In this document: positions 1 to 64,000 of the stretch, one piece after another
Layout of the letters: each line of letters opens with the position of its first letter
Numbering within the stretch: position 1 is the stretch's first letter
Origin: an uncultured Planctomycetia bacterium
Lineage (GTDB): Bacteria; Omnitrophota; Gorgyraeia; Gorgyraeales; Gorgyraeaceae
Direction: 5' to 3'
NCBI GenBank assembly: GCA_964566255.1
Contig: CAZMID010000001.1
Span: 10,799-74,798 of the forward strand
DNA length: 64,000 nt
The notes under the pieces: model-generated
The model's database searches: none
What the model was told of the DNA's origin: nothing
The model's input: only the letters and a program-made list of their open reading frames with translations
Position numbers and translations under genes: made by a program

Positions 1-286
1 AAAATACCATATATAACTCTAGATGTTCTTTTACATGAGACTGAATGAAAATAGTACTTTTTTCTGGATCAATACCTGATGCTATCCAGTCTGCAACACA
101 CTCTAATGTATATTTAGAGAGATTTTCTGGCTTTTCATATTCGCTCATCAATGCATGCCAGTCTGCAACCATAAAAAAACATTCAAACTCTCTCTGTAAT
201 TTTACCCAGTTATCCAGTGCACCAAATAGATGTCCCAAGTGAAGTGGTCCCGTAGGTCTCATACCACTTAATATACGATTTTTCAT
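1..286 (-). CDS. trpS: Tryptophanyl-tRNA synthetase, N-terminal part. The gene runs off the window start and its 3' end is not in the window.
   Basis: Reverse-complement translation from the ATG at ~284-286 gives MKNRILSGMRPTGPLHLGHLFGALDNWVKLQREFECFFMVADWHALMSEYEKPENLSKYTLECVADWIASGIDPEKSTIF. The HLGH (HIGH-type) class I motif and the overall pattern are those of TrpRS. This ORF is not in the supplied track because it has no in-window stop. Coordinate is +/-1. Confidence 0.6.
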   Translation of the reverse strand, partial: MKNRILSGMRPTGPLHLGHLFGALDNWVKLQREFECFFMVADWHALMSEYEKPENLSKYTLECVADWIASGIDPEKSTIFIQSHVKEHLELYMVF

Positions 287-287
287 A

Positions 288-2291
288 TTATTTCAATCTC
301 CTTGCAACTTTTCGGATTTCTACTGCTTCTATAATGTCGCCTTTTTTAATATCCTTAAAACCAAAACTTATACCACATTCAAAACCTTCTTTTGCCTCTT
401 TTATATCATCCTTGAAGTGTTTTAAAGAAGTAGTCTTTCCTTTAAAAATAAGTTCTTTATTTCTAAGGATCTTACATATAGTATTCCTAGGAATCGTACC
501 CTTTAAAACAAAACTTCCTGCTACGATACCTGCCTTTGAAACCTTAAAGACTTGCCTCACTTCAGCCCTACCTAAAAAAGTCTCTTCTAAAATCGGCTCA
601 AGCATACCTTCCATAGCAGCCTTTATATCATTAACTGCCTCATAAATTATATTATAATTCCTTACATCCACGCCTTCCTGTTTGGAAAGTGATTTGGCAT
701 TTGGCATCACATCCACATGAAAGCCCAATATGACTGCATTTGAGGCAGAAGCAAGGATAACATCTGATTCATTGATATTACCCACTTGAGCGTGTATTAC
801 AGAAAGCTTTACCTCATCTGTAGAAAGTTTTTCAAGTGAATCTTTAAGGGCTTCAAGGGACCCTTGCACGTCTGCTTTTAATATAATCTTTAATTCCTTT
901 ACCTCTCCCTCTTTAATTTTATCATAAAGGCCTTCCAAGGTTATCTTCTGGCCTTTGGCCTCTAGTTTTTTCTTTTCTAAATCAAGTCGTTTTGTAGAAA
1001 CAATATCTTTTGCCTTCTTTTCATCGCTTACTACATAGAATTTTTCTCCGACTAAAGGCACACCAGAAAGTCCTAGTATCTCTACTGGTTTTGCAGGAGG
1101 CGCTTGATCTACTCTATGGCCTCTATCATCCAACATTGCTTTAACCTTACCATAATTTACACCGGCTATAATGACATTACCTACTTTAAGGGTACCATTT
1201 GAAACAAGAACCGTCGCTACAGGTCCCTTACCTTTTGAAAGCTCTGCTTCTACTACTATACCTTTAGCAGGTCTATCTGGATTTGCTTTTAATTCCAACA
1301 TTTCTGCTTCTAAAACAAGCATCTCTAAAAGTTTATCTATTCCTTCTCCTGTCTTACCAGAAACTCCTACTGTAATAGCCTTACCACCCCAATCTTCAGC
1401 CAGAAGATCATGCTTAGATAACTGTTTTTTAACTCTATCTATATCAACATTCTGTTTATCAATCTTATTTATAGCTACAACTATAGGTACATTGGCTGCC
1501 CGTGCATGGTCTATTGCTTCTATTGTCTGCGGCATAATACCATCATCAGCAGCTACTACAAGGACTACTACATCTGTAATATTTGCGCCTCTTGCCCTCA
1601 TTGCAGTAAAAGCAGCATGACCTGGTGTGTCTAAAAAAGTTACCTTGCCATGTGAAAGCACTACTTCATATGCGCCTATATGTTGAGTAATACCTCCTGC
1701 CTCCTTATCAACGACTTTAGTCTTTCGTATCATATCCATAAGGGATGTCTTACCATGATCAACATGCCCCATAAATGTTACTATAGGTGCGCGGGGCTTA
1801 AGATCTTTAACATCCTCTTGATCGTGTTCTGAAAGAAGCGATTCTTCCTCCGTAGGAAGTCTTTCTAACATATAACCAAACTCTTCTGAGATATTTTGTG
1901 CAAGTTCATCATTGAGAGTCTGGTTTATAGTAACAAGGATCTTTTTATTTAGAAGCCTTTTTATCAATTCACTCGGTTTAAGCTGTAATTTTATAGATAA
2001 ATCCTTTATTGTGATAGGCAGATTTACCTTTAATATCTTTAGATCCTTCGCTGGTTCTTGTGCCTCTTTAGGCGGTACTGTAACTACTTGAGATTTTTTC
2101 TTTGTATCAGAAGAAGGAACTTTTCTCTTTTCTTTTTTCCCAGAAATCTCCTCTTTTATAAGAAATGCCGTCTTATCATCTATAGAACTCATATGTCCCT
2201 TCACCTTTATCTTCAACTTATGAAGTTTATCTATGAGCTCTTTACTACTAAGACCTATTTCTTTTGCAAGTTTATGTATCCTTACAGTCAT
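288..2291 (-). CDS. infB: Translation initiation factor IF-2.
   Basis: 667 aa. The GTP-binding domain carries HVDHGKTSLMD, DTPGH and NKID motifs, with IF-2 C-terminal beta-barrel domains. It lies in the canonical rimP-nusA-infB order, and its ATG overlaps the nusA stop (ATGA). Confidence 0.95.
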   Translation of the reverse strand: MTVRIHKLAKEIGLSSKELIDKLHKLKIKVKGHMSSIDDKTAFLIKEEISGKKEKRKVPSSDTKKKSQVVTVPPKEAQEPAKDLKILKVNLPITIKDLSIKLQLKPSELIKRLLNKKILVTINQTLNDELAQNISEEFGYMLERLPTEEESLLSEHDQEDVKDLKPRAPIVTFMGHVDHGKTSLMDMIRKTKVVDKEAGGITQHIGAYEVVLSHGKVTFLDTPGHAAFTAMRARGANITDVVVLVVAADDGIMPQTIEAIDHARAANVPIVVAINKIDKQNVDIDRVKKQLSKHDLLAEDWGGKAITVGVSGKTGEGIDKLLEMLVLEAEMLELKANPDRPAKGIVVEAELSKGKGPVATVLVSNGTLKVGNVIIAGVNYGKVKAMLDDRGHRVDQAPPAKPVEILGLSGVPLVGEKFYVVSDEKKAKDIVSTKRLDLEKKKLEAKGQKITLEGLYDKIKEGEVKELKIILKADVQGSLEALKDSLEKLSTDEVKLSVIHAQVGNINESDVILASASNAVILGFHVDVMPNAKSLSKQEGVDVRNYNIIYEAVNDIKAAMEGMLEPILEETFLGRAEVRQVFKVSKAGIVAGSFVLKGTIPRNTICKILRNKELIFKGKTTSLKHFKDDIKEAKEGFECGISFGFKDIKKGDIIEAVEIRKVARRLK

Positions 2292-3517
2292 TTTTTCTTC
2301 TTAACCTCTTTGGGTTTTTTATCCTTAGTTTCTTTTATCTTTTTCTTATCTAGAGGTTTCTTATCTTTAGCTTCATTTAACTTCTTATCCAGCGTCTCTT
2401 TAACTGAAGACAAGACCTTCTCAGCTGTCTTTTTCCCTACACCATCTACCTTTGTCAATGCCTTTAAATCTACTTTTGATAGAGATCCTAGCGTCTTAAA
2501 ACCTGCTTTTGTAAGAGATTTTTTTGTCTTTGGGCCAATGCCTTCTATTTTATCTATAGAGATCTTTTCTAATTTTTCCTTCTCAACCTTACTCCTTATG
2601 TCTATATTCCATCCAGTGAGTTTTGCAGCTAATCTTACATTCTGCCCGCGTTTACCTATTGCAAGTGAGAGCTGATCATCTGCTACTAACACTTCAGCCC
2701 TTTTTGCAGATTCATCTATCTTTATACTTGATATCTCTGCAGGAGATAAGCTCTGAGATATAAATTCCTGGATAATAGCACTCCAGCGTATAATATCTAT
2801 CTTCTCTCCTCCTAATTCCCTGACAATACTTTTAACGCGCTGACCCATCATACCAACGCATGCACCTACGGGATCTACTTTTTCATCCTTGGAGTATACT
2901 GCTATCTTTGAGCGTTCTCCTGCCTCTCTTGAAACAAATTTAATCTCAACTATACCTTCGTATATCTCAGGCACTTCTAGCTCAAACAACCTCTTTACAA
3001 GTCCAGAATCAGTCCTTGAAAGTAATATCTCAGGACCTTTTGCAGTCCTTTTTACTTCCATAATAAGGGCTTTTATTCTATCACCTTGCCTATATTCTTC
3101 ACCGGGTGGAAGAGCCCTCTTTGGTAATATCCCTTCTGCACCACGACCCAGATCAACAATGATTACACCCTTATCAAATCTGTGAACGCTTCCTGATGCA
3201 ATATCATGCACCTTATGTTGATATTCTTCAAACACAACATCTCTTTCTGCTTCACGAATCTTTTGTATAATAACCTGTTTTGCAGTCTGTGCAGAAATCC
3301 TTCCAAAATCCCCTGAAAGTTCTCCGCCTTCAGGTCCAAATACCTTGAATTCGCCTGTTTGTGGATCAAATTCAACCTTTATATCCATTATGTGTTTTCC
3401 AATTTTCTTGCGGGCTGCACTTATAAGGGCAGACTCTATTGCCCTTATAAGGATCTCTTTTTTGATTCCTTTATCCCGTTCAATGCTGTCTAATATCGTC
3501 AATAATTCCTGATTCAT
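2288..3517 (-). CDS. nusA: Transcription termination/antitermination factor NusA, with an unusual lysine-rich C-terminal tail.
   Basis: 409 aa starting MNQELLTILDSIERDKGI, with NusA N-terminal, S1 and KH regions. The C-terminus is KKPLDKKKIKETKDKKPKEVKKKK. Confidence 0.95.
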   Translation of the reverse strand: MNQELLTILDSIERDKGIKKEILIRAIESALISAARKKIGKHIMDIKVEFDPQTGEFKVFGPEGGELSGDFGRISAQTAKQVIIQKIREAERDVVFEEYQHKVHDIASGSVHRFDKGVIIVDLGRGAEGILPKRALPPGEEYRQGDRIKALIMEVKRTAKGPEILLSRTDSGLVKRLFELEVPEIYEGIVEIKFVSREAGERSKIAVYSKDEKVDPVGACVGMMGQRVKSIVRELGGEKIDIIRWSAIIQEFISQSLSPAEISSIKIDESAKRAEVLVADDQLSLAIGKRGQNVRLAAKLTGWNIDIRSKVEKEKLEKISIDKIEGIGPKTKKSLTKAGFKTLGSLSKVDLKALTKVDGVGKKTAEKVLSSVKETLDKKLNEAKDKKPLDKKKIKETKDKKPKEVKKKK

Positions 3518-3529
3518 TTTTATTCTCCT

Positions 3530-4012
3530 TTAGAACTCTGGTTCTTGTCTTGATCTTGTAACTTTCGAAAATGGTACCTCAACTATACCTTTCTTATTTA
3601 TATCTATCTTTATAGAATTATCCAATATCTCTTGGAGTCTTGCAATATATTCTTTTTTATCTAATATAGCTTCGTTCAGTGTAACTCTTATCATTCTTCC
3701 TTTTGCTCTTTCATAGTCCCTTTTTGTCTTAAATACCCTATCCATACCAGGGGAGTCCACTTCTACTATGTAGCTTTCTGGTATTAAGTTGGTCTCTTCT
3801 AAGATTTGACTAATCCTTTGATTTAACATCACGCAATCTGAAAGTTTTATCCCGCCAACTTTGTCTACTAAAAGTCTAAGGACTTGCCTCCTACCTTCTC
3901 TTCTATATATAATCTCTACGAGTTCAATGTCTTCTTCCTGTAAAACCGGCTCTATAATCTCTTTTAATTTATCTATCATGGGCAAATAAAAAAGCGGGTA
4001 CACTTCACCCAC
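3530..4012 (-). CDS. rimP: Ribosome maturation factor RimP.
   Basis: The internal sequence MIDKLKEIIEPVLQEEDIELVEIIYRREGRRQVLRLLVDKVGG...SPGMDRVFK is typical of RimP. The track ORF begins at a GTG directly after a stop codon. The true start may be the internal ATG (MIDKL, ~3979). An AGGGAGG SD lies 13 nt upstream of the GTG. Confidence 0.85.
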   Translation of the reverse strand: MGEVYPLFYLPMIDKLKEIIEPVLQEEDIELVEIIYRREGRRQVLRLLVDKVGGIKLSDCVMLNQRISQILEETNLIPESYIVEVDSPGMDRVFKTKRDYERAKGRMIRVTLNEAILDKKEYIARLQEILDNSIKIDINKKGIVEVPFSKVTRSRQEPEF

Positions 4013-4055
4013 TTAAAATTCAACACCTCCCTTTCGTAAGAGTAGTTATACTATA

Positions 4056-4089
4056 CTATATAGCATATATATCTGTCAAGGGAAAAATC
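4056..4089 (-). promoter_or_regulatory. Putative sigma70 promoter for the rimP-nusA-infB operon (TTGACA-18-TATAGT on the minus strand).
   Basis: Minus-strand TTGACA at 4084-4089 and TATAGT about 18 nt downstream. It sits between the giant-gene terminator and the rimP start, and is followed by an AGGGAGG SD. Confidence 0.35.
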
Positions 4090-4100
4090 CTTCTTGGAAT

Positions 4101-4152
4101 AAAAAAGCCAGTTCTTGCGTATAACAAGAACTGGCTTTAGACACCTTTTTTT
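4101..4152 (-). terminator. Rho-independent terminator downstream of the giant gene. The hairpin is flanked by T-tracts on both strands.
   Basis: Perfect 12-bp inverted repeat AGCCAGTTCTTG (4107-4118), loop cgtataa, then CAAGAACTGGCT (4126-4137). An A6 run precedes it on the plus strand, which gives a U-tract after the hairpin on the minus transcript. A T7 run follows it on the plus strand. Confidence 0.65.
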
Positions 4153-4178
4153 GATTAGGCTGGAAAAATAGCCTCTAA

Positions 4179-7100
4179 TTACACACCAGAGGCAAGTTCA
4201 TCAGCTATTTCCTTATTCAATCTATCACTAACCATATTTAATTCCATTCCGTTTGCAAAATCTTCAAGGAGTCCATCCAAGTTACTCTTGTCCTCGCTGC
4301 TTAAATTAAGCACCTGTATCCTTTTTAATTTAAGCTCATTTATTCCTCTTCCATTTACTACCTTTATCATATCAACATAACCTTCTAGATTAATAACCTT
4401 TTTATATTCATCCGCATTCATAGCTATTATTTCTATTGCATATTCTGAACTAGCATACCTGTCGCTAATCAATCTAATAAAACCTACATGTCCAAGCTCT
4501 ATTACTCTCTCCGCAGAGAAAGTAATAATTTGATTAAGCGGCCTCTTTGATTTTTCTAAATTATCAGGGCCTTTTTTTCCTTCGCGTATCATATCTAAAA
4601 CAGTATCCATTGTTTCCTCTAAGATAGTGTGTGAAGGGCCATACATAGGAATGCGAGAAATATTCATATCTGCGACTAACAATTTGTTTTTTCTTTCTTC
4701 TGTTATAGGTATTGTATCTAGTGCTCTAAAAATAGAAGATGCGATAGATCTTTGTTCGCCCTCATTTTCTTCTTGTTGTAAGTCAAGAAAAAGCTTCGTT
4801 AGTATATAATTATAGGTCAACTTTCCTGATTCTTCGAGGATTGCAAATGCCTCGTTACGGACATCAAGGTCAGGATCTTGTATGTCAGCACGGGCTTGTT
4901 CAATATGTTTTTCTTCAAGCTTAGGTGTTATCTCTACCTTTGATTCAACTCCTTCGAAGATGCGCGGTGTAATCCCATTTATTTTCTTATTAGATAGCTG
5001 GGCAGTAGTAGCGATGCGATGAGATTTATGATCATCCCCAACTGATGCCTCCCTAATAATTGAATATACAGCTTCGGTTTTACTCAATTCACCCAAGGCA
5101 GTTATAATAGCTACCATAATAGATACATTAGGATCTGAATCATCAACTGGTCCTTCAGATAAAGCTAAAATATGTTTATCTTTTGCTTCTTTCCATAATT
5201 CTAGAAGTTGTTTTTCCGCCAGAATCCCACCAAGACAAACTATGGCAGTTGTTCTCAATGGCATATAACGATCTTCATCTTTTGCCAATTTTAGTAAATC
5301 TGAAATTATACCTTCTTTTCTTTCTCCTCGAGACATTATTTTACCAAGCCTAGACTTGATAGGATCTAAAGTAGAATCATCATACTTTCCCAAATGATAT
5401 CCTAAATCAGCTGTAAGTTTTATTATTTCCTGTGTTTTTGTTAAAGATTGTAATACATCTCTAAGATTTTTAATTGATCCATCACGCATACTGCTATGAG
5501 GATCTGCTAATCCATCTTCAAACACATTAGGACCACTTTTAAGCATTACTGCACTATATAACTTTCTATTAAAATCAAATATAGTTTCATTACTTGCTAA
5601 TATATCTCTTGATGTTGAGACACTACCAGATATACTCGATGCTCCATCAGGAGAAATACTCATTCCTGCTGAAGTAATCATTGCTTTATGCCTAACTTGA
5701 TCCTTTGCTAATTCAATCAGATCTCTTGCAGCATCTTTATCTACGATAAAAGTAACCCTATCCTGATCTTGCAAAACTGATGCAGGGACCTCAGGTGTAA
5801 TTTTTCCTGCCACTGAGGCCTTAATAGCATATCTTTTCTTTGGCCCTGTAGCTACCAATAAGATCTTTTTTGCCTTTAAAATAGTAGATATGCCTTGACT
5901 CATTGCATAAGGAGGGACTGCTCTTTTATTTCCATCAAAATACCTGGAATTTGCGTTTATTGTACTTGAAATAAGCTCTACAACCTGTGTCTTTAACTTT
6001 AAAAAGTCTTCAAGGCTTATATCAAGCATTGCTTCAATAAAAGCAATATGACCCTCTTCTCCTATGCCAAGTAGCTGAAGATCTAGACCTTCTTCATTCG
6101 TTGATTTCATAATAAGATCTTCGTAAATCTCAGCTTCTAGTTCAGGAACATTTGCAAGGCCATCCATTAGATGAATATTGCTATCTTTTAATCCAGCATC
6201 TCTAATCATTGATGTCAGTATATGATCATAAAGAAAATGTCTATAAGATTCTTTATTATAATATTGCTCACGATACTCTCTTGAATATCCATATGCACTC
6301 CATACATACTCATCAAGGGCAAATATAACTACATTTGACCAGTCAATTTTTTCTTTTCTTGTAATTTCAATTAATTTTTTATATACACCTTCTTGTGTTC
6401 CACCAGTAGCTAAACCAAGAAAGGTCTTCTTTCCTCTAGCATTTTTTTCTTTGATTAGATTTGCGATTTCTTGTGCAGCACGTAATTCAGCATCATCTTT
6501 AGTCTCTGTTATATCTAACTTTTGTACCTTAGATATATCCCCGAGGGCATCTCCCCATTCAAAAGCCTGTGATGATGACACTAGCTCAACTAGAGATTTC
6601 ATATTAAAGCCAGTGGTTAGACTCATATTACTTGCTAATACAGTTGTTTCCTCTTTAGAGGTATCTGGCATATCGACCTGCTGTAAAATCTCTCTAAAAT
6701 AATACCCTGATCTATAATTCTGAGGTTTTTCTCTTGTTAAATACTCATCTATCTTAAGCTGTAACCCTGTCCTTTTAACAAGCTGATTTAGCGCTCTATC
6801 CATCTCAACAAGAGAATTCTCTTCCAGATGATTTCCTTCTACGGTGCTATTTACATTAGCATGGCCTAATTCGTGAAAGAGGCGTTCTGAAAGGATAGTT
6901 TTTACTGCCTGAGGGTAAGTAGGGTAAGCTAAAAGAAGGTCTTTGATGAAGCCTGCACTAAAAATGATTTCTACATCGCCGGTATCAAAGTTATAGTATC
7001 TTATAGAATTTAAACGTAAGCTCTCTGATACCATGACTTTTATTGGAGGTGCACGATTGTCTGGAGATAGGAACAAATCTTGTAAATATTCTTTCAGATC

Positions 7101-10100
7101 AGCATCACCTTCTACTAAACCCTCTAAATTATCCAGTGCATCATTTAACAAACTGGTTAAATTAAGGGCATTTTCACCTATAGGTGAAAATCTTTGCCCT
7201 TTAGATCTAGATAAATCCAACCCGCATTCCATATCATTTATGAAAGTATCTTTAATGTCAAAATAACTATCCAGCAGCAAATCTCCATGGCGTCTAGCAA
7301 AAGCCTTAAGCTTTCGTTTTTCTATCTGAGATCTATAAGTTGCAAATTCTGCTGCACTTCTTGCTCCTTGATAGGTTGGATCACGGCGGTCTATTCTAAT
7401 CTCTACTGGAACCTCAGGAAAATTTTCACTCAACAAGCTTTGCGCCTTATTAAATAGCATCTCGCCTATCCTGCCTCTAGCTAAAGCCCCAGTTAAAACT
7501 GTATACTTCATGTCAAAATATTTATATAACTCTACTATTGACAGCGCAAGATACTTACCAAGCTGTTCTATGGCATCCTCGGAATCGCTGTTTTTCTCTT
7601 TAAGCCTAGCTTCGATCTTTCGAACAAGTTCAATGCCTTCTAATGATTTGCTTTCTTGCGGGTAAAGCTCTTTTATGCCCCTGAAAGAAGCATAATATCT
7701 ATCCAATCCTTTTATTTTGCGATAGTCATGTTCACGTGCAAATGGTGACATATCAACAACCCTTTTTGCTAATTCAGTTAAATAAATAGAAGGTTTTAAA
7801 TTTTCATCCATAAAACCTCCTATCAAACTGTCGGACGGCGACAACACCAATACCTTTTCTCCTTCCAAATCCGTAAATAATAAGGTAGATCCAAAGGCTG
7901 TTACATTCCCGTCATTTTTTAAACTCACAGGAATTCTCTTATTTGTTAAGCTGTAAAATCTCTCTGATATCTCATCTGCCAAATTTTTTATCATATTGTA
8001 CTGCTGATCCCACCTATCAAACTCCAAAACCTTCATATCAAATAAGATGCTTGCAGATATGGCCATTTTATTATCCCTTACTGCCCCAGGCCAGGCTATG
8101 CCAATAGCATCTATATCTCTTAGAGCTCTTCCAGCATTATTGATAGATTCGTTAATAAGACTATACACTAAATAATCAATAAAATTGCTGTCTTCAAAAT
8201 TTTTCCGATCCAAAGTAAATTGTTCCTTATATAAAGGTTCGCCATTCTCCAAGATAACAATGTATCCGTGAGTCTTGCTAAGGCTTAAGCCTAATGTCAC
8301 ATCCTCATAGCGATTAAACCTGTAATAAACACCTTTCGCAGGACTTTCCTTTTTAGCCTGGATCCCTATCTCTGCTAGCCGCTGAGTATACTTGGTAATC
8401 TCGAAATCTACACCATAATATTGACTTAAATAACTGCTAACGGTCTCTGCCTCTTGCCCTTTGTCGAAATATTCGTCAAATGAGTCCTTTACAGCTTCAA
8501 AAACACTGTCCTCTGCATCAACTGCTACAGTGTCTGAACCCAACGTAACAGCTCCATTATTTATTAAAGTCGCTATATATCTGGATACAATAGCTAACTC
8601 TTCTTTGCTCATAAGCTTTGGGATAGATATATTCAAATCACGCTTCAATCTATCTTGTTCTAAAAACAACAGCGTAGTTTTATTTGTATTACCCGGATCT
8701 AATATCGCAATCATGGAAAAGATATCATCCCATTTGGTTATACTAAAGAGCTTCTCATGCTCTTCCCTCCAAATATCTGAAAAGAGTGTAGAAGCCGGCG
8801 ACTTAATTCGAGATTTATCTCCGTCAATTTCTTCTAGTGAATCCCTTAAGGCTTTATCCTTTTCCACTAAAACATCAAGAAAGAGATTAGCAAGCTGTTT
8901 CTTATCTGTAGTTCTAGATCCATTTTTCTCAAGTCTTTTTAGAAAATGCCTCGCCTCTTTCACATTGTTATCGAATATCCTAAGTAAGACCCCTTCCTTA
9001 ACTACTCCTTTTTTTAATAGAAAATCTGCAAATTTATAAGGGCTATAACCAGCAAACTTTTCATATTGCGCTAAACCTTCTGCCTTTAACCTCTTTTCCT
9101 GCCATGAGACTAGAGGCTCCTGATGTATATTATGTAAAGGCATTCCTCTTCTATTCAAATATGATATGTCCTTTTTTGTTATGTACAAAGCTCCTCTTTG
9201 CCTGCCAGCTTCTGAACGTGAACTATATAGTTCTGGGGGCTGAATAAAGGAACTGAGGTATGCCCGTTCTTCCTTGGTGACAGGCGCCTCATTCATGCCT
9301 CTAAAATTTTCATGCCTAAATAAAAAATATACATATTTATTCATATAAAGCATATCCTCTATATTAATTTCTTCCTTGCCTTTTTTGTCAACATATAAAG
9401 ATCCACCGTCTTGTCCTTCTAAACTAAAATAAAATTCTTTTCCATCACTTACCCTTACCAATACGTGTCTCAGAAGAGAAACTTCTTTTCTGCCAATCAC
9501 TTGTTTTTTTCTATTCAGATACTTAGGTTTGCCATTATCATCATTGCTAGAATGTGTATATTCAACATTTGGTGAGGTAGAATATATGGATTTACCTTCT
9601 TTTGTTACCTTCCATCTGAATAATGCCCCTGTGGCATTATCTATGAATAATGGGTTATGTTTTTTTGAAAAGTAATCTATATTATTATCATACAAAGGAG
9701 AGCCATCTACATATATAAGAGGGCTCTCTGTATTCACATAGCCCTCCTTTCCTTTACCTGTAGTAATAATATCACCTTTTTCATTTATAGGGTCTCCGAA
9801 TTCATTTGCCTCCCTTTTCTTCTGTTTAGTTTGAATCCAAGTGTCTATTTCCTTTGCGCTTGTCCTATTTACTACAATATCACTGAATATCTCACTGAAT
9901 AAAACCACTCTGCCAAGGCGTTTCTTTGCAATACGCTCTATCATCCTTACGCAATCTTCAACGCTATAATTATTCATCTCATCCATATTCACATGATTTA
10001 ATAAAAGTATCTTTTTGGCATCCTTCCTATTAATTAATGCCTCAATCACCCCATCTATAGCCAATTGGCAAACCAGACTTGAAAACAGACTTCCTGCCCC

Positions 10101-13100
10101 AACTATAATAGTACCTATTCTAGGGTCCTTTATAGATTCTATATATTGATTGCTCGGGCGAGGTAATAATTTAAAATTGTCCTTACTCACAGATACATCA
10201 ACATCTGCTATTTTTGAATCATGGCGCAGGACATCAATAAAACGCTGCCCATATACACGTGCGGGCAAAGCATCTTTTCTTTCTCTTACTATGAATTCTT
10301 CTACAGCATCTTTACCAAAAATCTCAACTAACCGCTTTTCCTCTTCCTTAGTTACTTCAGGATAATCTGCCCAAAGAATAGCTTCATTATAAGTAGGATA
10401 AAAAATTTGAGGGATGCCCACCTTTTCTATATCAAGTCCCCATACCATAGCCAATATATCATTGGCTAATGTCGCTTTTTCCTCATCTACTCCATTTACT
10501 CCTTTATCTCCGCATCTCCTATATGCCCTAAGTTTAAAATATACAGCAAGGTTATTGAGATTTCTTATGCTGTTGCCCTTTAAGGTAAAAGTAGTATAAA
10601 GGTTTTTATTCTTGGGTGAAAGGAATTCATTGTCAATTATCCTGGCTATATTTAACTGGTCCGACAAGAACGAAATAACACCTGGTGTATTAAAAAACTG
10701 CTCCTCCAACGGTCTATTTTTATCTTCAGCCAATAACAGTTTAATTTTTTCTAATAAAACTTCCTCTAAAGAATCCGACTCTTTATCTGGTCTGTAGTCA
10801 AGTAAATCTGCAAAGGTTGATTTCCGCATAACATCTGCCAGTACACCCGGACCATCTCCTTCAGTAGATACGCTTCCGAAAATAGGTCTTATAGATTCTA
10901 TAATTTTTCCTGTACTGCCTCCGTCATCAGTGGAAGGAGAGCCCACCTTAATATTTAAACCTAGTAGCTGGCATGCCCTAAGAGTTACCTCTTTCATGCC
11001 TCCTCCGCCTCCAATTACCAGAACCTGTGGAGGAATCTCTTTTCTAATCTCTATGGCTTCTTTTTCTTTATGCGACAGGACCCTATTATCCAAGACTCCC
11101 AAAATTACCCTAGCCACAGTATCTCCAGTAGAAAATGCCTCTTTTAGTATTTCACCGTCAAGGATTTCTTTAACTTGAGCTTTACTCTTATTAGAATACC
11201 TAAGCTTATATATATCAAGGAGTGTTTTATAATTATCACTTGTTTCGATTTCACGAATAGAAATAGGACGTCTTATTTCTGCATACCCTTTAAGCTCAGA
11301 GTGTAAAAAATAATTGTTTAGGTATTTTTCTATAACAAAATTTCTTCGCTGAGGAGTACACTTCAAGAGAGTACCTAAGAATCTAAAGTAACAGCCTGAC
11401 TTAAATGCTGGCCTTTGAGTCTCAAAGTAATCACTGATTACTTCTTGGGTGGTTTTAGTTCCTATAATCTGCTCGCTAACCAATTTATGGAACTCAATGT
11501 CTCTATGAATCAGTTTTCTCTCTTCAGCTCTTTCTTTTTCAACTAAGTCCAGCTCGTTATCATGGCCTAATTCATGAAAATATCTCTCTGCAAGAATTGT
11601 TACAACAGCCTCAAAATGAGATTCATAATCTTTAAGAAGTGTATCTATATAGGATTGGGAAAAGATTAATTCTACTTCTCCAGTACTAGCGTTAAAGTAA
11701 CGAACGGCGGTTAGGGGGAGCATGGATGATACCTTTACTCTTATTGCCGGGTCGTTGTTATCAGGCTTTGATAATACACTTGCAAAATATTCTTTTAACC
11801 CAGGGTCGTCCTCTATTATAGACTCTATAATTCCAAAAGATGCGTTTGAAAGTTCTGCTAATATTGATGCCTGCATATAATCATCCGCTGCTTTGAATCT
11901 CTGAGGTTCAGGCCTAGATAAATCCAATGTTAATTCATATTCTTCTTTGAAGGAACCTTCTAGTGCAGAATAAAAGATTATATTTCCATCACTAGCAAAC
12001 GTCTTTAGCAATCCACTAGCAGTATGTCTCCTCTCAACCTCTTCATAATCCAAAGACTCCTTTAAATCCTTATATGAAAACCCTTCAAACTGCTTAACAT
12101 CCCAGGTTTTCTTAGGGTCGACTTCGATATCTACCTCTACTTCTATGTTTCTTTTTGTTCCTTGGGTATCTACAGGAATATCGGTAATTACTTTGTCGGC
12201 ACGAGCTATTACTTTATCATCTGGCCTATAGAGCGCAACTGCCAAGCTTCCTGAATGTGCATCTATCTCATCTACGACACTGTTCACTATAACAGCGCCT
12301 TTTCTAACGATACCTTTATTTATACGTGTATTACCTAAAATAACAGCGCCTTTTTCTACAACTACGTCTTTACCTAATACAGCTTTATTGTCTATAATTG
12401 AGGAGGGCTGCATAAAAGAATATCCTGTAACCTGCCTCAATATGTCATCACTAAGAAGATTAGTGCATCCTAAGTAATAACGCTGGTTGGTTCCTAAGTC
12501 TGTTATATAGGTCTCTTTTCCTGTATATACGAATCCAAAATCTACTCCGGCAGCAGCTAATTCTCCTGCACGCTTGCCAACATCCTGATTTAAATCCTGA
12601 GCCTTTAAGTTGATATCTGGTCCATTGGGAATGCCTTTTGGATCAACAAATCTCTCAATAGCTTCCTGGTCAAGATGGTATACAGTAAGGTTATTGACAG
12701 GATGGTATACTGTATCAGAATATCTTTTTAAGTAATCTATCTCCTGGGGTGACTTTCTCTTATACATCGCTACAAATCTGCCGTTACTATCTACTTCTAT
12801 CTTGCCAAAATAATCGAATTCTGGATGGCCTAGTTCAACCCCGCCTCCTAATAACTGAACCCCATGTTCACCTAACCCTTTAACAGGCTCGGTTATACTG
12901 AATATCCTGTCTGTAGGCATACTTATTATACCTGTATCATTCTCTCCTAAAAGCTGCATACTCTGACGTATGGCCTGAAAGATATTAGGTTCGCCGTTTA
13001 TTGAACTCATAAACCCTTTATTGCCATAGCCATCTGAAGCAGTAAGAGGATATGTCCTCTTGCCGTCTCCTCCTGTCAAGACTGTAACTACACGCTCTTT

Positions 13101-16100
13101 ATCAAAATTTACCCCGCCCTTGTATAGTTTATCTAAGCCTCGTAAAAACGCCGAGAGGTTTCCATCAATATCATCATCCTGGACATAGATTATGACAGGG
13201 ACTGTTCCTTCTTCTCGTCTTTTCCTCATTGCATCCTGAATAACCGAATCATCAGTATCCTTATTTACTACCAGGATAACACTATTTTGAGGGATAACTT
13301 TCCCCCTTGCGCCTTCCAGAGACTGTTTAATTTGTTCTAGTCCGTCTGATTTTAATAAAAGAATAATGGCATCATGATACACTCTTGAATCAGCCAGCCC
13401 TTTTTCTAGGCGTGCCCTCTGTATGTGTATTCCATACTCTGGTGAATCGCTAAATCTGCGAGCTATCTCTTCTTCAGATAAAGGAGCGCCCTGCGTAGAA
13501 TAAAGTCCGTCTGCCACCTGCAGACCCATATATGCTGCACCTACTGTCTGTCCGAACCTTGCGGCAAATTCACTGTTAAATTCCTTGCTTATACCCTTTC
13601 CTACCTGTCTTACATAATCATCTTCTGAGGCGAGCAGTATATTTACTGTCTCTCTATCTCCTATTTCTTTGGTTAAATATTTCCTTGCTGATTCAGTTAT
13701 TAATCTACCAGCCATACCGCTGGTACACGCCCCGAACAATACAACATGTTCTATTTTAAGGTCTTTTAAGCTAGTTGCTACGGCTACTGCGAGATAAGAG
13801 CCAATGGTCTTAAAGATTTTTTCTGCTTCTTGCCTTTCAGGGTTTGTTTTAGGAAGCTCTAATTTACTCTGTACATACTTTAACTTAGGCCTGTTTCCGA
13901 TTGCCTTTTTAAACTCTTCTAGTTTACTCCCGGTTAAACTGGCCTTGACATGAGAGACAATATCATCTTTATTATCAAGATTAATTTTTTCTTTGGCAGC
14001 GAATCTTCGGGCTACAATCTCTTCAAACCCTTTATCAAAATCAGGCCATACCTTGCGGGCAAGATGTAAAACGCCTCTTTGTGAAGTATACTGCTGAAGA
14101 GCGCCTCTTATCCTCAACCCCTCATGATATCCAGCTTCACTGGACAAATCTATACTACATTTACCCATCTCACCAAGATAGTCATTCAATTGACCTTTAT
14201 TATCTACATATCCTGCGGCCAATCCAGTGCCTAAGCTTAAGGCCAATACATTATTTAGCCCTAATGTACCGGCTAAAGACAATGCTGCTGCATCTCCATC
14301 ATTTAATACTCCTACAGGCACTCCTCCCAATGATTCGCTTATGCGCCTTCCCATAGGAGCCACCTTTGTCCAAAATTCTTCAGAACCTATTCCTCTATAT
14401 GCCCTGGTACCTTCCTGAGTAATCCTTCCATTGACAACAGCCCCTGCTGTACTAAGGCCTATGCCATCAAGTTTAACCTCTGAAATACCAGCAGTATATA
14501 CTCCTTCTATAAAGCTTTCTATTTCCTCAAGAGGGGTATTGGCATTATGCGCCAATTCTTTGAGTTTTCCTTTCAATTCACGTTTTGATCTAGAGCTAGT
14601 TTTTTCAACCTCTATGGCGGCCTTGGCTAAGCGTACCATGGTGACAAAATAACTTAAATGTTCATCTGAATTCTTGAATTTATACGACTCCCAGTTTATT
14701 TCCTTGGCAAAGATACAGCGGCCTTCTATAAATGAAGCTACCTTTACATCGCTTGCGCCTACATCCATTCCTACAATCATACCTCTATGATAATCTTGGG
14801 CAGGGGCTGATTCTTGCTGACTTAACTCGATATCTTCTGAATCAATCTTATCTGCAGACTCTATCTTAAACTTAGTCTCATATATACAGCTAAAATAAGA
14901 AGGGATACGGCTGTAGAGACCTTTTGTAAATAAACGTTCTATTCTCTGGTATAGTTCCTTAGGAGCCTTTATCTTTATGCCTTCAGCGCCAATACGTGAT
15001 AGGGTACTTGCGATCTCGAGGCATAAATAATCAGCCAATTCATCCAATTGGGTATCATCCATTCTTGTAATCGCAGGAATAGCAATTGACCTTCTGTGGT
15101 AGACAGCACCCTTGCTTGTAAGGCCTATTTCCACAGAGTTCTCTGCAGATAATTCCTCATATTGACGTTCCCTTTCAGTGATGGGTGCAAAGGATATACC
15201 TTCATTACTTGCTAATACGTCTGATTCTTTTCTAGTTAAATAATGTTCAACCTTGCCAAAGAAGCGTTCCACATCCTGTTCTGCATCTTTGACAGTTGAA
15301 TCAAATGTAATAAGCATTGTCTTACGGCCTCTATCTACTGTAGCACCTATTGCAGCTATCAGCTGCGCCCTTATTAAATTATCGCTAAATTCTAATGCGT
15401 CGGGTTGCTCCATAACATCGGGCATAAATAATGTATCAACCCACATGTCTTTACCATATTGCTTGTTCTGTTCAGTAGAATGAAGCTTATCAGGTGCTGG
15501 TGAAATTTTAGAAGCTATCTTAAGGCCATTTGTAAATATTTCAGTTTTTGCTGCTTGCAAGATACCTTCCATATCTTCTGTCATTCTTCCATAAAACCCG
15601 AATTCCTTTGCCTCAAAATCAGGTTTTGACTCTAATATTTTTATAATCGCTGCTGCATATACTGCAGGCGCATCATTCATATCTGAACCTAATTTTCTAA
15701 CTCCAGTCTCGAGGTCATCCTGAGTAAGAATACCAGCTGCAATCAACCTGTCATAATATAAATTGAGCTTACCAAATGAAACACTCTTCCAGTCTTCTGG
15801 AATCTCTACTTTCTGATCTGACCCTAAGTCATCCATTATCTTAGTTAGAATCTTTTTATAATCCTGTACTCCTTCTTGATCAACAGCGCAAATATCCCAT
15901 AGATAAGCCACTGTTATTACAGATCTCTGAAAGCCAAGCATTATACCTCCCAGAGAATCTATATCATCAACATCTATTTCAAATACAGGGTATCTATTTT
16001 TCTTCAAATGGCTCCAGAATTCATCATTGGTCTTTTTGTCTCCTACATTTATCCTCAAAAACACCCTGTCACTATCTTCAACATCCTTAAGGGACGCGAT

Positions 16101-19100
16101 AGAAAGATCCTCATCATAAAATAGGCTGATGCCTTTTCCTTCCTTTCCTAAAGATTCTTCAATGAGCTGCTCTGCCCACACAGGCAGATTTTGAAGTTCC
16201 TTTGGCACCATTAGAGTCAACTTATCCTTACCTAATTCAGCTGCCATATAGTAAAGATAGGCACCCAAGATTATAAAGGTATCCTCGTTTATATCTTTAA
16301 TATCATTCATCTTCAGCGCTACCTCAAGTATTTTTTCTACTTTTTCAGGCGCCGAAATCGCCAATACAAGGAGAAATACCAATGTCTGAGGGCTAGTAAA
16401 CCTGCCCCCTATATCTCCTTCTCCATTAAGCTGTATCTCTCGCTGTTCATAACCATGTTCATCCATTGGAGAACCTTTATCAGTTATAACCCACATATGA
16501 TCTTCGGGTTCAATATTAAATTTCTTAAATAAGTCAAATAACTCTTCAAAATATCCTTTCTGATCTACGGTTTCCCTAGTAGTTCCTGATTTACTGATAG
16601 GAATGACAAGGGTTTCTAATAATGCCTTTTCTAAAGAACCAGCATCTTCTGCTATTACATCAAACATATACTTTATTTCTTCAGGGGTTGTTGTTCTAAA
16701 ACTAAATATCTTATAGCCTCCTGGCTCTCCAAATGTTATTTTAACGACCTGAACACTTAAACCAGATCCGCCCATTCCACAGAATATAATATATTTAAAC
16801 TTACTTCTTATCTCTTCAGCATCGTCAAGCACACTCTGTATCTTTTCAGGATTTTTAAGTAGCCATTTCAGATTCTTAACGGTCCAACCTGCGCGGTTCT
16901 TTGGGGGTTCTTCAGGGTTACTTGCATCAAAAATCGCCTTAAGCATTTTCGAAGAAACCAAATCCTCTGCTTCCTCAAAAGATGTTCCATAGACTGCATG
17001 CATCTGGCCGCGTATATCTTCCTGACCTAATTGCAGCAAAATATCATCTAATCTGGTATCCTCCATAATTCCAGTATCTAAGGTATGATTACTTGCTAAC
17101 ACATCTGATTTCTTAGCTTTTGCAATTGTAAAAGTTGCCTCAGCTGCTGGAGATGGTTCATATGATAGATCCATTAATGCCTTTTTCATTGCAGGACCAC
17201 TCAGAGTAGGATCAATTTTCTCTCCAGATGCTACACCTATAAAATCACCTATATCTGTAACTATGGTTTCTTTGGTTTGAGTATGAACTATTATTATGCT
17301 CTCTGGCTGGACCATTACATTAATATCACCTGTAAGCGTCTCTCGGAATTGAGGCGTAAACATCTTCTGCAGTTTTGCTGCTAATTTTTTACTTTCTATA
17401 CCTTTATCCCTAAGAACAGCTACCCCAACAGAAACTACTGCCATGAGAATTCTTTGAGTCTTTAATTCTTTACCGCCTTCTATATTAGGAACAACCTTGT
17501 TATTAAAATCATCCACAAAATCTGGTTTTACAAATGTAGCTATGATAGGGCACCTTAAAGTATCGTTTAAACCCTTAAGAAGTTCTTCTATGGGTTTACG
17601 TTTTCCTGAGAGTAGAAAATGATAATTCTCTTCATCTATATCAGTAGATGAATAAGGGGATACCACTACATAGGAATAGCCTTTTTCTCTTAGAAGCTTT
17701 GTGATACCTTTTGTGTGGAATCCTCCTGCAACAAGACTAGCTACCTTAGCATCGCGCTTTTCTATCTCAGAAACAGAATTTCTTACCATTGCAACGTCAC
17801 GCTGTCTTACAGTCTTATAGAAGTCCTCAAGCCCCTGAAGATGAAAATCTATGAGATTTGGATTATAGTCTATAAAGGCGGAGATATCATGTTTTTTAAG
17901 GGCTGGCTTTAGAAAGGATTTAAAAAAACCTACTTTGTGAGACTCTCTATTAGCTAAGTAATAATCAAGTTCTTCATTTGATACCTTTAAATTAAAAAAC
18001 CCTTCCAAGAATTTGATGTTCCGGAGGGCTTTAATGAATGTCTTTTGTTCGTCAGTCTTTGCAAGTCGCATCTTCACTTCATAGGTAAGATCTTCCATTT
18101 CAGTGAAGAGCTTCGTAGAATCTAAAGAGTTTACCTTTGTGAGATAGCTTAAGAAGTCATTAAGATTAGGGTATTTTGAGATCTTATCCGGGATATGTTT
18201 TAAGGCTAGATCTTTTAAATAGCTATAAAATGAAAAAGGGGATATCTTCTGTTCCCTAAAAAGCTTGGCCTTTACCATCAATGCATCTTTATCTTTGCGC
18301 AATTTTCTGCCTGAAAGCTTTGCCTGCAGATTTAAAAGTAGATTCTGAGATTCCTGCATTACCTTTACTTGATTAATCTTTTGTTCCTGCTCTGTAGCCT
18401 CAGTTAAAAGTGAGATGTTTCTATACTTATCTGTGGAGATGTCGAATTTTCTTACATAGGAAGTAAGATGTTTTAAAAATGCGTCTGTTTCTATTTTTTC
18501 ATTCTCATAATCAACTTCTTTTTGGTCTAAATTTAGAAGCTCTTTTGAATAAATCTTAGATTTAAGCTGATCTAATGCCTTCTGAGCCTGAGAGATAAAG
18601 ACCTGGGATTTGGGGGAGAATTTCATAATGCGGTTAAATTCTATGATGTTCTTAAAATAGATATCTCTATCTTCTATCCCCCAGATAGGTAGGTCTGGGT
18701 ATTTTGTAATAGAGAGGTATTCTTCTCCTGTTAGTTCACCTGAATTTATAAATAGACGTGCTGTCTTTTCCCTTATCTCATAATCTGGAAAGCTTGACAC
18801 GCTGGATGTATCTACTTCTCCATCTGCTCCTTCTGAGCAGACTAAGCCCATATTGTAATCTTTTAAAAGAATCTCTAAGATACTCGCAAGATTAAGTTCT
18901 GCCTCTGGGTTTGTGTGTAAATCCTGTATGTGGACTATAAGGCGTGAATCTTTTGAAGGAGATTCATATACTTCTGTGACCCTTCCTAATTCTGACGGTA
19001 TATGTATCTGAGAGAGGTCTTTTAAATGGGATGAGAGGACGACTTTTGCTTCTTTTCTATGCTTTTCTGCCTTCTTAGTATCTTCTCCTTCAAAGATAGA

Positions 19101-19283
19101 CTTTTTCTTATTGAGGCGATCTTCTCGCTGGGTACTAAGCTTTTTATAATCTACTTTTTTGTCCTTGAAGAGAGAGCGACGACTTGGAGCTCCATAAGCA
19201 GTATTAGTGCATATAAAAGCTATAAGAACTATTACAGAAATAATCTTTTTAGCTGTCTTACAATTCATATATCTTCCTCTCAT
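4179..19283 (-). CDS. Giant (5034 aa) secreted multidomain protein carrying a PGI-like SIS domain, two ROK sugar-kinase domains, a sugar-1-P nucleotidyltransferase with LbH, a CofD/YvcK domain, a NagB-like deaminase domain and HEAT repeats. It also has two HELGH zincin-like motifs inside an internally duplicated block.
   Basis: The reading frame is uninterrupted for 15,105 nt in DNA at roughly 33% GC, which cannot occur by chance. The N-terminus MRGRYMNCKTAKKIISVIVLIAFICTNTAYGAPSRR is a Sec-type signal peptide. An AGGA SD favours the second ATG at 19268. Domain motifs, with approximate aa positions: GMGGSG and DIGGRFTS (PGI/SIS, ~800-1250); MIVGMDVGASD and VLNDGDAAALS (ROK 1, ~1500-1800); VLTGGDGKRTYPLT plus hexapeptide repeats (NTP transferase with LbH, ~2060-2470); FHELGH (2570 and 4137); VIGGGGG...STDDGGSTG...IIVGAGSLFSS (CofD/YvcK, ~2740-3130); NDGNVTAFG (ROK 2, ~3690-4010); LGLATGGT...FALDEY...GIGEEGHIAF (NagB-like, ~4270-4520); DPDLDVRNEA-type HEAT repeats (~4640-4800). 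Confidence 0.9.
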   Translation of the reverse strand: MRGRYMNCKTAKKIISVIVLIAFICTNTAYGAPSRRSLFKDKKVDYKKLSTQREDRLNKKKSIFEGEDTKKAEKHRKEAKVVLSSHLKDLSQIHIPSELGRVTEVYESPSKDSRLIVHIQDLHTNPEAELNLASILEILLKDYNMGLVCSEGADGEVDTSSVSSFPDYEIREKTARLFINSGELTGEEYLSITKYPDLPIWGIEDRDIYFKNIIEFNRIMKFSPKSQVFISQAQKALDQLKSKIYSKELLNLDQKEVDYENEKIETDAFLKHLTSYVRKFDISTDKYRNISLLTEATEQEQKINQVKVMQESQNLLLNLQAKLSGRKLRKDKDALMVKAKLFREQKISPFSFYSYLKDLALKHIPDKISKYPNLNDFLSYLTKVNSLDSTKLFTEMEDLTYEVKMRLAKTDEQKTFIKALRNIKFLEGFFNLKVSNEELDYYLANRESHKVGFFKSFLKPALKKHDISAFIDYNPNLIDFHLQGLEDFYKTVRQRDVAMVRNSVSEIEKRDAKVASLVAGGFHTKGITKLLREKGYSYVVVSPYSSTDIDEENYHFLLSGKRKPIEELLKGLNDTLRCPIIATFVKPDFVDDFNNKVVPNIEGGKELKTQRILMAVVSVGVAVLRDKGIESKKLAAKLQKMFTPQFRETLTGDINVMVQPESIIIVHTQTKETIVTDIGDFIGVASGEKIDPTLSGPAMKKALMDLSYEPSPAAEATFTIAKAKKSDVLASNHTLDTGIMEDTRLDDILLQLGQEDIRGQMHAVYGTSFEEAEDLVSSKMLKAIFDASNPEEPPKNRAGWTVKNLKWLLKNPEKIQSVLDDAEEIRSKFKYIIFCGMGGSGLSVQVVKITFGEPGGYKIFSFRTTTPEEIKYMFDVIAEDAGSLEKALLETLVIPISKSGTTRETVDQKGYFEELFDLFKKFNIEPEDHMWVITDKGSPMDEHGYEQREIQLNGEGDIGGRFTSPQTLVFLLVLAISAPEKVEKILEVALKMNDIKDINEDTFIILGAYLYYMAAELGKDKLTLMVPKELQNLPVWAEQLIEESLGKEGKGISLFYDEDLSIASLKDVEDSDRVFLRINVGDKKTNDEFWSHLKKNRYPVFEIDVDDIDSLGGIMLGFQRSVITVAYLWDICAVDQEGVQDYKKILTKIMDDLGSDQKVEIPEDWKSVSFGKLNLYYDRLIAAGILTQDDLETGVRKLGSDMNDAPAVYAAAIIKILESKPDFEAKEFGFYGRMTEDMEGILQAAKTEIFTNGLKIASKISPAPDKLHSTEQNKQYGKDMWVDTLFMPDVMEQPDALEFSDNLIRAQLIAAIGATVDRGRKTMLITFDSTVKDAEQDVERFFGKVEHYLTRKESDVLASNEGISFAPITERERQYEELSAENSVEIGLTSKGAVYHRRSIAIPAITRMDDTQLDELADYLCLEIASTLSRIGAEGIKIKAPKELYQRIERLFTKGLYSRIPSYFSCIYETKFKIESADKIDSEDIELSQQESAPAQDYHRGMIVGMDVGASDVKVASFIEGRCIFAKEINWESYKFKNSDEHLSYFVTMVRLAKAAIEVEKTSSRSKRELKGKLKELAHNANTPLEEIESFIEGVYTAGISEVKLDGIGLSTAGAVVNGRITQEGTRAYRGIGSEEFWTKVAPMGRRISESLGGVPVGVLNDGDAAALSLAGTLGLNNVLALSLGTGLAAGYVDNKGQLNDYLGEMGKCSIDLSSEAGYHEGLRIRGALQQYTSQRGVLHLARKVWPDFDKGFEEIVARRFAAKEKINLDNKDDIVSHVKASLTGSKLEEFKKAIGNRPKLKYVQSKLELPKTNPERQEAEKIFKTIGSYLAVAVATSLKDLKIEHVVLFGACTSGMAGRLITESARKYLTKEIGDRETVNILLASEDDYVRQVGKGISKEFNSEFAARFGQTVGAAYMGLQVADGLYSTQGAPLSEEEIARRFSDSPEYGIHIQRARLEKGLADSRVYHDAIILLLKSDGLEQIKQSLEGARGKVIPQNSVILVVNKDTDDSVIQDAMRKRREEGTVPVIIYVQDDDIDGNLSAFLRGLDKLYKGGVNFDKERVVTVLTGGDGKRTYPLTASDGYGNKGFMSSINGEPNIFQAIRQSMQLLGENDTGIISMPTDRIFSITEPVKGLGEHGVQLLGGGVELGHPEFDYFGKIEVDSNGRFVAMYKRKSPQEIDYLKRYSDTVYHPVNNLTVYHLDQEAIERFVDPKGIPNGPDINLKAQDLNQDVGKRAGELAAAGVDFGFVYTGKETYITDLGTNQRYYLGCTNLLSDDILRQVTGYSFMQPSSIIDNKAVLGKDVVVEKGAVILGNTRINKGIVRKGAVIVNSVVDEIDAHSGSLAVALYRPDDKVIARADKVITDIPVDTQGTKRNIEVEVDIEVDPKKTWDVKQFEGFSYKDLKESLDYEEVERRHTASGLLKTFASDGNIIFYSALEGSFKEEYELTLDLSRPEPQRFKAADDYMQASILAELSNASFGIIESIIEDDPGLKEYFASVLSKPDNNDPAIRVKVSSMLPLTAVRYFNASTGEVELIFSQSYIDTLLKDYESHFEAVVTILAERYFHELGHDNELDLVEKERAEERKLIHRDIEFHKLVSEQIIGTKTTQEVISDYFETQRPAFKSGCYFRFLGTLLKCTPQRRNFVIEKYLNNYFLHSELKGYAEIRRPISIREIETSDNYKTLLDIYKLRYSNKSKAQVKEILDGEILKEAFSTGDTVARVILGVLDNRVLSHKEKEAIEIRKEIPPQVLVIGGGGGMKEVTLRACQLLGLNIKVGSPSTDDGGSTGKIIESIRPIFGSVSTEGDGPGVLADVMRKSTFADLLDYRPDKESDSLEEVLLEKIKLLLAEDKNRPLEEQFFNTPGVISFLSDQLNIARIIDNEFLSPKNKNLYTTFTLKGNSIRNLNNLAVYFKLRAYRRCGDKGVNGVDEEKATLANDILAMVWGLDIEKVGIPQIFYPTYNEAILWADYPEVTKEEEKRLVEIFGKDAVEEFIVRERKDALPARVYGQRFIDVLRHDSKIADVDVSVSKDNFKLLPRPSNQYIESIKDPRIGTIIVGAGSLFSSLVCQLAIDGVIEALINRKDAKKILLLNHVNMDEMNNYSVEDCVRMIERIAKKRLGRVVLFSEIFSDIVVNRTSAKEIDTWIQTKQKKREANEFGDPINEKGDIITTGKGKEGYVNTESPLIYVDGSPLYDNNIDYFSKKHNPLFIDNATGALFRWKVTKEGKSIYSTSPNVEYTHSSNDDNGKPKYLNRKKQVIGRKEVSLLRHVLVRVSDGKEFYFSLEGQDGGSLYVDKKGKEEINIEDMLYMNKYVYFLFRHENFRGMNEAPVTKEERAYLSSFIQPPELYSSRSEAGRQRGALYITKKDISYLNRRGMPLHNIHQEPLVSWQEKRLKAEGLAQYEKFAGYSPYKFADFLLKKGVVKEGVLLRIFDNNVKEARHFLKRLEKNGSRTTDKKQLANLFLDVLVEKDKALRDSLEEIDGDKSRIKSPASTLFSDIWREEHEKLFSITKWDDIFSMIAILDPGNTNKTTLLFLEQDRLKRDLNISIPKLMSKEELAIVSRYIATLINNGAVTLGSDTVAVDAEDSVFEAVKDSFDEYFDKGQEAETVSSYLSQYYGVDFEITKYTQRLAEIGIQAKKESPAKGVYYRFNRYEDVTLGLSLSKTHGYIVILENGEPLYKEQFTLDRKNFEDSNFIDYLVYSLINESINNAGRALRDIDAIGIAWPGAVRDNKMAISASILFDMKVLEFDRWDQQYNMIKNLADEISERFYSLTNKRIPVSLKNDGNVTAFGSTLLFTDLEGEKVLVLSPSDSLIGGFMDENLKPSIYLTELAKRVVDMSPFAREHDYRKIKGLDRYYASFRGIKELYPQESKSLEGIELVRKIEARLKEKNSDSEDAIEQLGKYLALSIVELYKYFDMKYTVLTGALARGRIGEMLFNKAQSLLSENFPEVPVEIRIDRRDPTYQGARSAAEFATYRSQIEKRKLKAFARRHGDLLLDSYFDIKDTFINDMECGLDLSRSKGQRFSPIGENALNLTSLLNDALDNLEGLVEGDADLKEYLQDLFLSPDNRAPPIKVMVSESLRLNSIRYYNFDTGDVEIIFSAGFIKDLLLAYPTYPQAVKTILSERLFHELGHANVNSTVEGNHLEENSLVEMDRALNQLVKRTGLQLKIDEYLTREKPQNYRSGYYFREILQQVDMPDTSKEETTVLASNMSLTTGFNMKSLVELVSSSQAFEWGDALGDISKVQKLDITETKDDAELRAAQEIANLIKEKNARGKKTFLGLATGGTQEGVYKKLIEITRKEKIDWSNVVIFALDEYVWSAYGYSREYREQYYNKESYRHFLYDHILTSMIRDAGLKDSNIHLMDGLANVPELEAEIYEDLIMKSTNEEGLDLQLLGIGEEGHIAFIEAMLDISLEDFLKLKTQVVELISSTINANSRYFDGNKRAVPPYAMSQGISTILKAKKILLVATGPKKRYAIKASVAGKITPEVPASVLQDQDRVTFIVDKDAARDLIELAKDQVRHKAMITSAGMSISPDGASSISGSVSTSRDILASNETIFDFNRKLYSAVMLKSGPNVFEDGLADPHSSMRDGSIKNLRDVLQSLTKTQEIIKLTADLGYHLGKYDDSTLDPIKSRLGKIMSRGERKEGIISDLLKLAKDEDRYMPLRTTAIVCLGGILAEKQLLELWKEAKDKHILALSEGPVDDSDPNVSIMVAIITALGELSKTEAVYSIIREASVGDDHKSHRIATTAQLSNKKINGITPRIFEGVESKVEITPKLEEKHIEQARADIQDPDLDVRNEAFAILEESGKLTYNYILTKLFLDLQQEENEGEQRSIASSIFRALDTIPITEERKNKLLVADMNISRIPMYGPSHTILEETMDTVLDMIREGKKGPDNLEKSKRPLNQIITFSAERVIELGHVGFIRLISDRYASSEYAIEIIAMNADEYKKVINLEGYVDMIKVVNGRGINELKLKRIQVLNLSSEDKSNLDGLLEDFANGMELNMVSDRLNKEIADELASGV
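6640..7135 (-). repeat. Copy B of the duplicated HELGH module inside the giant ORF (aa ~4050-4215).
   Basis: LKEYLQDLFLSPDNRAPPIKVMVSESLRLNSIRYYNFDTGDVEIIFSAGFIKDLLLAY...ILSERLFHELGHAN...RSGYYFREIL. Confidence 0.6.
11330..11850 (-). repeat. Copy A of an internally duplicated ~170 aa module with an FHELGH motif inside the giant ORF (aa ~2480-2650).
   Basis: LKEYFASVLSKPDNNDPAIRVKVSSMLPLTAVRYFNASTGEVELIFSQSYIDTLLKDY...ILAERYFHELGHDN...KSGCYFRFL aligns residue by residue with copy B. The nucleotide string atggcctaattc[a/g]tgaaa is shared. Confidence 0.6.
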
Positions 19284-19357
19284 TTTTTAGCCTAATTTTA
19301 TATAATCTATTTAAAAACAGTTAAAAAAGCTTATATACAATACATCTATCTACTATA

Positions 19358-19386
19358 AGTATATCACGTAAACGTTTCCTCGTCAA
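19358..19386 (-). promoter_or_regulatory. Putative sigma70 promoter of the giant gene (TTGACG-17-TATACT on the minus strand).
   Basis: Minus-strand TTGACG (plus cgtcaa, 19381-19386), a 17-nt spacer, then TATACT (plus agtata, 19358-19363). It lies ~70-85 nt upstream of the giant-gene start codons. No hairpin separates it from the proS stop. Confidence 0.4.
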
Positions 19387-19419
19387 GGTGAAATAAAAAA
19401 TAATTTAACCTGTGATTTT

Positions 19420-21123
19420 CTATAAAAAGGTGGGAATTTTCTCACTTATATACTGTTTTTCTAATTCTATAATCTTTCCTGTCTTACGGATCTTTATCTC
19501 TAATTTTCCCTTTTTTAAACCTTTTTCTCCTATAACTATTATAATGGGTATGCCTATTAATTCAGCATCATTAAACTTAACACCTGCTGTCTCATTTCTA
19601 TCGTCTATTAAAACTTCTATCCCCTTATATATCAAGGAGTTATAAACTTCATCCGCTACCCTACAAACATCCTTATTTTCATAGTTTATAGGTATTACAA
19701 TTACCTGAAAAGGTGCCATAGTCTGTGGCCAGATTATACCCTTTTTATCATTATGCATCTCTATGGAAGCTGCTATAATCCTATTAACACCTATACCATA
19801 ACAACCCATCACTAGTGGCTTCAACTTCCCATCTTCATCTGAAAATTCCGCCTTCATTGCTTTTGAATATTTAAGGCCTAATTTAAATACATGTCCCATT
19901 TCTATGGCATGCTCTATCTTCAATGATTTCTTACACTTAGGACAAATATCTCTATCAGTGATCATCCTTAAATCAGCCCAATCCTTAACTTTAAAATCCC
20001 TATCAAAATTTACATTTATAAAATGTTTATCTTTTTTATTGCTTCCTGTTACAAAATTACCGAGATCTCTTATGGAATTATCTGCTATAATCCTTATTCC
20101 CTTAAGTCCTACTGGTCCTGAAAAACCCAATGGGCCTCCTGTTACCTTTTTAATAATATCTTCGGATGCCATTTCTAAATGACTACATCCTAAATACTTC
20201 TTAATCTTTACCTCATTTGCCTCGTGGTCTCCTCTTATTAGAATTGTTACTTCTTTTTCATCTGCCAAATATATAAGGGTCTTTACCATCTCAATTGGCT
20301 TTGCCTTTAAAAGAGATGATACCTTTTCAATGGTTGTTACACATGGAGTATCTACTTCTTTTAATGGTTTTGGTTTAAGTTTTACCTTCTTTCCCTTTCC
20401 TCTATCAATACATTCTGCAACAGTTATACTCGCAGCATACCCGCAAGATAAACAATGTGCTAAAAGATCTTCACCGGCCTCAGCTAATACCATAAATTCA
20501 TGTGATACATCTCCTCCCATAACACCTGTATCAGCCTCTACTGCAATAGCCTTTAAGCCACATCTTTTAAAAATAGCCTCATATGCTTCATACATCTTCT
20601 TGTAACTTTTATCAAGGCCAGATTTATCTCTATCGAAACTATAGGCATCCTTCATTATGAATTCACGGCTTCTTATTACTCCAAATCTCGGCCTCACCTC
20701 ATCTCTAAATTTAGTCTGTATCTGATACAAAGTTATCGGGAGTTCTCTATATGAACGAATATGATTTCTTACAAGATCCGTTATAACTTCTTCGTGGGTT
20801 GGTCCAAATACCATAGTGCGATTATGTCTATCTTTAAACTTAATAAGATCCTCTCCTAAATCTTTATATCTTCCTGATTCATGCCATAGTTCTACTGGCT
20901 GAAGGGACGGCAAAAATAATTCAATAGCGCATGCTTTATCCATCTCTTCGCGGATAATATTTTCTACTTTTTTAAGGACTTTTAGGCCCAGCGGAAGGTA
21001 TGTATAGGCACCTGATGCAAGCTTTCTTATGAGGCCAGAACGAATCATTAACTGGTGACTTACAGCCTCTGCCTCAGCTGGAACCTCTTTTAAAGTGGGT
21101 ATGAAAAATTCTCTCCAACGCAT
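19420..21123 (-). CDS. proS: Prolyl-tRNA synthetase, bacterial type with editing insertion.
   Basis: 567 aa starting MRWREFFIPTLKEVPAEAEAVSHQLMIRSGLIRKLASGAYTYLPLGLKVLKKVENIIREEM, with class II aaRS motifs. Confidence 0.95.
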   Translation of the reverse strand: MRWREFFIPTLKEVPAEAEAVSHQLMIRSGLIRKLASGAYTYLPLGLKVLKKVENIIREEMDKACAIELFLPSLQPVELWHESGRYKDLGEDLIKFKDRHNRTMVFGPTHEEVITDLVRNHIRSYRELPITLYQIQTKFRDEVRPRFGVIRSREFIMKDAYSFDRDKSGLDKSYKKMYEAYEAIFKRCGLKAIAVEADTGVMGGDVSHEFMVLAEAGEDLLAHCLSCGYAASITVAECIDRGKGKKVKLKPKPLKEVDTPCVTTIEKVSSLLKAKPIEMVKTLIYLADEKEVTILIRGDHEANEVKIKKYLGCSHLEMASEDIIKKVTGGPLGFSGPVGLKGIRIIADNSIRDLGNFVTGSNKKDKHFINVNFDRDFKVKDWADLRMITDRDICPKCKKSLKIEHAIEMGHVFKLGLKYSKAMKAEFSDEDGKLKPLVMGCYGIGVNRIIAASIEMHNDKKGIIWPQTMAPFQVIVIPINYENKDVCRVADEVYNSLIYKGIEVLIDDRNETAGVKFNDAELIGIPIIIVIGEKGLKKGKLEIKIRKTGKIIELEKQYISEKIPTFL

Positions 21124-21126
21124 ATT

Positions 21127-22182
21127 TTAGATTCTTCGGATATCCTTTAATAATTCCTTAACAATATCCTTTTCTCTTACTATCCTCACAGATTTCCCTT
21201 TTTTAAAAATTATGCCTTTATTTTTTCCGCAGGCAATGCCTATATCAGCTTGTTTTGCCTCCCCTGGACCATTTACCTCGCATCCCATAATAGCTATATC
21301 AGGAAAAGAATTTTTTCTAGTTTCTAACCTAGAACCTACGAGAGACTTTTCTACGTCTCTTACTATCTTTTGTAAGTCTACCTGACATCGACCACAAGTC
21401 GGACACGATATTATATCTGGCTCAAATCGTCTTAGATTAAGTGCCTGTAAAATATTTTTAGATGCTATTACTTCTTCTAAAGAATCCCCCGTCAATGAAA
21501 CCCTGATCGTATCTCCAATACCTTCTAAAAGTAATGCCCCTATCCCTATAGAAGATTTAATAATCCCCTTTGAAATAGGTCCGCTTGCTGTAATACCCAA
21601 GTGAAGCGGATAATTTGATCTTTTTGAAAATTTTCTATATGCCTCGATGGTCGTCAATACACTAGATGTCTTTAATGAGACTATTATATCGTAAAAACGC
21701 TGTTTTTCCAAGATTTTTATATAGTCCAAAGCTGAAGTTACCATGGAATCTACAATGTTCTTCCTTTTATGTTTTACTGAACCTGAATTTACTCCCACTC
21801 TAATAGGAATACGTCTTTTTTTAGCTAGTCTTACCACCTCTTTAATATGTTCTTCTTTATATATATTGCCAGGATTAAGTCTTATTTTATCTGCGCCATT
21901 TTTAATTGCAATGAGAGCCATCCTATAATCAAAGTGAATATCTGCAACCAAAGGAATATTTATTGATTTTTTAATCTTTTTTATAGCGGAAGCTCCCTCA
22001 AAATCTTTTACAGCAACCCTTATTAATTCACATCCTACTTTTTCTAAGCTCTTGATCTCTTTTATAGTAGAAGTGATATCCCTGGTATCAGTCTTTGTCA
22101 TAGACTGAATAACAATAGGTGCCTTACCACCAATCTTTAATTTTCCGACTTTAATTTGTTTTCTCATTATTACTTTTGCCAA
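21127..22182 (-). CDS. ispG: 4-hydroxy-3-methylbut-2-en-1-yl diphosphate synthase (GcpE).
   Basis: 351 aa. KVGKLKIGGKAPIVIQSMTKTDT and C-terminal cysteines CPTCGRC...GCEVNGPGE are typical of IspG. Confidence 0.95.
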   Translation of the reverse strand: MAKVIMRKQIKVGKLKIGGKAPIVIQSMTKTDTRDITSTIKEIKSLEKVGCELIRVAVKDFEGASAIKKIKKSINIPLVADIHFDYRMALIAIKNGADKIRLNPGNIYKEEHIKEVVRLAKKRRIPIRVGVNSGSVKHKRKNIVDSMVTSALDYIKILEKQRFYDIIVSLKTSSVLTTIEAYRKFSKRSNYPLHLGITASGPISKGIIKSSIGIGALLLEGIGDTIRVSLTGDSLEEVIASKNILQALNLRRFEPDIISCPTCGRCQVDLQKIVRDVEKSLVGSRLETRKNSFPDIAIMGCEVNGPGEAKQADIGIACGKNKGIIFKKGKSVRIVREKDIVKELLKDIRRI

Positions 22183-23255
22183 AAGCTAGAGAGTTTTTCA
22201 AATATTCCAAATCTCAAAAAATCATTATAAAAAATAAATAGTGCCAGGAATATCAATAAGAAAAGTCCTACCTGAGTTACAACTTCCTGCACTTTATAAG
22301 AAAGAGGCCTTTTTCTTACTTTTTCTATTGCAATGAACAAAAGATGCCCTCCGTCTAAAACAGGTAGTGGCAAGAGATTAAATATTGCAAGGGATGCACT
22401 TAAGATTCCCATAAATTGAAGCAAATATATAAAACCCAGCTTTGCTGCCTCACCTGTTATATAAAATATACCGACTGGGCCTGTCATAGACTGTTTAAAA
22501 GGAATAGCACCTGTAATAGTAGCCCATAATGCCCTATAGGTAATATAGGTAAGGGTTAATAATTTTTTACCACCCATATAGAGTGACTTTCCAAAGCCAT
22601 ATTTTACATAAATTACCGTATCTTCAGGCATAATGCCTATAAGACCAATCCTTTTCTTTGAGCCAAATATTGTCTTAATCTCTTCTTCTTTTGGTAATAT
22701 CTTTAAATCTTTTAATCTACTATTCCGCTCAATCAAAAGATTTAATTCAGTCTCTTTATTTGTATGAACAATACGAGTAACATCTTCCCAGTAATTAACC
22801 TCTATGTCATTTATCTTTAAGATCTTATCGCCTGGTTTTAGTCCAGCAGTCTCTCCAGGATAATCTTCTAGTACCTTTCCTACAGTTGAAGTCAGTGTTG
22901 GAGAGCCAACAATAAAAACAAATGAAAAAATCAAAAAAGCCAATATATAATTAAGAAATGCCCCTGCAAATATTATCCTGGCTCTATCACTAACAGATCT
23001 TGATAAAAATTCGTCTTTCCCGCCCTTAAGTGATTCCTCAGGTGTATCACCTTTAAGCTTTACATATCCTCCCAAAGGTATAAGAGACAGTCGATAACGC
23101 GTTCCATTTTTTGTAATACCAAATATCTCTGGGCCAAAACCAATAGAAAATTTTTCTACCTTTACGCCTGATTTTTTAGCAACAATAAAATGTCCAAATT
23201 CATGGACTATTACAAGAATACTTAATACAATAATAAAACTAATTGCTGAAAGCAC
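22170..23255 (-). CDS. rseP: RIP site-2 zinc metalloprotease, RseP/M50 family, with a PDZ domain.
   Basis: 361 aa with an HEFGHFIVAK HExxH motif in TM1, a PDZ region (LKPGDKILKINDIEV) and a C-terminal LDGGH motif. Confidence 0.9.
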   Translation of the reverse strand: MLSAISFIIVLSILVIVHEFGHFIVAKKSGVKVEKFSIGFGPEIFGITKNGTRYRLSLIPLGGYVKLKGDTPEESLKGGKDEFLSRSVSDRARIIFAGAFLNYILAFLIFSFVFIVGSPTLTSTVGKVLEDYPGETAGLKPGDKILKINDIEVNYWEDVTRIVHTNKETELNLLIERNSRLKDLKILPKEEEIKTIFGSKKRIGLIGIMPEDTVIYVKYGFGKSLYMGGKKLLTLTYITYRALWATITGAIPFKQSMTGPVGIFYITGEAAKLGFIYLLQFMGILSASLAIFNLLPLPVLDGGHLLFIAIEKVRKRPLSYKVQEVVTQVGLFLLIFLALFIFYNDFLRFGIFEKLSSFWQK

Positions 23256-24399
23256 TTAGAATCTCCTTTGTTTTTATCCTTGTATATTTATCGGTCTCTA
23301 AGATATCTTTTAAAGAAGGATTTTTTATAGACTTGTGCCTCTTTAAAACCTTATCAATTACTTTAGGAATATCTATAAACTTTATCCTCCTCTTAAGAAA
23401 CTCTCCAACAACTACTTCATTCGATGCATTTAAAACACATGGATATGTCTCGCCCAATCTAATGGCTTCATATGCAAACTTAAGGCATGGAAATTTTTTA
23501 AAATCTGGGGGATAAAAATGAACTGATCTCAATTTAGAAAATGTTATGTTCTTTACAGGAGAAGTATATCTAGATGGATATGTAAGTGCATATTGAATCG
23601 GCATCCTCATATCGCATTTACCCATATGAGCGAGTATAGACCCATCAATAAATTCCACCATTGAATGTACAACCGTCTCAGGATGAATCAATACCTCTAT
23701 ATTATCAACTTCTATTCCAAAAAGATGATGTGCTTCAATTACTTCAAGCCCTTTATTCATCATGGTTGCTGAATCTATTGAGATTTTTCTTCCCATCTTC
23801 CATTTAGGATGATTAATCGCTTTTTTCAAAGTAATCTTTTTAAAATCCTTTTTAGGAGTAGTCCTTAAAGGTCCGCCCGAAGATGTAAGATAAATCTTTT
23901 TTATCTCTGATCCATTATTAGAAATCATACATTGAAATATAGCGCTATGTTCACTATCTACAGGAAGTATCTGAACGTTTTTCTTTTTTGCTTTTTTCAT
24001 AATTATATCCCCCGCCATAACAAGTGCTTCTTTATTTGCAAGGGCAACCCTTTTCACATTATCAAGTGCGGTTAAAATCGGTAAGAGCGCAGAAGAACCT
24101 ACTATGCCTATAATTACACTATCTATCTTGTCCTCCTTTATCATCTCACACAACCCTTCTTTACCCTCGTAGATCTTAATATTCCAGTCTTTGAATCTTT
24201 TCCTAAATTCATTAACCTTTTCTCTATCGACTACTGAAACATTCTTGGGGTTGAATTTTTTTACCTGCTGCGACAATAATTCTATATTCGAATGTGCGGA
24301 AACTGAAGATAGTCTAAATTTATCAGGGAATCTTGAAATGATATCGAGTGCATTTGTTCCTATTGAACCAGTTGAACCTAAGATAGATATTTTTTGCAT
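23239..24399 (-). CDS. dxr: 1-deoxy-D-xylulose 5-phosphate reductoisomerase.
   Basis: 386 aa. The N-terminus MQKISILGSTGSIGTNALDIISRFPDKF is the NADPH-binding site of Dxr. Confidence 0.95.
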   Translation of the reverse strand: MQKISILGSTGSIGTNALDIISRFPDKFRLSSVSAHSNIELLSQQVKKFNPKNVSVVDREKVNEFRKRFKDWNIKIYEGKEGLCEMIKEDKIDSVIIGIVGSSALLPILTALDNVKRVALANKEALVMAGDIIMKKAKKKNVQILPVDSEHSAIFQCMISNNGSEIKKIYLTSSGGPLRTTPKKDFKKITLKKAINHPKWKMGRKISIDSATMMNKGLEVIEAHHLFGIEVDNIEVLIHPETVVHSMVEFIDGSILAHMGKCDMRMPIQYALTYPSRYTSPVKNITFSKLRSVHFYPPDFKKFPCLKFAYEAIRLGETYPCVLNASNEVVVGEFLKRRIKFIDIPKVIDKVLKRHKSIKNPSLKDILETDKYTRIKTKEILSAFSN

Positions 24400-24411
24400 A
24401 GCGGTAGTTTC

Positions 24412-25227
24412 CTAGAGAACAATAATCAAATATATGTAAAAAATTGGTGCAGTAAAAAGGATACTATCCATTACGTCCAGCATACCTCCAAGGCCTGGGA
24501 AAAAAGGGCTCGAATCCTTTACTTGGTAATCGCGCTTTAAAAGACTCTCGGCTAAATCTCCGAGCTGAGCAAATACGCCTATCAGGATACCGCCTGTAAG
24601 TAAAACTGGAAAACTCATCCAACTTAAAAAGGATCTACTTATTAAGGCAAATAATATGCTGAATAAAAAACCACCTATAGCACCTTCTACAGATTTGTTA
24701 GGACTTATCCTTGGGATAAGGGCATGTTTACCAAAGTGTGAGCCAATTAAATATGCCCCTATATCACCTGATTTTGTAACCAATAATAAATATGCTACTA
24801 ATTTATGTCCATCTTCTAAAAACCTTATCTTTACCAAATAAGTAAAAAACCATCCTACATAAAAAACGCCAAATAGAGTTAATGCGATCAATGCTGCTGC
24901 ATTCTGATTTTCTTTTCTTGTGAACTGAATAATAAAAAGTGCTATAAGCACAATTATAAAAAATAATGCCTCCCATATCCCTCCTGTAGGCCGATATAAA
25001 TATGTAATATAAGGAAGGAGTATCCCTGAAAATATACCTAAAGATACAAAACTACGTGGAAATTCACTTTTTGAATTGAGCCTAAAGAATTCATAAAGAC
25101 CTAAGCCTGTAAATATCGATGTTATCACGCTAAAGGTCCAAACAGGCAATATAAATATAGTAATAGCAGTAATAGCTATTAAAACAATTGAACTCATTGT
25201 GCGTTTAATCATCTTTTTACCTTCCAT
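24412..25227 (-). CDS. cdsA: Phosphatidate cytidylyltransferase.
   Basis: 271 aa polytopic membrane protein with a CTP-transferase signature region near the C-terminus (SLLKRDYQVKDSSPFFPGLGGMLD). It sits in the conserved uppS-cdsA-dxr-rseP order. Confidence 0.85.
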   Translation of the reverse strand: MEGKKMIKRTMSSIVLIAITAITIFILPVWTFSVITSIFTGLGLYEFFRLNSKSEFPRSFVSLGIFSGILLPYITYLYRPTGGIWEALFFIIVLIALFIIQFTRKENQNAAALIALTLFGVFYVGWFFTYLVKIRFLEDGHKLVAYLLLVTKSGDIGAYLIGSHFGKHALIPRISPNKSVEGAIGGFLFSILFALISRSFLSWMSFPVLLTGGILIGVFAQLGDLAESLLKRDYQVKDSSPFFPGLGGMLDVMDSILFTAPIFYIYLIIVL

Positions 25228-25912
25228 ATCGCCTTTCCCTTTTTTGATATGTGTCTATAGCTAATTTTAAATCACGCTCAGAAAAATCAGGCCATAACTT
25301 TTCAGTCACATAGATCTCAGCATAGGAAATCTGCCATAATAGAAAATTTGATACCCTCATCTCACCACTCGTACGGATTAAAAGATCTGGATCGGGGATA
25401 TTCTTTGTATAAAGGTATTTAGAAAAAAACTTTTCATTTATTTTGGAAGAATCTATATTGCCGTCTTTTGCCATGTTCACTAAGGTCTTTACAGCATTAA
25501 GGATCTCCTCTCTTCCACCGTAACTTAATGCAATATTTAAAGAAAGAGCCTTGTTATTTAAGGTTTTATTTTCAAAATGCTCCATCTTCTCTTTTAATTT
25601 CGGCCAGATCTTATTCTTCTCACCTATAAAAGATAATCTTACATCATTCTCTTCAAAAAGCCTCATCTGGTTATCTAAGAAATTCTCTAATAACCCAAAA
25701 AGGGCTTTTACTTCCTTTCTTGGTCTATGCCAATTTTCGGTAGAAAATGCATAAAGCGTAAGATACTTAACACCGAATTTTATAGAGGTCTTTACTATCC
25801 TTTTTACAGATTCCACTCCCTGTTGGTGCCCCATTATCTTAGGAAGACCTCTTTTTTTGGCCCAACGACCATTTCCATCCATAATTATTGCAATATGAGT
25901 TGGCATATTCAT
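25217..25912 (-). CDS. uppS: Undecaprenyl diphosphate synthase.
   Basis: 231 aa with HIAIIMDGNGRWAKKRGLP and a C-terminal RERRYG, both cis-prenyltransferase signatures. Confidence 0.95.
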   Translation of the reverse strand: MNMPTHIAIIMDGNGRWAKKRGLPKIMGHQQGVESVKRIVKTSIKFGVKYLTLYAFSTENWHRPRKEVKALFGLLENFLDNQMRLFEENDVRLSFIGEKNKIWPKLKEKMEHFENKTLNNKALSLNIALSYGGREEILNAVKTLVNMAKDGNIDSSKINEKFFSKYLYTKNIPDPDLLIRTSGEMRVSNFLLWQISYAEIYVTEKLWPDFSERDLKLAIDTYQKRERRYGR

Positions 25913-25921
25913 AGATTACAT

Positions 25922-25966
25922 ATAAAAAGAAACGCGAATGTGACTAACACGCTTCGCGTCTTTTTA
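25922..25966 (-). terminator. Putative rho-independent terminator between the small membrane-protein gene and uppS. The hairpin is imperfect and flanked by T-tracts on both strands.
   Basis: ACGCGAA (25931-25937) pairs with TTCGCGT (25952-25958) around a longer loop. A5 precedes it and T5 follows it on the plus strand. On the minus transcript the hairpin is followed by UUCUUUUUA. Confidence 0.4.
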
Positions 25967-25994
25967 AAAAGATTAAAATAAAACCTACTATTCT

Positions 25995-26267
25995 TTATTC
26001 TACTTCAGCTCCTGATTTTTTCTTTAAATTATCCAAAGAACTCTTTAAATCATCAATGATATTTGCCTGCTCATTCATCATAATATCAAAGTCTTTCTGT
26101 AGGGCTATTATTTCTTTATCGAGTATTTTTGTCTTTATCCTCTCGGCCTTTAATTGCGAACTAAGACCTACTGCTGTTAAAGCAAAAACAATACACATAA
26201 CACTTACCAAAACCAAGGCTACTATTAAAGGATCTTTTGTAAAAATATTCTTGATCTTTTTTTTCAC
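25995..26267 (-). CDS. Hypothetical small membrane-anchored coiled-coil protein (FtsB/septation-like architecture).
   Basis: 90 aa with an N-terminal TM helix (LIVALVLVSVMCIVFALTAVGL) followed by a heptad-rich segment. It is tightly linked upstream of the OmpA-family gene. Confidence 0.35.
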   Translation of the reverse strand: MKKKIKNIFTKDPLIVALVLVSVMCIVFALTAVGLSSQLKAERIKTKILDKEIIALQKDFDIMMNEQANIIDDLKSSLDNLKKKSGAEVE

Positions 26268-26278
26268 AAATACCTCGG

Positions 26279-27007
26279 TTACTTTTTATACTTCTTTAGA
26301 CGTCTTTCGATCTCTTTCTTTCTTTTTTCTATCTTATCTATATCAGTTTGAATCTTTTCTATATTCTTTGGAAGTACTACTACTTCAACTCTTCTATTTT
26401 GCCTACGACCTTGGACATTACTGTTAGATGCTACAGGTCTATATTCAGCATAACCAGTAGCAGCTATCTTTTTAGGGTCTATATTTTTTTGATCTACCAT
26501 ATAATGAAGAACACTGGTAGCCCTCGCAGTAGAAAGTTCCCAATTAGACTTCCATCCAGAATATTTTATAGGCTTATTATCTGTATGGCCTTCTACTCCT
26601 ATTTCCCTATCTGATAGATTCTTCTTGAGGACATCTGCAAGTTTATTTAATGCCGGGATCCCATCTTTTTTTATCTCTGCCTTACCTGAATCAAAAAGGA
26701 TCTCTGCTAAAAATATAATTGCAAGACCTCTCTCAGCCATCTCTAAGCGTACTGACTTCTCACCTATTTCTTTCTTTAGCCTACTTTCAAGGAGTCTTTT
26801 TGCCTTCGAGAGCTCTGAGATTTCCTTATCTTTTTCCTTCTGTAAGACTTTTAATTTGGCGTTTAATTCCTCAGTTTCAGCATTGAGAGAATCGATCTTT
26901 TCAATATCGCTCCTGCGGCCCGTTTGTAATGTCACTGAACACCCACTAGCCACTAATCCAACCAAAATTATAGGTAGAACAAATAAAAATAGTTTTCTGT
27001 ATAACAT
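26279..27007 (-). CDS. OmpA/MotB-family lipoprotein with a coiled-coil segment; peptidoglycan-associated.
   Basis: The lipobox is LVASGC. The C-terminal OmpA-like domain reads AEILFDSGKAEIK...IGVEGHTDNKP...WELSTARATSV...RRVEVVVL. Confidence 0.8.
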   Translation of the reverse strand: MLYRKLFLFVLPIILVGLVASGCSVTLQTGRRSDIEKIDSLNAETEELNAKLKVLQKEKDKEISELSKAKRLLESRLKKEIGEKSVRLEMAERGLAIIFLAEILFDSGKAEIKKDGIPALNKLADVLKKNLSDREIGVEGHTDNKPIKYSGWKSNWELSTARATSVLHYMVDQKNIDPKKIAATGYAEYRPVASNSNVQGRRQNRRVEVVVLPKNIEKIQTDIDKIEKRKKEIERRLKKYKK

Positions 27008-27032
27008 ATATAACCTCCTGTTTTATCTTATT

Positions 27033-27060
27033 ATAATACGCTAACTATATATAAAGTCAA
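27033..27060 (-). promoter_or_regulatory. Putative sigma70 promoter of the OmpA-family gene (TTGACT-16-TATTAT), with a strong SD downstream.
   Basis: Minus-strand TTGACT (plus agtcaa, 27055-27060) and TATTAT (plus ataata, 27033-27038). A perfect AGGAGG lies 8 nt before the ATG (plus cctcct, 27014-27019). Confidence 0.35.
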
Positions 27061-27079
27061 GACTTTTTAAGTTAATATA

Positions 27080-29170
27080 TTACTTAAAAAGACTATTACT
27101 TATTATAAACGAAGCAAATACAATAGACACCATTGACATTAACTTTATCAAGATATTAAGCGAGGGGCCTGAGGTATCTTTGAAAGGATCGCCCACTGTA
27201 TCTCCTACTACTGCTGCCTTATGAGAAAGTGAACCCTTTCCTCCTTCAGCACCACTTTCAATAAATTTTTTAGCATTATCCCAGGTCCCACCTGAATTAG
27301 CCATCATAATCGCAAGAACAAATCCAGAGACAAGTGCCCCTACTAAAAGTCCAAGACCTGCTTCTATGCCGATTAAAAGCCCTACAACAATAGGTGCAAG
27401 TATTGCTAAAAGAGAAGGAACTATCATTTCCTTCTGGGCGCTTGTAGTAACAATAGTAACGCATTTTGCATAATCTGGATGAACTCTACCTTCCATCAAA
27501 CCTTTAATCTCTCTAAATTGCCTTCTTACCTCTTGCACAATACCTGAAGCAGCCCTTCCGACTGCCTTCATAGTAAGAGAACAAAAAGCAAACGGTAGCA
27601 TGCCTCCTATAAAAAGCCCTGCCAAAAGCCTTGGATTCATTAGATCTGTATTCAAAGACCTACCTAATAAATGTACATGTTCTCTATAAGCAGCTATCAA
27701 TGCCAATGCTGAAAGAGCAGCTGAACCTATTGCAAATCCCTTACCAGTAGCTGCAGTGGTATTCCCTAAGGCGTCTAGGGCATCTGTGCGTTTACGGACT
27801 TCTGGAGCCTGGCGCGACATCTCTGCATTCCCACCTGCATTATCTGCAATAGGACCATAAGCATCTGTTGCCAAAGTAATCCCTAAAGTACTTAGCATAC
27901 CGACTGCAGATATCCCAATACCATAAAGCCCTAAACTAAAATCCTTTGCTCCACCTGAAAGATAAAAACTCGTTAAAATCGCTATTGCAACTATAGCTAC
28001 GGGAATTATCGTAGAAAACATCCCCACGGATAAACCGCTTATAATAACAGTGGCAGGTCCTGTAGCTGCAGATTCTGCTACTCTACGCGTAGGAGAATAT
28101 TTATCTGAAGTAAAATATTCTGTGGAAAGCCCCATTATGATTCCTGCTACTAAACCTGATAAAACTGCCCAATACACTCCTATAAATTCCATTCCTAAAA
28201 CAGTCTTTATAGCAAAATATGATCCTATAGCAATAAGAAGGGCGCTTGTAAAAACCCCTTTTCTCAATGCCTTAAGAAGTACATGTTGATCAGCTTTTTC
28301 TTCTGAACGCACAAAAAGAGTACCTATTAAACTTGCAACTACTCCAATAGCAGCCATTACCATAGGAATAGTAATACCTTTTAAGCTTTTTCCATATTGA
28401 ATAAAAGCAGCTGACCCTAAAGCCATGGTAGCAACAATGGAACCAACATAAGATTCATATAAATCGGCTCCCATGCCAGCAACGTCTCCAACATTATCTC
28501 CGACATTATCTGCGATTACTGCTGGATTTCGAGGATCGTCTTCAGGGATACCAGCTTCTACTTTTCCGACGAGGTCTGCTCCTACATCTGCTGCCTTTGT
28601 AAAAATTCCTCCGCCTACCCTCGCAAAAAGCGCCATAGAACTTGCGCCCATACCAAAATTAAGCATTGTACTTGTAATATTCTGTATCCTTACAGACTCT
28701 TCAAGCCCCCTATAATACCAATCCAGAAAATAATACCATATACTTAGATCTAATAGACCTAACCCAACAACCATAAGTCCCATAACGGCTCCACCTGAGA
28801 ACGCAACCTGAAGGGCTCTATTTAAACTGCTTTTTGCAGCATTTGCCGTCCTAGAACTTGCGCGGGTAGCAACACTCATACCTATAAATCCGCAAAGCCC
28901 TGAAAAAAATCCACCTGTCAAAAACGCAAACGGTACAAATATTATAAGGTATCCCCTTAAATAAAGAATAAATAATATACAAAAAGAAACTGCAAAAAAT
29001 AATCCTACAATCAGATATTGTCTTTTGATATAAGCATATGCACCTTCTCTAACCCAAGAAGCGATCTCTTTCATCTGAGACGTACCTTCATCAAAACGCA
29101 TTATCTTCCAGATAAGAAAAATAGAAAAAAATATTGCTAATATCGATCCTATAGGTGCTAAAAATAACAT
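27080..29170 (-). CDS. hppA: Membrane-bound H+/Na+-translocating pyrophosphatase (V-PPase).
   Basis: 696 aa polytopic protein carrying GGIFTKAADVGADLVGKVE, DNVGDNVGDVAGMGADL and EMSRQAPEVRKRTDALDALGNTTAATGKG, the V-PPase signatures. Confidence 0.9.
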   Translation of the reverse strand: MLFLAPIGSILAIFFSIFLIWKIMRFDEGTSQMKEIASWVREGAYAYIKRQYLIVGLFFAVSFCILFILYLRGYLIIFVPFAFLTGGFFSGLCGFIGMSVATRASSRTANAAKSSLNRALQVAFSGGAVMGLMVVGLGLLDLSIWYYFLDWYYRGLEESVRIQNITSTMLNFGMGASSMALFARVGGGIFTKAADVGADLVGKVEAGIPEDDPRNPAVIADNVGDNVGDVAGMGADLYESYVGSIVATMALGSAAFIQYGKSLKGITIPMVMAAIGVVASLIGTLFVRSEEKADQHVLLKALRKGVFTSALLIAIGSYFAIKTVLGMEFIGVYWAVLSGLVAGIIMGLSTEYFTSDKYSPTRRVAESAATGPATVIISGLSVGMFSTIIPVAIVAIAILTSFYLSGGAKDFSLGLYGIGISAVGMLSTLGITLATDAYGPIADNAGGNAEMSRQAPEVRKRTDALDALGNTTAATGKGFAIGSAALSALALIAAYREHVHLLGRSLNTDLMNPRLLAGLFIGGMLPFAFCSLTMKAVGRAASGIVQEVRRQFREIKGLMEGRVHPDYAKCVTIVTTSAQKEMIVPSLLAILAPIVVGLLIGIEAGLGLLVGALVSGFVLAIMMANSGGTWDNAKKFIESGAEGGKGSLSHKAAVVGDTVGDPFKDTSGPSLNILIKLMSMVSIVFASFIISNSLFK

Positions 29171-29180
29171 CCTACCTCCT

Positions 29181-30443
<1,263 letters not shown>

Positions 30444-30461
30444 TTAGCCTCTATAGGGCCT

Positions 30462-31697
30462 CTATGGGCTCATTGTAAAAATTTTCTCTGCTATCTCTGG
30501 ATATCTAGCTATAAACCTCAGCTCGTCATGCGTGAGGGGCTGCTGAGTATGTACATTGGCATATCTTACTAATTCAAGCACTCTAGTGGCCTCTTTATCA
30601 TTCTTAAATTTTATCTCAAGCCTCTCATAAACATTCCTGAATCCCTTAATACCACTATATTCACCAGCTGTGATTTGTCTTCCAGTTTCGATAAGCTCTG
30701 GGTCACCCCTACCTAACTCTTCAAAATCATACAGTTCATAATTACGCCTGTCTTTTAATGCCCCATCTGCATGAATGCCGGACTCATGGGCAAATGCGTT
30801 TGCTCCAACACCTGGCTGATTTATAGGTAAAGGAACTCTAAATGCATACGAGGCATACTTTGCAATCTTCCATGCATGATCCAACTTAATTCTTTCATCA
30901 AGGCGGTATTTTCCTTTAAATCCACTTGAATATTTTAAAGCTAACAGTACAGAAACAAGGTCTGCATTTCCAGCTCTTTCTCCCATGCCATTGACAGTAG
31001 TATTTATATAGGCATCGCACCCTGCATCTATTGCTGCCTTTGCCCCTGCAATAGAACATGCTACTACCATACCAAGGTCATTATGACAATGAAGCTCTAT
31101 TGGTAACCTTACTTCACTAGCGAGTATCTTTACTCTCTTATAAATCGTAAAAGGATCATCAAAACCAAGTGTATCGCAATATCTTATCCTATCTGCACCA
31201 TGGTCCTTGGCTAATTTAGCAAATTTTATAAGGTAAGTCATGTCTGTACGTGATGCATCCTCTGCGTTCACGCCTATTATCTTAAGTTTTCTTTTTCTTG
31301 CATAATCCAAAGCCTCGACCATCATTGATAAAACATCTTTTCTTGTCTTCTTTCCTTGAAATTTACCTTTAGTCATCTGTTCAGATGTGGATATGGAAAG
31401 ATTTATATTCTTTACATCTGTTAATTCAAGTGCCTTTTTAACATCTTCTTTAATGGCCCTTACCCAGCCATTTAAGACGATAGGCTTTAATACACCTTTA
31501 CGTACAAGTTCAAGATTGGCATTCAGATAATTAGTTTCATGATGTGTAACTGGAAAACCAAACTCGCTGCCAAATACTCCCATTTCATTCAATAAAATAT
31601 TTATCATGGTCTTCTGAAGTTTTGCAAGGCCGAGCCTGGAAGTCTGTACGCCATCCCTATTGGTAACATCAATAATATAAATTTTATTATTCTTCAT
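30462..31697 (-). CDS. HMGL-like-family synthase: isopropylmalate, homocitrate or citramalate synthase type, catalytic barrel only.
   Basis: 411 aa with IIDVTNRDGVQTS and HCHNDLGMVVACSIAGAKAAIDAGCDAYINTTVNGMGERAGNADL. It lacks the LeuA regulatory C-terminal domain. Confidence 0.7.
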   Translation of the reverse strand: MKNNKIYIIDVTNRDGVQTSRLGLAKLQKTMINILLNEMGVFGSEFGFPVTHHETNYLNANLELVRKGVLKPIVLNGWVRAIKEDVKKALELTDVKNINLSISTSEQMTKGKFQGKKTRKDVLSMMVEALDYARKRKLKIIGVNAEDASRTDMTYLIKFAKLAKDHGADRIRYCDTLGFDDPFTIYKRVKILASEVRLPIELHCHNDLGMVVACSIAGAKAAIDAGCDAYINTTVNGMGERAGNADLVSVLLALKYSSGFKGKYRLDERIKLDHAWKIAKYASYAFRVPLPINQPGVGANAFAHESGIHADGALKDRRNYELYDFEELGRGDPELIETGRQITAGEYSGIKGFRNVYERLEIKFKNDKEATRVLELVRYANVHTQQPLTHDELRFIARYPEIAEKIFTMSP

Positions 31698-31708
31698 AAA
31701 TTATCTCC

Positions 31709-33292
31709 TTAAAGCTTTATTAGTTTTGCATCCAGAATATTTTTAGCTTTTTTTATCTCAGTAAGTAATTTTTCAGGGATAGCACCATCAACATTTAAAA
31801 CAGAAAGTGTTTTTCCTCCGCGTTTTTCACGACCAAATGTCATTGCAGCAATATTTATATTGTTACTTCCTAAAATAGTACCTATTTTACCAATAATACC
31901 GGGGACATCTATATTTTTGGCAACTAACATATAACCTTCGGGTATGGCATCCACATGAAACTGGTCTATCTTTACGATTCTAGCGTCTTTAGCTGTAAAT
32001 AATGTCCCTGTTACAGAAGCTGAATCTTTATCAGTCTTTACTTCAACGGTAATGAGGTTTGTGTATTCTTCGAGTTCTGTAGTCTTTGATTCCCTAACCT
32101 TTATACCTCTTTCTTTTGCTACAATGAGGGAATTTACGTAATTAACCGTCTCTTGAAGTATTGGAGTAAGAGCTCCTTTTACAACTGCTACTGTCATTGG
32201 AGAAGAAGCATATTTGGCAATCTCACCTGAATATTTTATACCTATCTCTAAAATCCTACCTTTAGCAATCTGAGCAACTAAAGAACCCATCTTTTCACTA
32301 AGCTCTACATAAGGTTGAACAATTCTATAAAGCTCTGCATCAAGACAAGGTACATTTACTGCATTCCTTATACCACAACCAAGTAATGCATCTTTTGCGC
32401 TATTGGCAATATCAATTGCTACATTGACCTGCGCTTCTTCGGTAGAAGCTCCTAAGTGTGGTGTAAGGATAGCTTCATCACACTTAAGTAAAGGGTTATC
32501 TTTTGGTGGTTCTTTTTCATAGACGTCTAGTGCTACACCTGCTATCTTCTTGCTTTTTATGCCTTCAAGGATGGCACCTTCATCTACTATGCCTCCCCTT
32601 GCACAATTTACAATACGAACACCATCTTTCATGCTCTTTAATGCCTTCTTACCAATAATATATTTTGTCTCACTTGTCATAGGAGTATGTACTGTTATAT
32701 AATCTGCTCTTTTAAATAACTCTTTTAATTCAACTGATTCAACCCCTGACTGTTTTGCCTTATCCAAAGATAAAAATGGATCATATGCAACTATCTTCAT
32801 ACCAAAACTGGTTGCTCGTCTTGCAACCTCATTACCAATCCTACCAAGGCCTATAATTCCTAAGGTCTTTCCGTATAACTCTACTCCCATGAATTTTTTC
32901 CTTAGCCATTCACCCTTTTTTGTAGATGAATCTGCCTGGGAGATATTTCTAGATAGAGCTAATATCAAAGACATTGTATGTTCAGCAGTGGAAATTGTAT
33001 TCCCACCAGGGGTATTCATTACAATAATCCCTCGTTTGGATGCAGCCTCTAGATCAACATTATCAAGTCCTACGCCAGCCCTACCTATTACCTTTAATTT
33101 ATCTGCCTTTTCAATGATCTCTTTTGTAACCTTAGTACCACTTCTTACTAAAAGGGCGTGATAATCCTTAATAATCTTTTTTAGTTCTTCTGGTGGAAGC
33201 TTAAGTTTTACATCCACCTTAAATTCTTTTACTTTCTTTAGGATCTCAATACCTTCTTCTGCCAGAGAATCACTGATAAGTATCTTAAACAT
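31709..33292 (-). CDS. serA: D-3-phosphoglycerate dehydrogenase with a C-terminal ACT domain.
   Basis: 527 aa with a 2-hydroxyacid dehydrogenase NAD-binding region (GIIGLGRIGNEVARRA) and catalytic R/E/H residues, plus a C-terminal ACT region. Confidence 0.9.
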   Translation of the reverse strand: MFKILISDSLAEEGIEILKKVKEFKVDVKLKLPPEELKKIIKDYHALLVRSGTKVTKEIIEKADKLKVIGRAGVGLDNVDLEAASKRGIIVMNTPGGNTISTAEHTMSLILALSRNISQADSSTKKGEWLRKKFMGVELYGKTLGIIGLGRIGNEVARRATSFGMKIVAYDPFLSLDKAKQSGVESVELKELFKRADYITVHTPMTSETKYIIGKKALKSMKDGVRIVNCARGGIVDEGAILEGIKSKKIAGVALDVYEKEPPKDNPLLKCDEAILTPHLGASTEEAQVNVAIDIANSAKDALLGCGIRNAVNVPCLDAELYRIVQPYVELSEKMGSLVAQIAKGRILEIGIKYSGEIAKYASSPMTVAVVKGALTPILQETVNYVNSLIVAKERGIKVRESKTTELEEYTNLITVEVKTDKDSASVTGTLFTAKDARIVKIDQFHVDAIPEGYMLVAKNIDVPGIIGKIGTILGSNNINIAAMTFGREKRGGKTLSVLNVDGAIPEKLLTEIKKAKNILDAKLIKL

Positions 33293-33309
33293 ATAGATTT
33301 CTCCTTTTC

Positions 33310-34446
33310 CTACTTAAGTGCTCCTTCAAGCGCCTTGATACCGGCACCTTTATTAAATTTATATCCTAACTCTAAAAGCACAGTTTCAAGAGTTTTAATA
33401 CCTACTTTTAAATCATCTATAGTAATATAACCCATTGTGGCTATTCTAAAAATCTTTCCTTTTACATGTGCCTGTCCACCAGCAATCGCTACGCCATATT
33501 TATCCCGCATCGTCTTTACAAGCTTTACTCCATCAATTCCTTCAGGGACTTTGACAGCTGTAACTGCATCTGAATATGCATCTGGTGCAAAAAGTTCTAA
33601 TCCAAGTGCCTTAACAGCATCTCTAACAGCCTTGGCATTTTTTTTATGACGATTTAGGGTATTTTCAAGGCCGTCTTTTTTAATTATTTTTAATGCCTCG
33701 TTTAAACCAATAATAAGGTTTACTGCAGGTGTATAAGGTGTATCATTTTTCTCTATTGATTTTTTATGCAAAAGGAAATTAAAATAATATTTTGGTAGAG
33801 TTGATTTTTTAACCAATTCCCACGCCTTATTACTTAAAGTTACAAATGAAAGGCCTGGTGGTATCATAAGACCTTTCTGTGAACCAGATACTACGATATC
33901 TATACCCCATTCATCTGTCTTTAATGGAACTGCTCCAAGTGCACTTATTGCATCAACTACTAAAACTGCCTTAAAATTCTTAGTAATGCTGGCAATCTCT
34001 TTTATGTCAGTTGAGACCCCTGTAGAAGTCTCACACAAAGTCACATAAACTGCCTTTACATTATCTTTTTCTTTTTCCAAAATAGATTTTATATCTTGAG
34101 GATTAACCTTTTTACCCCATTCTAAATCTATATCTATAGATTCTATCCCGTAGGCACCACATAATTCTGACCATCTTTCTCCGAATTTTCCACCTTTAAC
34201 AACTATCGCTTTATCTCCGGGAGAAAGTAAATTACAAACACTGGCTTCCATTGCACCTGTCCCACTCGAAGAAAATATAAGTACATTTTCTTTTGTTTCA
34301 AATACATACTTTAAATCTTCTTCAACCTCTTTCAATATCTCCTGAAACTGGCCAGTCCTATGATGTATTATAGGTCTTGCCATTGCACTGAGTGCTTCAG
34401 GTGGAACTGGAGTTGGACCCGGGGTAAGTAAATAATTTTTCTGCAT
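33310..34446 (-). CDS. Class V aminotransferase, AGXT type. The most likely function is phosphoserine aminotransferase, given the adjacent serA.
   Basis: 378 aa starting MQKNYLLTPGPTPVPPEALSAMARPIIHHR, with a PLP-lysine region SGSQKGLMIPPGLSF. Confidence 0.75.
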   Translation of the reverse strand: MQKNYLLTPGPTPVPPEALSAMARPIIHHRTGQFQEILKEVEEDLKYVFETKENVLIFSSSGTGAMEASVCNLLSPGDKAIVVKGGKFGERWSELCGAYGIESIDIDLEWGKKVNPQDIKSILEKEKDNVKAVYVTLCETSTGVSTDIKEIASITKNFKAVLVVDAISALGAVPLKTDEWGIDIVVSGSQKGLMIPPGLSFVTLSNKAWELVKKSTLPKYYFNFLLHKKSIEKNDTPYTPAVNLIIGLNEALKIIKKDGLENTLNRHKKNAKAVRDAVKALGLELFAPDAYSDAVTAVKVPEGIDGVKLVKTMRDKYGVAIAGGQAHVKGKIFRIATMGYITIDDLKVGIKTLETVLLELGYKFNKGAGIKALEGALK

Positions 34447-34463
34447 AATAACCTTTCAGTAAG

Positions 34464-35063
34464 TTACTTCTTTTTCTTTTTCGGGCTCACGATAACTTCA
34501 TCTATGAGTCCATAGGATTTTGCCTCATCTGCAGACATAAAATAATCCCTATCTGTATCCTTCTGGATCTTATCTAATTTTTGACCTGTATGTTTTGCAA
34601 GTATTTCATTGATTCTATCGCGCATCTTTAAAATCTCTTTTGCCTGTATCTTTATATCTGAGGCTTGACCTTGTACTCCACCCCATGGCTGATGTATCAT
34701 AACTCTTGAATTAGGTAGGGCAAAACGTTTTCCTTTTGCACCAGCTGCCAGGATTAAAGCTCCCATACTAGTTGCCTGCCCCATACAATATGTACAGACA
34801 TCTGGCTTTACAAACTGCATTGTATCATACATTGCAAGCCCCGCAGTTACAACACCGCCTGGGCTATTTACATAAATATTTATATCCCTATCAGGATCTT
34901 CTGTCTGCAGGAAAAGTAATTGAGCAATTACCAGATTAGCAACTGTATCATCTATTACAGAGCCGATAAAGATAACTCTATCTTTTAGTAGCCTTGAATA
35001 GATATCATATGCTCTTTCTCCTCTTTCCGACTGCTCCACTACTATAGGAACCAGTATAGACAT
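34464..35063 (-). CDS. clpP: ATP-dependent Clp protease proteolytic subunit.
   Basis: 199 aa with [22 protein letters not shown] and the catalytic Ser (GQATSMGA), His and Asp context. Confidence 0.95.
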
Positions 35064-35093
35064 TTCCTACCCCCTTCTGTTATAGGTATTATT

Positions 35094-36152
35094 TTAAGCT
35101 AAACTAATTTTTGCTTCTTTCAATAAAAAATCTATTACTTTTTTGTTTCTTAAATTAAGAGCTATTTCATCAAGCATGTGATTTTTTGACAACTCTTTTC
35201 TTATCTCTTCTTTTGTCTTTTTATATTGAGTAGCAATATCTTCAATGTGTTTTTCAAACTCTTCTTCTTTTATTTGTATCTTTTCAGCCTGAGCTATTTT
35301 GTCCAGTATAAAAAATGCCCTTACCTGACGGATCGCTTGTTTAAGAGAATCTTCTTCTAGTTCTTTTTTATCTTTATCGCTTAATTTAAATTTTTTATCA
35401 GATTTTTCATTTTTCTGAAGGGCTTCCATATATGCAATTCTCATATTGGCTTCTTTCGTCAATCTATTTTTTTCAGCATTAACTAACGATTCGGGGATTT
35501 CAAAGTTTAATCCTTCAATAAGCTGATTTATGAGTTGTACTTCTAAATCAGCTTCCATATCTCTTTGAAGTCTTTGCCCTAAATTATCTTTGACAGCTAC
35601 TTTTAATTTTTCTAAATTTTCAAAACCTAAATCCTTGGCAAACTCATCATCTAACTTTGGTAGGACTTTTTCTTTTTCTTCGCTATCTTTCTTGGGTGTT
35701 TTTTGAGCATTCATCTCTCTTAAAGATTCAAGATTCTTCTGAACATCCTCTTCTTTTACCTCAGTTTTTTTCTTTTTTAACTTTAATCCCTTGTAGTTCT
35801 TCAGGGAAAATTCTGGTCTTGATTCAATACTGGCTTTATAAGAGAGTCCCTCTTTTAGATCAAGCTTTACATCGGTTATATCAGGATAACCTATAGGATC
35901 TAACTTGTGTTCTTCTAAGATTTTTCTATATGTCTGAGGAATAATACGTTTCATAAGCTCTTCCTCTGCGGTCTTTTTATAATGTTTCTCTAGTAAATCC
36001 TTTGGTACCTTTCCAACTCTAAAACCCGGTACCTTAGCATGCCTAGCTATACTATCATAGACCTTATCGAGTTCTAGCTTTACTTTATCAGAAGAAAGCT
36101 TTACTTCTACGATTTTTTTACAATTTTTTAGTTTTTTAATACTTGATTTCAT
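35094..36152 (-). CDS. tig: Trigger factor, a short form of about 352 aa.
   Basis: The N-terminal ribosome-binding domain carries the GFRVGKVP signature. It is in the tig-clpP arrangement. It is shorter than the typical ~430 aa. Confidence 0.8.
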   Translation of the reverse strand: MKSSIKKLKNCKKIVEVKLSSDKVKLELDKVYDSIARHAKVPGFRVGKVPKDLLEKHYKKTAEEELMKRIIPQTYRKILEEHKLDPIGYPDITDVKLDLKEGLSYKASIESRPEFSLKNYKGLKLKKKKTEVKEEDVQKNLESLREMNAQKTPKKDSEEKEKVLPKLDDEFAKDLGFENLEKLKVAVKDNLGQRLQRDMEADLEVQLINQLIEGLNFEIPESLVNAEKNRLTKEANMRIAYMEALQKNEKSDKKFKLSDKDKKELEEDSLKQAIRQVRAFFILDKIAQAEKIQIKEEEFEKHIEDIATQYKKTKEEIRKELSKNHMLDEIALNLRNKKVIDFLLKEAKISLA

Positions 36153-36154
36153 GG

Positions 36155-36907
36155 TTACATTCGGAATTTCTCACCCAAGTAGATCTTGCGTGCCTTTGGA
36201 TCATTAATCAGATCTTTCTCTTTACCTGATATAAGTATCCTTCCTTCTGCCATTATATACGAACGGTCAGTTATTTCAAGTGTTTCCCTTACATTATGAT
36301 CTGTAAGAAGAATACCTAAGCCTTTCTTCTTAAGATCAGCTATAATCTCTTGTGCATCAGCTACTGCAATTGGATCTATACCACTAAACGGCTCATCCAG
36401 AAGAATGAATAAGGGATTCCCTACTAAGGCCCTTGTTATCTCCAATCTGCGCCTTTCTCCCCCTGAAAGCATATAAGATTTTTTCTTTGAAAGATGTTCA
36501 ATATGTAATTCTGAAAGAAGTTCCTTTGATCTTTTTCTTCTAACAGACCTTGGTAGACTTAATGTTTCGAGTATTGCCATTATGTTTTCTTCTACAGTAA
36601 GTTTTCTGAATATAGACGGCTCCTGTGAAAGATATCCTATCCCGCTACGAGCCCTCCTATACATCGCTAACTTAGTAATATCTTTATTATCGAATATAAT
36701 CCTTCCTTTATCAGGCTTCAACATCCCTACTACCATATAGAACGTTGTAGTTTTCCCTGCACCATTAGGACCTAAGAGCCCAACGACTTCGCCTCTTTTT
36801 ATTTTCATATTTACATCATTTACTACTTTTTTACCGTCGTAGGACTTTGTAAGGTTTTCTATTTTCAATAAGTGTTCGTCAGTATTTTGTTTTTTCATTT
36901 TTGACAA
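36155..36907 (-). CDS. lptB: LPS export ABC transporter ATP-binding protein.
   Basis: 250 aa with Walker A GPNGAGKTTTF, signature LSGGERRR and Walker B ILLDEP. The C-terminal KIYLGEKFRM is LptB-like. The adjacent upstream gene is OstA-like. Confidence 0.85.
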   Translation of the reverse strand: MSKMKKQNTDEHLLKIENLTKSYDGKKVVNDVNMKIKRGEVVGLLGPNGAGKTTTFYMVVGMLKPDKGRIIFDNKDITKLAMYRRARSGIGYLSQEPSIFRKLTVEENIMAILETLSLPRSVRRKRSKELLSELHIEHLSKKKSYMLSGGERRRLEITRALVGNPLFILLDEPFSGIDPIAVADAQEIIADLKKKGLGILLTDHNVRETLEITDRSYIMAEGRILISGKEKDLINDPKARKIYLGEKFRM

Positions 36908-37700
36908 CCAGCCTTGGTTTTTCAGGCAATACTAAACGGCCTTCATCGACCAAATAGATTGCCTTTTCACTATAAGTTATATTTCCTTCTTTTATCATTT
37001 TAACATTTCCATTGGCAACTACCTTTTTTATACATCTTGTATCTGAATCGAAATATACATCAATACAGTCTGCTGAAACATCCCCTTCTGGATCTTTCAG
37101 CTTTACATTATTATAAAAAGTAGCACGATTATTTTTGTAATTTAAATCAAATGGGCCATCGCATGTTATAACTGTATCAGATGCTAGATTCTCTAAATCT
37201 GTCCTTGAAGATCTTATATTAGCTACTACATCTTCTTTGAATCTAGTTTTTTTATCTTCCAAATTACAGATGGCACCTTTTCCATTAACCTGAAAATCCT
37301 CTTTTTTCATATTAATATATTCATTAGTAAATATATTCTTATCTTCTGCATTCCAATATAAAGAATCTGTAGTCAATTTTATTCCGTCTGTAGTTTTAGC
37401 TATTACATTATTCTGAAGGTGTACCAGTTGTATCTTTGGATTAAAATCACCCTCTTTTGCTTTTAACTTAAGACCTCCTTTAACTCCAAATGCTACTGCT
37501 GAAGGTTCTGCTATCTTAACTTTATCTTCTCCTATTTCAGCTGATGAACCATTCAATGTCCATTTCTTATCCCCTCTCGTCTCATACTGTACAAGTGAAA
37601 AACCATCAAGGCTCTGTGTAGATTCAACATGCTGCTCCTCCCCAAAACAAAAAGAACATAAATTTAAAATTAATAAAATTGATATTATTATATTATACAT
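36879..37700 (-). CDS. OstA-like periplasmic protein of the LptA/LptC family.
   Basis: 273 aa with a signal peptide and a beta-jellyroll-like repetitive N/K/D-rich sequence. It sits immediately upstream of lptB, which is the lptC/A-lptB order. Confidence 0.5.
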   Translation of the reverse strand: MYNIIISILLILNLCSFCFGEEQHVESTQSLDGFSLVQYETRGDKKWTLNGSSAEIGEDKVKIAEPSAVAFGVKGGLKLKAKEGDFNPKIQLVHLQNNVIAKTTDGIKLTTDSLYWNAEDKNIFTNEYINMKKEDFQVNGKGAICNLEDKKTRFKEDVVANIRSSRTDLENLASDTVITCDGPFDLNYKNNRATFYNNVKLKDPEGDVSADCIDVYFDSDTRCIKKVVANGNVKMIKEGNITYSEKAIYLVDEGRLVLPEKPRLVVKNEKTKY

Positions 37701-38598
37701 TTACTTTTTTATCCTTGGTCTTCCACCTCTCATGAAACCATACCCACTGCGTAGGAAATCTTTTTATCTGATTTTCTATTGTCTTTGTATATCTTTGAGT
37801 ATTTTTTAATATATCCCTATCTCTATCCTGACTTACAGTTATTTCTATTGGTCGTTCAACCATAATTTCATGACCAAAATTCTTTCTTACAATGAAGCAA
37901 GGAATTATAGGAGAATTTGTCAGGCGATTTAATATCGCTGGACCATTAGGTGTATAAGCAGGCTTCCCAAAAAAATCAACAAACACCCCTGAGACACTCT
38001 CCACATCCTGATCAGGCATTATACCTACAAATTCATTTTTCTTAAGAAGTTCTATTACATCTTTGGCTGAGGCCTCTCTATATAATACCTTCACTCCATT
38101 GCGAGATCTAATCCTATGTAAAAACTTCTCAAAGAGCTCTATCCTGATACGCCTTGCTATCACATTTACAGAATATCCTTTTATTGCAAAATAATGTGCT
38201 AATAATTCCCAGTTTCCTAGATGAGCAGATAATACTATACCACCTTTAGCTTCACGAATAAGACGCTTTATTATCTCAAGATTTTCGCACTTTATATACC
38301 TATCTATATTCTTTTTATTAAATTTAGATAGAGATACCACTTCTACAAAATTCTTTCCTAGGTTTTCAAAGACCTCTCGTACTATTAGAGTTTTTTCTTT
38401 CAAAGACCTGGTACGACCAAATGCTACATCAAGATTAGCTAAAGCTACACATCTCTGTCTTCTAAGGATAAAAAAGAAAAACCTACCAAGATATTTCCCT
38501 AGCCTAAGTCCTATCTTGAGTGGTAAAAGATATATAAAAAAGCTAAGGAACTTAAAAAAGATAATTATGATAATGTGTTTCGACTTCTTCTTAGTCAT
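37693..38598 (-). CDS. Lipid A biosynthesis (Kdo)2-lipid IVA acyltransferase, LpxL/HtrB family.
   Basis: 301 aa with an N-terminal TM helix and an HLGNWE motif (the HX4E-like acyltransferase catalytic dyad region). Confidence 0.75.
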   Translation of the reverse strand: MTKKKSKHIIIIIFFKFLSFFIYLLPLKIGLRLGKYLGRFFFFILRRQRCVALANLDVAFGRTRSLKEKTLIVREVFENLGKNFVEVVSLSKFNKKNIDRYIKCENLEIIKRLIREAKGGIVLSAHLGNWELLAHYFAIKGYSVNVIARRIRIELFEKFLHRIRSRNGVKVLYREASAKDVIELLKKNEFVGIMPDQDVESVSGVFVDFFGKPAYTPNGPAILNRLTNSPIIPCFIVRKNFGHEIMVERPIEITVSQDRDRDILKNTQRYTKTIENQIKRFPTQWVWFHERWKTKDKKVNV

Positions 38599-38608
38599 AG
38601 CCGAAATA

Positions 38609-38637
38609 TATTATCATATATAGTATATATAAGTCAA
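38609..38637 (-). promoter_or_regulatory. Possible sigma70 promoter (TTGACT-17-GATAAT) immediately upstream of the lpxL-like gene. It implies a very short leader.
   Basis: Minus-strand TTGACT (plus agtcaa, 38632-38637) and GATAAT (38609-38614). AT-rich context raises the chance of a fortuitous match. Confidence 0.25.
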
Positions 38638-38649
38638 TAGGGATTTAAA

Positions 38650-39099
38650 CTAGATAGAATCTACTTTGAGGATGTATCTTTCATCATCTTGCTCTACAAT
38701 TACACTATCTTCATTTATCTCAAGGATCATTGCATCATCAACTATATCTCCGATTGTTACAATATCATTATTTATAATCGCGTAAGGACTATCTTCACTC
38801 CATAAGATTCCATTTAACATAAAGCCTGCCAGACCAGAATCAGACGATATAGATGCACTTCCAGGAAAAAATGGATCTCTCTTCCAGTCTTCTTTAATTG
38901 CAGCTTGTTTTGCCTTAGTCCTTCCAATAGAGATAGGTGCTGAGAAAAAAGATACTGATTTTGTATCTTCTTTAAGTGAGGTTTCTTTTAGTTTACGGAC
39001 TCCTTTGGTTCTACCAATAACCATAAAAATCAAAAATATAACTCCTACAGCAGTTACTGCAAGTTCTATCTTTTGTTTTTTATTCAAGTTTTTCAACAT
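38650..39099 (-). CDS. Hypothetical membrane-anchored protein in the PilP position of the pilMNOP cluster.
   Basis: 149 aa with an N-terminal TM helix. It follows pilO in operon order. Similarity to PilP is not demonstrable by eye. Confidence 0.3.
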   Translation of the reverse strand: MLKNLNKKQKIELAVTAVGVIFLIFMVIGRTKGVRKLKETSLKEDTKSVSFFSAPISIGRTKAKQAAIKEDWKRDPFFPGSASISSDSGLAGFMLNGILWSEDSPYAIINNDIVTIGDIVDDAMILEINEDSVIVEQDDERYILKVDSI

Positions 39100-39103
39100 A
39101 AGG

Positions 39104-39715
39104 TTATTTTCCTAGTATGTAACTAGTTAATTCTATATGCGCTCTTATTCTAGGCGCTATATCATCATCCTTTTCAATGTCTACATCTTCTATAGTAATC
39201 ATAGGGGTATTATTTGCCTTAAGGCTCATCAAAAATTCCCCTAATAGACGATATCTTGCTTCAACTGTTAAACTTAAAGGCATGCATTTACATATATAAT
39301 CTGATATATTAAGTTCTTTACCATCATGGCCTTTATAATTTTCAAGATCCCTTGGCGTTACTGAAATAACACTTACACCAAAACGCCTTGCTTCTTTGTT
39401 TAACTCTTTTATTACATTCGATACTTCCTTTTCAGAAGGAAATACATTATCAAGTAAAGCCATATTTTGTTGTATTTCCATAATGCTATCTTTTAAGTTC
39501 TCGCTGCCGCCAATAAAACTATAGAGAGATTCTACTTCTTCTTTTATCTTTTTATATTCAGCTTCTAACATCCGTACCTTTTTTACTTTAGAAACATACA
39601 CGACTTGAAATAATAGGATTATAACTATAGAAATAACAATAGGTTTAATAGCCTTTTTATCCTTTAAAATAGAAGAAAATTTTATATTTTTATATTTATC
39701 TAATATTTTTAACAT
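39104..39715 (-). CDS. pilO: Type IV pilus assembly protein PilO-like.
   Basis: 203 aa with an N-terminal TM helix, a coiled-coil segment and a periplasmic domain. It is positioned after pilM/N. Confidence 0.5.
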   Translation of the reverse strand: MLKILDKYKNIKFSSILKDKKAIKPIVISIVIILLFQVVYVSKVKKVRMLEAEYKKIKEEVESLYSFIGGSENLKDSIMEIQQNMALLDNVFPSEKEVSNVIKELNKEARRFGVSVISVTPRDLENYKGHDGKELNISDYICKCMPLSLTVEARYRLLGEFLMSLKANNTPMITIEDVDIEKDDDIAPRIRAHIELTSYILGK

Positions 39716-41288
39716 TGCACACTATCTCAAAGTTTAATGAGTTATGTGAATAATCTTTGTTCTTTTTACTATATATCAACTTTACCTTTTCAAATAAAGA
39801 AGATCCTTCAAGATTAGACATAAATTTACTTAATTTTTTTCCTCTTAGAATAACACCTGAAAGTTTTATATGAGGTTCTTTATACTTTATAACTAAATTG
39901 TCTAGCAGTACATATGAAGGAGTAAGATTACTTAATTCTTTCATTATCTCCCCTGAATTTATACTTCCGGAAGAGATTATATTTATAGCATGGGTAAATA
40001 CAATCATCTTATCTTTAACAGCTGTTACATCCTTTATAGTTTCCCAATAGGATTTATAAATCTTTATCTGATTATTCAGACTAATTGCTTTTACTGTTAA
40101 AAATAAATAAGAAACCAAAAGCACACTTCCTACTATAAAAGATACTAGTCTTAAAAGCATCTTTTTTAATATAACTCTCTTCTCGTATTTGAATTTTTCA
40201 GGAATAATATTTATCTCGGACTGATTAATTAAAGCTAAACCAGCTGCACAACTGATTTCAGGGAGGATTTCTAGAATTTCAACTGATATTTCCTTCGATA
40301 GATAATCTTTAATACCTTTTAACTTTGAAGTTCCCCCAGAAAGTATAATCTTTTCGACAGAATCATTAAATCTATGTTCATAGTAATCAAGGGACCTTCT
40401 AATCTGATTTGAAAGTTTTTCCAAAACCGGCCTCATCATAGAAAGAACTCTTATATCTTTAGGAATACCTTTTTCGCATTTTAATTTTTCTGCTTCTTCT
40501 TTTGAAAAATTAATCTTTCCTTTATCCGAGACTAAAACACCCGTCATTGCCTCTGTAATAGTATCTCCGCCTATAGATACATCTCTTGCAAAACATAACT
40601 TTCCATTTTCAATTATAGATATCTTTGTCTTTACGCTTCCTATATCTACGATAGCCACTTTTTCTCCTGAAGGAACTATATTTAGATTAGTTATATAATT
40701 AGTGAGGGCGAACTCTACAGGAAATACATCCTGTATGTTCAATCCAAAACTTTTTAACTCATTTACCTTTTCTTCTATATTATCTTCTCTATATACTATT
40801 GCAATTAAATCTATCTTTTTAGAGTCATTTTCTTCTCTTTCGCCTAAAATACTGAATTTTATTCTTGCTGTATCTATATTAAACTCAATCTCTTCTTTTA
40901 ATTCCCATCTTAACGCCTCTTCTATTTCTTCTTTAGGCATAAAAGGAATACTGGCCCTTCTTATGGCAAGATTATCAATATCAAAACCTAATGATATTTC
41001 CTCCTCAGGCCCTATATTCATATCTTTATTTAAATCTCTAAGGTGGGTTATTTCTTTTACAGTATTATCTTCAATAGAAAAATCCTTACTACTCCTTTTA
41101 ACTCTAACAGCCTTAAAATGTTTCAATCCTAGATCTAAGCCAATAACCTTTCTTTGAGACGCCTTTTTACCTGCAGCAGAAAGAAGTACCTTGGCCTCTT
41201 TTTTAAGTTGTTCTATATAAGGTCCTAGAATCTTCTTTATTTTTTCTTTCAATGCATTGATTGTCTTTAAAAGATTTTGCATATCCAT
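39696..41288 (-). CDS. pilMN: Type IV pilus assembly PilM-PilN fusion protein.
   Basis: 530 aa. The N-terminal actin-like ATPase fold reads VIGLDLGLKHFKAVRV...IVDIGSVKTKISIIENGK...GDTITEA. After about 370 aa there is a TM helix (LLRLVSFIVGSVLLVSYLFL) and a PilN-like periplasmic tail. Confidence 0.65.
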   Translation of the reverse strand: MDMQNLLKTINALKEKIKKILGPYIEQLKKEAKVLLSAAGKKASQRKVIGLDLGLKHFKAVRVKRSSKDFSIEDNTVKEITHLRDLNKDMNIGPEEEISLGFDIDNLAIRRASIPFMPKEEIEEALRWELKEEIEFNIDTARIKFSILGEREENDSKKIDLIAIVYREDNIEEKVNELKSFGLNIQDVFPVEFALTNYITNLNIVPSGEKVAIVDIGSVKTKISIIENGKLCFARDVSIGGDTITEAMTGVLVSDKGKINFSKEEAEKLKCEKGIPKDIRVLSMMRPVLEKLSNQIRRSLDYYEHRFNDSVEKIILSGGTSKLKGIKDYLSKEISVEILEILPEISCAAGLALINQSEINIIPEKFKYEKRVILKKMLLRLVSFIVGSVLLVSYLFLTVKAISLNNQIKIYKSYWETIKDVTAVKDKMIVFTHAINIISSGSINSGEIMKELSNLTPSYVLLDNLVIKYKEPHIKLSGVILRGKKLSKFMSNLEGSSLFEKVKLIYSKKNKDYSHNSLNFEIVCNVKNIR

Positions 41289-41318
41289 ATTATACTACCA
41301 TACTTATAAGGATTCATG

Positions 41319-42539
41319 CTAATAATTTTCATCCCAATCATCTTCTAATCTCACTGTAGCAGGACCTGCTTCCATCCCAGTAGGAATTCCGCCGAGAACG
41401 GATTCGTCATATGTAACGGTTACATTATTTTGAATCTTGTCGCCATCGTATTCATCTGAAATAACACAGCCTGTAACGTCTGCATAATTCTTCAGTTCCA
41501 TTAGAGAAGCAAAGATCATTCCTCTCATTTGACTGTTGTTTTGTAGAGTTATTTTTTTACCTGAAGTAGGGGCGAGAATATTCCCTGCCTCTAAAATGGC
41601 GTCATTCTGAAGAGTGTAATCCTCTCTTGCATAGACCAATGTTCCGCTAGCTACTTCTCCATTGTTCTGCATCTTTACTGATTTTTTTGTTATAATAGTA
41701 ACATTTTCTGTAATAGTACCAAAATTCTTAAGCTCCACATCATCTGTGGCCACAATAGTTCCTGGCCCAACAAGCGTTGCACTGCTCTGAACCGTGACCT
41801 TTTCATAATACTCTGTATCGCCATTCAGATTGTGGGTAGTATCGCCACCTAAATCCAAATCGTCATCGGCTTCACCTTCTGCCGTAGAGATCTGCTCATC
41901 ATACCAGCTAGTGTCAAATTCCGGATATTCTGGTATTGGATCCGGAGGCCCTTCTGCCTCAGTATACTCTCCTCCCCCACTCACATCATCCGCATAGATC
42001 AAACCCCCTGTAACACTGGCATTGTTGGCTACTTCCACATCTTCATTGCAATAGACATCTCCTACAATTGCAACGTTATTGTCTATCAATAAGTCATTAC
42101 TATTTGCAAAGATAACATAGTCAAATACAGCCGATGTCACAACCGCACTCTGTGTAACCTCCCGAGTTACATCATCTACAGTTGCTGTAGAAGTTATCGT
42201 ATAGGTACTCCCATCCCTTGAGACAGCTACAGAATAACTTCCTGTGTCAAAATCCTCCTCAACTGTAGTAGGATCTGCTCTAAAATCTGACTCATTCTTA
42301 AGCTTACCTATAACTCTTTGCAATCCTGCTTCAGCTATATAAAATGCCTGCTGTATCTGCATATTAGCAACGGAAGTACTTAGAGTAGTAGATATTGTAG
42401 ATGATACTGCAATCGACAGGCTAGCTGCTAGTAGCATAACAATAATAACTGCAATCAAAGAAATACCTTTTGAATTTATCTTCATCCTATTAAAAATTCC
42501 TCGGTGAAATATCTGATTGTAAATAAAAATTTTCTCCAT
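41319..42539 (-). CDS. PilX-like pilus assembly protein. The likely true start is the internal ATG at ~42485 (MKINSKG...).
   Basis: It has a hydrophobic N-terminal segment (ISLIAVIIVMLLAASLSIAVSS) and a PilX_N-like QQAFYIAEAGL region. The track start overlaps the upstream gene by 50 nt, which the internal start would resolve. Confidence 0.55.
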   Translation of the reverse strand: MEKIFIYNQIFHRGIFNRMKINSKGISLIAVIIVMLLAASLSIAVSSTISTTLSTSVANMQIQQAFYIAEAGLQRVIGKLKNESDFRADPTTVEEDFDTGSYSVAVSRDGSTYTITSTATVDDVTREVTQSAVVTSAVFDYVIFANSNDLLIDNNVAIVGDVYCNEDVEVANNASVTGGLIYADDVSGGGEYTEAEGPPDPIPEYPEFDTSWYDEQISTAEGEADDDLDLGGDTTHNLNGDTEYYEKVTVQSSATLVGPGTIVATDDVELKNFGTITENVTIITKKSVKMQNNGEVASGTLVYAREDYTLQNDAILEAGNILAPTSGKKITLQNNSQMRGMIFASLMELKNYADVTGCVISDEYDGDKIQNNVTVTYDESVLGGIPTGMEAGPATVRLEDDWDENY

Positions 42540-42990
42540 TCTTCGTAAGGGTTATATTTATTCTTATCCTTCTTATATCAGTTGCACCAGGTGCTACATC
42601 TGGTTCTTCGATTTCATCGCCGTCAGCATCAAAATAAGTAAATGCCAAACTTGAAACATCTTCTGCAAGAGTATTAGTGGTTTCATCCTCTGTCCTATCA
42701 AGATCGGTATCACTTAAGGCATATGTTATATCAACACTATCTATATTCTCAAAACTAAATTCTGAAGCATCAGCTGTAGTAACCTTGGCACGATTTTTAA
42801 CCTCTTTTATCTCTCGTGCCATCCTATTCATAGCAAGTCTACCATCGGACAATAAATCTTGTCTGTTAAACTTAAATGTCCATGCATCAATAGCCCCAAG
42901 TAAAATAGAACCAACAATACCTGTTATAATGCCCATTAGTACTATAACTATTACAAGCTCTACTAATGTGAAACCTTTTGACTTTTTCAT
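42490..42990 (-). CDS. Type IV minor pilin (prepilin-type N-terminal methylation domain).
   Basis: 166 aa. MKKSKGFTLVELVIVIVLMGI matches the G/FTLxE class III signal. Confidence 0.7.
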   Translation of the reverse strand: MKKSKGFTLVELVIVIVLMGIITGIVGSILLGAIDAWTFKFNRQDLLSDGRLAMNRMAREIKEVKNRAKVTTADASEFSFENIDSVDITYALSDTDLDRTEDETTNTLAEDVSSLAFTYFDADGDEIEEPDVAPGATDIRRIRINITLTKNGENFYLQSDISPRNF

Positions 42991-42992
42991 AG

Positions 42993-43373
42993 TTAGTAAT
43001 TCGCCAGAATCGTCTTTAAACTTATATCCCCTATTATTGCATTTGTTATGCGTACTTCTACTTGTTTATAATTTTCCATATCCTCATCATCCTCAATATC
43101 CTCAGGTACTGGATCTACTCTAACCTGCCATGAATAATTACTGAAATTTCCTGTAAAATCCTCGGGGGAATCTCTATTTTCATCATCAACGTCTGAGAAA
43201 TCCAATCTTATAACCCTTTCCATTTCTCCTCTTGCTAAGTTCACTGCAACAGCCACAGCTTCATCTCGAGTCGCATTCGTAAACACCCCTGTAAATACAG
43301 CTATTAAACCTAAAGATATAATACCTATAACTACTATTGATATAATTGTCTCTATTAAAGTAAAACCCTTCAT
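42993..43373 (-). CDS. Type IV minor pilin (PilV-like).
   Basis: 126 aa. MKGFTLIETIISIVVIGIISLGL is a prepilin motif. Confidence 0.7.
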   Translation of the reverse strand: MKGFTLIETIISIVVIGIISLGLIAVFTGVFTNATRDEAVAVAVNLARGEMERVIRLDFSDVDDENRDSPEDFTGNFSNYSWQVRVDPVPEDIEDDEDMENYKQVEVRITNAIIGDISLKTILANY

Positions 43374-43867
43374 TGTATTTTAACTTTTCCTGTTACTGGC
43401 TCTATTCTTACTGTTTTAGAAAACGCCCCATCAGCAGTCTGGAGTGTCAAGACACCTTCACTTGATAAGGCATCACCATTCCCGTCATAAGGTTTACCTA
43501 TAGAATCAAATTCTACTGCATCATTAAAATCAGTAGAAGTTATTACTATATCATTAAATTCTGTCATTTCATCAAATTCAACTTCTAAATCACCTTGAGT
43601 ATGTGGATCTGTTGCTTTAGTACCAGTGTTCACTCTATATCCAAAATAGGATTCATCTCCTGTATCAAATGATATCCCAAACCTCACCTGTTGGGCCATT
43701 GCCATCTGCTGCATAAACCGTAAATCTGAGGCTGCCTTCTGACATGCTGCCTGAAGTCTAACACTCCCTTTGGTAGTTGTAATTTTAGGGATTACAGCCA
43801 CTGCTAAAATCCCTACAATGACCAAGATCATCACAAGTTCAATTAATGTAAATCCATCTCTACGCAT
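43370..43867 (-). CDS. Type IV minor pilin or pseudopilin (GspH/FimT-like).
   Basis: 165 aa. MRRDGFTLIELVMILVIVGILAV is a prepilin motif. Confidence 0.7.
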   Translation of the reverse strand: MRRDGFTLIELVMILVIVGILAVAVIPKITTTKGSVRLQAACQKAASDLRFMQQMAMAQQVRFGISFDTGDESYFGYRVNTGTKATDPHTQGDLEVEFDEMTEFNDIVITSTDFNDAVEFDSIGKPYDGNGDALSSEGVLTLQTADGAFSKTVRIEPVTGKVKIQ

Positions 43868-43886
43868 ACTATACCTATACCATACC

Positions 43887-46295
43887 TTATCTATGTATAA
43901 AAATCAACCTGCGGACAAAAAAGAAACCCAACAATATACTAATAACTATTAATGTTATAATAGCACCCATCTTAAATGAATATGGATCATATATAAATTT
44001 TATTATATGTTTTCCTCTCTCAAGATAAACTGATCGTAAAATATAATCTGTTCTATAAATCTTCTCCCTTCTTCCATCTACGTATACCTTCCACCCAGGA
44101 TAAAATGTATCACCTAAGACTAAAAACTTTTTATCATCTACAGTAGCTTCAATAATAACTTCATTAGGTTTATATTCTAATATATCTACTCTCCCTTTAC
44201 GCTTAATATCATCTAAAGATGCAAAATCTTCCTCTAAGATTATTTCCTTTGAAGGATTAAAATCCTTACTCTTTAGTCTTTTAAGGATTTCTTCTTCATC
44301 TTTAATTAAGACTGCCTTATCCACTAAAAACACTCTTGGTAGAACATTCTTATTCTCATAAATATTGATATTTTTATTTCTTTTAACTAATCTATAGCCC
44401 TTAGCACTAAAATCCTTTATAGAAGCTATATATTTTACATTTAATAGATTTAGAAGATTTGTTTCATCAGGTGAAGCTTGTTGCATTATTATCTTTATTA
44501 TATCTTCATTTCTTTTTGGAAAAAATTGCTCATATCCATATATATCATAAATTTGAAAACCTACCCCCCTATCAGAAACTAATCTTTCCTTAAGAATGCG
44601 AATAGATTCGAAATAATCTCTCTCAGGAAGAAATCTATTCTCTTTCAAGGTTACAGGAGAAGTAAATGTTCTAAATAGAGTTTTATCCTCTTTTAAAAAT
44701 TCAATAGTCCTACCTGGTTTTAGATATTCATCTATATCCATATTTTGATAAACAATCCTATTTGCTGTCAATAGATCCATAAAAGATATAAATAGTAATA
44801 TTGGAATTATTAAGTTCGATCTTATCTTTTTCTTTAAAGGTAAGAACATTAATACTGATAAATACATAAAAACATAAAGACTTCTCTTTATATTATGCAT
44901 ACCTACATATATAAAATCTCTAACATCACTAGCTTTATCTATAAAACTGGGTACTATAGCTAAAATCTTTCTATGTAAAAAATCGCTAGTTGCAGTAAAA
45001 TTCAAGTTAATCATTAAATAAAAAAATGAACTTATAACTCCAAATATCAATATACCTTTTAAGAATCTTCTAAGATTCTCACTTGATGAAATATTCTCTC
45101 TATAATATTCAAGTCCCATTCCAGCTAGAATCGCTAATGAAAATGCTGCCATAAAAAAGAATTTCACTGGATATCTTAATAAGCCAAATCCAGGGATAAA
45201 GTTATATAAAAAATAATATATTGGTGTATATCTTCCAAGGGAAAGCAGTAAGCTTACTGCCAGAAGATAAAAAAATGTCTTTCTTTTTTCTGTTACATCA
45301 AACTTTAAAGATAATACAACACATATCACAGTAAATATACCCATATAAAAAGTTAAGATCAAACTCTGTCTTATCCAATACTCCTTATATAGATAATCAG
45401 AGTCACTTAAATAAGGTACGAATAAATCTAAAAATGCATATGGAGGAAATGACCATATGGATACCTCATTAAAATGCATTGTAGCCCTAGGAGACTCTTT
45501 TATTATTTCCAAAAAAGGCAAGATCTGAAAACATGAAAGGCCTATAAAAACTAATAAAGCCAAAGCCAGTGGTATCAGACATCTTATGTAGGAGGTGTTT
45601 AAGTTTAAGCGGCCCCTGCGATTTACTTTTTCAAAGTATGCCCCTTTAGCAGACTTCTGTCGAAAACCCAAAAAAACCAAAATAAAACATGTAAGATAAA
45701 AAACTGCGGGACTCCCACCCAAGAACATCAGTGTTAGGAATATTCCCGTAAGCATAGAATTCTTAAGCCACTTCTTTCCTAAAGACCTCTCATAAAATAA
45801 AATTACAATCGGGAGCCATGCAACAGAAGTAAGTTGGGGCACTAAATTTATTGCAGAAATGATATATCCGCCAAACATAAAAATTAAACCTGAAAAAAAT
45901 GATCCATATCTAGAATAATTCCACTCTCTCATCAATAGATATGTAAAAACACCTGCCAAAAAAATATGTAATATTATGAAATAATTGAATGCTTGTGGAT
46001 AAGAAAATAGCATGTAGATAATGCTTAGGGGATAAAATACACTGTTTTGAATTTCTGCAATGTGTGAGGTTCCGCAGTGAAGGTAGGGATCCCATAAAGG
46101 AATAGATCCAGCACGAAATTGGATTGCACTGAATTCTCTTAGGGGATAATAACTTCTTATAAGATCTCTATGTACAAAGATTTTATTTGCAAATAATACA
46201 TCAGAAAAAAAGATACATATAAGGGCTATAAAAACAAAAATGGGAATGGTATCTTTCATCCATTCCCATTTAGAATTTATAGGTATTTCTTTCAA
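43887..46295 (-). CDS. YfhO-family polytopic membrane protein (a putative glycosyltransferase-like protein) embedded in the pilin gene cluster.
   Basis: 802 aa with more than 12 predicted TM helices. The N-terminal region (FSDVLFANKIFVHRDLIRSYYPLREF...WDPYLHCGTSHIAE) and the overall size and architecture are typical of bacterial YfhO proteins. Confidence 0.55.
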   Translation of the reverse strand: MKEIPINSKWEWMKDTIPIFVFIALICIFFSDVLFANKIFVHRDLIRSYYPLREFSAIQFRAGSIPLWDPYLHCGTSHIAEIQNSVFYPLSIIYMLFSYPQAFNYFIILHIFLAGVFTYLLMREWNYSRYGSFFSGLIFMFGGYIISAINLVPQLTSVAWLPIVILFYERSLGKKWLKNSMLTGIFLTLMFLGGSPAVFYLTCFILVFLGFRQKSAKGAYFEKVNRRGRLNLNTSYIRCLIPLALALLVFIGLSCFQILPFLEIIKESPRATMHFNEVSIWSFPPYAFLDLFVPYLSDSDYLYKEYWIRQSLILTFYMGIFTVICVVLSLKFDVTEKRKTFFYLLAVSLLLSLGRYTPIYYFLYNFIPGFGLLRYPVKFFFMAAFSLAILAGMGLEYYRENISSSENLRRFLKGILIFGVISSFFYLMINLNFTATSDFLHRKILAIVPSFIDKASDVRDFIYVGMHNIKRSLYVFMYLSVLMFLPLKKKIRSNLIIPILLFISFMDLLTANRIVYQNMDIDEYLKPGRTIEFLKEDKTLFRTFTSPVTLKENRFLPERDYFESIRILKERLVSDRGVGFQIYDIYGYEQFFPKRNEDIIKIIMQQASPDETNLLNLLNVKYIASIKDFSAKGYRLVKRNKNINIYENKNVLPRVFLVDKAVLIKDEEEILKRLKSKDFNPSKEIILEEDFASLDDIKRKGRVDILEYKPNEVIIEATVDDKKFLVLGDTFYPGWKVYVDGRREKIYRTDYILRSVYLERGKHIIKFIYDPYSFKMGAIITLIVISILLGFFFVRRLIFIHR

Positions 46296-46316
46296 ATCCG
46301 TGGTAACTTATATTAT

Positions 46317-46718
46317 TTACCAGCTAGAAGTATCTATTGTACCATCAGAATAAGCCCCTGCCACACCAGTACTTGATATATACCACCATCCACTTGCAGA
46401 TGTATCAGTTCCACCAGGTGCAGCTGTTACAACCCCAATAGCTGTAGCATCATTTAATTTATTTGTTGGGGTACGACTATCTGCAAAATTAGCAGTTGTT
46501 AATGCAGAAGGGAACGAAGCTGCGCCAGAAGTAGCGTTCTTTGCATATTCAATAGCAATTACTGAGCGAATCGCACCCAGGCCAGCCTTGCCAGCAGAGG
46601 TCTTTGCGCTTGTAGTTATATCTACGAATTTAGGAATAGCTATTGCTGCCAATATACCAAGGATAACAATTACCATTACAAGTTCAATAAGAGTGAAACC
46701 TTTTTTATTCCTAATCAT
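46317..46718 (-). CDS. pilA: Type IV major pilin.
   Basis: 133 aa. MIRNKKGFTLIELVMVIVILGILAAIAIPKF is a canonical type IVa pilin leader and N-terminal helix. Confidence 0.8.
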   Translation of the reverse strand: MIRNKKGFTLIELVMVIVILGILAAIAIPKFVDITTSAKTSAGKAGLGAIRSVIAIEYAKNATSGAASFPSALTTANFADSRTPTNKLNDATAIGVVTAAPGGTDTSASGWWYISSTGVAGAYSDGTIDTSSW

Positions 46719-47077
46719 TACCTCCTCCTTTCAACCTTGCCAGTTTTACTATTATATATGAATCTACGACCATATGGATCTATTGGATAACCTTCCTTAT
46801 CCTGTACCTGCTTTTCTAAGTACCTTCTGCCATATAAAGTACTTTCTTTTACTGTTCGGCACTTCTTATTAAGCTCTCTAATATCTTTTGGATAAGAACC
46901 TTCTAGTATCATATACAATTCTAATGAATATTTCAGATTTGTCAATTGATTTTCCAAAGCAACCTCTCTTGCCTCACTCAAATTCCTTACAAGATAGCTT
47001 GAAAAAATCCCTACAATAAGGCCTACTATTAAAATAATAAAGATTAATTCTAATATGCCTCTACCATACTGCATCAT
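46718..47077 (-). CDS. Small pilin-like protein with a degenerate prepilin motif.
   Basis: 119 aa. The N-terminus is RGILELIFIILIVGLIVGIF. The Glu is at +3 rather than +5 relative to the Gly. It lies between pilC and pilA. Confidence 0.3.
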   Translation of the reverse strand: MMQYGRGILELIFIILIVGLIVGIFSSYLVRNLSEAREVALENQLTNLKYSLELYMILEGSYPKDIRELNKKCRTVKESTLYGRRYLEKQVQDKEGYPIDPYGRRFIYNSKTGKVERRR

Positions 47078-48295
47078 TTAAGTCCTAAATAATGACATCA
47101 GATTCCACATAGGCAAGAATATTGCTAATGCAAGAATCAAGACTAGAATCCCTATAATAAATATTAAAATCGGCTCTATAAGAACTGTAAGGTTCCTGAC
47201 AGTATAATCTACTTGAGAATCATAATAGTCCGCTACCTTTAATAATAAGTCGTCTATTTTACCTGTCTCCTCTCCTATCTTAACCATCTGCATTACAATA
47301 CTAGGAAAAAGTCCACTTGCCTTCATTGGTTCTACCATGCCCTTGCCTTCATTGACAGCTTCTATAATATTTTCAATTGAATTCGAAACAATCTTATTGC
47401 CAATGCCTCCCTTAACAATACCAAGTGCATTCAATATAGGTATACCACTTGAAGAAAGCACAGAAGTCATTCTGCTAAACCTTGACATTGAAATCTTTAA
47501 AGTAAGTTCTCCAAAAATAGGAACTTTTAATTTAAAATTATCCCACAAGTATCTACCTTTTTTAGTGTTGATAAAATTCTTGAAAACTATAGCTAATCCA
47601 AATATTGCAAGAATTATAAGATACCAATAATGTACCAATATAAAATTTAAACCTAAAAGCATCCTTGTAGGAAGTGGGAGTTGGGCTTCAAATCTTGCAA
47701 AGAGAGCACTAAACTTAGGTATTATAAACATAACTGCCATAGGAAACGCCATGGAAATAGTCAATACAACCAATATCGGATATCGTGTTGCCTGCTTTAT
47801 CTTCATATTTACTTCCTGTTCGTGCTCAAGAAAATTCGCAAGCCTATCTAATACACTATCCAAGATACCGGCTGTCTCTCCTGCGCGTATCATATTTATA
47901 TAAACATCAGAGAATACTTTAGGAAATTTTGAAAGGGTTTCTGATAGGTTCTTTCCTGCTTCTATATCGCGGGCTATCTCATTAATAATACCTTTAAAAT
48001 ACGTATTACTAGTCTGTTCTTGTATAGATTCTAAACTAACAAGGATTGAAACCCCTGAACGCTGCAGTGTCATGAGCTGTCTTGTAAAAACAATCAGCTC
48101 AGCCAGTTTTACACTGTGAAAGATTTTCTCTAAAAGATTAATTTTATTTAATGTAAGATGATGTTCTTTGATGAGAATGGGTGCATAGCCCATTTTTTTG
48201 AAGTGAGTAGCGACTGTCTCTTTGGATTCTGATTCTATGGTGCCTGTAGAAGCCCGTCCGTACTTATCACGGATCTTATAGCGGAAATTAGGCAT
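47078..48295 (-). CDS. pilC: Type IV pilus inner-membrane platform protein (GspF/PilC family).
   Basis: 405 aa with two T2SS-F domains and three TM segments. Confidence 0.9.
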   Translation of the reverse strand: MPNFRYKIRDKYGRASTGTIESESKETVATHFKKMGYAPILIKEHHLTLNKINLLEKIFHSVKLAELIVFTRQLMTLQRSGVSILVSLESIQEQTSNTYFKGIINEIARDIEAGKNLSETLSKFPKVFSDVYINMIRAGETAGILDSVLDRLANFLEHEQEVNMKIKQATRYPILVVLTISMAFPMAVMFIIPKFSALFARFEAQLPLPTRMLLGLNFILVHYWYLIILAIFGLAIVFKNFINTKKGRYLWDNFKLKVPIFGELTLKISMSRFSRMTSVLSSSGIPILNALGIVKGGIGNKIVSNSIENIIEAVNEGKGMVEPMKASGLFPSIVMQMVKIGEETGKIDDLLLKVADYYDSQVDYTVRNLTVLIEPILIFIIGILVLILALAIFLPMWNLMSLFRT

Positions 48296-48297
48296 TA

Positions 48298-49971
48298 TTA
48301 CTCTTTTGTTATCTTAATTATCTCATCTATCGTGGTAATACCTTTTGAAACCTTCTCCAGTCCATCGTCATTCAATGTCTTCATGTCCATCTCAAGAGCC
48401 TTCTTCTTTATTACGTCACTCGAGGCCCTAGCAATAATCATTTTCCTGATTCCTTCATTGATTATTAGAAGCTCAAATACCCCGACTCTACCTTTATATC
48501 CTGTATCCTTACAATTCTTACAGCCTTTACCTCTAAATAATTTTTTAATATCTTTACCTGCAGATTTTAAGATCTCATCTGATGGCTTATAAGATTCCTT
48601 ACATTTTTCACAGACTTTTCTAACAAGTCTCTGGGCCAAGATCCCTATAACTGAACTTGAAATCAAAAATGGCTCCACACCCATATCCAAAAGCCTTGTC
48701 AAGGCTGTCGCAGCATCATTTGTATGTAAAGTACTAAAAACTAGATGTCCTGTTAGTGCTGCCTGAATAGAAATCTCGACTGTTTCCTTGTCTCTGATTT
48801 CTCCTACCATTATTATATCTGGATCTTGTCTTAAAATAGACTTAAGTCCTGTTGCAAATGTCAGGCCTGCCTTTGGATTTATTTGAGACTGTCTGATTCT
48901 ACCTAGATGATATTCAACAGGATCTTCTACAGTAATAATATTTTGCTCTTTTGAATCGATTGTAGAAAGAGCTGAATAAAGAGTGGTAGTTTTTCCGCTT
49001 CCAGTAGGTCCTGTAACAAGTATTATTCCATGAGGGTGCTTTATCAAAGATTCAAAATCTTTTTGCATCTTTTTAGAAAAACCTAAAATATCAAGGTCTA
49101 ATAAGACTGCTCCTTTATCTAAAATCCTTATTACTATATTTTCGCCATATATCGTAGGAAATGTAGAAACCCTCAAATCGATATCTCTATTTTCTACTTT
49201 TATATTAAACCTTCCATCTTGTGGTTTTCTTTTTTCTGCAATATCAATCTTAGAAAGAACCTTTATCCTGGATAAAAGTGCTGCTTCAAGATGCTTGGGT
49301 GGTGAAAACATCTCGTATAAAACACCATCTATTCTGAACCTAACCTTTAACACCCCTTCTTCTGGTTCTATATGTATATCACTGGCTCTTTCTTTTACTG
49401 CCTGCATAATTATTAGATTTACAAGTTTTATAACAGGTGCCTCATCTGCTATCTCAGCAAGTTTTTTAGTGTCTAACTCTACAGGTGCGATTTCTTTCTT
49501 TTTATCCTTACTGATATCTCTTATTACATCTTCAACTGAACCCTGTACGCCATAATACTGATCTATTGCACTTAATATAGCACTTTCACTTGCCAATACC
49601 GACTCTATCTCACATTTAGATTTACGACTCAAATCATCTATAGCCATAATATCTTTTGGATCTGCCATTGCTACAGTAACAGTATCTCCTATTTTAAAAA
49701 CAGGAATTGCTTTATGTTTACGTGCTACACTTTCTGATATGAGTTTTAATATATTGGCATCCACTAAGTAATTACTTAGATCGATATAAGGGACTTCTAA
49801 TGCCTCAGACATTGCCTGGGCATAATCATCTTCTGTAACTATGCCTGTTTTTACCAATAATTTACCAATAGGTATGCCTTTTTTCTTAGAATCTTCCTTG
49901 GCCTTTTTAATATGCTCTTCTGTAATAAAAGAACGTTCTAATAAAATTTGTTCTACAGTCTTTTTTGTCAT
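48298..49971 (-). CDS. pilB: Type IV pilus assembly ATPase (GspE/PilB family).
   Basis: 557 aa with Walker A GPTGSGKTTTLYS, Asp and His boxes and a tetracysteine motif CEKCKESY...CKNCKDTGYKGR. Confidence 0.9.
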   Translation of the reverse strand: MTKKTVEQILLERSFITEEHIKKAKEDSKKKGIPIGKLLVKTGIVTEDDYAQAMSEALEVPYIDLSNYLVDANILKLISESVARKHKAIPVFKIGDTVTVAMADPKDIMAIDDLSRKSKCEIESVLASESAILSAIDQYYGVQGSVEDVIRDISKDKKKEIAPVELDTKKLAEIADEAPVIKLVNLIIMQAVKERASDIHIEPEEGVLKVRFRIDGVLYEMFSPPKHLEAALLSRIKVLSKIDIAEKRKPQDGRFNIKVENRDIDLRVSTFPTIYGENIVIRILDKGAVLLDLDILGFSKKMQKDFESLIKHPHGIILVTGPTGSGKTTTLYSALSTIDSKEQNIITVEDPVEYHLGRIRQSQINPKAGLTFATGLKSILRQDPDIIMVGEIRDKETVEISIQAALTGHLVFSTLHTNDAATALTRLLDMGVEPFLISSSVIGILAQRLVRKVCEKCKESYKPSDEILKSAGKDIKKLFRGKGCKNCKDTGYKGRVGVFELLIINEGIRKMIIARASSDVIKKKALEMDMKTLNDDGLEKVSKGITTIDEIIKITKE

Positions 49972-49973
49972 AT

Positions 49974-50342
49974 CTATCCTAATAACTCCTTTATCTTTTG
50001 TACTAGTTCCTGAGGTTCAAATGGTTTTGTTATATGAGCATCTGAACCTACCTGTTTACTTAATTCTTCATCTTTTTCTTGTGCACGCGCAGTAAACATA
50101 ATAATAGGTATTGACTTATAATCCTTATTAGCCTTAAGAGTCCTACAAACCTCAAACCCATCCATCTTAGGAAGCATCAGATCTAAAATTATAAGATCTG
50201 GCTTGATAGATTTTGCCTTTTTTAAGGCGTCTTCTCCATCTCCGGCCTCAGTCACATCATAGTTTAATGCCTCAAGGCGGAATTTCAACATTTTTCTTAA
50301 ATCTTCTTCATCATCTACTAAAAGTATTCTCTTCTTATCCAT
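49974..50342 (-). CDS. Stand-alone CheY-like response regulator receiver protein (PilH/PilG-like position).
   Basis: 122 aa with a DD acidic pocket, the phospho-acceptor D in LIILDLMLP and the K in the ITKPF context. Confidence 0.85.
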   Translation of the reverse strand: MDKKRILLVDDEEDLRKMLKFRLEALNYDVTEAGDGEDALKKAKSIKPDLIILDLMLPKMDGFEVCRTLKANKDYKSIPIIMFTARAQEKDEELSKQVGSDAHITKPFEPQELVQKIKELLG

Positions 50343-50354
50343 AACTTACCCCTT

Positions 50355-50921
50355 TTAAGTTAAATATTCTGATATGGCTTTTTCCCATAAACCTTGAGAT
50401 TTAAGTATAATCTCTATAAGTTCTCTTACTGCTCCCTTCCCACCTTGCTTTTTAGTGATATAATGAGCAGATTTTTTTACTTCTTCTACTGCATTAGGGG
50501 GTGCAACTGAAAAACCAACCCTTTTTATTATAGGTAGATCTAAAAGGTCATCTCCCATAAAACAAACTTCATCGTCTTTTACTTTGAATTTATTAAGTAC
50601 GCTTTTATAAATCTTTAGCTTTTTATGATCTGAATAGACTGCTGAAACTTTCATCTCGGCCGCCCTATGCTTAACAATTCTTGTTTTCTTTGCAGTAATA
50701 ATTACTGATTTTATACCTATCCTATTAAGAAGGATCATACCAAAACCATCATTTACATTAAAACATTTTAATTCATCCCCAAAATTGTCGTAAATTATGC
50801 GTCCATCTGTAAGAACACCGTCTACATCTAATATTAATAACTTTACTTTTTGTGCGCGCTCTTCAATCATACAAGCCCTGCCTTTAAAAGGTCCTGGACA
50901 TCTACTATACCTATGGCACAA
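50355..50921 (-). CDS. kdsC: 3-deoxy-D-manno-octulosonate 8-phosphate phosphatase. The likely start is the internal ATG at ~50870 (MIEERAQ...).
   Basis: HAD YrbI-type motifs LLILDVDGVLTDGRI and GDDLLDLP. The track start overlaps kdsD by 55 nt, and the internal start would give a 4-nt overlap. Confidence 0.85.
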   Translation of the reverse strand: MCHRYSRCPGPFKGRACMIEERAQKVKLLILDVDGVLTDGRIIYDNFGDELKCFNVNDGFGMILLNRIGIKSVIITAKKTRIVKHRAAEMKVSAVYSDHKKLKIYKSVLNKFKVKDDEVCFMGDDLLDLPIIKRVGFSVAPPNAVEEVKKSAHYITKKQGGKGAVRELIEIILKSQGLWEKAISEYLT

Positions 50922-51826
50922 CCTTTATCATCTACTATAGGAATCTCATCTATCTTATTTTCTCGTAAAATCCTTAGTGCCTCAACTGCAAGACATCCTT
51001 TTTTAAGTGTTTTGGGTCTTTTTGTCATTACATCTTTAACTTTTCTTCTTGAAAGATCAGGGTCTTCTTCTAAATGCCTTCTTAAATCTCCATCTGTAAA
51101 AACGCCTTTTAATTTCTTTTTTCCATCTATAACTGTAGCACTTCCTGCCCTAGCAGCAGTAATTGCTAAAAGGACGTCTTTTACCTTACAATTTTCTTTT
51201 ACAAGAGGATTTGCATTGCCTTTTCTCATTATATCTTCTACCTTTAAAAGAAGCTGTTTTCCAAGATTCCCACCTGGATGAAGAAATGCAAAATCACTTC
51301 TTTTGAACCCTCTTTTATCCATCAATGCAGCACACAGGGCATCCCCCATCGCAAGCATTGTAGTCGTACTTGCCATAGGTGCAAGCTGCAATGGACAGGC
51401 CTCTTTTTTTATTGAAACATCGAGCGTTGCATCACTATTTTTGGCAAGTGTTGAAGAGGTATTTCCTGTTATTGCAATCAGTTTTGAGCCAATCTTTTTT
51501 ATATGAGGGATTAATCTTATGATTTCTTCTGTTTCGCCACTATTTGAGATGGCAATTAAAATATCTTCTTTTCTTACTCTACCCAAGTCACCATGAATTG
51601 CCTCTACAGCATGAAGCCATAAACTAGGCGTACCAGTAGATGAAAGAGTTGCAGAGATCTTTTGACCTACGATGCCAGCCTTACCCATACCTGTTACAAC
51701 CACTCTTCCTTTAGACGAAAAAATAAGTCTAACTGCCTTCTCAAAATCTTTATTTATTCGTGAAGATAGCTGTTTTATGGATTCGGATTCTATTTTTAAA
51801 ACTTGTTTTGCGCGTTTTTTTAGCAT
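50867..51826 (-). CDS. kdsD: Arabinose-5-phosphate isomerase (SIS domain plus a CBS pair).
   Basis: 319 aa with SIS motifs (VVVTGMGKAGIVGQKISATLSSTGTPS) and C-terminal CBS domains. Confidence 0.9.
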   Translation of the reverse strand: MLKKRAKQVLKIESESIKQLSSRINKDFEKAVRLIFSSKGRVVVTGMGKAGIVGQKISATLSSTGTPSLWLHAVEAIHGDLGRVRKEDILIAISNSGETEEIIRLIPHIKKIGSKLIAITGNTSSTLAKNSDATLDVSIKKEACPLQLAPMASTTTMLAMGDALCAALMDKRGFKRSDFAFLHPGGNLGKQLLLKVEDIMRKGNANPLVKENCKVKDVLLAITAARAGSATVIDGKKKLKGVFTDGDLRRHLEEDPDLSRRKVKDVMTKRPKTLKKGCLAVEALRILRENKIDEIPIVDDKGCAIGIVDVQDLLKAGLV

Positions 51827-52641
51827 TTTGTAATTTTATCTATTTTTTTGATGTCTTTTAATAGTTTTTTAAGTGCATCCAGCGTAATCATATTAGGACC
51901 ATCACAAGGTGCCTTATCCGGATCTTTATGAACCTCTAAAAATAAACCGTCACAACCCATTGCTACAGCTGCACGCGAAAGACCAGGTACGAATTTACGT
52001 TCTCCGCCGGAAGATTCACCTTCGCCTCCAGGTAACTGTACACTATGCGTTGCATCATAAATAACAGGGTAATCAAACTTACTTAATATTTCCAAAGATC
52101 TCATATCACTAACAAGATTATTGTAACCAAACATCGTGCCGCGCTCTGTAATGATAATATTTTTATTCCCGGTCGATTCTATCTTCTCTATGATATTACC
52201 AATATCCCATGGTGCCAAGAACTGACCTTTTTTAATATTTACTATTTTCTTTGTCTTTGCAACTTCTACAATAAAATCAGTCTGCCTACATAAAAATGCG
52301 GGTATTTGAATAATATCTAAAACCTTTTTTGCCTTATCTAGTTCAGTCTTACAATGAACATCACTTAATATAGGAATATCTAAATCCTTTTTGATCTTTG
52401 CTAAAATCTCTAAACCTTCATCAATCCCTGGCCCCCTGAATGAATTCATGTTAGAACGATTTGCCTTATCATAACTTGTTTTAAATATAAAACCTATATC
52501 TTCTTTTTTACAAATCTCTCTTATTAACTTTGCATGCTCTAAAGAATGTGAGCTACTTTCTATTACACAAGGCCCTGCAATTAAAATAATAGGATTTTTA
52601 CTGCCTAGTTTTATATTTTTTATTTTTATCTCTTTAGTCAT
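51820..52641 (-). CDS. kdsA: 2-dehydro-3-deoxyphosphooctonate aldolase (Kdo-8-P synthase).
   Basis: 273 aa with ILIAGPCVIES and a DAHP-synthase-I-family fold, including a C...H...E...D metal site (CRQTD, HSVQLPGG). Confidence 0.95.
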   Translation of the reverse strand: MTKEIKIKNIKLGSKNPIILIAGPCVIESSSHSLEHAKLIREICKKEDIGFIFKTSYDKANRSNMNSFRGPGIDEGLEILAKIKKDLDIPILSDVHCKTELDKAKKVLDIIQIPAFLCRQTDFIVEVAKTKKIVNIKKGQFLAPWDIGNIIEKIESTGNKNIIITERGTMFGYNNLVSDMRSLEILSKFDYPVIYDATHSVQLPGGEGESSGGERKFVPGLSRAAVAMGCDGLFLEVHKDPDKAPCDGPNMITLDALKKLLKDIKKIDKITKC

Positions 52642-52649
52642 CTTATCCT

Positions 52650-53399
52650 TTATAAGAAACTAAGTTGTTCTGAATTCTTCATTACTTCGACTGCCTTCTT
52701 TAAATCCTCTGGTGTATCTATACCAATTGTATCAAATTTTGTTTCTAATACTTTTATTTTATATCCATTCTCAATTACTCTCAGTTGTTCTAACTTTTCA
52801 TTCTTCTCTAGCTTTGTCTGAGGAAGACTCCTAAATGTCAAAAGAAAATCCTTAGTATAAGCATAAAGTCCTATATGTTTATAACAACTTGTCACTCGAG
52901 TCTCATGCTTTAATGCATATGGAATTGGTGCTCTAGAAAAATATAATGCAAAACCATATCTATCTCTAACTACCTTTACTACATTCGGATCTACGATTTC
53001 ATATAGATCTTTAATTTTATGACAAAGCGTTGTCATGTAAATATTCTTATCTTTTAATATAGGAAAAACAACATCGTCTATCATACTGGGATGGATAAAT
53101 GGCTCATCTGCCTGGATATTTACAATAACCTTTGCTTCAATTGAATTGGCTACCTCAGTAAGTCTATCTGAACCACTCTTATGGGCTTGGGATGTATATA
53201 CAGACTTTGCACCAAAACCTCTTGCCGTCCTATATATACGTTTATCATCAGTAGCTATTATAAGGTCTTCTATTGATTTTGACTTTTTGGCGTTTTCCCA
53301 AGTGTGTTGAATAACCGGTTTTCCACAGAGATCTCCTAAAAGCTTTCCTTCGAATCTAACTGAACCATATCGCGCTGGGATTATTCCTACAGCATTCAT
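52650..53399 (-). CDS. kdsB: 3-deoxy-manno-octulosonate cytidylyltransferase (CMP-Kdo synthetase).
   Basis: 249 aa with an N-terminal VGIIPARYGSVRFEGKLL motif. Confidence 0.9.
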   Translation of the reverse strand: MNAVGIIPARYGSVRFEGKLLGDLCGKPVIQHTWENAKKSKSIEDLIIATDDKRIYRTARGFGAKSVYTSQAHKSGSDRLTEVANSIEAKVIVNIQADEPFIHPSMIDDVVFPILKDKNIYMTTLCHKIKDLYEIVDPNVVKVVRDRYGFALYFSRAPIPYALKHETRVTSCYKHIGLYAYTKDFLLTFRSLPQTKLEKNEKLEQLRVIENGYKIKVLETKFDTIGIDTPEDLKKAVEVMKNSEQLSFL

Positions 53400-54370
53400 T
53401 TTATCCTCGCTAAAAGTTCTTTTTGAGTTAATACAGATATTCCAACTTTACCCACTGCAATCCCTGCTGCAATATTTGAGATATAGGCTGCATCCAGCAT
53501 ACTTGCATTAGAACTAAGTGCTAAGGTAAAAACACTAATTACTGTATCGCCTGCACCCGATACATCATATACTTCTTGCGCAACTGTAGGGATATGCGTA
53601 ACAGTACCTTTTTTCTCAAAAAGCTGCATACCATCTTCGCCTAATGTCACAAGAACCGCTTCACATTTCAATTTATTAAGTAAGATTTTACCTACTTTAT
53701 TAAGGCTATCTTCTTTAATCTTCAAACCTATCGCCTGATGAGCCTCATGATGATTCGGAGTAATAGTTGTTACATTCTTATAATAATGAAAATGTTCTTC
53801 TTTAGGATCGACATTTACTATCTTTTTATGCTTTTTGGCTAATTTTAATACACCCTCTAAAAGATGAGGCGTAACAACACCTTTTCCATAATCCTCTATT
53901 ATAATTGCATCTATTTCATTTATAATCATTTTAACATAATCTATTATTTCATCAATCGGTCCTCTATTTATACCGTGCATTTTTTCTTTATCAATCCTTA
54001 CGACCTGCTGTTTATGCGCAATGACCCTTGTTTTAAGTGTGGTGGGTCTTTCTTCATCTATAATTATGCCACTCACATCTATGCCCTTATCTCTTAGTTC
54101 ATCCGTAAGAATTCTTCCTCTTTCATCCATACCTACAACACCTGCTAAATGCACTTCTGCACCAAGGGCTTTTATATTATTGGCGACATTTGCAGCACCA
54201 CCTGGCATAAAAGATTCTGAACGTACCCATACTACAGGAACAGGTGCCTCAGGAGAAATCCTTGATACATCACCCCATAAAAATTCATCAAGTATCAAGT
54301 CTCCTATTATAAGGACTCTTGCCTTTGAGAATTTATTTATAATTTTTCTGAACTTTTCTTTTTTCTTCAT
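53396..54370 (-). CDS. PfkB-family D-glycero-beta-D-manno-heptose-7-phosphate kinase-like protein. This is HldE domain I only.
   Basis: 324 aa. ARVLIIGDLILDEFLWGDVSRISPEAPVPVV and C-terminal DVSGAGDT are ribokinase/HldE-kinase signatures. Confidence 0.75.
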   Translation of the reverse strand: MKKKEKFRKIINKFSKARVLIIGDLILDEFLWGDVSRISPEAPVPVVWVRSESFMPGGAANVANNIKALGAEVHLAGVVGMDERGRILTDELRDKGIDVSGIIIDEERPTTLKTRVIAHKQQVVRIDKEKMHGINRGPIDEIIDYVKMIINEIDAIIIEDYGKGVVTPHLLEGVLKLAKKHKKIVNVDPKEEHFHYYKNVTTITPNHHEAHQAIGLKIKEDSLNKVGKILLNKLKCEAVLVTLGEDGMQLFEKKGTVTHIPTVAQEVYDVSGAGDTVISVFTLALSSNASMLDAAYISNIAAGIAVGKVGISVLTQKELLARIK

Positions 54371-55318
54371 CTAAATCTTCTCAATAATAGATTGCGCTAA
54401 AAGCGGTATCATTATTTCATGATGACCAATGATAGTATATCCCTTCCCACCAGAATGTACTGGACGCTTCACTACATTTTGATAAGGCCTATAATGATTT
54501 ATCATATCAAAATTACATGCGGTAAAATTTTTGATGTTATAGCCGAGGTTTCGCGCAACATTCAATGCCTTTAAAAATACTTCTGGAAGAATTACAGAAG
54601 AGCCTATATTTAATACCACGCCTCCATCTCCAAGACCAGAGACTACCTCTATAAAATTGTGAAAATCCTTCAACGATGACGCACCTAGATCCGAACCATT
54701 ACAGCTTGGATGCTGATGTATAATATCAGTACCTATAGCAACGTGTATAGTAGCTGCAATATCTTCTTTAACTGAATTAAATAAAAGGCTTAAGTGTTTA
54801 AAAGGGAGTTTTTCTTCTTTTATCAGTTGTCCTATAGCCTCTCCCATGCCAATGTCTTTTTTTACTGCTTTTCTAATTGCGCCATTCAAATATAATCCAG
54901 TCTCTTTTGCCATGCCAAAACTTCCATCTTCAAGGGATTTACCAACATCCTCTGAGGTCTTACCAATAAGGGCAATTTCAAAATCATGTATGGCGCCAGA
55001 ACCATTAAGCGCAAGTGCTGTAATTACCTTTTTCTTTATAAGTTCTATTATTACTGGATTAAGGCCACATTTAATCACATGAGAACCCATCATAAGTATG
55101 ACAGGTTTTTTCTTTTTGTGTGCACTACAAATACTATCCACAACCTCTCTAAAACTATTGCCAGTAAGTATATTAGGAAAACCCTCGTAGAATTTAGAAA
55201 AACTCATTCCTTTAGAGGGAACTTTCGAAAAATCCTGATATCTAACCTTATTCTTCCTCTTAGATATAGGATAAGTACTTAATTTATTAAGATCTATCTT
55301 AGACTTATTCTTAGGCAT
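54371..55318 (-). CDS. Hypothetical protein, possibly deoxyhypusine-synthase-like Rossmann fold.
   Basis: 315 aa. The segment ILMMGSHVIKCGLNPVIIELIKKKVITALALNGSGAIHDFEIAL resembles the DHS core (TSNLISSG...VDVLVTTAGG.EED), with weak identity. Confidence 0.3.
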   Translation of the reverse strand: MPKNKSKIDLNKLSTYPISKRKNKVRYQDFSKVPSKGMSFSKFYEGFPNILTGNSFREVVDSICSAHKKKKPVILMMGSHVIKCGLNPVIIELIKKKVITALALNGSGAIHDFEIALIGKTSEDVGKSLEDGSFGMAKETGLYLNGAIRKAVKKDIGMGEAIGQLIKEEKLPFKHLSLLFNSVKEDIAATIHVAIGTDIIHQHPSCNGSDLGASSLKDFHNFIEVVSGLGDGGVVLNIGSSVILPEVFLKALNVARNLGYNIKNFTACNFDMINHYRPYQNVVKRPVHSGGKGYTIIGHHEIMIPLLAQSIIEKI

Positions 55319-55357
55319 ATATTACCCCTTTTGGGTATTTGGAGCATTTTAGCATTA

Positions 55358-56176
55358 TTAATCTAGAGTGTCAAGATTCTCTATTTTTTGAAGCGTTATA
55401 GTAATAGCACCAACTAATGGTATCCTGGTTGTTGTAACTAAAAGAGGTATCCTCCTTTCGTCAGCTGAAAGCCATATAGTAGCCTTTGCTTTTCTTCTTA
55501 TCTTCCCCTGAAACCATGGAAGTGGCTCTACCATAAATGCCTTCCACTGGCCAACGCCTTTAATATTCACAATACCTTTTCTTCTTATCTTTGCCTCTAA
55601 AAGATAATTATTTTCATCCACATTAACATTGGCAAATACAGATTTATTGCCATTTAACTTCTGTAATCTAAAATAATATAAAGAACTCAATGGATCCAAG
55701 ACCTTTTTAGGAATATCAAATTCTTTTTTGCCATCATTAAGCCTGGAAAAATAGAAAGCCTTGCCTTTTTCCTGATCAAAGTCTGTATATTCATCTGCCA
55801 TGTACCCGCCTTCCCTCTGGCGCTTCTCAAATCTTACAGGATAAAGCGTTTCCGTATCAATATAGGTGGATATCTCATCTCTAACTTTATATATCTTTGA
55901 TATTAAAGGTGCGCTTCCAGCTGTACCAACAATATGATAGACTTGATGACCTTTTAACTCGGTAATTTCCTTAACATATAAACTTACAGTCCCTACATTT
56001 AAACCCAACCATTCTGTTTTATATGTAAATTTTTCCCCTACCTGTAACTCTTTAAGAGGTGGAGAGATTTCAATTTTCTCTCCTCTACCAAAAATCCTAT
56101 ATCTTCCTAGTGAACCGCATCCTGATATAAATAAAATTGATATAAAGATTAATAAATATAATCCCATTTTTTTCAT
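55358..56176 (-). CDS. Hypothetical lipoprotein.
   Basis: 272 aa with a signal peptide and lipobox FISGCGS. No catalytic motif recognised. Confidence 0.4.
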   Translation of the reverse strand: MKKMGLYLLIFISILFISGCGSLGRYRIFGRGEKIEISPPLKELQVGEKFTYKTEWLGLNVGTVSLYVKEITELKGHQVYHIVGTAGSAPLISKIYKVRDEISTYIDTETLYPVRFEKRQREGGYMADEYTDFDQEKGKAFYFSRLNDGKKEFDIPKKVLDPLSSLYYFRLQKLNGNKSVFANVNVDENNYLLEAKIRRKGIVNIKGVGQWKAFMVEPLPWFQGKIRRKAKATIWLSADERRIPLLVTTTRIPLVGAITITLQKIENLDTLD

Positions 56177-57210
56177 AATAATTCACTCGCTTTCTCTATG
56201 ACCTCATTCACAGTGATTGATTTTAGACATAAAAACATTTTTTTACAATTATGCGCTAGACATTTATTACAACCGATATCCTTATGTAACACTATGTTAT
56301 TATCTGATAGCCCCTTCCATCTTGTAGGGCTAAGACCTTTTTCATTCCTTCCAAATATAGATATAGTGGCCGCCCCTATAGTACATGCAATGTGAACAGG
56401 ACCTGAATCATTCGAAATAAATAAAGATGCTTTTTTAAATAATGCTCCTAGTTCTCCTAAAGAAGTCTTCCCACATAAAAATAAAGGCTTACTTTCCATA
56501 AGATCTTTAACCTTTTCACCTATTTTTACCTGATCAGGACTTGAGACTAAAACAACCTTTACATTAAATCTTCTGGATAAAGAATTTGCTACTTTTGCAA
56601 AATTTTCCTGAGACCACATCTTTGAAATACAACTTGCCCCAGGATGCAGTACTATAAACTTTTCTCCATCTTTTAAACCAGAACTTTTAAGTAAATCATC
56701 TATATTTTTTTCGTGTTCTTTTTTGATTACTATAACTGGTGGAGAACTTTCGACCTTTAGACCAATAGAACGTAATATATCCAAAGAATATTCAGATTCG
56801 TGTTTTTCTCCAAGGCGCTTTTTGTATTCTAACTTTTCAGTCAGAAGAAAATCCATCTTACCTTTTTTATATCCTACCCTTTTTGGAATGCCACTAAGGA
56901 AAGAGATGCAATTTACTCTAGTCGTAGAATGTAAAATTAAAGCAAGGTCGAACTTCTTTTTCTTAAGATGGGTGATGAAACCTAATGTCTTAAAAATACC
57001 TTTATGTTTTAACTTTTTATCATAGACAATTATTTCGTTAAGATAAGGATTGCCTGTTATAATTTCCCGAGTTTGAGGAGAAACCATCATAGCAATGTAA
57101 ATATCTGGAAAGGCCTTCCTTAAAGCTGTAATTACAGGTGTAGAAAGTACTACATCGCCTATCCTATCAGTCCTTATAATAAGAATTCTTTTTATATTAG
57201 AAAAATTCAT
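56173..57210 (-). CDS. ADP-heptose:LPS heptosyltransferase (GT9 family).
   Basis: 345 aa. The N-terminus KRILIIRTDRIGDVVLSTPVITALRKAFPD and the C-terminal GxxxGPxHxA-like region (SNDSGPVHIA) are GT9 signatures. Confidence 0.8.
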   Translation of the reverse strand: MNFSNIKRILIIRTDRIGDVVLSTPVITALRKAFPDIYIAMMVSPQTREIITGNPYLNEIIVYDKKLKHKGIFKTLGFITHLKKKKFDLALILHSTTRVNCISFLSGIPKRVGYKKGKMDFLLTEKLEYKKRLGEKHESEYSLDILRSIGLKVESSPPVIVIKKEHEKNIDDLLKSSGLKDGEKFIVLHPGASCISKMWSQENFAKVANSLSRRFNVKVVLVSSPDQVKIGEKVKDLMESKPLFLCGKTSLGELGALFKKASLFISNDSGPVHIACTIGAATISIFGRNEKGLSPTRWKGLSDNNIVLHKDIGCNKCLAHNCKKMFLCLKSITVNEVIEKASELL

Positions 57211-58199
57211 AATAATTTCTTAATTGCTTCTAAAACTTCTTCTGGTTTTATTTGTTTCATGCACTCATGATTAAATCTACATAATGCCTTTTTACATGGA
57301 GAACATTTTAAGTCTTTTCGTATAACTATGTCATGTGTGCCCGTAGGTCCATACTCTTTAGGATCTGTTGGCCCAAATATAGCTACTACCTTCACTTTCA
57401 AGTCTGATGCAATGTGCATAGAAGCACTATCACATGTTAAAAGCACTTTTAATCTATCTATTAAAGCGAATAATTCATTTAAGGTGAGTTTTCCTGTTAG
57501 ATCAATTAAGCCTTCATATTTCATAGCATTCTTTATCGCACTTGAGACATTGACTTGACTTGCTTCTCCCATTAAAACAACTTTATTTCTTTTATTCTCT
57601 AAAAGATTATTTATAACCTTTACAAATCCCTCTATAGGCCATTCCTTTGTATAACTGCGACATGAAGGTGCAACGCCTATTAAAGAATCTTCCTCTCTAA
57701 GGCCTCCCCCCTCAAGCAATCTCTTTAGGGTATATTTATCTTTTTGATCAATATAAATATTTTTTTGATTTTTATACTCTATACCTAAGTTTTTAAGTTT
57801 AGATAAATGATGTAATCTTTTATGTTTTTTTCTAGTTTTATTTATTGAAAATAAACTACTTTTCTTTTTAGCACCTATTAAAATAGGCATAAGGCTTGCT
57901 TTCATATCAATACAGATATCATACCTATTTTTCCTTAGCATATTTATGAACTTGATCTTTTCTATTAAACTTGAATGTTTATCATATGTAAAAATCTTAT
58001 CTACTCTTGGGTCTTTTATAAAAACCTCTTTTGGCCTTGGCCCTACTACTACATCTATACTTGATTCTGGAAATTTGCTTTTAAGTGCAGAAAAAATAGG
58101 CAGCGTCAAAACCACATCACCAATATTACTAAGTGTAATGAAAAGTATTTTCATGATATTGCCTTTAGTACATCTTGAACAGTTACTGCCTTCATACAT
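57207..58199 (-). CDS. ADP-heptose:LPS heptosyltransferase (GT9 family), paralogue 2.
   Basis: 330 aa with MKILFITLSNIGDVVLTLPIFSALKSKFPES and a CDSASMHIAS motif. Confidence 0.8.
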   Translation of the reverse strand: MYEGSNCSRCTKGNIMKILFITLSNIGDVVLTLPIFSALKSKFPESSIDVVVGPRPKEVFIKDPRVDKIFTYDKHSSLIEKIKFINMLRKNRYDICIDMKASLMPILIGAKKKSSLFSINKTRKKHKRLHHLSKLKNLGIEYKNQKNIYIDQKDKYTLKRLLEGGGLREEDSLIGVAPSCRSYTKEWPIEGFVKVINNLLENKRNKVVLMGEASQVNVSSAIKNAMKYEGLIDLTGKLTLNELFALIDRLKVLLTCDSASMHIASDLKVKVVAIFGPTDPKEYGPTGTHDIVIRKDLKCSPCKKALCRFNHECMKQIKPEEVLEAIKKLL

Positions 58200-59152
58200 T
58201 TATTATCCTTACACAAAATACTATAACAGGGTATCTTACATCCAATGTCTTTCTGTAAAACCTTGGTTACTCCTTTACCATAAGGGCCTGTAATTTTACT
58301 AGATGTAGGACCAAACAAGGCACAAACAGGTGTTCTTACGCCCTTTGCAATATGCATAGGTCCTGAATCATTTGAGATAACCCACTTTGCCTTCTCAAAA
58401 ACTGCACCTAATGTCTTTAGATTTGTCTGGCCGCATAATAAAATTGGCTTTCTTCTCATTAAATTTGATATCTCTTTGCACAAGGAAATGTCTTTTTCTG
58501 CGCCAGTCAAAACTATCTTCATGTTTAATTTGTTAAAAATCTCATCTCCAAGATTTGCAAAATTTTTAACAGGCCATCTTTTTAAATCCCAATTACCCCC
58601 CGGATTTATTGCTATAAAACTTTCTCCTTCTTTAATACCTTTTTGCCTTAAGATAGCTATCGCATTATCTCTGTCTCCCTTAGATATAAAAAATTCGTAG
58701 TCTGTAGATTTTATATCCATACCTACAGCCCTTGCAAGAGACAGAAAATGTTCTACCTTATGTAAATCTTTAGAAGGTTTAGGAATTTTTTTAGTCAATA
58801 AAAAACCTGATTTTTTACTATCATAACCTATACGCTCTGGTATCCTTGAAAGAAAAAGTAGCATGGTTCTAGATAAAGACTTACGCAATATAAAAGCAGT
58901 ATCAAACTTCTTTGACTTTAACTTTGAGACAATTGAAAACTTTCCTAATAAATGTACAAATTCTTTCTTCTCATCATATGAAATAATCTCATTTATATGA
59001 GGGGTATCTCTAAGTACTCCAATACATCTGGGATGCGTAAGAATAGCAATATAACTTTTAGGATAATTCTCCCTCACTGCCTTTATAAATGGCATCACAA
59101 AAAGTGTATCACCTAACCAATTTACATTAACAATAAGAATCCGCCTCATCAT
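58151..59152 (-). CDS. ADP-heptose:LPS heptosyltransferase (GT9 family), paralogue 3.
   Basis: 333 aa with RILIVNVNWLGDTLFVMPFIKAVRENYP and an SNDSGPMHIA motif. Confidence 0.8.
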   Translation of the reverse strand: MMRRILIVNVNWLGDTLFVMPFIKAVRENYPKSYIAILTHPRCIGVLRDTPHINEIISYDEKKEFVHLLGKFSIVSKLKSKKFDTAFILRKSLSRTMLLFLSRIPERIGYDSKKSGFLLTKKIPKPSKDLHKVEHFLSLARAVGMDIKSTDYEFFISKGDRDNAIAILRQKGIKEGESFIAINPGGNWDLKRWPVKNFANLGDEIFNKLNMKIVLTGAEKDISLCKEISNLMRRKPILLCGQTNLKTLGAVFEKAKWVISNDSGPMHIAKGVRTPVCALFGPTSSKITGPYGKGVTKVLQKDIGCKIPCYSILCKDNKCMKAVTVQDVLKAIS

Positions 59153-59935
59153 CTAATCTTCATCCCTGTGTTCTTTTATCCACGTGTAAAAACCTGATGT
59201 TTCAATCCAAAAAACAAATAAATTATCCGAAGTCCTGGATATACGCACTCTATCCATTGCAAATAAATCATGCTTTGGATATTTTTTTCCAGGATTGGTA
59301 GCTACTGCAATTTTATAACCTGATTTTATAACTTTATCTCTTGCTGAATCACTAAAGCCTCCAAGGGGATAGCTAAATGACAGGACTTCTTTTTTAATAT
59401 AATCTTCTATTATCTTTTTAGAATTAGTGATTTCTGTAGTTAATTTTCCCCCTTGAAAAGCTGGAAGATATCTATGGGACATGGTGTGGCTTCCTATAGA
59501 GATAATATCGCTTTCGGACATCTCAATAACCTGACTCCATGTTAAATAACCCTTTTTTCCTATTAGATTAGGAACTATAAAAATTGTTGCAGGAATTTTA
59601 TACTTTTTTAAAATAGGGTAGGCCTCTATATAATTATCTTCATATCCATCATCAAATGTAATAGCAATTGTTCTAGGAGGGAATTTTCCAGATTTTACCA
59701 ACTTTACCAGATCTTCAAGTTTTACAACATTATAATTATGCCTTTTTAAAAAAGAAATCTCTCTTTCAAAACTTTTTGGAGAAACGCTCAATTTGGAAAC
59801 TTCAGCATCATTATCAATCTTGTGATACATAATAATAGGTACAGTATATTGCTCTCTGACACACAAAAATCCAATAACTATAAAGATTAAGATACCTAAT
59901 AAAATTATAGATTTCTTTTTAAAGCGTAAATTCAT
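59153..59935 (-). CDS. Polysaccharide deacetylase (CE4, NodB homology domain).
   Basis: 260 aa with an N-terminal TM helix, and ITFDDGYEDN and GSHTMSHRYL motifs. Confidence 0.8.
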   Translation of the reverse strand: MNLRFKKKSIILLGILIFIVIGFLCVREQYTVPIIMYHKIDNDAEVSKLSVSPKSFEREISFLKRHNYNVVKLEDLVKLVKSGKFPPRTIAITFDDGYEDNYIEAYPILKKYKIPATIFIVPNLIGKKGYLTWSQVIEMSESDIISIGSHTMSHRYLPAFQGGKLTTEITNSKKIIEDYIKKEVLSFSYPLGGFSDSARDKVIKSGYKIAVATNPGKKYPKHDLFAMDRVRISRTSDNLFVFWIETSGFYTWIKEHRDED

Positions 59936-61032
59936 ATTACCTCGTGATATACTTTTTCTATCCTTTCTACCATGCCATCAATAGAAAACTTTTCTACAAC
60001 CTTCTGTCTGGCAGCATGAGACATCTTTTTATAGAGATCTCTATCTTTTAGTAATTTCAATACAGGTTCGACTAAAACTCTGGGATTTGATGGTGGAACT
60101 AAAAACCCATTAATATTATCTTCTATAATACTAGGTATACCCCCTGTATTTGTAGCAACTGTAGGCTTTCCTGAGGCTAGTGCTTCTAAAAGCGCAATAC
60201 CCAGGCCCTCCTTCCTCTTAGGGGTAAACATAAATACATCCATGATAGATAAGATACCTACTGTATCCAGTTGAGATCTGACAAAAACTACGTTTCCTGA
60301 AAGATTAAGCTTAACTACTAAATCAGCTACTTTTGAATATTCCTTACCATCTCCGACAAAAACAAGTTGTATATCTTTTTTTTCTTTCAATATCTCACAA
60401 AGAGCATATAAAAGGATATCATGTCCCTTATCAGGTGTAAATCTGGCTATCGTTCCGATAATAGAACAGTCTTTTCTTATTCCAAATCTATCTTTTAAAG
60501 CATCTTTTTCTTCTTTTGAAAAATCTTTAAGGAATTTTTTAACATCTATACCATTATATATTAAAGAAATCTTCCTTTTATCTACCTGAAAATCATCTAT
60601 TAAATGTCTTTCTACTGCCTCACTTATTGCAATCACGCGCACGCCCCATGAAGGAAGTAATCCTCTACCTATATTTTTTCTAAAAAACCCATGGCATGTT
60701 GTAACTAGCTTGATTCCAGATAACCTTGATGCAAAAAAACCTGCTACATGAGTAACTCGAGTCTGAGAATGTATTAAATCAATATTTAACTTCTTTACTA
60801 TCTTAGTGATTTCAAAAACGGCCTTAAATACCTTAGGGTTTAATTCGGATTTAGTAAGTATATTAAGTTTTATATGTGGAATCCCTATTTTTTCTAACTC
60901 AGGTACCAGTTCTCCTCCGCTTGAAGCAATAAATACGTTTTCTCCTCTTACCTTTAATGCCTTTGCAAGGGATATCGTATAACTAGATATACCACCAATA
61001 TTAAGATGTGTTGTTAAGAGTAATATCTTCAT
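59932..61032 (-). CDS. GT4-family glycosyltransferase.
   Basis: 366 aa. The N-terminal GGISSY region and the C-terminal EGLGIALLEALASGKPTVAT (E-X7-E) are GT4 signatures. Confidence 0.8.
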   Translation of the reverse strand: MKILLLTTHLNIGGISSYTISLAKALKVRGENVFIASSGGELVPELEKIGIPHIKLNILTKSELNPKVFKAVFEITKIVKKLNIDLIHSQTRVTHVAGFFASRLSGIKLVTTCHGFFRKNIGRGLLPSWGVRVIAISEAVERHLIDDFQVDKRKISLIYNGIDVKKFLKDFSKEEKDALKDRFGIRKDCSIIGTIARFTPDKGHDILLYALCEILKEKKDIQLVFVGDGKEYSKVADLVVKLNLSGNVVFVRSQLDTVGILSIMDVFMFTPKRKEGLGIALLEALASGKPTVATNTGGIPSIIEDNINGFLVPPSNPRVLVEPVLKLLKDRDLYKKMSHAARQKVVEKFSIDGMVERIEKVYHEVI

Positions 61033-63107
61033 CCTAACTTATCCATTATTATCTTAAATACCTCATCTACACTAATCTTCTCCATGCAATAAAGCTTCTT
61101 ACAAACAGATTTGTAACATGGAGAACAAGTTAATTCTTTTTTTATAACAATCCCCTTATCTACGGGTTCAAAATGCTTTCTCGGATCTGTAGGACCAAAC
61201 AGGGCTACAAAATTCACTCCCATACTTGAGGCAACATGCATAGGAGCGCTATCTCCTGTAATAAAGATGTTACATCTTTTTATTAAACTAGCTAGTTGTG
61301 TGATCGTAGTCCTACCTACTACATTTATAACCTTACTATTTGTCATATCTATGATTTTTTTTGCCAAATCAATCTCTCCCTTTGAACCTGTAATAACAAC
61401 CCTTATATCCTTTGCTGCCAACATATCTGAAAGTTTAGCAAAATACTTAAGTGGCCAACGTTTTGTCTTCCAGCTGCTCCCAATATTAAGCCCTACGACT
61501 GATTGGTTTTCTCTTACCCACTCATTTTTCAATAAATTATCTACATATATAGAATCTTCTCTTCCGGGCCATATTTCTAAACGTTTAGAAGCACCTACTG
61601 TATTAATACCTGCTTTTCTTAATACCCTGAATTGTTCTTCAACAGGCCCCACAGCAATCTTTAGATATTTCAATTTATTATTTATTAAAAATCCAAGTTT
61701 ATTGTTATTATATCCAAACCTTCTAGAGACTCCTCCAGACCATGCAATAAAATGAGTCTTTCTATTATTCTGTAAATCTATAGACATATCAAATGCTTTA
61801 CGCCTTATAATGCCAGCTGCTTTTATAAATCCCTTTATAGTTTTATCTTTTCCTTTTCTATCGTAAAGAATGATATCATCTATATAAGGACACTTTTTCA
61901 ATATACTTCTAGCATCGCTTCCTGCAAGTACACTAATAAGTGCGTTGGGAAAAGTATTCCTTAACGTCCGTAAACTTGGAACAGACAATATCACATCTCC
62001 TACTGCACCTAACTTTATTACCAGTATCCTTTTTATATTTGCTGCTTCTTCATAGACTCTTATAGTACTATCTGCCATACGCATAAAACTATAGTCTCTT
62101 TCAACTCTCTTCCTTGCTTCTATTGCAAGATTTTTAGATAATTCTCTATCTTTTAAAAGCTTTACTATGGAATTTACCATTTCCATCATATCACCTGGTT
62201 TTACAAGTATACCTGTTTTATTATTTTCTATAATATCTACAACTCCTCCTATTTTAGTAGCTATAACAGGTACACCACTTGCACCTGCTTCAATAATTAC
62301 TCTACCAAAGGCCTCCTGGCCTATAGAAGGAAGTACCAAAAGATCTAATTCAGACATTAGCTTTGGTATATCATGTCTGGATCCTAAAAATTCTACAAAT
62401 CTTTCTATATTGAGTTTACGAATTAAAACTTTTAAGTTTTCTATATATTCGGGTTTATCTTCGGGTGCATCACCTATAATCAATATCTTTACCTTTGGAA
62501 ATATCCTTACCACCCTTGCAATAGCCTGTAGAAAAAAGGTATGTCCCTTTATAGGCGTAATTCTGCCAATAACACCTATTTTATATTCTACTTTATTGTG
62601 AATAGGATTAAATTTAAATTTATCAAGGTCAACCCCTCTTGGAATAAATTTTATTCTTTCTCTTGGTACGCCAAAATCCTCTATCATATGACGTCCTATA
62701 ACAGTTGAGGCCACTATTACAAACTTACCCCAACCCATTATGCGGCTTAATAAATGCTTGGAATAATAACCATGTGCTGTTGTGATAAAATTGGCTGTAG
62801 TATGTCTTGCTGCAAAAAATGCAATAATAGCTGGTACGCGAGAACGAGCATGCACTATGTCTATACGCTCTTCTTTTATAATACGCTCTAATCTTTTGAT
62901 CATTCTAAGAATAGTAAAAAGGGATTTTTTATGTACAGGTAATTTTATGTGTATTGCCTTTGTAGATAAAAGCTCTTTCACCATCCTGCCACCAAAAGAG
63001 ACAACAATAACCTTATGCCCCCTTTTAACCAGTTCCCTAGATAAATCAAGTGTGCCTGTTTCGACACCGCCTACATCCAGTCTTGGAAGGATTTGTAAGA
63101 TATTCAT
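61029..63107 (-). CDS. Bifunctional GT4 glycosyltransferase and GT9 heptosyltransferase fusion protein.
   Basis: 692 aa. Residues 1 to ~350 are GT4 (LDVGGVETGTLDL...EAFGRVIIEAGASGVPVIAT). Residues ~355 to 692 are GT9 (KRILVIKLGAVGDVILSVPSLRTLRNTFPN...GDSAPMHVAS). Confidence 0.8.
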   Translation of the reverse strand: MNILQILPRLDVGGVETGTLDLSRELVKRGHKVIVVSFGGRMVKELLSTKAIHIKLPVHKKSLFTILRMIKRLERIIKEERIDIVHARSRVPAIIAFFAARHTTANFITTAHGYYSKHLLSRIMGWGKFVIVASTVIGRHMIEDFGVPRERIKFIPRGVDLDKFKFNPIHNKVEYKIGVIGRITPIKGHTFFLQAIARVVRIFPKVKILIIGDAPEDKPEYIENLKVLIRKLNIERFVEFLGSRHDIPKLMSELDLLVLPSIGQEAFGRVIIEAGASGVPVIATKIGGVVDIIENNKTGILVKPGDMMEMVNSIVKLLKDRELSKNLAIEARKRVERDYSFMRMADSTIRVYEEAANIKRILVIKLGAVGDVILSVPSLRTLRNTFPNALISVLAGSDARSILKKCPYIDDIILYDRKGKDKTIKGFIKAAGIIRRKAFDMSIDLQNNRKTHFIAWSGGVSRRFGYNNNKLGFLINNKLKYLKIAVGPVEEQFRVLRKAGINTVGASKRLEIWPGREDSIYVDNLLKNEWVRENQSVVGLNIGSSWKTKRWPLKYFAKLSDMLAAKDIRVVITGSKGEIDLAKKIIDMTNSKVINVVGRTTITQLASLIKRCNIFITGDSAPMHVASSMGVNFVALFGPTDPRKHFEPVDKGIVIKKELTCSPCYKSVCKKLYCMEKISVDEVFKIIMDKLG

Positions 63108-63895
63108 ATAAGTGAAATTAAACTTTCTGTTATAATCTTTCTATCGTCTAGTTCCTTTATAGACGGTTTTTCTTTCAAAATGCGCTTTAAAGAATCGTAG
63201 ATCTCTTCTGGTGTTTGTAAATTAATATAGCCTTTTCTTTCTAGGTCTTCAATAATCCTTTCGTACTTACTCTTATGTGATTCTTTATTCATCTCTCTAA
63301 AGACAACAACATGTTTTTCTGAAGATATCGCCTCTGAAACCATAGATACGCTATCAGGAGAAACTACTACAACCTCACTCAAACCAAATATTGCTGGTAC
63401 AATACCATCAATATTCTTTTCATTTGCTATTACTAATAATTTACACCTTGGGTTCTTGCTTAATCTATCTTTTAAGAAACTATCTATCTCTTTTGAAGTC
63501 CTTCTGGATGTAGAGATAAATAGATTAAGATCTACTTCGTCAGCTATCTTCAAAACCCCATCTACTACCTTTTCAACGGCTTCTCTTTCCAATTTAAAAT
63601 TTTTCGTGTCTCCTCCGATTAAAATACCTATACCACGATTAGTAGTTCGAACCTTGCCACCTGTTACTTTTAAAACTGATTCTTCTATAGCTTTTTCAGT
63701 AATCCTATTAGGCGCAGATTCCGTAACCAATGCATTAGACCTTAAATTTTGGCTAACATCATGCCTTGGTAAAATTACTAGATTAAATTTTCTAGCCCTA
63801 GCCAAAGTCGGTTTCATTATAAGAATATTCCTAGCCTTATTCTCATATTTTAGAAAAATATTTGTAGCTGATAAAGAAGCACCACAAGAAATCAC
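63104..63895 (-). CDS. Hypothetical GT-B-like protein, possibly ELM1/DUF1022 family. The N-terminus may lie beyond the window end.
   Basis: 263 aa as drawn. IGILIGGDTKNF...LFISTSRRTSKEI resembles the conserved SRRTP core of ELM1-type proteins. It is adjacent to LPS core glycosyltransferases. Confidence 0.3.
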   Translation of the reverse strand: MISCGASLSATNIFLKYENKARNILIMKPTLARARKFNLVILPRHDVSQNLRSNALVTESAPNRITEKAIEESVLKVTGGKVRTTNRGIGILIGGDTKNFKLEREAVEKVVDGVLKIADEVDLNLFISTSRRTSKEIDSFLKDRLSKNPRCKLLVIANEKNIDGIVPAIFGLSEVVVVSPDSVSMVSEAISSEKHVVVFREMNKESHKSKYERIIEDLERKGYINLQTPEEIYDSLKRILKEKPSIKELDDRKIITESLISLI

Positions 63896-64000
63896 TATAT
63901 CGGCATATGTATTCTTAACCTTATCAAAGGATTCTTTTTCTAAACAAACTTTTAAGCACCTTAAGCATCCCTGACATCTGGGACCTGCAAAAATACTACA

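Follow-up and report, generated by a model that had tools for sequence, protein, structure and literature searches.

A giant Omnitrophota protein built of LASN-bounded sugar-phosphate enzyme cassettes, and its possible role as a central-metabolism polyprotein

Are the giant proteins of Omnitrophota used as single chains or as cut pieces? Giant ORFs are a hallmark of this phylum and the question is a standing one. It is raised here by a 15.1 kb ORF located in a stretch of 64,000 nucleotides (the window) from an uncultivated bacterium, whose product of about 5,000 residues is small enough for end-to-end reading. The chain displays a regular grammar, comprising a leader, a TIKI-like head, junction-bounded enzyme cassettes and a tail related to the junctions, that is shared between species and is also found, under another motif, in a further lineage. 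The preferred reading, with an estimated probability of about 0.45, is that the giant is a modular multi-enzyme precursor, a polyprotein that would be processed at its LASN junctions. The features on which the analysis is based are collected in Table 1.

Table 1. Location of the gene, its flanking signals and the modules of the encoded chain (positions in the window; aa numbering of the 5034-aa call)
Feature	Position	Strand	Basis or remark
Whole ORF, 5034 aa	4179..19283	minus	stop codon at 4179-4181 included; ATG start
Promoter-like site TTGACG-17-TATACT with TG extended -10	19358..19386	minus	sequence scan
GAGG Shine-Dalgarno	19276..19279	minus	7 nt 5' of second ATG (Met6, 19268); read from sequence
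Leader, aa 6-31, MNCKTAKKIISVIVLIAFICTNTAYG	19191..19268	minus	signal peptide or membrane anchor; hydrophobicity
Head module (N-module), aa 35-580	17544..19181	minus	TIKI/TraB/EreA/ChaN-like hydrolase core with large helical insertion
Linker domain, aa 581-728	17100..17543	minus	no family match
Junction 1, LASN aa 729-732, TTAGCAAGTAAT	17088..17099	minus	matrix, consensus
PGI cassette (glucose-6-phosphate isomerase), aa 733-1356	15216..17087	minus	profile match, motifs
Junction 2, LASN aa 1357-1360	15204..15215	minus	matrix
ROK-like sugar kinase region 1, aa 1362-1990	13314..15200	minus	weak family matches
Sugar-1-phosphate nucleotidyltransferase with left-handed beta-helix (GlgC/GlmU-like), aa ~1990-2420	12024..13316	minus	weak matches
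Internal 'fossil' tail DYEEVERRHTASGL, aa 2409-2425, then degenerate junction FASDGNI	12009..12059	minus	
HExxH zincin-like domain, copy 1, aa 2440-2690	11214..11966	minus	
CofD/YvcK-like domain, within aa 2780-3330	9294..10946	minus	family match
Region without family match, aa 3300-3720	8124..9386	minus	
ROK-like region 2, aa 3680-4030	7194..8246	minus	phosphate-1 motif looks degenerate, read from sequence
HExxH zincin-like domain, copy 2, aa 4010-4215	6639..7256	minus	38% identity with copy 1; abuts junction 3 on its upstream side
Junction 3, LASN aa 4216-4219	6627..6638	minus	matrix
NagB cassette (glucosamine-6-phosphate deaminase), aa 4220-4561	5601..6626	minus	catalytic residues intact
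Junction 4, LASN aa 4562-4565	5589..5600	minus	matrix
Terminal cassette, aa 4566-5020	4224..5588	minus	weak HEAT-repeat matches
C-terminal tail RLNKEIADELASGV (...ELASGV)	4182..4223	minus	
Intrinsic terminator	4104..4138	minus	15-pair stem, 5-nt loop, T-run; sequence scan

The ORF is confirmed as a real gene of an uncultivated Omnitrophota bacterium. The computed chance of 5034 stop-free codons at 35% GC is ~1e-199, and the protein database holds two records of the giant, one from JGI (5034 aa, 58 kb contig) and one from NCBI/ENA (5029 aa, 147 kb contig), which are identical across 5029 residues. The uninterrupted frame of 15,105 nt described in an earlier note on this DNA is therefore borne out. 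Its coordinates also stand, completed here by the minus strand, while the start is probably Met6, because the Shine-Dalgarno sequence precedes the second ATG; this gives a product of 5029 aa, the same as the NCBI call. Base composition is even over the whole ORF and Tandem Repeats Finder detected no tandem repeats. Those homologues to which a source gives a name are labelled Omnitrophica or Omnitrophota, and the listed loci of head relatives belong to Omnitrophota MAGs or to MAGs labelled 'uncultured Planctomycetia' or 'uncultured bacterium'. The source is a metagenome assembly, in which separate genes may be wrongly concatenated or a frame held open by sequencing error. Such an artefact is extremely improbable here, as the identical ORF appears in records of different origin on different contigs, its composition is even, the locus and architecture are kept in many species with ORFs of 2000 to >4000 aa, and the motif at the cassette boundaries is recognised by a matrix trained on other genomes.

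The promoter-like site was found where the earlier note had placed it, with an additional TG extended -10 element. The hairpin terminator is also present, with a T-run after the stem, although the stem comprises 15 pairs and not 12. The proposal that the gene is an autonomous transcription unit agrees with these two signals, but no terminator-like site was found in the scanned interval that separates proS from the giant, which leaves read-through from proS possible. The giant indeed lies between proS and rimP-nusA-infB. The description of the gene as inserted at this position is not supported, since at least 19 species-level genomes have, between proS and rimP, a large homologous gene that shares the head, in the order proS, head-bearing large ORF, rimP/nusA. 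Thus, proS-rimP is a conserved locus with variable glycolytic or sugar-nucleotide cargo and not an insertion peculiar to this genome. Relatives at this locus carry PGK, PGM, FBPase with aldolase, PPDK, enolase, GDH, UDPGP and PGI, and the giant is the largest version of the gene among those sampled. Even without any cleavage, a locus with swappable glycolytic cargo represents a clear case of cassette shuffling.

The N-terminus, MRGRYMNCKTAKKIISVIVLIAFICTNTAYG|AP, corresponds to the earlier description. As read from the sequence, the leader consists of a basic n-region (MNCKTAKK), a short hydrophobic core (IISVIVLIAFI) and the segment CTNTAYG|AP, with small residues at -3 and -1. No other stretch outside the recognised enzyme domains is strongly hydrophobic, the next-highest scoring position being in the CofD core (aa 3058), and a hydrophobicity scan of the chain revealed no internal transmembrane segments. 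A Sec signal peptide is plausible from this organisation. The short core and the AYG|AP site fit the 'classic' signal peptide claimed previously, but the first 15-30 residues after the predicted cut are strongly basic. The net charge past the uncharged span reaches +5 over 15 residues and +8 over 30, against family medians of +2 and +3, so that the early mature region is not neutral or acidic as for a Sec signal peptide. A strongly basic early mature region is atypical for Sec substrates. In view of this basic region the chain may lie on either side of the cytoplasmic membrane, to or across which the hydrophobic leader would take it. A point against the preferred reading is that enzymes dependent on ATP and sugar phosphates, once placed behind a signal peptide, would have no evident source of substrates or cofactors outside the cytoplasm.

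The leader is followed by a head of ~570 aa that shares the alpha/beta core fold of the TIKI/TraB/EreA/ChaN superfamily and carries a helical insertion of ~300 aa. Alignment of relatives revealed a set of invariant residues comprising Q, H (in HIQDLH), E (in SEG), EEY, R, GGFH and D. The head nevertheless stands apart from the wider TIKI/TraB/PrgY/GumN/ChaN/erythromycin-esterase superfamily, whose fold it has in common, by its large insertion, by its position in front of multi-thousand-residue enzyme chains and by the lack of sequence matches: no Pfam match (TraB, Erythro_esterase, Cofac_haem_bdg) was obtained at E up to 1 and a profile search against PDB sequences returned nothing relevant. 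The superfamily spans proteases, esterases and haem binders, and the head fold alone is thus no proof of protease activity. It also includes RRSP and HopBA1, both delivered effectors, which are among the structural neighbours of the head. Species-representative genomes contain 517 head relatives, and the rarity attributed to such giant genes is not borne out within the phylum. Proteins of ~570 aa that consist of the head alone are common too, and the head therefore has a role independent of the cargo.

The cargo is dominated by enzymes that act on hexose and hexosamine phosphates and on sugar nucleotides. The PGI cassette matches the model NF007080 (PGI half) with E 1e-45 over segment residues 70-606, covering both SIS halves, and scores 25.7 bits against Pfam PGI, for a cut-off of 22. 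The signature motifs CGMGGSG, SKSGTT, GGRFTS and DQEGVQDYKK are present, and the cassette is 56-60% identical to those in the related loci L001, L022, L080, L081, L082 and L083. NagB matches Pfam PF01182 above the cut-off (E 1e-17) and TIGR00502 with E 7e-54, although the latter score of 182.8 bits is below the equivalog cut-off of 236.9. Alignment to the structure 5hj5 showed that NagB keeps TGGT, LDEY, GEEGHIAFIE, ANSRYF and TGPKK, together with equivalents of Asp72, His143, Glu148, Arg172 and Lys208, which we take to be the catalytic residues. CofD and two copies of ROK were also matched in Pfam, as were a nucleotidyltransferase with hexapeptide repeats and HEAT; the Pfam scores of ROK, nucleotidyltransferase and PGI are near or below the curated cut-offs. 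The statement that the functions of such giants are essentially unknown is not supported, as Pfam and profile searches read most of the chain as sugar-phosphate or sugar-nucleotide enzymes plus protease-like domains, and because a 'multi-enzyme metabolic cluster' class of giant proteins has already been defined in Omnitrophota (Nielsen & Lui 2026 preprint, 10.64898/2026.06.07.730766).

The weakness of the Pfam matches for both ROK regions, the nucleotidyltransferase and PGI, the degenerate phosphate-binding motif of the second ROK and a leader that points to export could suggest that the chain serves attachment, as an array of inactive domains derived from enzymes that bind sugars at the cell surface, and giant Omnitrophota ORFs have often been proposed as adhesins. 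This is very unlikely for the present protein, in which all NagB catalytic residues checked are kept and the PGI signature motifs are retained along with a highly significant match to the curated PGI model, and whose relatives carry many different intact-looking glycolytic enzymes. Separately, an adhesin or repeat protein in the conventional sense was rejected, there being neither repeats according to Tandem Repeats Finder nor lectin or adhesion domains in Pfam.

The cassettes are delimited by a short motif, x-L-A-S-N-x-x-[L/I], whose four copies split the giant into five segments; in the form x-L-A-S-N-[E/H/S]-[G/S/T]-[L/I] it starts each cassette. LASN is observed 18 times in cargo regions against 1.95 expected, and 21 times against 4.4 expected over 93 ORFs of at least 1000 aa. 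The consensus over 21 distinct sites is LASN followed by E (11), G (9) and L/I (18), with unconserved sequence upstream. A scoring matrix built from other genomes only ranked the four junctions of the giant as the top four sites, with nothing else close. The codons of the junction differ between genomes, and the constraint thus acts at the protein level; for the same reason, a DNA-level recombination or RNA signal was dropped as an explanation of the motif. Other candidates were also discarded, namely the C-terminal Asn of an intein or Hint domain (the next residue is E, H, S, A or M, where C, S or T would be required), an N-glycosylation sequon (N-x-S/T fits some sites only) and a lipobox or SPase I site (both a Cys and a preceding hydrophobic region are missing).

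The junctions coincide with the limits of homology. The PGI homology block spans aa 724-1350, beginning at one LASN and ending before the next, and the same cassette is the last one in L001 gene 2 and in L022 and is also found in L081 and L082, with KLASN before each. The LASN-bounded cassette is a unit of shuffling. Two comparisons link the junction with the protein end: the giant runs on as ...DVLASN-EG where L001 gene 2 terminates as ...AIDSGV, and the C-terminus of L082, ...IRSLASNV, is followed by the stop codon. In addition, the giant itself contains a fossil tail, DYEEVERRHTASGL, in its interior. Junction and C-terminal tail thus appear to be equivalent elements. C-terminal [GAS][VAIL] ends occur in 37/60 ORFs of at least 1000 aa, against 18/368 ORFs of 200-699 aa (p 3e-24), and the tail was found on none of the other ORFs of the window. 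LASN occurs in a single clade only, which weighs against the polyprotein reading. Clades whose proteins end in ...RSL or ...TAA showed no significant excess of internal copies of their own tail (3 against 1 expected, 1 against 1 and 0 against 1), and the idea of an internalised tail is therefore treated as specific to the LASN clade. In L086, the same PGI cassette is flanked by (L/P)ASSPV, present in 7 copies in 1210 aa. A lineage-specific junction of this kind fits a recognition site co-evolving with its reader.

Besides the head, a second protease-like module is built into the long central block. The two HExxH domains are paralogues, as revealed by direct pairwise comparison; self-BLAST of the giant had listed no internal repeats. 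The domain is modelled with a pLDDT of 88 and displays the invariant pattern R-x-x-HExxH-x13-E-x6-D, in which R128, H131, E132, H135, E149 and D156 are invariant in 25 diverse copies; the HExxH motif itself is intact in 65/72 copies. E149, downstream of HExxH, would provide the third metal ligand. With HExxH and a putative downstream third ligand, the domain resembles the gluzincin-type zinc metallopeptidases (BlaR1/M56, botulinum light chains/M27 and the minigluzincins selecase and projannalysin). A profile search against PDB sequences gave no meaningful match and a Foldseek search of the PDB with the model no significant one. An exhaustive representative search among 1.84 billion proteins located the domain only inside large proteins, in 74 cluster representatives, and a metagenome scan with the segment spanning copy 2 and NagB returned no relatives. 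Word-index homologue searches with HExxH domain 1 and the terminal cassette gave no matches, not even to the giant itself, as interior parts of giant proteins seem to escape this index. The HExxH domain is absent from most relatives that bear LASN, and thus cannot be the general processing enzyme.

These modules suggest how the precursor could work. The chain is ordered as leader, head and cassettes, each starting from a LASN junction, and ends with the ...ELASGV tail; the cassettes hold, in turn, PGI, a long block (ROK, nucleotidyltransferase, CofD/YvcK-like domain and second ROK, together with both HExxH domains), NagB and a HEAT-like end. Cuts at the four LASN sites would release five products, comprising aa 1-732, 733-1360, 1361-4219, 4220-4565 and 4566-5034. 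Candidates for the cutter are the hydrolase of the head, the zincin-like domains embedded in the chain and a protease encoded elsewhere. All pieces set free in this way would end in ...LAS(N), equivalent to the natural ...ASG[V/I] tail, and the exposed LAS(N) tail would be recognised during sorting or assembly. Amino sugars and hexoses would then be converted by the freed enzymes through GlcN6P -> F6P, F6P <-> G6P, sugar phosphorylation and NDP-sugar formation. An extension of this mechanism to central-metabolism polyproteins of Omnitrophota at large, with LASN-x-x-[L/I] or (L/P)ASSPV as cleavage sites that are read by a TIKI-like head or a zincin-like protease and expose an [L/I]-A-S-[N/G] sorting or assembly tail, is offered tentatively, as one possibility.

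It is quite possible, instead, that the giant stays unprocessed, acting as a multi-enzyme scaffold for hexose and hexosamine phosphates that is tethered to the membrane by its leader and in which LASN and the tail are structural or docking linker elements, such as cassette caps or partner-bound motifs. The domain content is coherent with this arrangement, and LASN is kept directly after the leader, without an upstream domain, in L001 gene 2, which also suits a cassette cap; the scarcity of the HExxH domain among LASN-bearing relatives points the same way, and such proteins are regarded in the 2026 preprint as single polypeptides associated with the membrane. However, a short motif in an unconserved linker, swapped for ASSPV in another lineage, suits a recognition site better than a cap. 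In addition, the motif can form the end of a protein, followed by a single further residue (LASNV in L082), and the family contains two kinds of protease-like module; both points argue against a scaffold.

Multi-enzyme giants of Omnitrophota are already in the literature, whereas the head, the junctions, the tail and the zincin-like domain are not. West-Roberts et al. 2023 (10.1101/2023.11.21.568195) noted glycolytic domains in giant proteins and stated that cleavage points were unknown. Neither that work nor the 2026 preprint mentions a TIKI-like head, LASN junction, C-terminal tail, HExxH family or proS-rimP position, and the text of the preprint nowhere uses 'cleav', 'motif', 'linker' or 'polyprotein'. 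The multi-enzyme metabolic cluster class resembles the present giant in its phylum, in the tiling of one chain by many metabolic Pfam families (ROK, PGM/PGI-type sugar enzymes, HEAT) with none dominant, in an N-terminal signal peptide or membrane segment and in the same puzzle of cytoplasmic-type enzymes behind an export signal. In contrast, the giant, with 5034 aa (5029 from Met6), lies below the catalogue threshold of at least 10,000 aa and lacks internal transmembrane helices in the hydrophobicity scan as well as, according to Pfam, C39, S8 and SecA domains. It likewise differs from archaeovorin/dockerin-type giants (West-Roberts 2023), which are characterised by a C39 or S8 peptidase near the N-terminus, SecA-related regions, many transmembrane helices and dockerin or adhesion domains; Pfam and hydrophobicity analyses revealed none of these in the present protein.

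If the junctions are processing sites, the mature products of the much larger giants of the phylum could be predicted computationally, core metabolism in bacteria would be seen to make use of polyproteins, and substrates could be assigned to two new protease-like families. Without cleavage, too, it becomes directly testable on which side of the membrane these ATP- and sugar-phosphate-dependent enzymes sit.

The closest analogies in organisation are provided by MARTX toxins and viral polyproteins, which are likewise single chains of independent modules with short conserved junctions and built-in protease-like domains. A special case of the polyprotein would thus be a delivered effector array like MARTX, in which the chain is exported, head or tail mediates transfer to a host or prey and junction processing frees enzymes that redirect host carbon. 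A host-dependent or predatory life has been inferred for Omnitrophota, the cargo requires cofactors of the cytoplasm (ATP, sugar phosphates) yet follows a leader, the head has RRSP and HopBA1 as structural neighbours, and cassettes parted by junctions resemble the MARTX layout. Such delivery is nonetheless unlikely: repeat searches and Pfam identified no RTX, glycine-rich or other repeats, no C80 cysteine protease domain and no translocation region, the cargo consists of housekeeping glycolytic enzymes of central metabolism and not of toxins, and the gene neighbourhood is also housekeeping. Cleavage in the giant, unlike that in MARTX, is only proposed. MARTX CPD and TIKI cleave Leu|Ala-type bonds, which would fit a cut within the junction at xL|ASN.

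The giant open reading frame (4179-19283, minus strand) encodes a real chain that begins with a leader and strings enzyme cassettes together, with conserved junctions, a conserved tail and two kinds of protease-like module. It runs uninterrupted from an ATG start over 5034 aa, and at the window's 35% GC the probability of 5034 successive stop-free codons is ~1e-199. The exact sequence has two entries in a public protein collection, identical across 5029 residues: JGI predicts 5034 aa from a 58 kb contig, NCBI/ENA 5029 aa from a 147 kb contig. GC content and skew stay uniform throughout the gene. The single uninterrupted frame proposed in the earlier note is thus confirmed. Tandem Repeats Finder detected no tandem repeats in the frame. 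Met6 (position 19268), encoded by the second ATG, has a GAGG Shine-Dalgarno sequence 7 nt upstream, and the 5029-aa call therefore probably marks the real start. The promoter and terminator attributed to the gene correspond to a promoter-like site and a strong terminator, although the terminator stem comprises 15 pairs and not 12; the transcriptional autonomy claimed for it is only partly sustained, since the scanned stretch between proS and the giant held no terminator-like site. An antisense TTG-start ORF of 192 aa (8461-9039, plus strand) within the gene is probably spurious.

The giant is flanked by uppS-cdsA-dxr-rseP-ispG-proS upstream and rimP-nusA-infB downstream, bearing out the position first assigned to it. 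The same order, proS followed by one or more large ORFs bearing the N-terminal head module and then by rimP-nusA, occurs in at least 19 species-level genomes. The gene is therefore not inserted between operons, as had been suggested, but is the largest sampled allele of a conserved variable-cargo locus. In relatives, gene sizes at this locus run from 1.2 to 3.2 kAA, and in some of them two or three genes take the place of one; in locus L001 a head-PGK protein (1211 aa) is followed by a 1948-aa PGM...PGI protein that has a separate leader and carries TLASN 71 residues from its start, and by a 487-aa protein. Species differ in their cargo, which comprises PGK; PGM; FBPase and class II aldolase; PPDK; GDH, enolase and UDPGP; or UDPGP, PGM and PGI. 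The start of rimP (3530-4012) differs by source, giving 160 aa or 149 aa (records P0072 and P0073), and a terminator-like hairpin (4014-3992) overlaps the longer start.

A giant ORF is by itself ordinary for the Omnitrophota; the remark that giant genes are rare and occur mainly in a few uncultivated lineages fits the origin of this DNA but not the situation within the phylum. West-Roberts et al. 2023 (10.1101/2023.11.21.568195) described glycolytic domains in Omnitrophota giants and speculated on cleavage by C39 or S8 domains, stating that the cleavage points were not known. Nielsen & Lui 2026 (10.64898/2026.06.07.730766), working with proteins of at least 10 kAA, established a 'multi-enzyme metabolic cluster' class and considered its signal-peptide and transmembrane topology. 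The junction motif, C-terminal tail, TIKI-like head and proS-rimP locus are absent from both papers, and none of the papers searched links Omnitrophota with 'polyprotein'. The bare giant ORF is of an already known kind; its cassette grammar is new and testable.

Features of the giant gene, from family searches on its segments (aa counted from Met1), and transcription signals (window positions)
Feature	Position	Strand	Basis or remark
Leader	aa 6-31		read from sequence
Head module	aa 35-580		without Pfam match
Stretch without family match	aa 581-728		
Glucose-6-phosphate isomerase (PGI)	aa 733-1356		PGI half of NF007080, E 1e-45
ROK-like kinase	aa 1362-1990		weak matches
Sugar-1-phosphate nucleotidyltransferase and hexapeptide beta-helix	aa about 1990-2420		weak, GlgC/GlmU-like
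HExxH domain, copy 1	aa 2440-2690		
CofD/YvcK-like	aa about 2800-3330		E 1e-12
Stretch without family match	aa 3300-3720		
Second ROK	aa 3680-4010		E 6e-7
HExxH domain, copy 2	aa 4010-4215		
Glucosamine-6-phosphate deaminase NagB	aa 4220-4561		TIGR00502 E 7e-54; Pfam E 1e-17
Weak HEAT repeats	aa 4566-5034		
Promoter-like site TTGACG-17-TATACT with TG extension	19386-19358	minus	sequence
Strong terminator, 15-pair stem and T-run	4138-4104	minus	sequence
Weaker terminator-like hairpin, 9 pairs, across the giant's stop codon, upstream of main terminator	4171-4193	minus	
rimP own promoter-like site			TTGACA-18-TATAGT

The view that the functions of giant genes are essentially unknown does not hold for this one, whose segments are assigned to PGI, two ROK proteins, a nucleotidyltransferase, a CofD/YvcK-like protein and NagB. 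A repeat protein or adhesin was considered and rejected, as neither tandem repeats nor adhesion domains were detected. The NagB cassette aligns with Vibrio cholerae NagB (5hj5) at TGGT, LDEY, GEEGHIAFIE, ANSRYF and TGPKK, motifs that in E. coli NagB include the catalytic Asp, His and Glu as well as the Arg and Lys that bind phosphate; with these residues in place it looks like a working enzyme. The PGI cassette retains CGMGGSG, SKSGTT, GGRFTS and DQEGVQDYKK. The 3214-aa protein of relative locus L011 (L011 751-10392; PCTH01000062.1, Omnitrophica CG22) contains two enzymes with permuted domain order, Enolase_C (aa 1639-1936) preceding Enolase_N (2065-2173) and ELFV_dehydrog (618-774) preceding ELFV_dehydrog_N (909-1008), which look like circular permutations within LASN-bounded cassettes.

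The motif [V/I]LASN is read four times in the giant, at aa 729, 1357, 4216 and 4562. In an unbiased k-mer count over the cargo regions of 54 head-bearing proteins LASN was observed 18 times against 1.95 expected, SLASN and LASNE being the only 5-mers to pass the count filter, and in 93 ORFs of at least 1000 aa it was observed 21 times against 4.4. The consensus of 21 distinct sites is a variable linker followed by L-A-S-N, then E (11/21), G (9/21) and L/I (18/21). A scoring matrix derived from the 17 sites of other genomes, the giant's own being excluded, ranks its four junctions first to fourth (23.8, 15.2, 12.8 and 4.8; next best position -1.1), thus splitting the chain into five segments. 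Codon choice at LASN is free to differ between genomes, with four codons seen for Leu, four for Ala and both families for Ser, so the constraint acts on the protein. All four junctions of the giant (5589-5600, 6627-6638, 15204-15215 and 17088-17099, minus strand) share an identical 12 nt, TTAGCAAGTAAT, with no further occurrence in the window; four identical choices at all four codons have P ~5e-6 given the gene's own codon usage. In other genomes LASN codons vary even inside one gene. The junctions may have spread recently through recombination or gene conversion, or the nucleotides may have some extra role.

The junctions delimit units of evolution. Blocks with 56-61% identity to the PGI block (aa 724-1350), which starts at one LASN and stops just short of the next, occur in L001 gene 2, L022, L080, L081, L082 and L083; no further cassette follows this block in L001 gene 2 and L022, and KLASN precedes it in L001 gene 2, L022, L081 and L082. 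LASN sites also separate GDH, enolase and UDPGP in L011 and UDPGP, PGM and PGI in L022. In a more distant lineage (L086 3-3632; Hainich H43 contig, ERZ1292640), (L/P)ASSPV occurs seven times in a 1210-aa fragment, flanking the same PGI cassette on both sides, and looks like a lineage-specific counterpart of LASN.

The giant ends in ...EIADELASGV and its relatives in ...IASGV, ...ISSGV, ...TASGI, ...IAAGV, ...ALRSL or ...IRTAA, usually after a D-x-Y-K helix; a [GAS][VAIL] C-terminus is present in 37/60 ORFs of at least 1000 aa vs 18/368 ORFs of 200-699 aa (p 3e-24). Junction and tail sit at the same position: the giant's PGI cassette continues into ...DVLASN-EGI where the L001 copy ends ...AIDSGV, and L082 terminates in ...IRSLASNV and a stop codon. 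In addition, giant aa 2409-2425 (DYEEVERRHTASGL), followed by FASDGNI, resemble the true C-terminus of L001 gene 1 (DDYKEAIERTASGI). In a broader test, other clades showed no significant enrichment of tail copies inside their proteins. A second tail type of large Omnitrophota proteins, ...P[IV]DY[DE]KE[IV]R.Y.EAI..IRTAA, is seen in upstream giant ORFs of L057, L058, L060, L063, L068, L071 and L077 and in many of the protein records P0075-P0148; it can be aligned with the ...Y..AI..IASGV tail, and its -AA ending is reminiscent of ssrA-type degradation tags.

The giant's first ~570 aa match 68 Omnitrophota clusters. Most of these are stand-alone, leader-bearing proteins (560-580 aa); in some, the head is fused to PGK, NagB, a ParB_N-like region, FHA or an intein. 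A scan of one genome per species recovered 517 head relatives, often several per genome, and in 78 fetched loci the head starts ORFs from ~500 to >4000 aa, many of these lengths being lower bounds owing to the 10 kb limit on fetched flanks. Residues Q115, H118, E146, G147, E182, E183, Y184, E199, R490, G515, G516, H518 and D545 are invariant in an alignment of 32 members. The head has no sequence-level match in Pfam or among PDB sequences; its membership of the TIKI/TraB/EreA hydrolase superfamily is therefore remote and at the level of the fold. Site-specific endopeptidases belong to that superfamily, but so do esterases and a haem binder. In one partial Omnitrophica head protein (P0060, 880 aa), aa 395-768 form an Intein_splicing domain (PF14890, E 6e-27).

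The two copies of the zincin-like HExxH domain share 38% identity over 224 aa (E 5e-40). When 1.84 billion representative proteins were searched exhaustively with a profile, only 74 matched at E <=1e-3, nearly all copies being inside large proteins of up to 7809 aa with hydrophobic N-termini. HExxH is retained in 65 of the 72 copies covering the motif, and R128, H131, E132, H135, E149, D156 and Y193 are invariant across 25 diverse copies. A word-indexed search with two interior giant segments returned no matches, the giant's own entry included, while the exhaustive HMM search recovered the HExxH family; the word index may systematically miss domains that lie in the interior of giant proteins.

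The preferred reading, put at a probability of about 0.45, is a polyprotein in which cutting at the LASN junctions would divide the chain and the tail-like C-termini thereby exposed would serve as a signal for recognition. For a general junction-reading protease, the head or another enzyme is a better candidate than the HExxH domain, because the head nearly always accompanies LASN, in the same chain or a neighbouring gene, and the HExxH domain does so in the giant only. Copy 2 of the HExxH domain stops 1 residue short of junction 3, so the action of the HExxH copies may be local. TIKI and the MARTX CPD cleave Leu|Ala-type bonds, and by analogy such cleavage would fit xL|ASN. The main rival, somewhat less likely, is an uncut, membrane-tethered enzyme scaffold, with the LASN motifs as docking or cap elements. 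The leader is the sole strongly hydrophobic stretch outside the recognised enzyme domains, the next-highest window being the CofD core (aa 3058). Its short hydrophobic core and AYG|AP site agree with the classic Sec signal peptide of the earlier note, but the net charge of +5 over the next 15 residues and +8 over the next 30, and a cargo requiring ATP and sugar phosphates, fit it less well. A motif L-R-[V/C/S]-P-x-x-x-F follows the end of the head or, in proteins without one, directly the leader (giant aa 590-600, L001 gene 2 aa ~40-50 and L001 gene 3 aa ~38-45; LRCPIIATF, LRVPLAFDK and LRVPSSF), which suggests that the head is an insert between leader and motif.

Follow-up and report, generated by a model that had tools for sequence, protein, structure and literature searches.

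A 5,034-residue Omnitrophota protein with conserved caps, sugar-enzyme cassettes and LASN junctions: a candidate processed polyprotein

The giant protein, a single uninterrupted ORF of 5,034 aa from a bacterium of the candidate phylum Omnitrophota, is a member of a large undescribed Omnitrophota-specific "cap-and-cassette" family. We read it as, in order, a putative Sec-type signal-peptide-like segment, a TIKI-fold N-terminal cap (N-cap), variable enzyme cassettes and a C-terminal cap (C-cap), the cassettes of this member being a PGI-like isomerase, a 2.9-kaa block and a NagB deaminase (Table 1). With a probability of about one half, the protein would be a polyprotein cut at its LASN junctions, releasing enzymes of the hexose-phosphate node; we infer both the cleavage and the cellular location. 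An earlier note on the window (the whole 64,000-nt stretch analyzed) had recognized the enzyme modules and missed both caps, the zincin-like domains and the junctions.

Table 1. Features of the giant gene and its product, with positions in the window.
Feature	Residues	Positions	Strand	Basis
Promoter-like site TTGACG-17-TATACT, with TG, ~75 nt upstream of ATG		19358..19386	-	Consensus match only
Whole ORF, stop codon included	1-5034	4179..19283	-	Identical protein in independent assemblies
Sec-type signal-peptide-like segment, putative cleavage AYG↓AP	1-31	19191..19283	-	Sequence, family conservation
N-cap, ~480 aa, TIKI/erythromycin-esterase/ChaN/TraB-like fold	95-575	17559..19001	-	
LASN junction 1, TTAGCAAGTAAT	729-732	17088..17099	-	Motif
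PGI-like cassette, SIS fold (GMGGSG 836, GGRFT 957, EESLGK 1042, DQEGVQDYK 1135)	733-1356	15216..17087	-	Profiles, motifs
LASN junction 2	1357-1360	15204..15215	-	Motif
ROK/ASKHA sugar-kinase-like module 1 (ROK1)	1500-1890	13614..14786	-	Profile scans, motifs
GlgC-like nucleotidyltransferase motif (GGDGKRTYPLT) and left-handed beta-helix hexapeptide repeats	2060-2370	12174..13106	-	Weak evidence
Zincin-like HExxH...E domain, copy 1 (FHELGH 2569)	2415-2640	11364..12041	-	Sequence analysis
CofD/YvcK-like module, ~230-aa insertion	2750-3146	9846..11036	-	Profile scans, structure matches
ROK-like module 2 (ROK2), divergent paralogue of module 1	3660-3962	7398..8306	-	Profile scan, comparison
Zincin-like HExxH...E domain, copy 2 (FHELGH 4136)	3986-4203	6675..7328	-	
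LASN junction 3	4216-4219	6627..6638	-	Motif; low-pLDDT tail of M2 model
NagB-type GlcN6P deaminase cassette	4255-4524	5712..6521	-	Profiles, catalytic residues
LASN junction 4	4562-4565	5589..5600	-	Motif
C-cap, ~125 aa, ending ELASGV-COOH	4910-5034	4182..4556	-	jackhmmer, family conservation
Terminator-like hairpin, 15-bp stem and T-run, just past stop codon		4104..4138	-	Consensus match only

The open reading frame and its enzyme modules

Identical copies of the ORF were recovered from JGI 3300009374, ENA ERZ23499057, JGI 3300009405 and Logan SRR8062331, and it is therefore no product of faulty assembly. That it is an assembly chimera or consists of serially fused pseudogenes is extremely improbable: no supporting point was found, the 15.1-kb ORF is intact across these independent assemblies, the neighbouring genes match it in GC content and strand bias, and other genomes hold dozens of homologous long ORFs. 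The gene lies in a core housekeeping neighbourhood (proS-giant gene-rimP-nusA-infB), where Ca. Gorgyraea atricola has an N-cap gene in the same position. A T2SS/T4P-like cluster is located 20-30 kb upstream, and no mobile elements were found in the 64 kb.

Profile scans and motif searches identified six enzyme-like modules in the ORF, all at the positions given earlier (5724-16916, equal to residues 790-4520), and every motif string quoted in the earlier note was found. Judged by these comparisons, the PGI-like and NagB assignments are strong, that of the YvcK/CofD module is moderate, those of both ROK-like kinases are weak to moderate, and that of the nucleotidyltransferase/hexapeptide module, which appears GlgC-like and not GlmU-like, is weak. 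The PGI-like module (residues 803-1338) matched NF007080 (transaldolase/PGI; E=3e-44) and several PGI equivalogs (1e-14 to 1e-16), with a Pfam PGI score of 20.6 bits, below the cut-off of 22. Its Glu and Lys motifs are retained: GGRF[ST], E-S-x-G-K and DQxGVxxYK are all present. NagB (TIGR00502, E=5e-53; PF01182, 64.9 bits) retains the phosphate-binding residues and the equivalents of Asp72, His143, Glu148, Arg172 and Lys208, with Asp141 replaced by Glu as the one exception. ROK1, scanned alone, matched Pfam ROK (E=1e-4), TIGR00744 (E=1.9e-6) and the PDB glucokinase 2QM1 (E=4e-6). ROK1 retains DxGxS, the catalytic Asp (N-D) and G-T-G, while its paralogue ROK2 (25% identity, E=1e-13; Pfam ROK, E=4.5e-7) keeps N-D and has lost the ATP/phosphate motif G-T-G (LSPSDSLIGG), and the zinc-binding Cys motif is absent from both. 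The CofD/YvcK module scored 58.7 bits with PF01933 (cut-off 30) and E=2e-14 with TIGR01826 (YvcK), and matches YvcK-type structures such as 2PPV save for its insertion. For the nucleotidyltransferase/hexapeptide module, E-values were 1.5e-3 and 9e-3 with GlgC models, 3.4e-3 with Hexapep and 3.7e-4 with GlmU; the best match in a PDB search was no better than E=0.16, and a homologous unit (29.5% identity) occurs in an N-cap protein of CP070780.1 (L080).

The cassettes are thus homologous to stand-alone or fused sugar enzymes (Tal-PGI, NagB, YvcK, ROK glucokinase and GlgC, with the models above) and largely keep the catalytic motifs, but are embedded here in a 5-kaa chain. Every module scores far under the curated equivalog cut-offs, and standard annotation would therefore miss or under-call them. 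The low scores, the degenerate ROK2, the missing zinc motifs and the fact that YvcK-type proteins are ligand-binding regulators would all fit a reading in which the modules descend from sugar enzymes but mostly lack catalysis, serving for binding or adhesion on the cell surface; the residues retained in NagB, in the PGI-like module and in ROK1 (catalytic Asp and ATP motifs) make this improbable. The profiles thus support a chain of recognizable sugar-metabolic modules behind a signal-peptide-like N-terminus, as first proposed. That every module converges on amino-sugar/UDP-sugar chemistry was overstated, as only the NagB and YvcK-like modules point there; the PGI, glucokinase-like ROK and GlgC-like modules indicate hexose-phosphate chemistry in general and ADP-glucose chemistry. 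The central 2.9-kaa block comprises the glucokinase-like ROK, the GlgC-like nucleotidyltransferase, a zincin-like domain, the YvcK-like module, an unassigned stretch, the degenerate ROK and a second zincin-like domain, the two copies of this rare domain being 37.5% identical.

Conserved caps and the Omnitrophota family

By inspection and family conservation, the N-terminus has the n-h-c layout of a signal peptide (MRGRYMNCKTAKK / IISVIVLIAFIC / TNTAYG↓AP), and residues 1-31 are the one stretch of the protein hydrophobic enough to span a membrane. The c-region [A/V/L]-Y-[A/S/G]↓[A/E/Q] is common to family members from 23% to 73% identity. The predicted mature N-terminus is strongly positive and Lys/Arg-rich, which is unusual among exported proteins.

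The N-cap conserves H118, Q120, D121, H123, E151, E188, E204 and G520-G521-F522-H523, with an Asp/His/Glu/His set that was mapped as catalytic from residue spacing and conservation rather than by structural superposition. It differs from other members of the TIKI/erythromycin-esterase/ChaN/TraB superfamily (Tiki, RRSP, EreA-C, Bcr135/136) in that its first acidic residue is Asp, not Glu, its fold is split by a ~300-aa helical insertion, and no sequence similarity to Pfam or NCBIfam models was detectable. The delivered effectors HopBA1 and RRSP share the fold. The superfamily includes esterases as well as non-enzymes, which was counted against cutting by an N-cap hydrolase.

In a jackhmmer search, 10 family proteins shared the conserved C-cap, in each case at the very end of the chain; the C-termini of the family have the form x-[G/S/N/Q]-[V/I/L]. 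Members of the N-cap family come from Omnitrophota alone: 69 proteins were identified, and confirmed loci number at least 499, of which several commonly share a genome. In most loci glycolysis and sugar enzymes follow the N-cap, and the ORFs behind it span 500 to over 4,000 aa. Cargo in other members includes PGK, NagB, PGI, enolase, GDH, UDPGP, PGM, FBA, FBPase, PPDK, CMP kinase and a methyltransferase, and amounts to a near-complete glycolysis/gluconeogenesis set.

The earlier view that such a polypeptide has no described counterpart is wrong. Two preprints describe giant multi-enzyme proteins in Omnitrophota: in one, they carry domains for glucose-phosphate isomerase, PGM, FBPase and aldolase (West-Roberts et al., bioRxiv 10.1101/2023.11.21.568195), and in the other, ROK kinases belong to a "multi-enzyme metabolic cluster" class (bioRxiv 10.64898/2026.06.07.730766). 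The likeness extends to the phylum, to many sugar-metabolic domains (PGI, ROK, PGM, others) per polypeptide with a signal peptide or membrane anchor, and to a nearby T2SS/T4P-like locus (bioRxiv 10.1101/2023.11.21.568195); proteolytic processing is suspected there as well. At 5 kaa, the present protein falls under the 10-30 kaa thresholds given for the two catalogues and lacks the C39 and S8 proteases proposed in those texts. The searchable text of both preprints, with Pfam content only, contains no TIKI-like N-cap family, C-cap, HExxH...E domain or junction/cleavage motif.

LASN junctions and alternative readings

The junction motif has the form LASN-x-[G/S/T]-[L/I] and exactly frames both the PGI and the NagB cassette. 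The giant protein contains four copies of LASN, where 0.1 would be expected (Poisson P=3.7e-6). In an unbiased scan of 58 family proteins it was the top-enriched 4-mer in cargo (18 observed, 2.0 expected); the 269,434 residues taken from the same loci as a control showed no such excess (3 observed, 5.6 expected). Its Ser is encoded by AGT here and by TCN in other genomes, so that selection across genomes is at the protein level. A homologue of the PGI cassette (56% identical, in L023) starts at an aligned LASN, and one of the NagB cassette (50% identical, in P0055) has LASN on either side; both proteins differ from the giant protein in architecture, yet LASN aligns at the cassette borders. Judged from these alignments, LASN is a mark of borders where family members exchange cassettes. 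It was also found in 10 other N-cap proteins, all without the zincin-like domain, and in several members a junction sets both caps apart from cargo. LASN may be the endoproteolytic cut mark of giant proteins; as a conserved linker it could instead serve docking, flexibility or recombination.

Some close relatives, L009 (FBPase, FBA and C-cap) among them, have no LASN-like motif, so that the architecture can do without the junction. None lies inside the 2.9-kaa central block, which counts against processing. In addition, one 12-nt core, TTAGCAAGTAAT, recurs unchanged at the four junctions of the giant gene (P about 5e-6 with codon usage taken into account). Gene conversion or cassette recombination may thus have acted on the DNA, something that proteolysis does not explain. 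The shared core would fit a tentative alternative, in which the protein is an unprocessed membrane-tethered "metabolon" whose hydrophobic N-terminus anchors linked enzymes channelling hexose phosphates to the cell's own glycolysis, LASN being a flexible linker or recombination joint. L009, the positive region past the hydrophobic segment, the housekeeping location shared with Ca. G. atricola and the family-wide housekeeping cargo requiring ATP, UTP and NAD are in line with it, as is the report that most complete Omnitrophota genomes are without stand-alone hexokinase and PGI (25/176 and 67/176). However, a signal-peptidase-like site kept over such a range of identity is unexpected for an uncleaved anchor, a junction between cargo and both caps is hard to explain by a pure tether, and the retention of LASN across synonymous Ser codon families, while flanking linker residues vary, argues for peptide recognition.

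The earlier note had suggested an exported or injected factor that drains or rewires the cell-wall precursor pools (GlcNAc-6P, GlcN-6P, UDP-sugars) of a host or prey cell. Such a MARTX-like multi-effector could draw on the signal-peptide-like N-terminus, the fold shared with HopBA1 and RRSP, the T2SS/T4P-like cluster and the host dependence inferred for Omnitrophota. MARTX toxins are likewise giant modular proteins with conserved terminal regions around variable, recombination-shuffled enzyme cassettes, one of which, RRSP, has the TIKI fold; their built-in protease cuts short inter-cassette sites, whereas processing here is putative. We nevertheless consider this reading unlikely. Amino/UDP-sugar specificity is seen in just two of the six modules, the central-metabolism cargo, with CMP kinase and methyltransferase, resembles the cell's own metabolism and not an arsenal of cytotoxic effectors, and the gene context is housekeeping. 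Unlike MARTX, the protein has an N-terminal Sec-like signal, and a Pfam scan showed no translocation apparatus, glycine-rich RTX repeats, C80 cysteine protease domain (CPD) or C-terminal T1SS signal.

If, as we favour, the junctions are processing sites, the polyprotein would be cut into about five pieces: the N-cap, PGI, the big block, NagB, and a HEAT-like stretch with the C-cap. Most plausibly, the cutter would be either a trans-acting protease or the N-cap hydrolase, given that the N-cap accompanies LASN in every case; the zincin-like domains are probably not the cutter, as they are absent from other LASN-bearing proteins. ATP/UTP-dependent enzymes make little sense outside the cytoplasm, in conflict with the signal peptide, but because the signal-peptidase-like site is conserved we lean slightly towards action after export or host delivery rather than on the cytoplasmic side. 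The freed enzymes would operate at the hexose-phosphate node (Glc -> G6P, G6P <-> F6P, GlcN6P -> F6P and G1P -> NDP-glucose), and through them sugars and amino sugars would enter glycolysis.

Enzyme modules and genomic setting of the giant protein

The giant protein is encoded by a single uninterrupted ORF (Table), and since contigs of several independent assemblies encode an identical protein, we consider the ORF to be real. The earlier note had described the part corresponding to residues 790-4520 as a chain of amino-sugar and UDP-sugar enzymes. Profile matches and motifs within this one ORF confirmed the observation of six enzyme-like modules, and the families identified were PGI, two ROK-like kinases (ROK1 and ROK2), a GlgC-like/LbH module, CofD and NagB, in addition to a zincin-like domain in two copies. 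The interpretation was partly supported: the focus on amino-sugars and UDP-sugars was overstated, and the modules fit better to a hexose-phosphate node comprising Glc, G6P, F6P, GlcN6P and G1P/NDP-glucose.

The NagB cassette gave a strong match to TIGR00502 (5e-53, 180 bits, under the equivalog cut-off of 236.9) and scored 64.9 bits against PF01182 (cut-off 27). In an alignment to 5HJ5, the catalytic residues Asp72, His143 and Glu148 and the phosphate-binding Arg172 and Lys208 (E. coli numbering) are kept, corresponding to the D in FALDEY, the H and E in GEEGHIAFIE, the R in NANSRYF and the K in GPKKRYA, and Asp141 is replaced by Glu. The PGI-like module matched NF007080, a bifunctional transaldolase/PGI (E=3e-44; 151 bits, cut-off 712), as well as several PGI equivalogs at ~1e-15, and scored 20.6 bits against Pfam PF00342, under the cut-off of 22. 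Its signature motifs DIGGRFTS (957), EESLGK (1042, with the Glu) and DQEGVQDYK (1135, with the Lys) are kept. With respect to the Glu/His pair of PGI, the Glu is thus present in the E-S-x-G-K motif, but the His has no confident placement; LHSTEQ at 1267, C-terminal to the Lys motif, is an uncertain candidate.

ROK1 is a glucokinase-like ASKHA kinase (TIGR00744, 1.9e-6; PDB 2QM1, 4e-6) and ROK2 a diverged paralogue of it. When the modules were scanned singly against Pfam PF00480 (cut-off 22.9), ROK2 scored 30.1 bits and ROK1 22.4 bits, just under the cut-off. The catalytic Asp of the N-D motif is retained in both (VLNDGDAAALS in ROK1), but the G-T-G motif found in ROK1 (LSLGTGLAAG) is replaced by LSPSDSLIGG in ROK2. 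Both modules lack the zinc-binding CxCGxxGCxE motif, the Cys positions of ROK1 being substituted in the alignment to the glucokinase 2QM1 (YHEGLRIRGALQ). The module previously suggested to be GlmU/GlgC-like gave sub-threshold matches throughout (GlgC 1.5e-3 and 9e-3, Hexapep 3.4e-3, GlmU 3.7e-4) and contains a GGxGxR..PLT motif; its closest, weak relatives would be GlgC and not GlmU. The assignment of a CofD/YvcK module was borne out by PF01933 (58.7 bits, cut-off 30), with TIGR01826 at 53.8 bits being under the subfamily cut-off of 196. YvcK-type structures are matched on both sides of an insertion of ~230 aa, and the N-terminal GGGxG...DDGGSTG and C-terminal GxGSLxxS motifs align to the structure 2PPV.

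Judged from these alignments, catalytic residues are kept in the main cassettes. The cassettes are homologous to NagB, PGI, ROK, YvcK and GlgC, but all score under, and often far under, the curated equivalog cut-offs, and routine annotation would therefore miss them. The zincin-like domain has a HExxH motif with a downstream Glu, and H152, E153, H156 and E170 (numbering of M2, the second copy) are invariant in 21 sequences. This HELGH family was found by exhaustive HMM search alone; nothing was found in a word-indexed search with the domain, and a Foldseek search against PDB gave no significant match.

All genes of the 64 kb are carried on the minus strand, and GC is 0.30-0.40 throughout. A promoter-like site of its own and a strong hairpin resembling a terminator accompany the giant gene, which is located between proS and rimP-nusA-infB, with uppS-cdsA-dxr-rseP-ispG upstream. 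The remaining window is the core chromosome of a diderm bacterium, including LPS core and lipid A genes, Lpt proteins, ClpP, trigger factor, H+-PPase, purA and serA; the LPS core gene run (Table) confirms the diderm envelope. Scans of the window for tRNA and Rfam families gave zero matches. A mobile-element or foreign origin of the giant was rejected, as the 64 kb contain no recombinase or transposase and the composition of the gene is that of its neighbours.

Table. Positions of the giant ORF, its domains and junction cores, and two gene runs in the window
Feature	Window position	Strand	Giant residues	Remarks
Giant ORF	4179..19283	minus		5,034 codons
N-cap (conserved N-terminal domain)			95-575	
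PGI-like module			803-1338	
Zincin-like domain, copy M2			3986-4203	
C-cap (conserved terminal domain)			4910-5034	
Junction 12-mer TTAGCAAGTAAT	5589-5600, 6627-6638, 15204-15215, 17088-17099	minus	4562, 4216, 1357, 729 (LASN)	Identical in all four LASN
T4P/T2SS-like cluster	39104-49971	minus		PilO, PilM-PilN fusion, prepilin-type N-methylation protein, GspF, GspE; 20-30 kb upstream of giant gene
LPS core gene run	50867-63895	minus		KdsD-like SIS+CBS, KdsA, KdsB, PfkB-family kinase, three GT9 heptosyltransferases, GT4 glycosyltransferases, GT4-GT9 fusion

Conserved caps and their cargo in Omnitrophota

Pfam and NCBIfam scans of residues 1-733 gave zero matches. The same region matched 69 proteins, from Omnitrophota wherever named, many of which are ~570-aa proteins consisting of the N-cap alone. 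When species genomes of GTDB were scanned with a profile, no fewer than 499 N-cap loci were confirmed, often several per genome, and in most genome loci examined the N-cap starts ORFs whose length runs from 1,000 to over 4,000 aa. Every N-cap homologue that is named, and almost all of the 78 related loci, originate from Omnitrophota/Omnitrophica MAGs, the rest of the 78 being titled 'uncultured Planctomycetia' or 'uncultured bacterium'. The N-cap has an alpha/beta TIKI fold (TIKI/erythromycin-esterase superfamily). D121, H123, E151 and H523 are invariant or nearly so in the family, and the spacing of 28 between H123 and E151 equals that of RRSP (H3902/E3930) and Bcr135 (H85/E113) (PMC6254334). 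Based on conservation and spacing, the 2His/2Glu set of the superfamily appears to be reproduced as acid-x-His...Glu...His, with Asp as the first acid.

The C-cap, comprising the last ~125 residues, is a domain that ten relatives share, in each of them at the very end of the protein. C-termini of the family follow the pattern x-[G/S/N/Q]-[V/I/L], the giant ending in ...LASGV, and a word-indexed search with the C-cap found nothing. One of the ten relatives with a C-cap is a 4,352-aa giant of Ca. Gorgyraea atricola (locus L005, JAVCCW010000002.1, 1-11719), with a TASN junction and a C-cap ending in ...AIVSGV; its gene is directly followed downstream by a stand-alone N-cap gene (572 aa) and rimP. 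The N-cap is absent from the C-terminal 3,301 of the 4,352 aa, and over this part cap and cargo appear to be separate genes at the same chromosomal position.

In other genomes, the cargo of N-cap proteins includes PGK, NagB, PGI, UDPGP with PGM (and in some cases PGI), and FBPase with class II aldolase, as well as GDH with enolase and UDP-glucose pyrophosphorylase, pyruvate phosphate dikinase, CMP kinase with a methyltransferase, and ParB-N or FHA domains. By these family assignments, the cargo belongs mostly to central carbon metabolism. Cassettes of two relatives appear to be circularly permuted. In L015 (751-10392 of PCTH01000062.1), Enolase_C (aa 1639-1936) is N-terminal to Enolase_N (2065-2173) and ELFV_dehydrog (618-774) lies ahead of ELFV_dehydrog_N (909-1008), and in L009 (10001-16069), a HGTSGSD-like motif near aa 1500 precedes the N-terminal part of class II aldolase (profile positions 5-87) at aa 1688-1771.

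LASN junctions at cassette borders and their putative processing

The giant is a modular protein in which exchangeable enzyme cassettes are placed between two conserved caps, with a junction conserved at the peptide level at the borders. The motif LASN occurs four times in the giant (0.1 expected, P=3.7e-6), and the four sites exactly flank the PGI-like and NagB cassettes. In an unbiased scan of the cargo of 58 family proteins, LASN was the most enriched 4-mer (18 observed vs 2.0 expected), and control ORFs from the same loci (269,434 residues) showed no enrichment (3 observed vs 5.6 expected). The extended consensus is LASN-x-[G/N/S/T]-[L/I], with varying residues in the flanking linkers. The PGI cassette (giant 724-1350) shares 56% identity with residues 2237-2853 of the related protein at L023, where it is located C-terminal to a PGM cassette, and the NagB cassette (giant 4197-4527) shares 50% identity with residues 453-774 of the related protein P0055, where it lies directly between N-cap and C-cap. 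In both comparisons, LASN aligns at the borders between the related cassette and its unrelated surroundings, and thus marks the cassette boundary.

The Ser codon of the junction is AGT in the giant and TCN in other genomes, varying inside one protein among the relatives; the constraint on LASN therefore acts on the peptide, and a family-wide signal at the nucleotide level is ruled out by the differing codons. An N-glycosylation sequon was rejected as well, since N-x-S/T is found in three of the four giant sites, yet N-x-G or N-x-N at most family sites. Intein-type (HINT) cleavage at the Asn was likewise discarded, no HINT motifs being present at the junctions. In the N-cap family protein P0061, the cap is followed by an intein (HINT) insertion (PF14890), which has nothing to do with LASN.

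Most likely, the LASN junctions are putative processing sites and the giant is a polyprotein, which would be cut at the junctions. That four residues stay fixed in linkers which are free to vary elsewhere suggests that a protein recognises them, and the junctions set off the caps from the cargo and also one cassette from the next. Furthermore, every LASN-bearing protein seen has a hydrolase-like cap whose active-site set appears complete, and the superfamily of the N-cap includes site-specific endopeptidases, which makes the N-cap a candidate for the processing enzyme. Processing has also been proposed independently for Omnitrophota giants, in an account that gives the sites as not known (bioRxiv 10.1101/2023.11.21.568195). 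The zincin-like domain was considered as a cis-acting protease for LASN and rejected, as it is absent from ten LASN-bearing relatives and, among the LASN-bearing proteins seen, occurs in the giant only. Other zincin-bearing giants, P0070, P0076 and P0090 among them, have repeated junction-like [K/P][A/S]SSAG instead, and their C-termini end in ...[L/I/V]xAA or ...SSA. In these other giants, a conserved x-F-A-P motif often lies ahead of the zincin-like domain, with a guanylate-kinase-like P-loop module behind it.

Part of the junction conservation may have another explanation, in place of or beside processing. The 12-nt core is found nowhere else in the 64 kb, and the four copies have dissimilar flanks; from codon usage, the identical codon choice would be expected with P ~5e-6. 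Such a pattern suggests that, in the lineage of the giant, the junction DNA underwent gene conversion or cassette recombination. Two further observations speak against processing: L009 has the same architecture with zero LASN, and the central block of 2.9 kaa contains no junction, a position-weight scan with a crude matrix giving no fifth site there.

Extended to the phylum, processing would mean that Omnitrophota produce a large share of their central carbon metabolism in the form of cap-and-cassette polyproteins, including enzymes of glycolysis, gluconeogenesis and hexose/amino-sugar entry, and that the TIKI-fold N-cap acts as the protease that cuts the junctions and frees the enzymes. The cut sites would be LASN-x-G-L/I in the clade of the giant and [A/S]SSAG in another. 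We regard this wider reading as tentative, with a probability of roughly 0.3.

Cellular location and significance for Omnitrophota

The N-terminus of the giant has an n-h-c layout resembling a cleavable Sec signal, judged from this layout and from conservation in the family, where the small residues at -3 and -1 are kept at identities from 23% to 73%. It is the sole hydrophobic stretch of transmembrane strength in the giant; residues 612-624 were considered as another transmembrane or stop-transfer helix and rejected, as this stretch is just 13 hydrophobic residues long and relatives carry charges in the homologous helix. Because the signal-peptidase-like site is conserved, we lean slightly towards export. 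A serious rival is a metabolon facing the cytoplasm, where the ATP, UTP and phosphorylated sugars required by the cargo would be at hand, and with which the housekeeping gene context and the unusually Lys/Arg-rich early mature region agree. Recognisable hexokinase and PGI are described as missing from the majority of complete Omnitrophota genomes (bioRxiv 10.64898/2026.06.07.730766). As the cassettes fall under annotation cut-offs, these 'missing' steps may hide in such proteins, and a cytoplasmic metabolon could supply them. On the side of export are the Sec-like N-terminus and the T4P/T2SS-like cluster 20-30 kb away, T2SS/T4P-like loci also being reported to adjoin larger Omnitrophota giants (accessible text of bioRxiv 10.1101/2023.11.21.568195). 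The injected effector entertained in the earlier note is a minor possibility.

In terms of architecture only, the giant resembles MARTX proteins, in that conserved ends enclose shuffled cassettes with sites between them and a hydrolase is part of the chain, but Pfam and NCBIfam scans of the giant revealed none of the MARTX hallmarks (RTX/glycine-rich repeats, C80 cysteine protease, C-terminal T1SS signal). The nearest described objects are the class 1 multi-enzyme giants, likewise from Omnitrophota genomes (bioRxiv 10.64898/2026.06.07.730766, searchable part). These 'multi-enzyme metabolic cluster' proteins contradict the earlier claim that the giant has no described counterpart. Like them, it combines many distinct enzyme families on one polypeptide with none dominant by copy number, and we regard it as a short member, its 5,034 aa being under the catalogue threshold of >=10,000 aa. 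The searchable text of the accounts of Omnitrophota giants makes no mention of the caps, of the junction motif or of the HExxH...E domain.

Omnitrophota are characterised by giant multi-enzyme proteins, which might work as a single chain or be cut into pieces. According to the accessible part of the 2023 study, missing information on cleavage points blocked further analysis (bioRxiv 10.1101/2023.11.21.568195). A conserved junction placed at cassette borders, together with a phylum-wide hydrolase-like N-cap, leads to concrete hypotheses on whether and where the giants are cut, open to testing with metaproteomes already available and with straightforward in-vitro assays. If the polyprotein reading is true, it would supply the long-sought cleavage points of the Omnitrophota giant proteins, and would represent a virus-like polyprotein strategy in cells, with cassettes shuffled at the junctions.

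Follow-up and report, generated by a model that had tools for sequence, protein, structure and literature searches.

Omnitrophota code for some of the longest proteins known. Those described as 'multi-enzyme metabolic cluster' giants (bioRxiv 10.64898/2026.06.07.730766) and as Archaeovorins (bioRxiv 10.1101/2023.11.21.568195) have an N-terminal signal peptide or anchor, tiled sugar-metabolism Pfam domains (PGM, ROK, PPDK) and HEAT repeats. From the published work on these giants it is not known whether they remain one chain or are cut, and cleavage points are lacking, which blocks structural analysis. Neither of the two papers mentions a junction, linker or LASN motif, and in the literature we found no paper describing the LASN motif reported here.

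The window, a 64-kb stretch of DNA, holds a giant gene of the Omnitrophota type between proS and rimP-nusA-infB. Identical gene calls (5029/5034 aa) were made on contigs from five samples, and a look-up via NusA returned solely contigs 100% identical to the window. Its features, in the direction of translation, are:

4179..19283, minus strand: giant gene, a single ORF of 5034 aa encoding an Omnitrophota-type multi-enzyme fusion protein
19185..19283, minus strand: N-terminal signal-peptide-like or anchor segment, aa 1-33, kept in relatives
17559..19001, minus strand: N-terminal domain, aa ~95-575, with an erythromycin-esterase/ChaN/TraB-like alpha/beta fold; candidate hydrolase
17088..17099, minus strand: LASN copy 1, aa 729-732, KKSDV-LASN-HTL, at the junction of the N-terminal region and the PGI-like module
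15234..17069, minus strand: PGI-like module, aa 739-1350
15204..15215, minus strand: LASN copy 2, aa 1357-1360, KESDV-LASN-EGI, 7 aa past the last helix of the PGI-like module
13623..14381, minus strand: ROK-family kinase module 1, Pfam stretch aa 1635-1887
12240..13088, minus strand: sugar-1-phosphate nucleotidyltransferase / hexapeptide-repeat module, aa ~2066-2348, a weak match with all scores under curated cut-offs
11364..12011, minus strand: HELGH (HExxH) domain A, aa ~2425-2640, sharing 38% identity with copy B
9849..11024, minus strand: CofD/YvcK-like module, aa ~2754-3145
7398..7694, minus strand: ROK-family module 2, Pfam stretch aa 3864-3962
6669..7316, minus strand: HELGH domain B, aa ~3990-4205
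6627..6638, minus strand: LASN copy 3, aa 4216-4219, EETTV-LASN-MSL, at the junction of HELGH domain B and NagB
5757..6503, minus strand: NagB / glucosamine-6-phosphate isomerase module, aa 4261-4509
5589..5600, minus strand: LASN copy 4, aa 4562-4565, TSRDI-LASN-ETI, after the Ser-rich linker behind NagB and before the HEAT-like region
5196..5525, minus strand: HEAT-like repeats, aa ~4587-4696, weakly supported (below the Pfam gathering score)
4182..4520, minus strand: family-specific C-terminal domain, terminating in ...ELASGV

An N-terminal signal-like segment (aa 1-33, the sole membrane-spanning-type hydrophobic stretch of the protein), tiled sugar and central-carbon enzyme modules, a C-terminal domain and synteny place the window protein in a family whose architecture of anchor, modules and C-terminal domain is so far undescribed. 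The proS-rimP locus is conserved yet compositionally hypervariable, its module content being different in every genome examined. The family's modules include divergent glycolytic ones, PGI-like modules among them, which standard annotation may fail to detect; scans of genome and metagenome contigs found no close relatives of the NagB region. The family C-terminal domain is ~110 aa long and ends, in relatives, in the consensus (I/L)A(S/E)G(V/I). The tail ...LASGV of the window protein was considered as a fifth LASN copy and rejected, as it is this conserved C-terminal tail and not LASN.

A 12-nt word, ATTACTTGCTAAYA, occurs four times on the plus strand of the window (at 5589, 6627, 15204 and 17088), against none in 100 shuffles; there are no copies with one mismatch, and copies with two are at chance level. 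The word is the antisense of (GTG/GTA/ATA) TTA GCA AGT AAT, which, read in frame with the 5034-aa ORF, gives [V/I]LASN. A preliminary description had reported the four identical in-frame words, the hydrophilic K/R/E/S stretch upstream of each and their amino-acid positions, all correctly; its nucleotide coordinates pair with those positions in reverse order. Its placing of modules after the copies holds for the PGI-like, NagB and (weakly supported) HEAT-like modules, but copy 2 precedes ~160 unannotated residues and only then ROK. No further LASN was found in six frames of the 64 kb, and the motif occupies four junctions only, in a protein of roughly 10 modules. The DNA around the copies is unrelated, which speaks against the recent modular duplication once proposed; the exception is that copies 1 and 2 have 22 of 24 nt in common (AATCAGAYGTRTTAGCAAGTAAT). 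The word also holds TAG and TAA in its other two frames, and its ATTA..TAAT forms a 4-bp palindrome; GCA and AGT are not required for either property, and relatives conserve neither the stops nor the palindrome.

In favour of chance repetition, or of AT-rich codon bias, as the source of the copies, the window has 35% GC, and TTA, GCA and AAT outnumber their synonymous codons in it. The giant protein would be expected to hold 0.1 LASN and 0.014 [VI]LASN, against the four observed, and the probability that four LASN share one codon set, broadly 1e-6 to 5e-6, is 5e-6 under the gene's own codon usage, 1.8e-6 under whole-window usage and 9e-7 with codon-pair context. Relatives are enriched as well, with 29 LASN..[LIVM] observed versus 0.90 expected (32-fold). 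Codon identity and enrichment together refute this explanation, to which we assign virtually no probability.

The motif marks module boundaries not only here, as first described, but also in related giant and multi-module genes, where it is present at domain junctions. A further 24 instances come from ~14 other multi-enzyme fusion proteins of Omnitrophota, many of them likewise encoded at proS-rimP, and in these LASN-x-small-[L/I] stands between enzyme modules. All 28 unique instances lie between modules, with an aliphatic residue at +3 in 100%, a small residue at +2 and K-rich sequence upstream. Hardly any variation is seen in the four core residues or in the aliphatic residue three positions downstream; single-substitution variants are at background, and LASN is the commonest strongly enriched 4-mer in variable context. 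It lies between modules in each of L001, L003, L006 and L007, and between Pfam domains in 9/9 cases in L016, L017 and L030; the L007 junction homologous to that of copy 3 likewise carries LASN. Across 58 GTDB loci, LASN occurs 18 times in ORFs that reach 700 aa or more, and twice in other ORF segments. Fused relatives without LASN are many (P0001, several N-domain ORFs >3900 aa), so the motif is dispensable for fusion and confined to part of the family. Orthology of junction 1 to junctions of P0121, the closest relative, was rejected because homology is limited to the N-domain.

Among the 24 instances from relatives we counted 23 distinct 12-nt words, and the window's word is not one of them. 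Words vary even within one gene or MAG (three in L016, four in L017, five in JAHIEN01), and the TCN and AGY codon families are both in use for the Ser. What is conserved, by this comparison, is the peptide and not the DNA, with codons and surrounding linker sequence varying freely. Selection on the DNA or RNA word, offered earlier, is not supported as a general explanation, given this variety, and the RNA around the four copies has no consistent structure (z-scores +1.4, +0.8, -1.4 and -0.3; the folds all differ).

Peptide function gives no account of four identical DNA words. The word may be functional in this lineage, as a microhomology or recombination junction for the insertion, deletion and exchange of modules, the junctions being copies of one founder. 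This would fit four identical 12-mers (P ~1e-6 under codon usage); it would also fit the Ser codon, AGT in 4/4 here versus TCN in 23 of the 24 instances from relatives (AGT in 1/24), since an invariant Ser can hardly change its codon family through point mutations. The PGI module is bracketed by copies 1 and 2, which form a direct repeat of 22/24 nt with both mismatches outside the core, and module content at proS-rimP varies from genome to genome. We nevertheless consider a functional word quite improbable: relatives use differing words inside one gene and one MAG, the 64 kb hold no other copy, no recombinase was noticed near the gene, and 12 nt is shorter than the usual requirement of homologous recombination. 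Nor were rearranged variants seen, the public contigs being without exception 100% identical. That the four words agree to the nucleotide, AGT (rare in relatives) included, may point to junctions having been copied or converted within this lineage. We would best regard this as a separate layer peculiar to the lineage, in which one founder gave rise to the junctions by copying or conversion, and less readily as a nucleic-acid signal under conservation.

The boundary position of the peptide is seen also in alignments and models. PGI alignments begin at LASN in four different genes, and stand-alone PGI-like proteins have their Met start a few residues past the motif position. In an AF2 model the PGI core between copies 1 and 2 is well folded (most blocks >90), copy 1 lies in a linker of pLDDT<50 and copy 2 in a segment of pLDDT 48-63, linker values being low in part because few aligned sequences cover the linker; both copies are within segments predicted to be unstructured.

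We tentatively favour the view that LASN-x-(G/N/S)-(L/I) is a short linear motif in flexible inter-module linkers, most likely a site of endoproteolytic processing at or next to the Asn. The recurring processing site raised in the preliminary description would, on the sequences compared here, be the most economical reading of the motif. The host proteins are a family of Omnitrophota multi-enzyme fusions with a signal peptide or membrane anchor, the window gene being one member. An enzyme that recognises a particular sequence would need just such sharp specificity in an exposed linker, and from this we infer proteolysis as the most likely function. A cut at or beside the Asn would split the fusion protein into separate or nicked modules, making it a bacterial polyprotein.

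Conservation and linker position would fit equally well if LASN were a docking or recognition motif that is not cleaved, or a structural linker element, with the fusion staying intact as a membrane-tethered metabolic assembly, an explanation that we regard as possible, if doubtful. The motif would then be bound by a partner such as a scaffold, a chaperone, or an export or modification enzyme, or it would cap the first helix of each module. That each polypeptide keeps a single N-terminal anchor and a single C-terminal domain suggests a functional unit made up of the whole chain, and the family C-terminal tail (I/L)ASG(V/I), being similar to the motif, may be bound by the same partner. Four invariant residues and a fixed +3 aliphatic are, however, more than a helix cap or a passive linker normally demands; stand-alone and many fused modules fold without the motif, and our analysis names no candidate partner.

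For processing, one might speculate that the conserved N-terminal domain, with its Ere/ChaN/TraB-like hydrolase fold, is a candidate protease working in cis or in trans. A fold search showed that this domain shares the alpha/beta fold of the erythromycin esterase/ChaN/TraB/TIKI superfamily, with a large helical insert of ~300 residues; H123, E151 and H523 are invariant. It is also known as stand-alone secreted paralogues, and has no sequence match in Pfam, NCBIfam or PDB sequences. Protease activity is not implied by the fold, since Ere enzymes are esterases and ChaN is a haem binder. No recognised protease family was matched by sequence in the giant protein. Cutting of VLASN by the HELGH modules had been raised earlier; they would act as zinc proteases in cis, and the protein does bear two HExxH copies, the end of copy B being 78 aa from LASN copy 3, as first described. 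Yet BLAST found no homologue of the HELGH domain in any LASN-bearing relative, a search of 5.8 billion proteins gave nothing at E<=1e-3, and no Pfam or NCBIfam peptidase profile matched. A motif shared by ~15 proteins cannot rely on a domain that only one of them has, so the HELGH domains are rejected as the cognate protease and a role for them in cutting is highly improbable.

We also compared the motif with familiar signals, and rejected four. (i) The bacterial lipobox is L-[AS]-[GA]-C with an essential Cys at +1. Here L-A-S matches positions -3 to -1, but Asn replaces the Cys at +1 in 28/28 and most copies are thousands of residues from the signal peptide (aa 729-4562 in the window). Separately, LAGN or MAGN follows closely on the signal peptide in some relatives. 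(ii) An intein or Asn-cyclisation junction would have Cys, Ser or Thr after its C-terminal Asn and a Hint domain upstream. Among the 28 instances the +1 position holds E 12 times, A four times, S three times and H, M and Q twice each, and the giant protein gave no Hint/intein Pfam match. (iii) An N-glycosylation sequon, N-x-S/T, would have S or T two residues after N, found in 5/28. (iv) With respect to sortase signals (LPXTG / LAXTG), the motifs are internal, the pattern differs, and the hydrophobic segment is N-terminal only.

Perhaps, though we think it rather unlikely, processing at LASN belongs to a bacterial polyprotein system, in which batteries of glycolytic and sugar-nucleotide enzymes are made as single anchored or exported chains and cut by the N-terminal domain or another dedicated protease, with the junction word doubling as a seam for module exchange between genes. 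The junction motif supplies concrete candidate coordinates for cutting in the fusion proteins, and it gives a rule for splitting giant proteins into modules for structure prediction.

The likeness to viral polyprotein cleavage sites (picornavirus 3C, potyvirus NIa) lies in a very long ORF with a short, sharp peptide at module boundaries and variable linkers. Here, by contrast, the gene is chromosomal and bacterial, the modules are sugar and central-carbon enzymes, the cleavage sites are putative, and only some junctions have one (4 in ~10 modules). MARTX and large clostridial toxins cut themselves after Leu in the linkers between effectors, by means of a cysteine protease domain. These too are large modular proteins with exposed linkers that carry a small conserved site, and L followed by a small residue recalls their P1 Leu and small P1'. 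The window protein differs in that its modules are housekeeping-type enzymes and its motif comprises four residues plus the +3 aliphatic; no Peptidase_C80/CPD or toxin repeats were found in it (Pfam at E<=0.01 over the whole protein, and at E<=1 in segments covering 4952 of 5034 residues). With the Omnitrophota giant proteins the window protein shares the phylum, the N-terminal signal peptide or anchor, the tiling of sugar-metabolism domains and HEAT repeats, and it differs from them in being only 5 kAA long.

A scan of the window found the plus-strand 14-mer ATTACTTGCTAAYA four times, with starts at 5589, 6627, 15204 and 17088, while its count in 100 dinucleotide-preserving shuffles was 0; the feature reported in the preliminary description is thus real and non-random. 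The 12-nt core has four exact matches in the window and none with one mismatch, and two-mismatch matches occur at chance number. The sole long ORF at these sites is on the minus strand (4179-19283, 5034 aa, a multi-enzyme fusion termed here the giant protein), and the plus-strand word is therefore the antisense of the coding word. The coding form, (GTG/GTA/GTA/ATA) TTA GCA AGT AAT, specifies [V/I]LASN in frame at aa 729, 1357, 4216 and 4562 (copies 1-4). The residue numbers first assigned were right but their pairing with the DNA was not, ascending coordinates being descending residue numbers in this minus-strand gene.

Word copies, domains and Pfam/NCBIfam modules of the giant gene and protein
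17088-17102, plus strand (antisense of gene): word, copy 1
15204-15218, plus strand (antisense of gene): word, copy 2
6627-6641, plus strand (antisense of gene): word, copy 3
5589-5603, plus strand (antisense of gene): word, copy 4
17559-19001, minus strand: N-domain (N-terminal, hydrolase fold), aa ~95-575
11364-12011, minus strand: HELGH domain A
6669-7316, minus strand: HELGH domain B
4182-4520, minus strand: C-terminal domain
Giant protein (Pfam/NCBIfam): PGI-like module
Giant protein (Pfam/NCBIfam): two ROK modules
Giant protein (Pfam/NCBIfam): sugar-1-phosphate nucleotidyltransferase / hexapeptide region, weak match
Giant protein (Pfam/NCBIfam): CofD/YvcK-like module
Giant protein (Pfam/NCBIfam): NagB module
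Giant protein (Pfam/NCBIfam): HEAT repeats, weak match

From amino-acid composition, 0.1 LASN and 0.014 [VI]LASN are expected, and the rest of the window has no further LASN in any of the six frames. The probability of four LASN falling on one codon set is 5e-6 with the codon usage of the giant gene, 1.8e-6 with window-wide usage (all 20,240 codons) and 9e-7 with codon-pair context added; chance or codon bias is excluded as the origin of the four copies. The DNA flanking them is unrelated, so the modules are not recent duplicates, which had been one of the readings proposed; only copies 1 and 2, on either side of the PGI-like module, have 22/24 nt in common. The other two reading frames of TTAGCAAGTAAT, the 12-nt coding-strand word, contain TAG and TAA, and with its flanks the word forms a small palindrome (ATTA-N5-TAAT). 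We rejected both as reasons for the word, since neither needs the exact codons and the relatives keep neither.

The placement of the copies at module boundaries was borne out by Pfam domain limits, BLAST starts and junctions in related genes. When the PGI-like module is aligned by BLAST with four different relatives, each alignment starts at giant residues 724-729, exactly at the motif. Stand-alone PGI-like proteins (~600 aa) have their start Met a few residues past the motif position, and stop at the end of the giant's module, directly upstream of copy 2. LASN was found at module junctions in 4/4 of the first related loci inspected, at the homologous junction of locus L007 in the NagB alignment, and between Pfam domains (PGI, enolase, glutamate dehydrogenase, UDPGP, PGM) in 9/9 cases in loci L016, L017 and L030; additionally, the C-terminus of related protein P0003 (locus L001) reads ...SLASNV. 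Residues 690-1400 were modelled with AlphaFold2 (59-sequence alignment, mean pLDDT 85, pTM 0.85): the core, 739 to 1350, is confident, copy 1 falls in a segment of pLDDT <50, and copy 2 falls in a stretch of pLDDT 48-63, seven residues past the last helix; few aligned sequences cover these two linkers, itself a cause of lower pLDDT. The 3214-aa relative at L017:751-10392 (PCTH01000062.1) has Pfam halves in reversed order, Enolase_C (aa 1639-1936) ahead of Enolase_N (2065-2173) and ELFV_dehydrog (618-774) ahead of ELFV_dehydrog_N (909-1008), so that its enzyme modules look circularly permuted.

A set of 33 related proteins with several modules, 44.5 kaa in all, contains LASN 13 times versus 0.84 expected by shuffling, and LASN..[LIVMF] 11 times versus 0.22. 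In the 58 GTDB loci that carry N-domain homologues, LASN occurred 18 times in ORFs of 700 aa or more (154 kaa) and twice in the remaining ORF segments (129 kaa); LASN..[LIVM] in all long ORFs numbered 29 versus 0.90 expected. An unbiased 4-mer screen (variable context) returned LASN as the commonest strongly enriched 4-mer (28 versus 3.5 expected, 15 proteins), and one-residue variants (LSSN, MASN, LAGN, LASD, others) had roughly background counts. In a profile of 28 non-redundant instances, in which L, A, S and N are fixed by definition, the upstream sequence is hydrophilic and in many Lys-rich, position +1 is E in 12, +2 is small (G 12, N 5, S 3), and +3 is L (15), I (11), V (1) or M (1). 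We are highly confident that the inter-module linkers of this family carry a functional short linear motif, LASN-x-small-(L/I). It is not universal, being absent from related protein P0001, from many other fused PGI-like proteins and from several N-domain ORFs >3900 aa. A second conserved motif, (S/T)LR(V/I/P)P(L/M)(A)(G/S)N, with a LASN-like element at its end, directly follows the signal-like segment in related proteins P0194 and P0196 and the first L001 ORF (e.g. SSLRVPLAGNEQL, DKLRIPMAGNKTV), and is seen in family members that lack the N-domain.

The emphasis first placed on the DNA or RNA word is not borne out. In the relatives, 24 LASN instances use 23 different 12-nt words, TTAGCAAGTAAT not among them; each copy within a gene has its own word in L016 and L017, as does each copy in MAG JAHIEN01 (L006 and L065), and the Ser codon is TCN in 23 and AGT in 1. 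Across the family it is therefore the peptide that is constrained. When 80-nt windows around each of the four copies were folded as RNA, no shared or unusually stable structure emerged. The four words in the window's genome are identical, all with AGT for Ser. A TCN-to-AGY switch at an invariant Ser takes two substitutions via a non-serine intermediate, and it is improbable that four such switches arose independently and ended on one codon. Copies 1 and 2 differ at two of the three synonymous sites next to the core and at none inside it; this points either to copying or conversion of junctions from a single founder in the window's lineage, or to a nucleotide constraint specific to that lineage. 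At the DNA level, a role for the word as a seam for module exchange is possible in this lineage alone, and improbable. Every public contig with the giant gene matches the window at 100% identity, and no close relative was found in the collections searched.

Homology searches assign the giant gene to Candidatus Omnitrophota. It lies between uppS-cdsA-dxr-rseP-ispG-proS upstream and rimP-nusA-infB downstream, an order syntenic with several MAGs, in each of which the proS-rimP interval has different content.

Content of the proS-rimP interval
Window: one 5034-aa ORF
L003: 1079 aa + 2201 aa, PPDK in the second
L006: 1211 aa (N-domain + PGK) + 1948 aa (PGM…PGI) + 487 aa
L001: ~2170 aa, with a stop or frameshift within the PGM module

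The L001 break (9700-10120) divides the phosphoglucomutase-like module between ORFs of 728 and 1404 aa, and reflects an error of assembly or else a pseudogene. Proteins of this interval share a conserved N-terminal hydrophobic segment (the first ~33 residues of the giant protein, its only region of membrane-spanning hydrophobicity), tiled sugar/central-carbon enzyme modules, and a C-terminal domain of ~110 aa ending in (I/L)A(S/E)G(V/I). Only 20 of 1.84 billion representative proteins contained this domain in an exhaustive profile search, and in them it is always the C-terminus of multi-module proteins or a small stand-alone protein. Class I PDZ ligands follow the pattern S/T-x-aliphatic-COOH, which we take the family's tail to resemble. 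In the window (1-64000), the minus strand carries all ORFs of at least 200 aa outside overlaps, and GC skew stays negative from end to end; the first 13.5 kb is 100% identical to contigs from five independent samples. The population is present in JGI samples 3300009374 and 3300009405, ENA ERZ23499057 and ERZ23499079, and SRR8062331.

The preliminary description had raised the two HELGH domains as a possible cutter, an emphasis that is not borne out. These (~215 aa each, 38% identical to each other, each downstream of a ROK module) have no homologue in the relatives' proteins or loci or in a large protein database, and no peptidase-family match in Pfam/NCBIfam; for that reason they are ruled out as the general partner of a motif that ~15 proteins carry. 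The N-domain is conserved at 48-77% identity and forms a multigene family in Omnitrophota (loci L008-L065), with at least five copies in MAG UBA10183. It often stands alone (560-580 aa, same signal-like segment, several paralogues per genome) and also heads ORFs >3900 aa. No sequence-level annotation was found for it, and it has an Ere/ChaN/TraB-like fold with a helical insert of ~300 aa.

Omnitrophota giant proteins include a 'multi-enzyme metabolic cluster' class, described in a 2026 preprint (bioRxiv 10.64898/2026.06.07.730766), and a 2023 preprint (bioRxiv 10.1101/2023.11.21.568195) left open whether such giants are cleaved, with cleavage points unknown. Neither mentions a linker motif or LASN; a search for LASN with 'cleavage site' returned nothing, and the motif appears in no paper of the literature searched. 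It bears on this acknowledged question of cutting, and as a peptide it extends beyond the window to a family of proteins. Its very sharp definition, its place in exposed linkers and the fact that the modules fold without it make recognition by a sequence-specific enzyme most likely. Among functions, proteolytic processing ranks first, a choice we make tentatively; the main rival, docking or recognition without cleavage, is possible and less probable. A lipobox, sortase signal, intein junction and glycosylation sequon were each rejected for missing a defining feature. We class the LASN motif with polyprotein-like junction sites.
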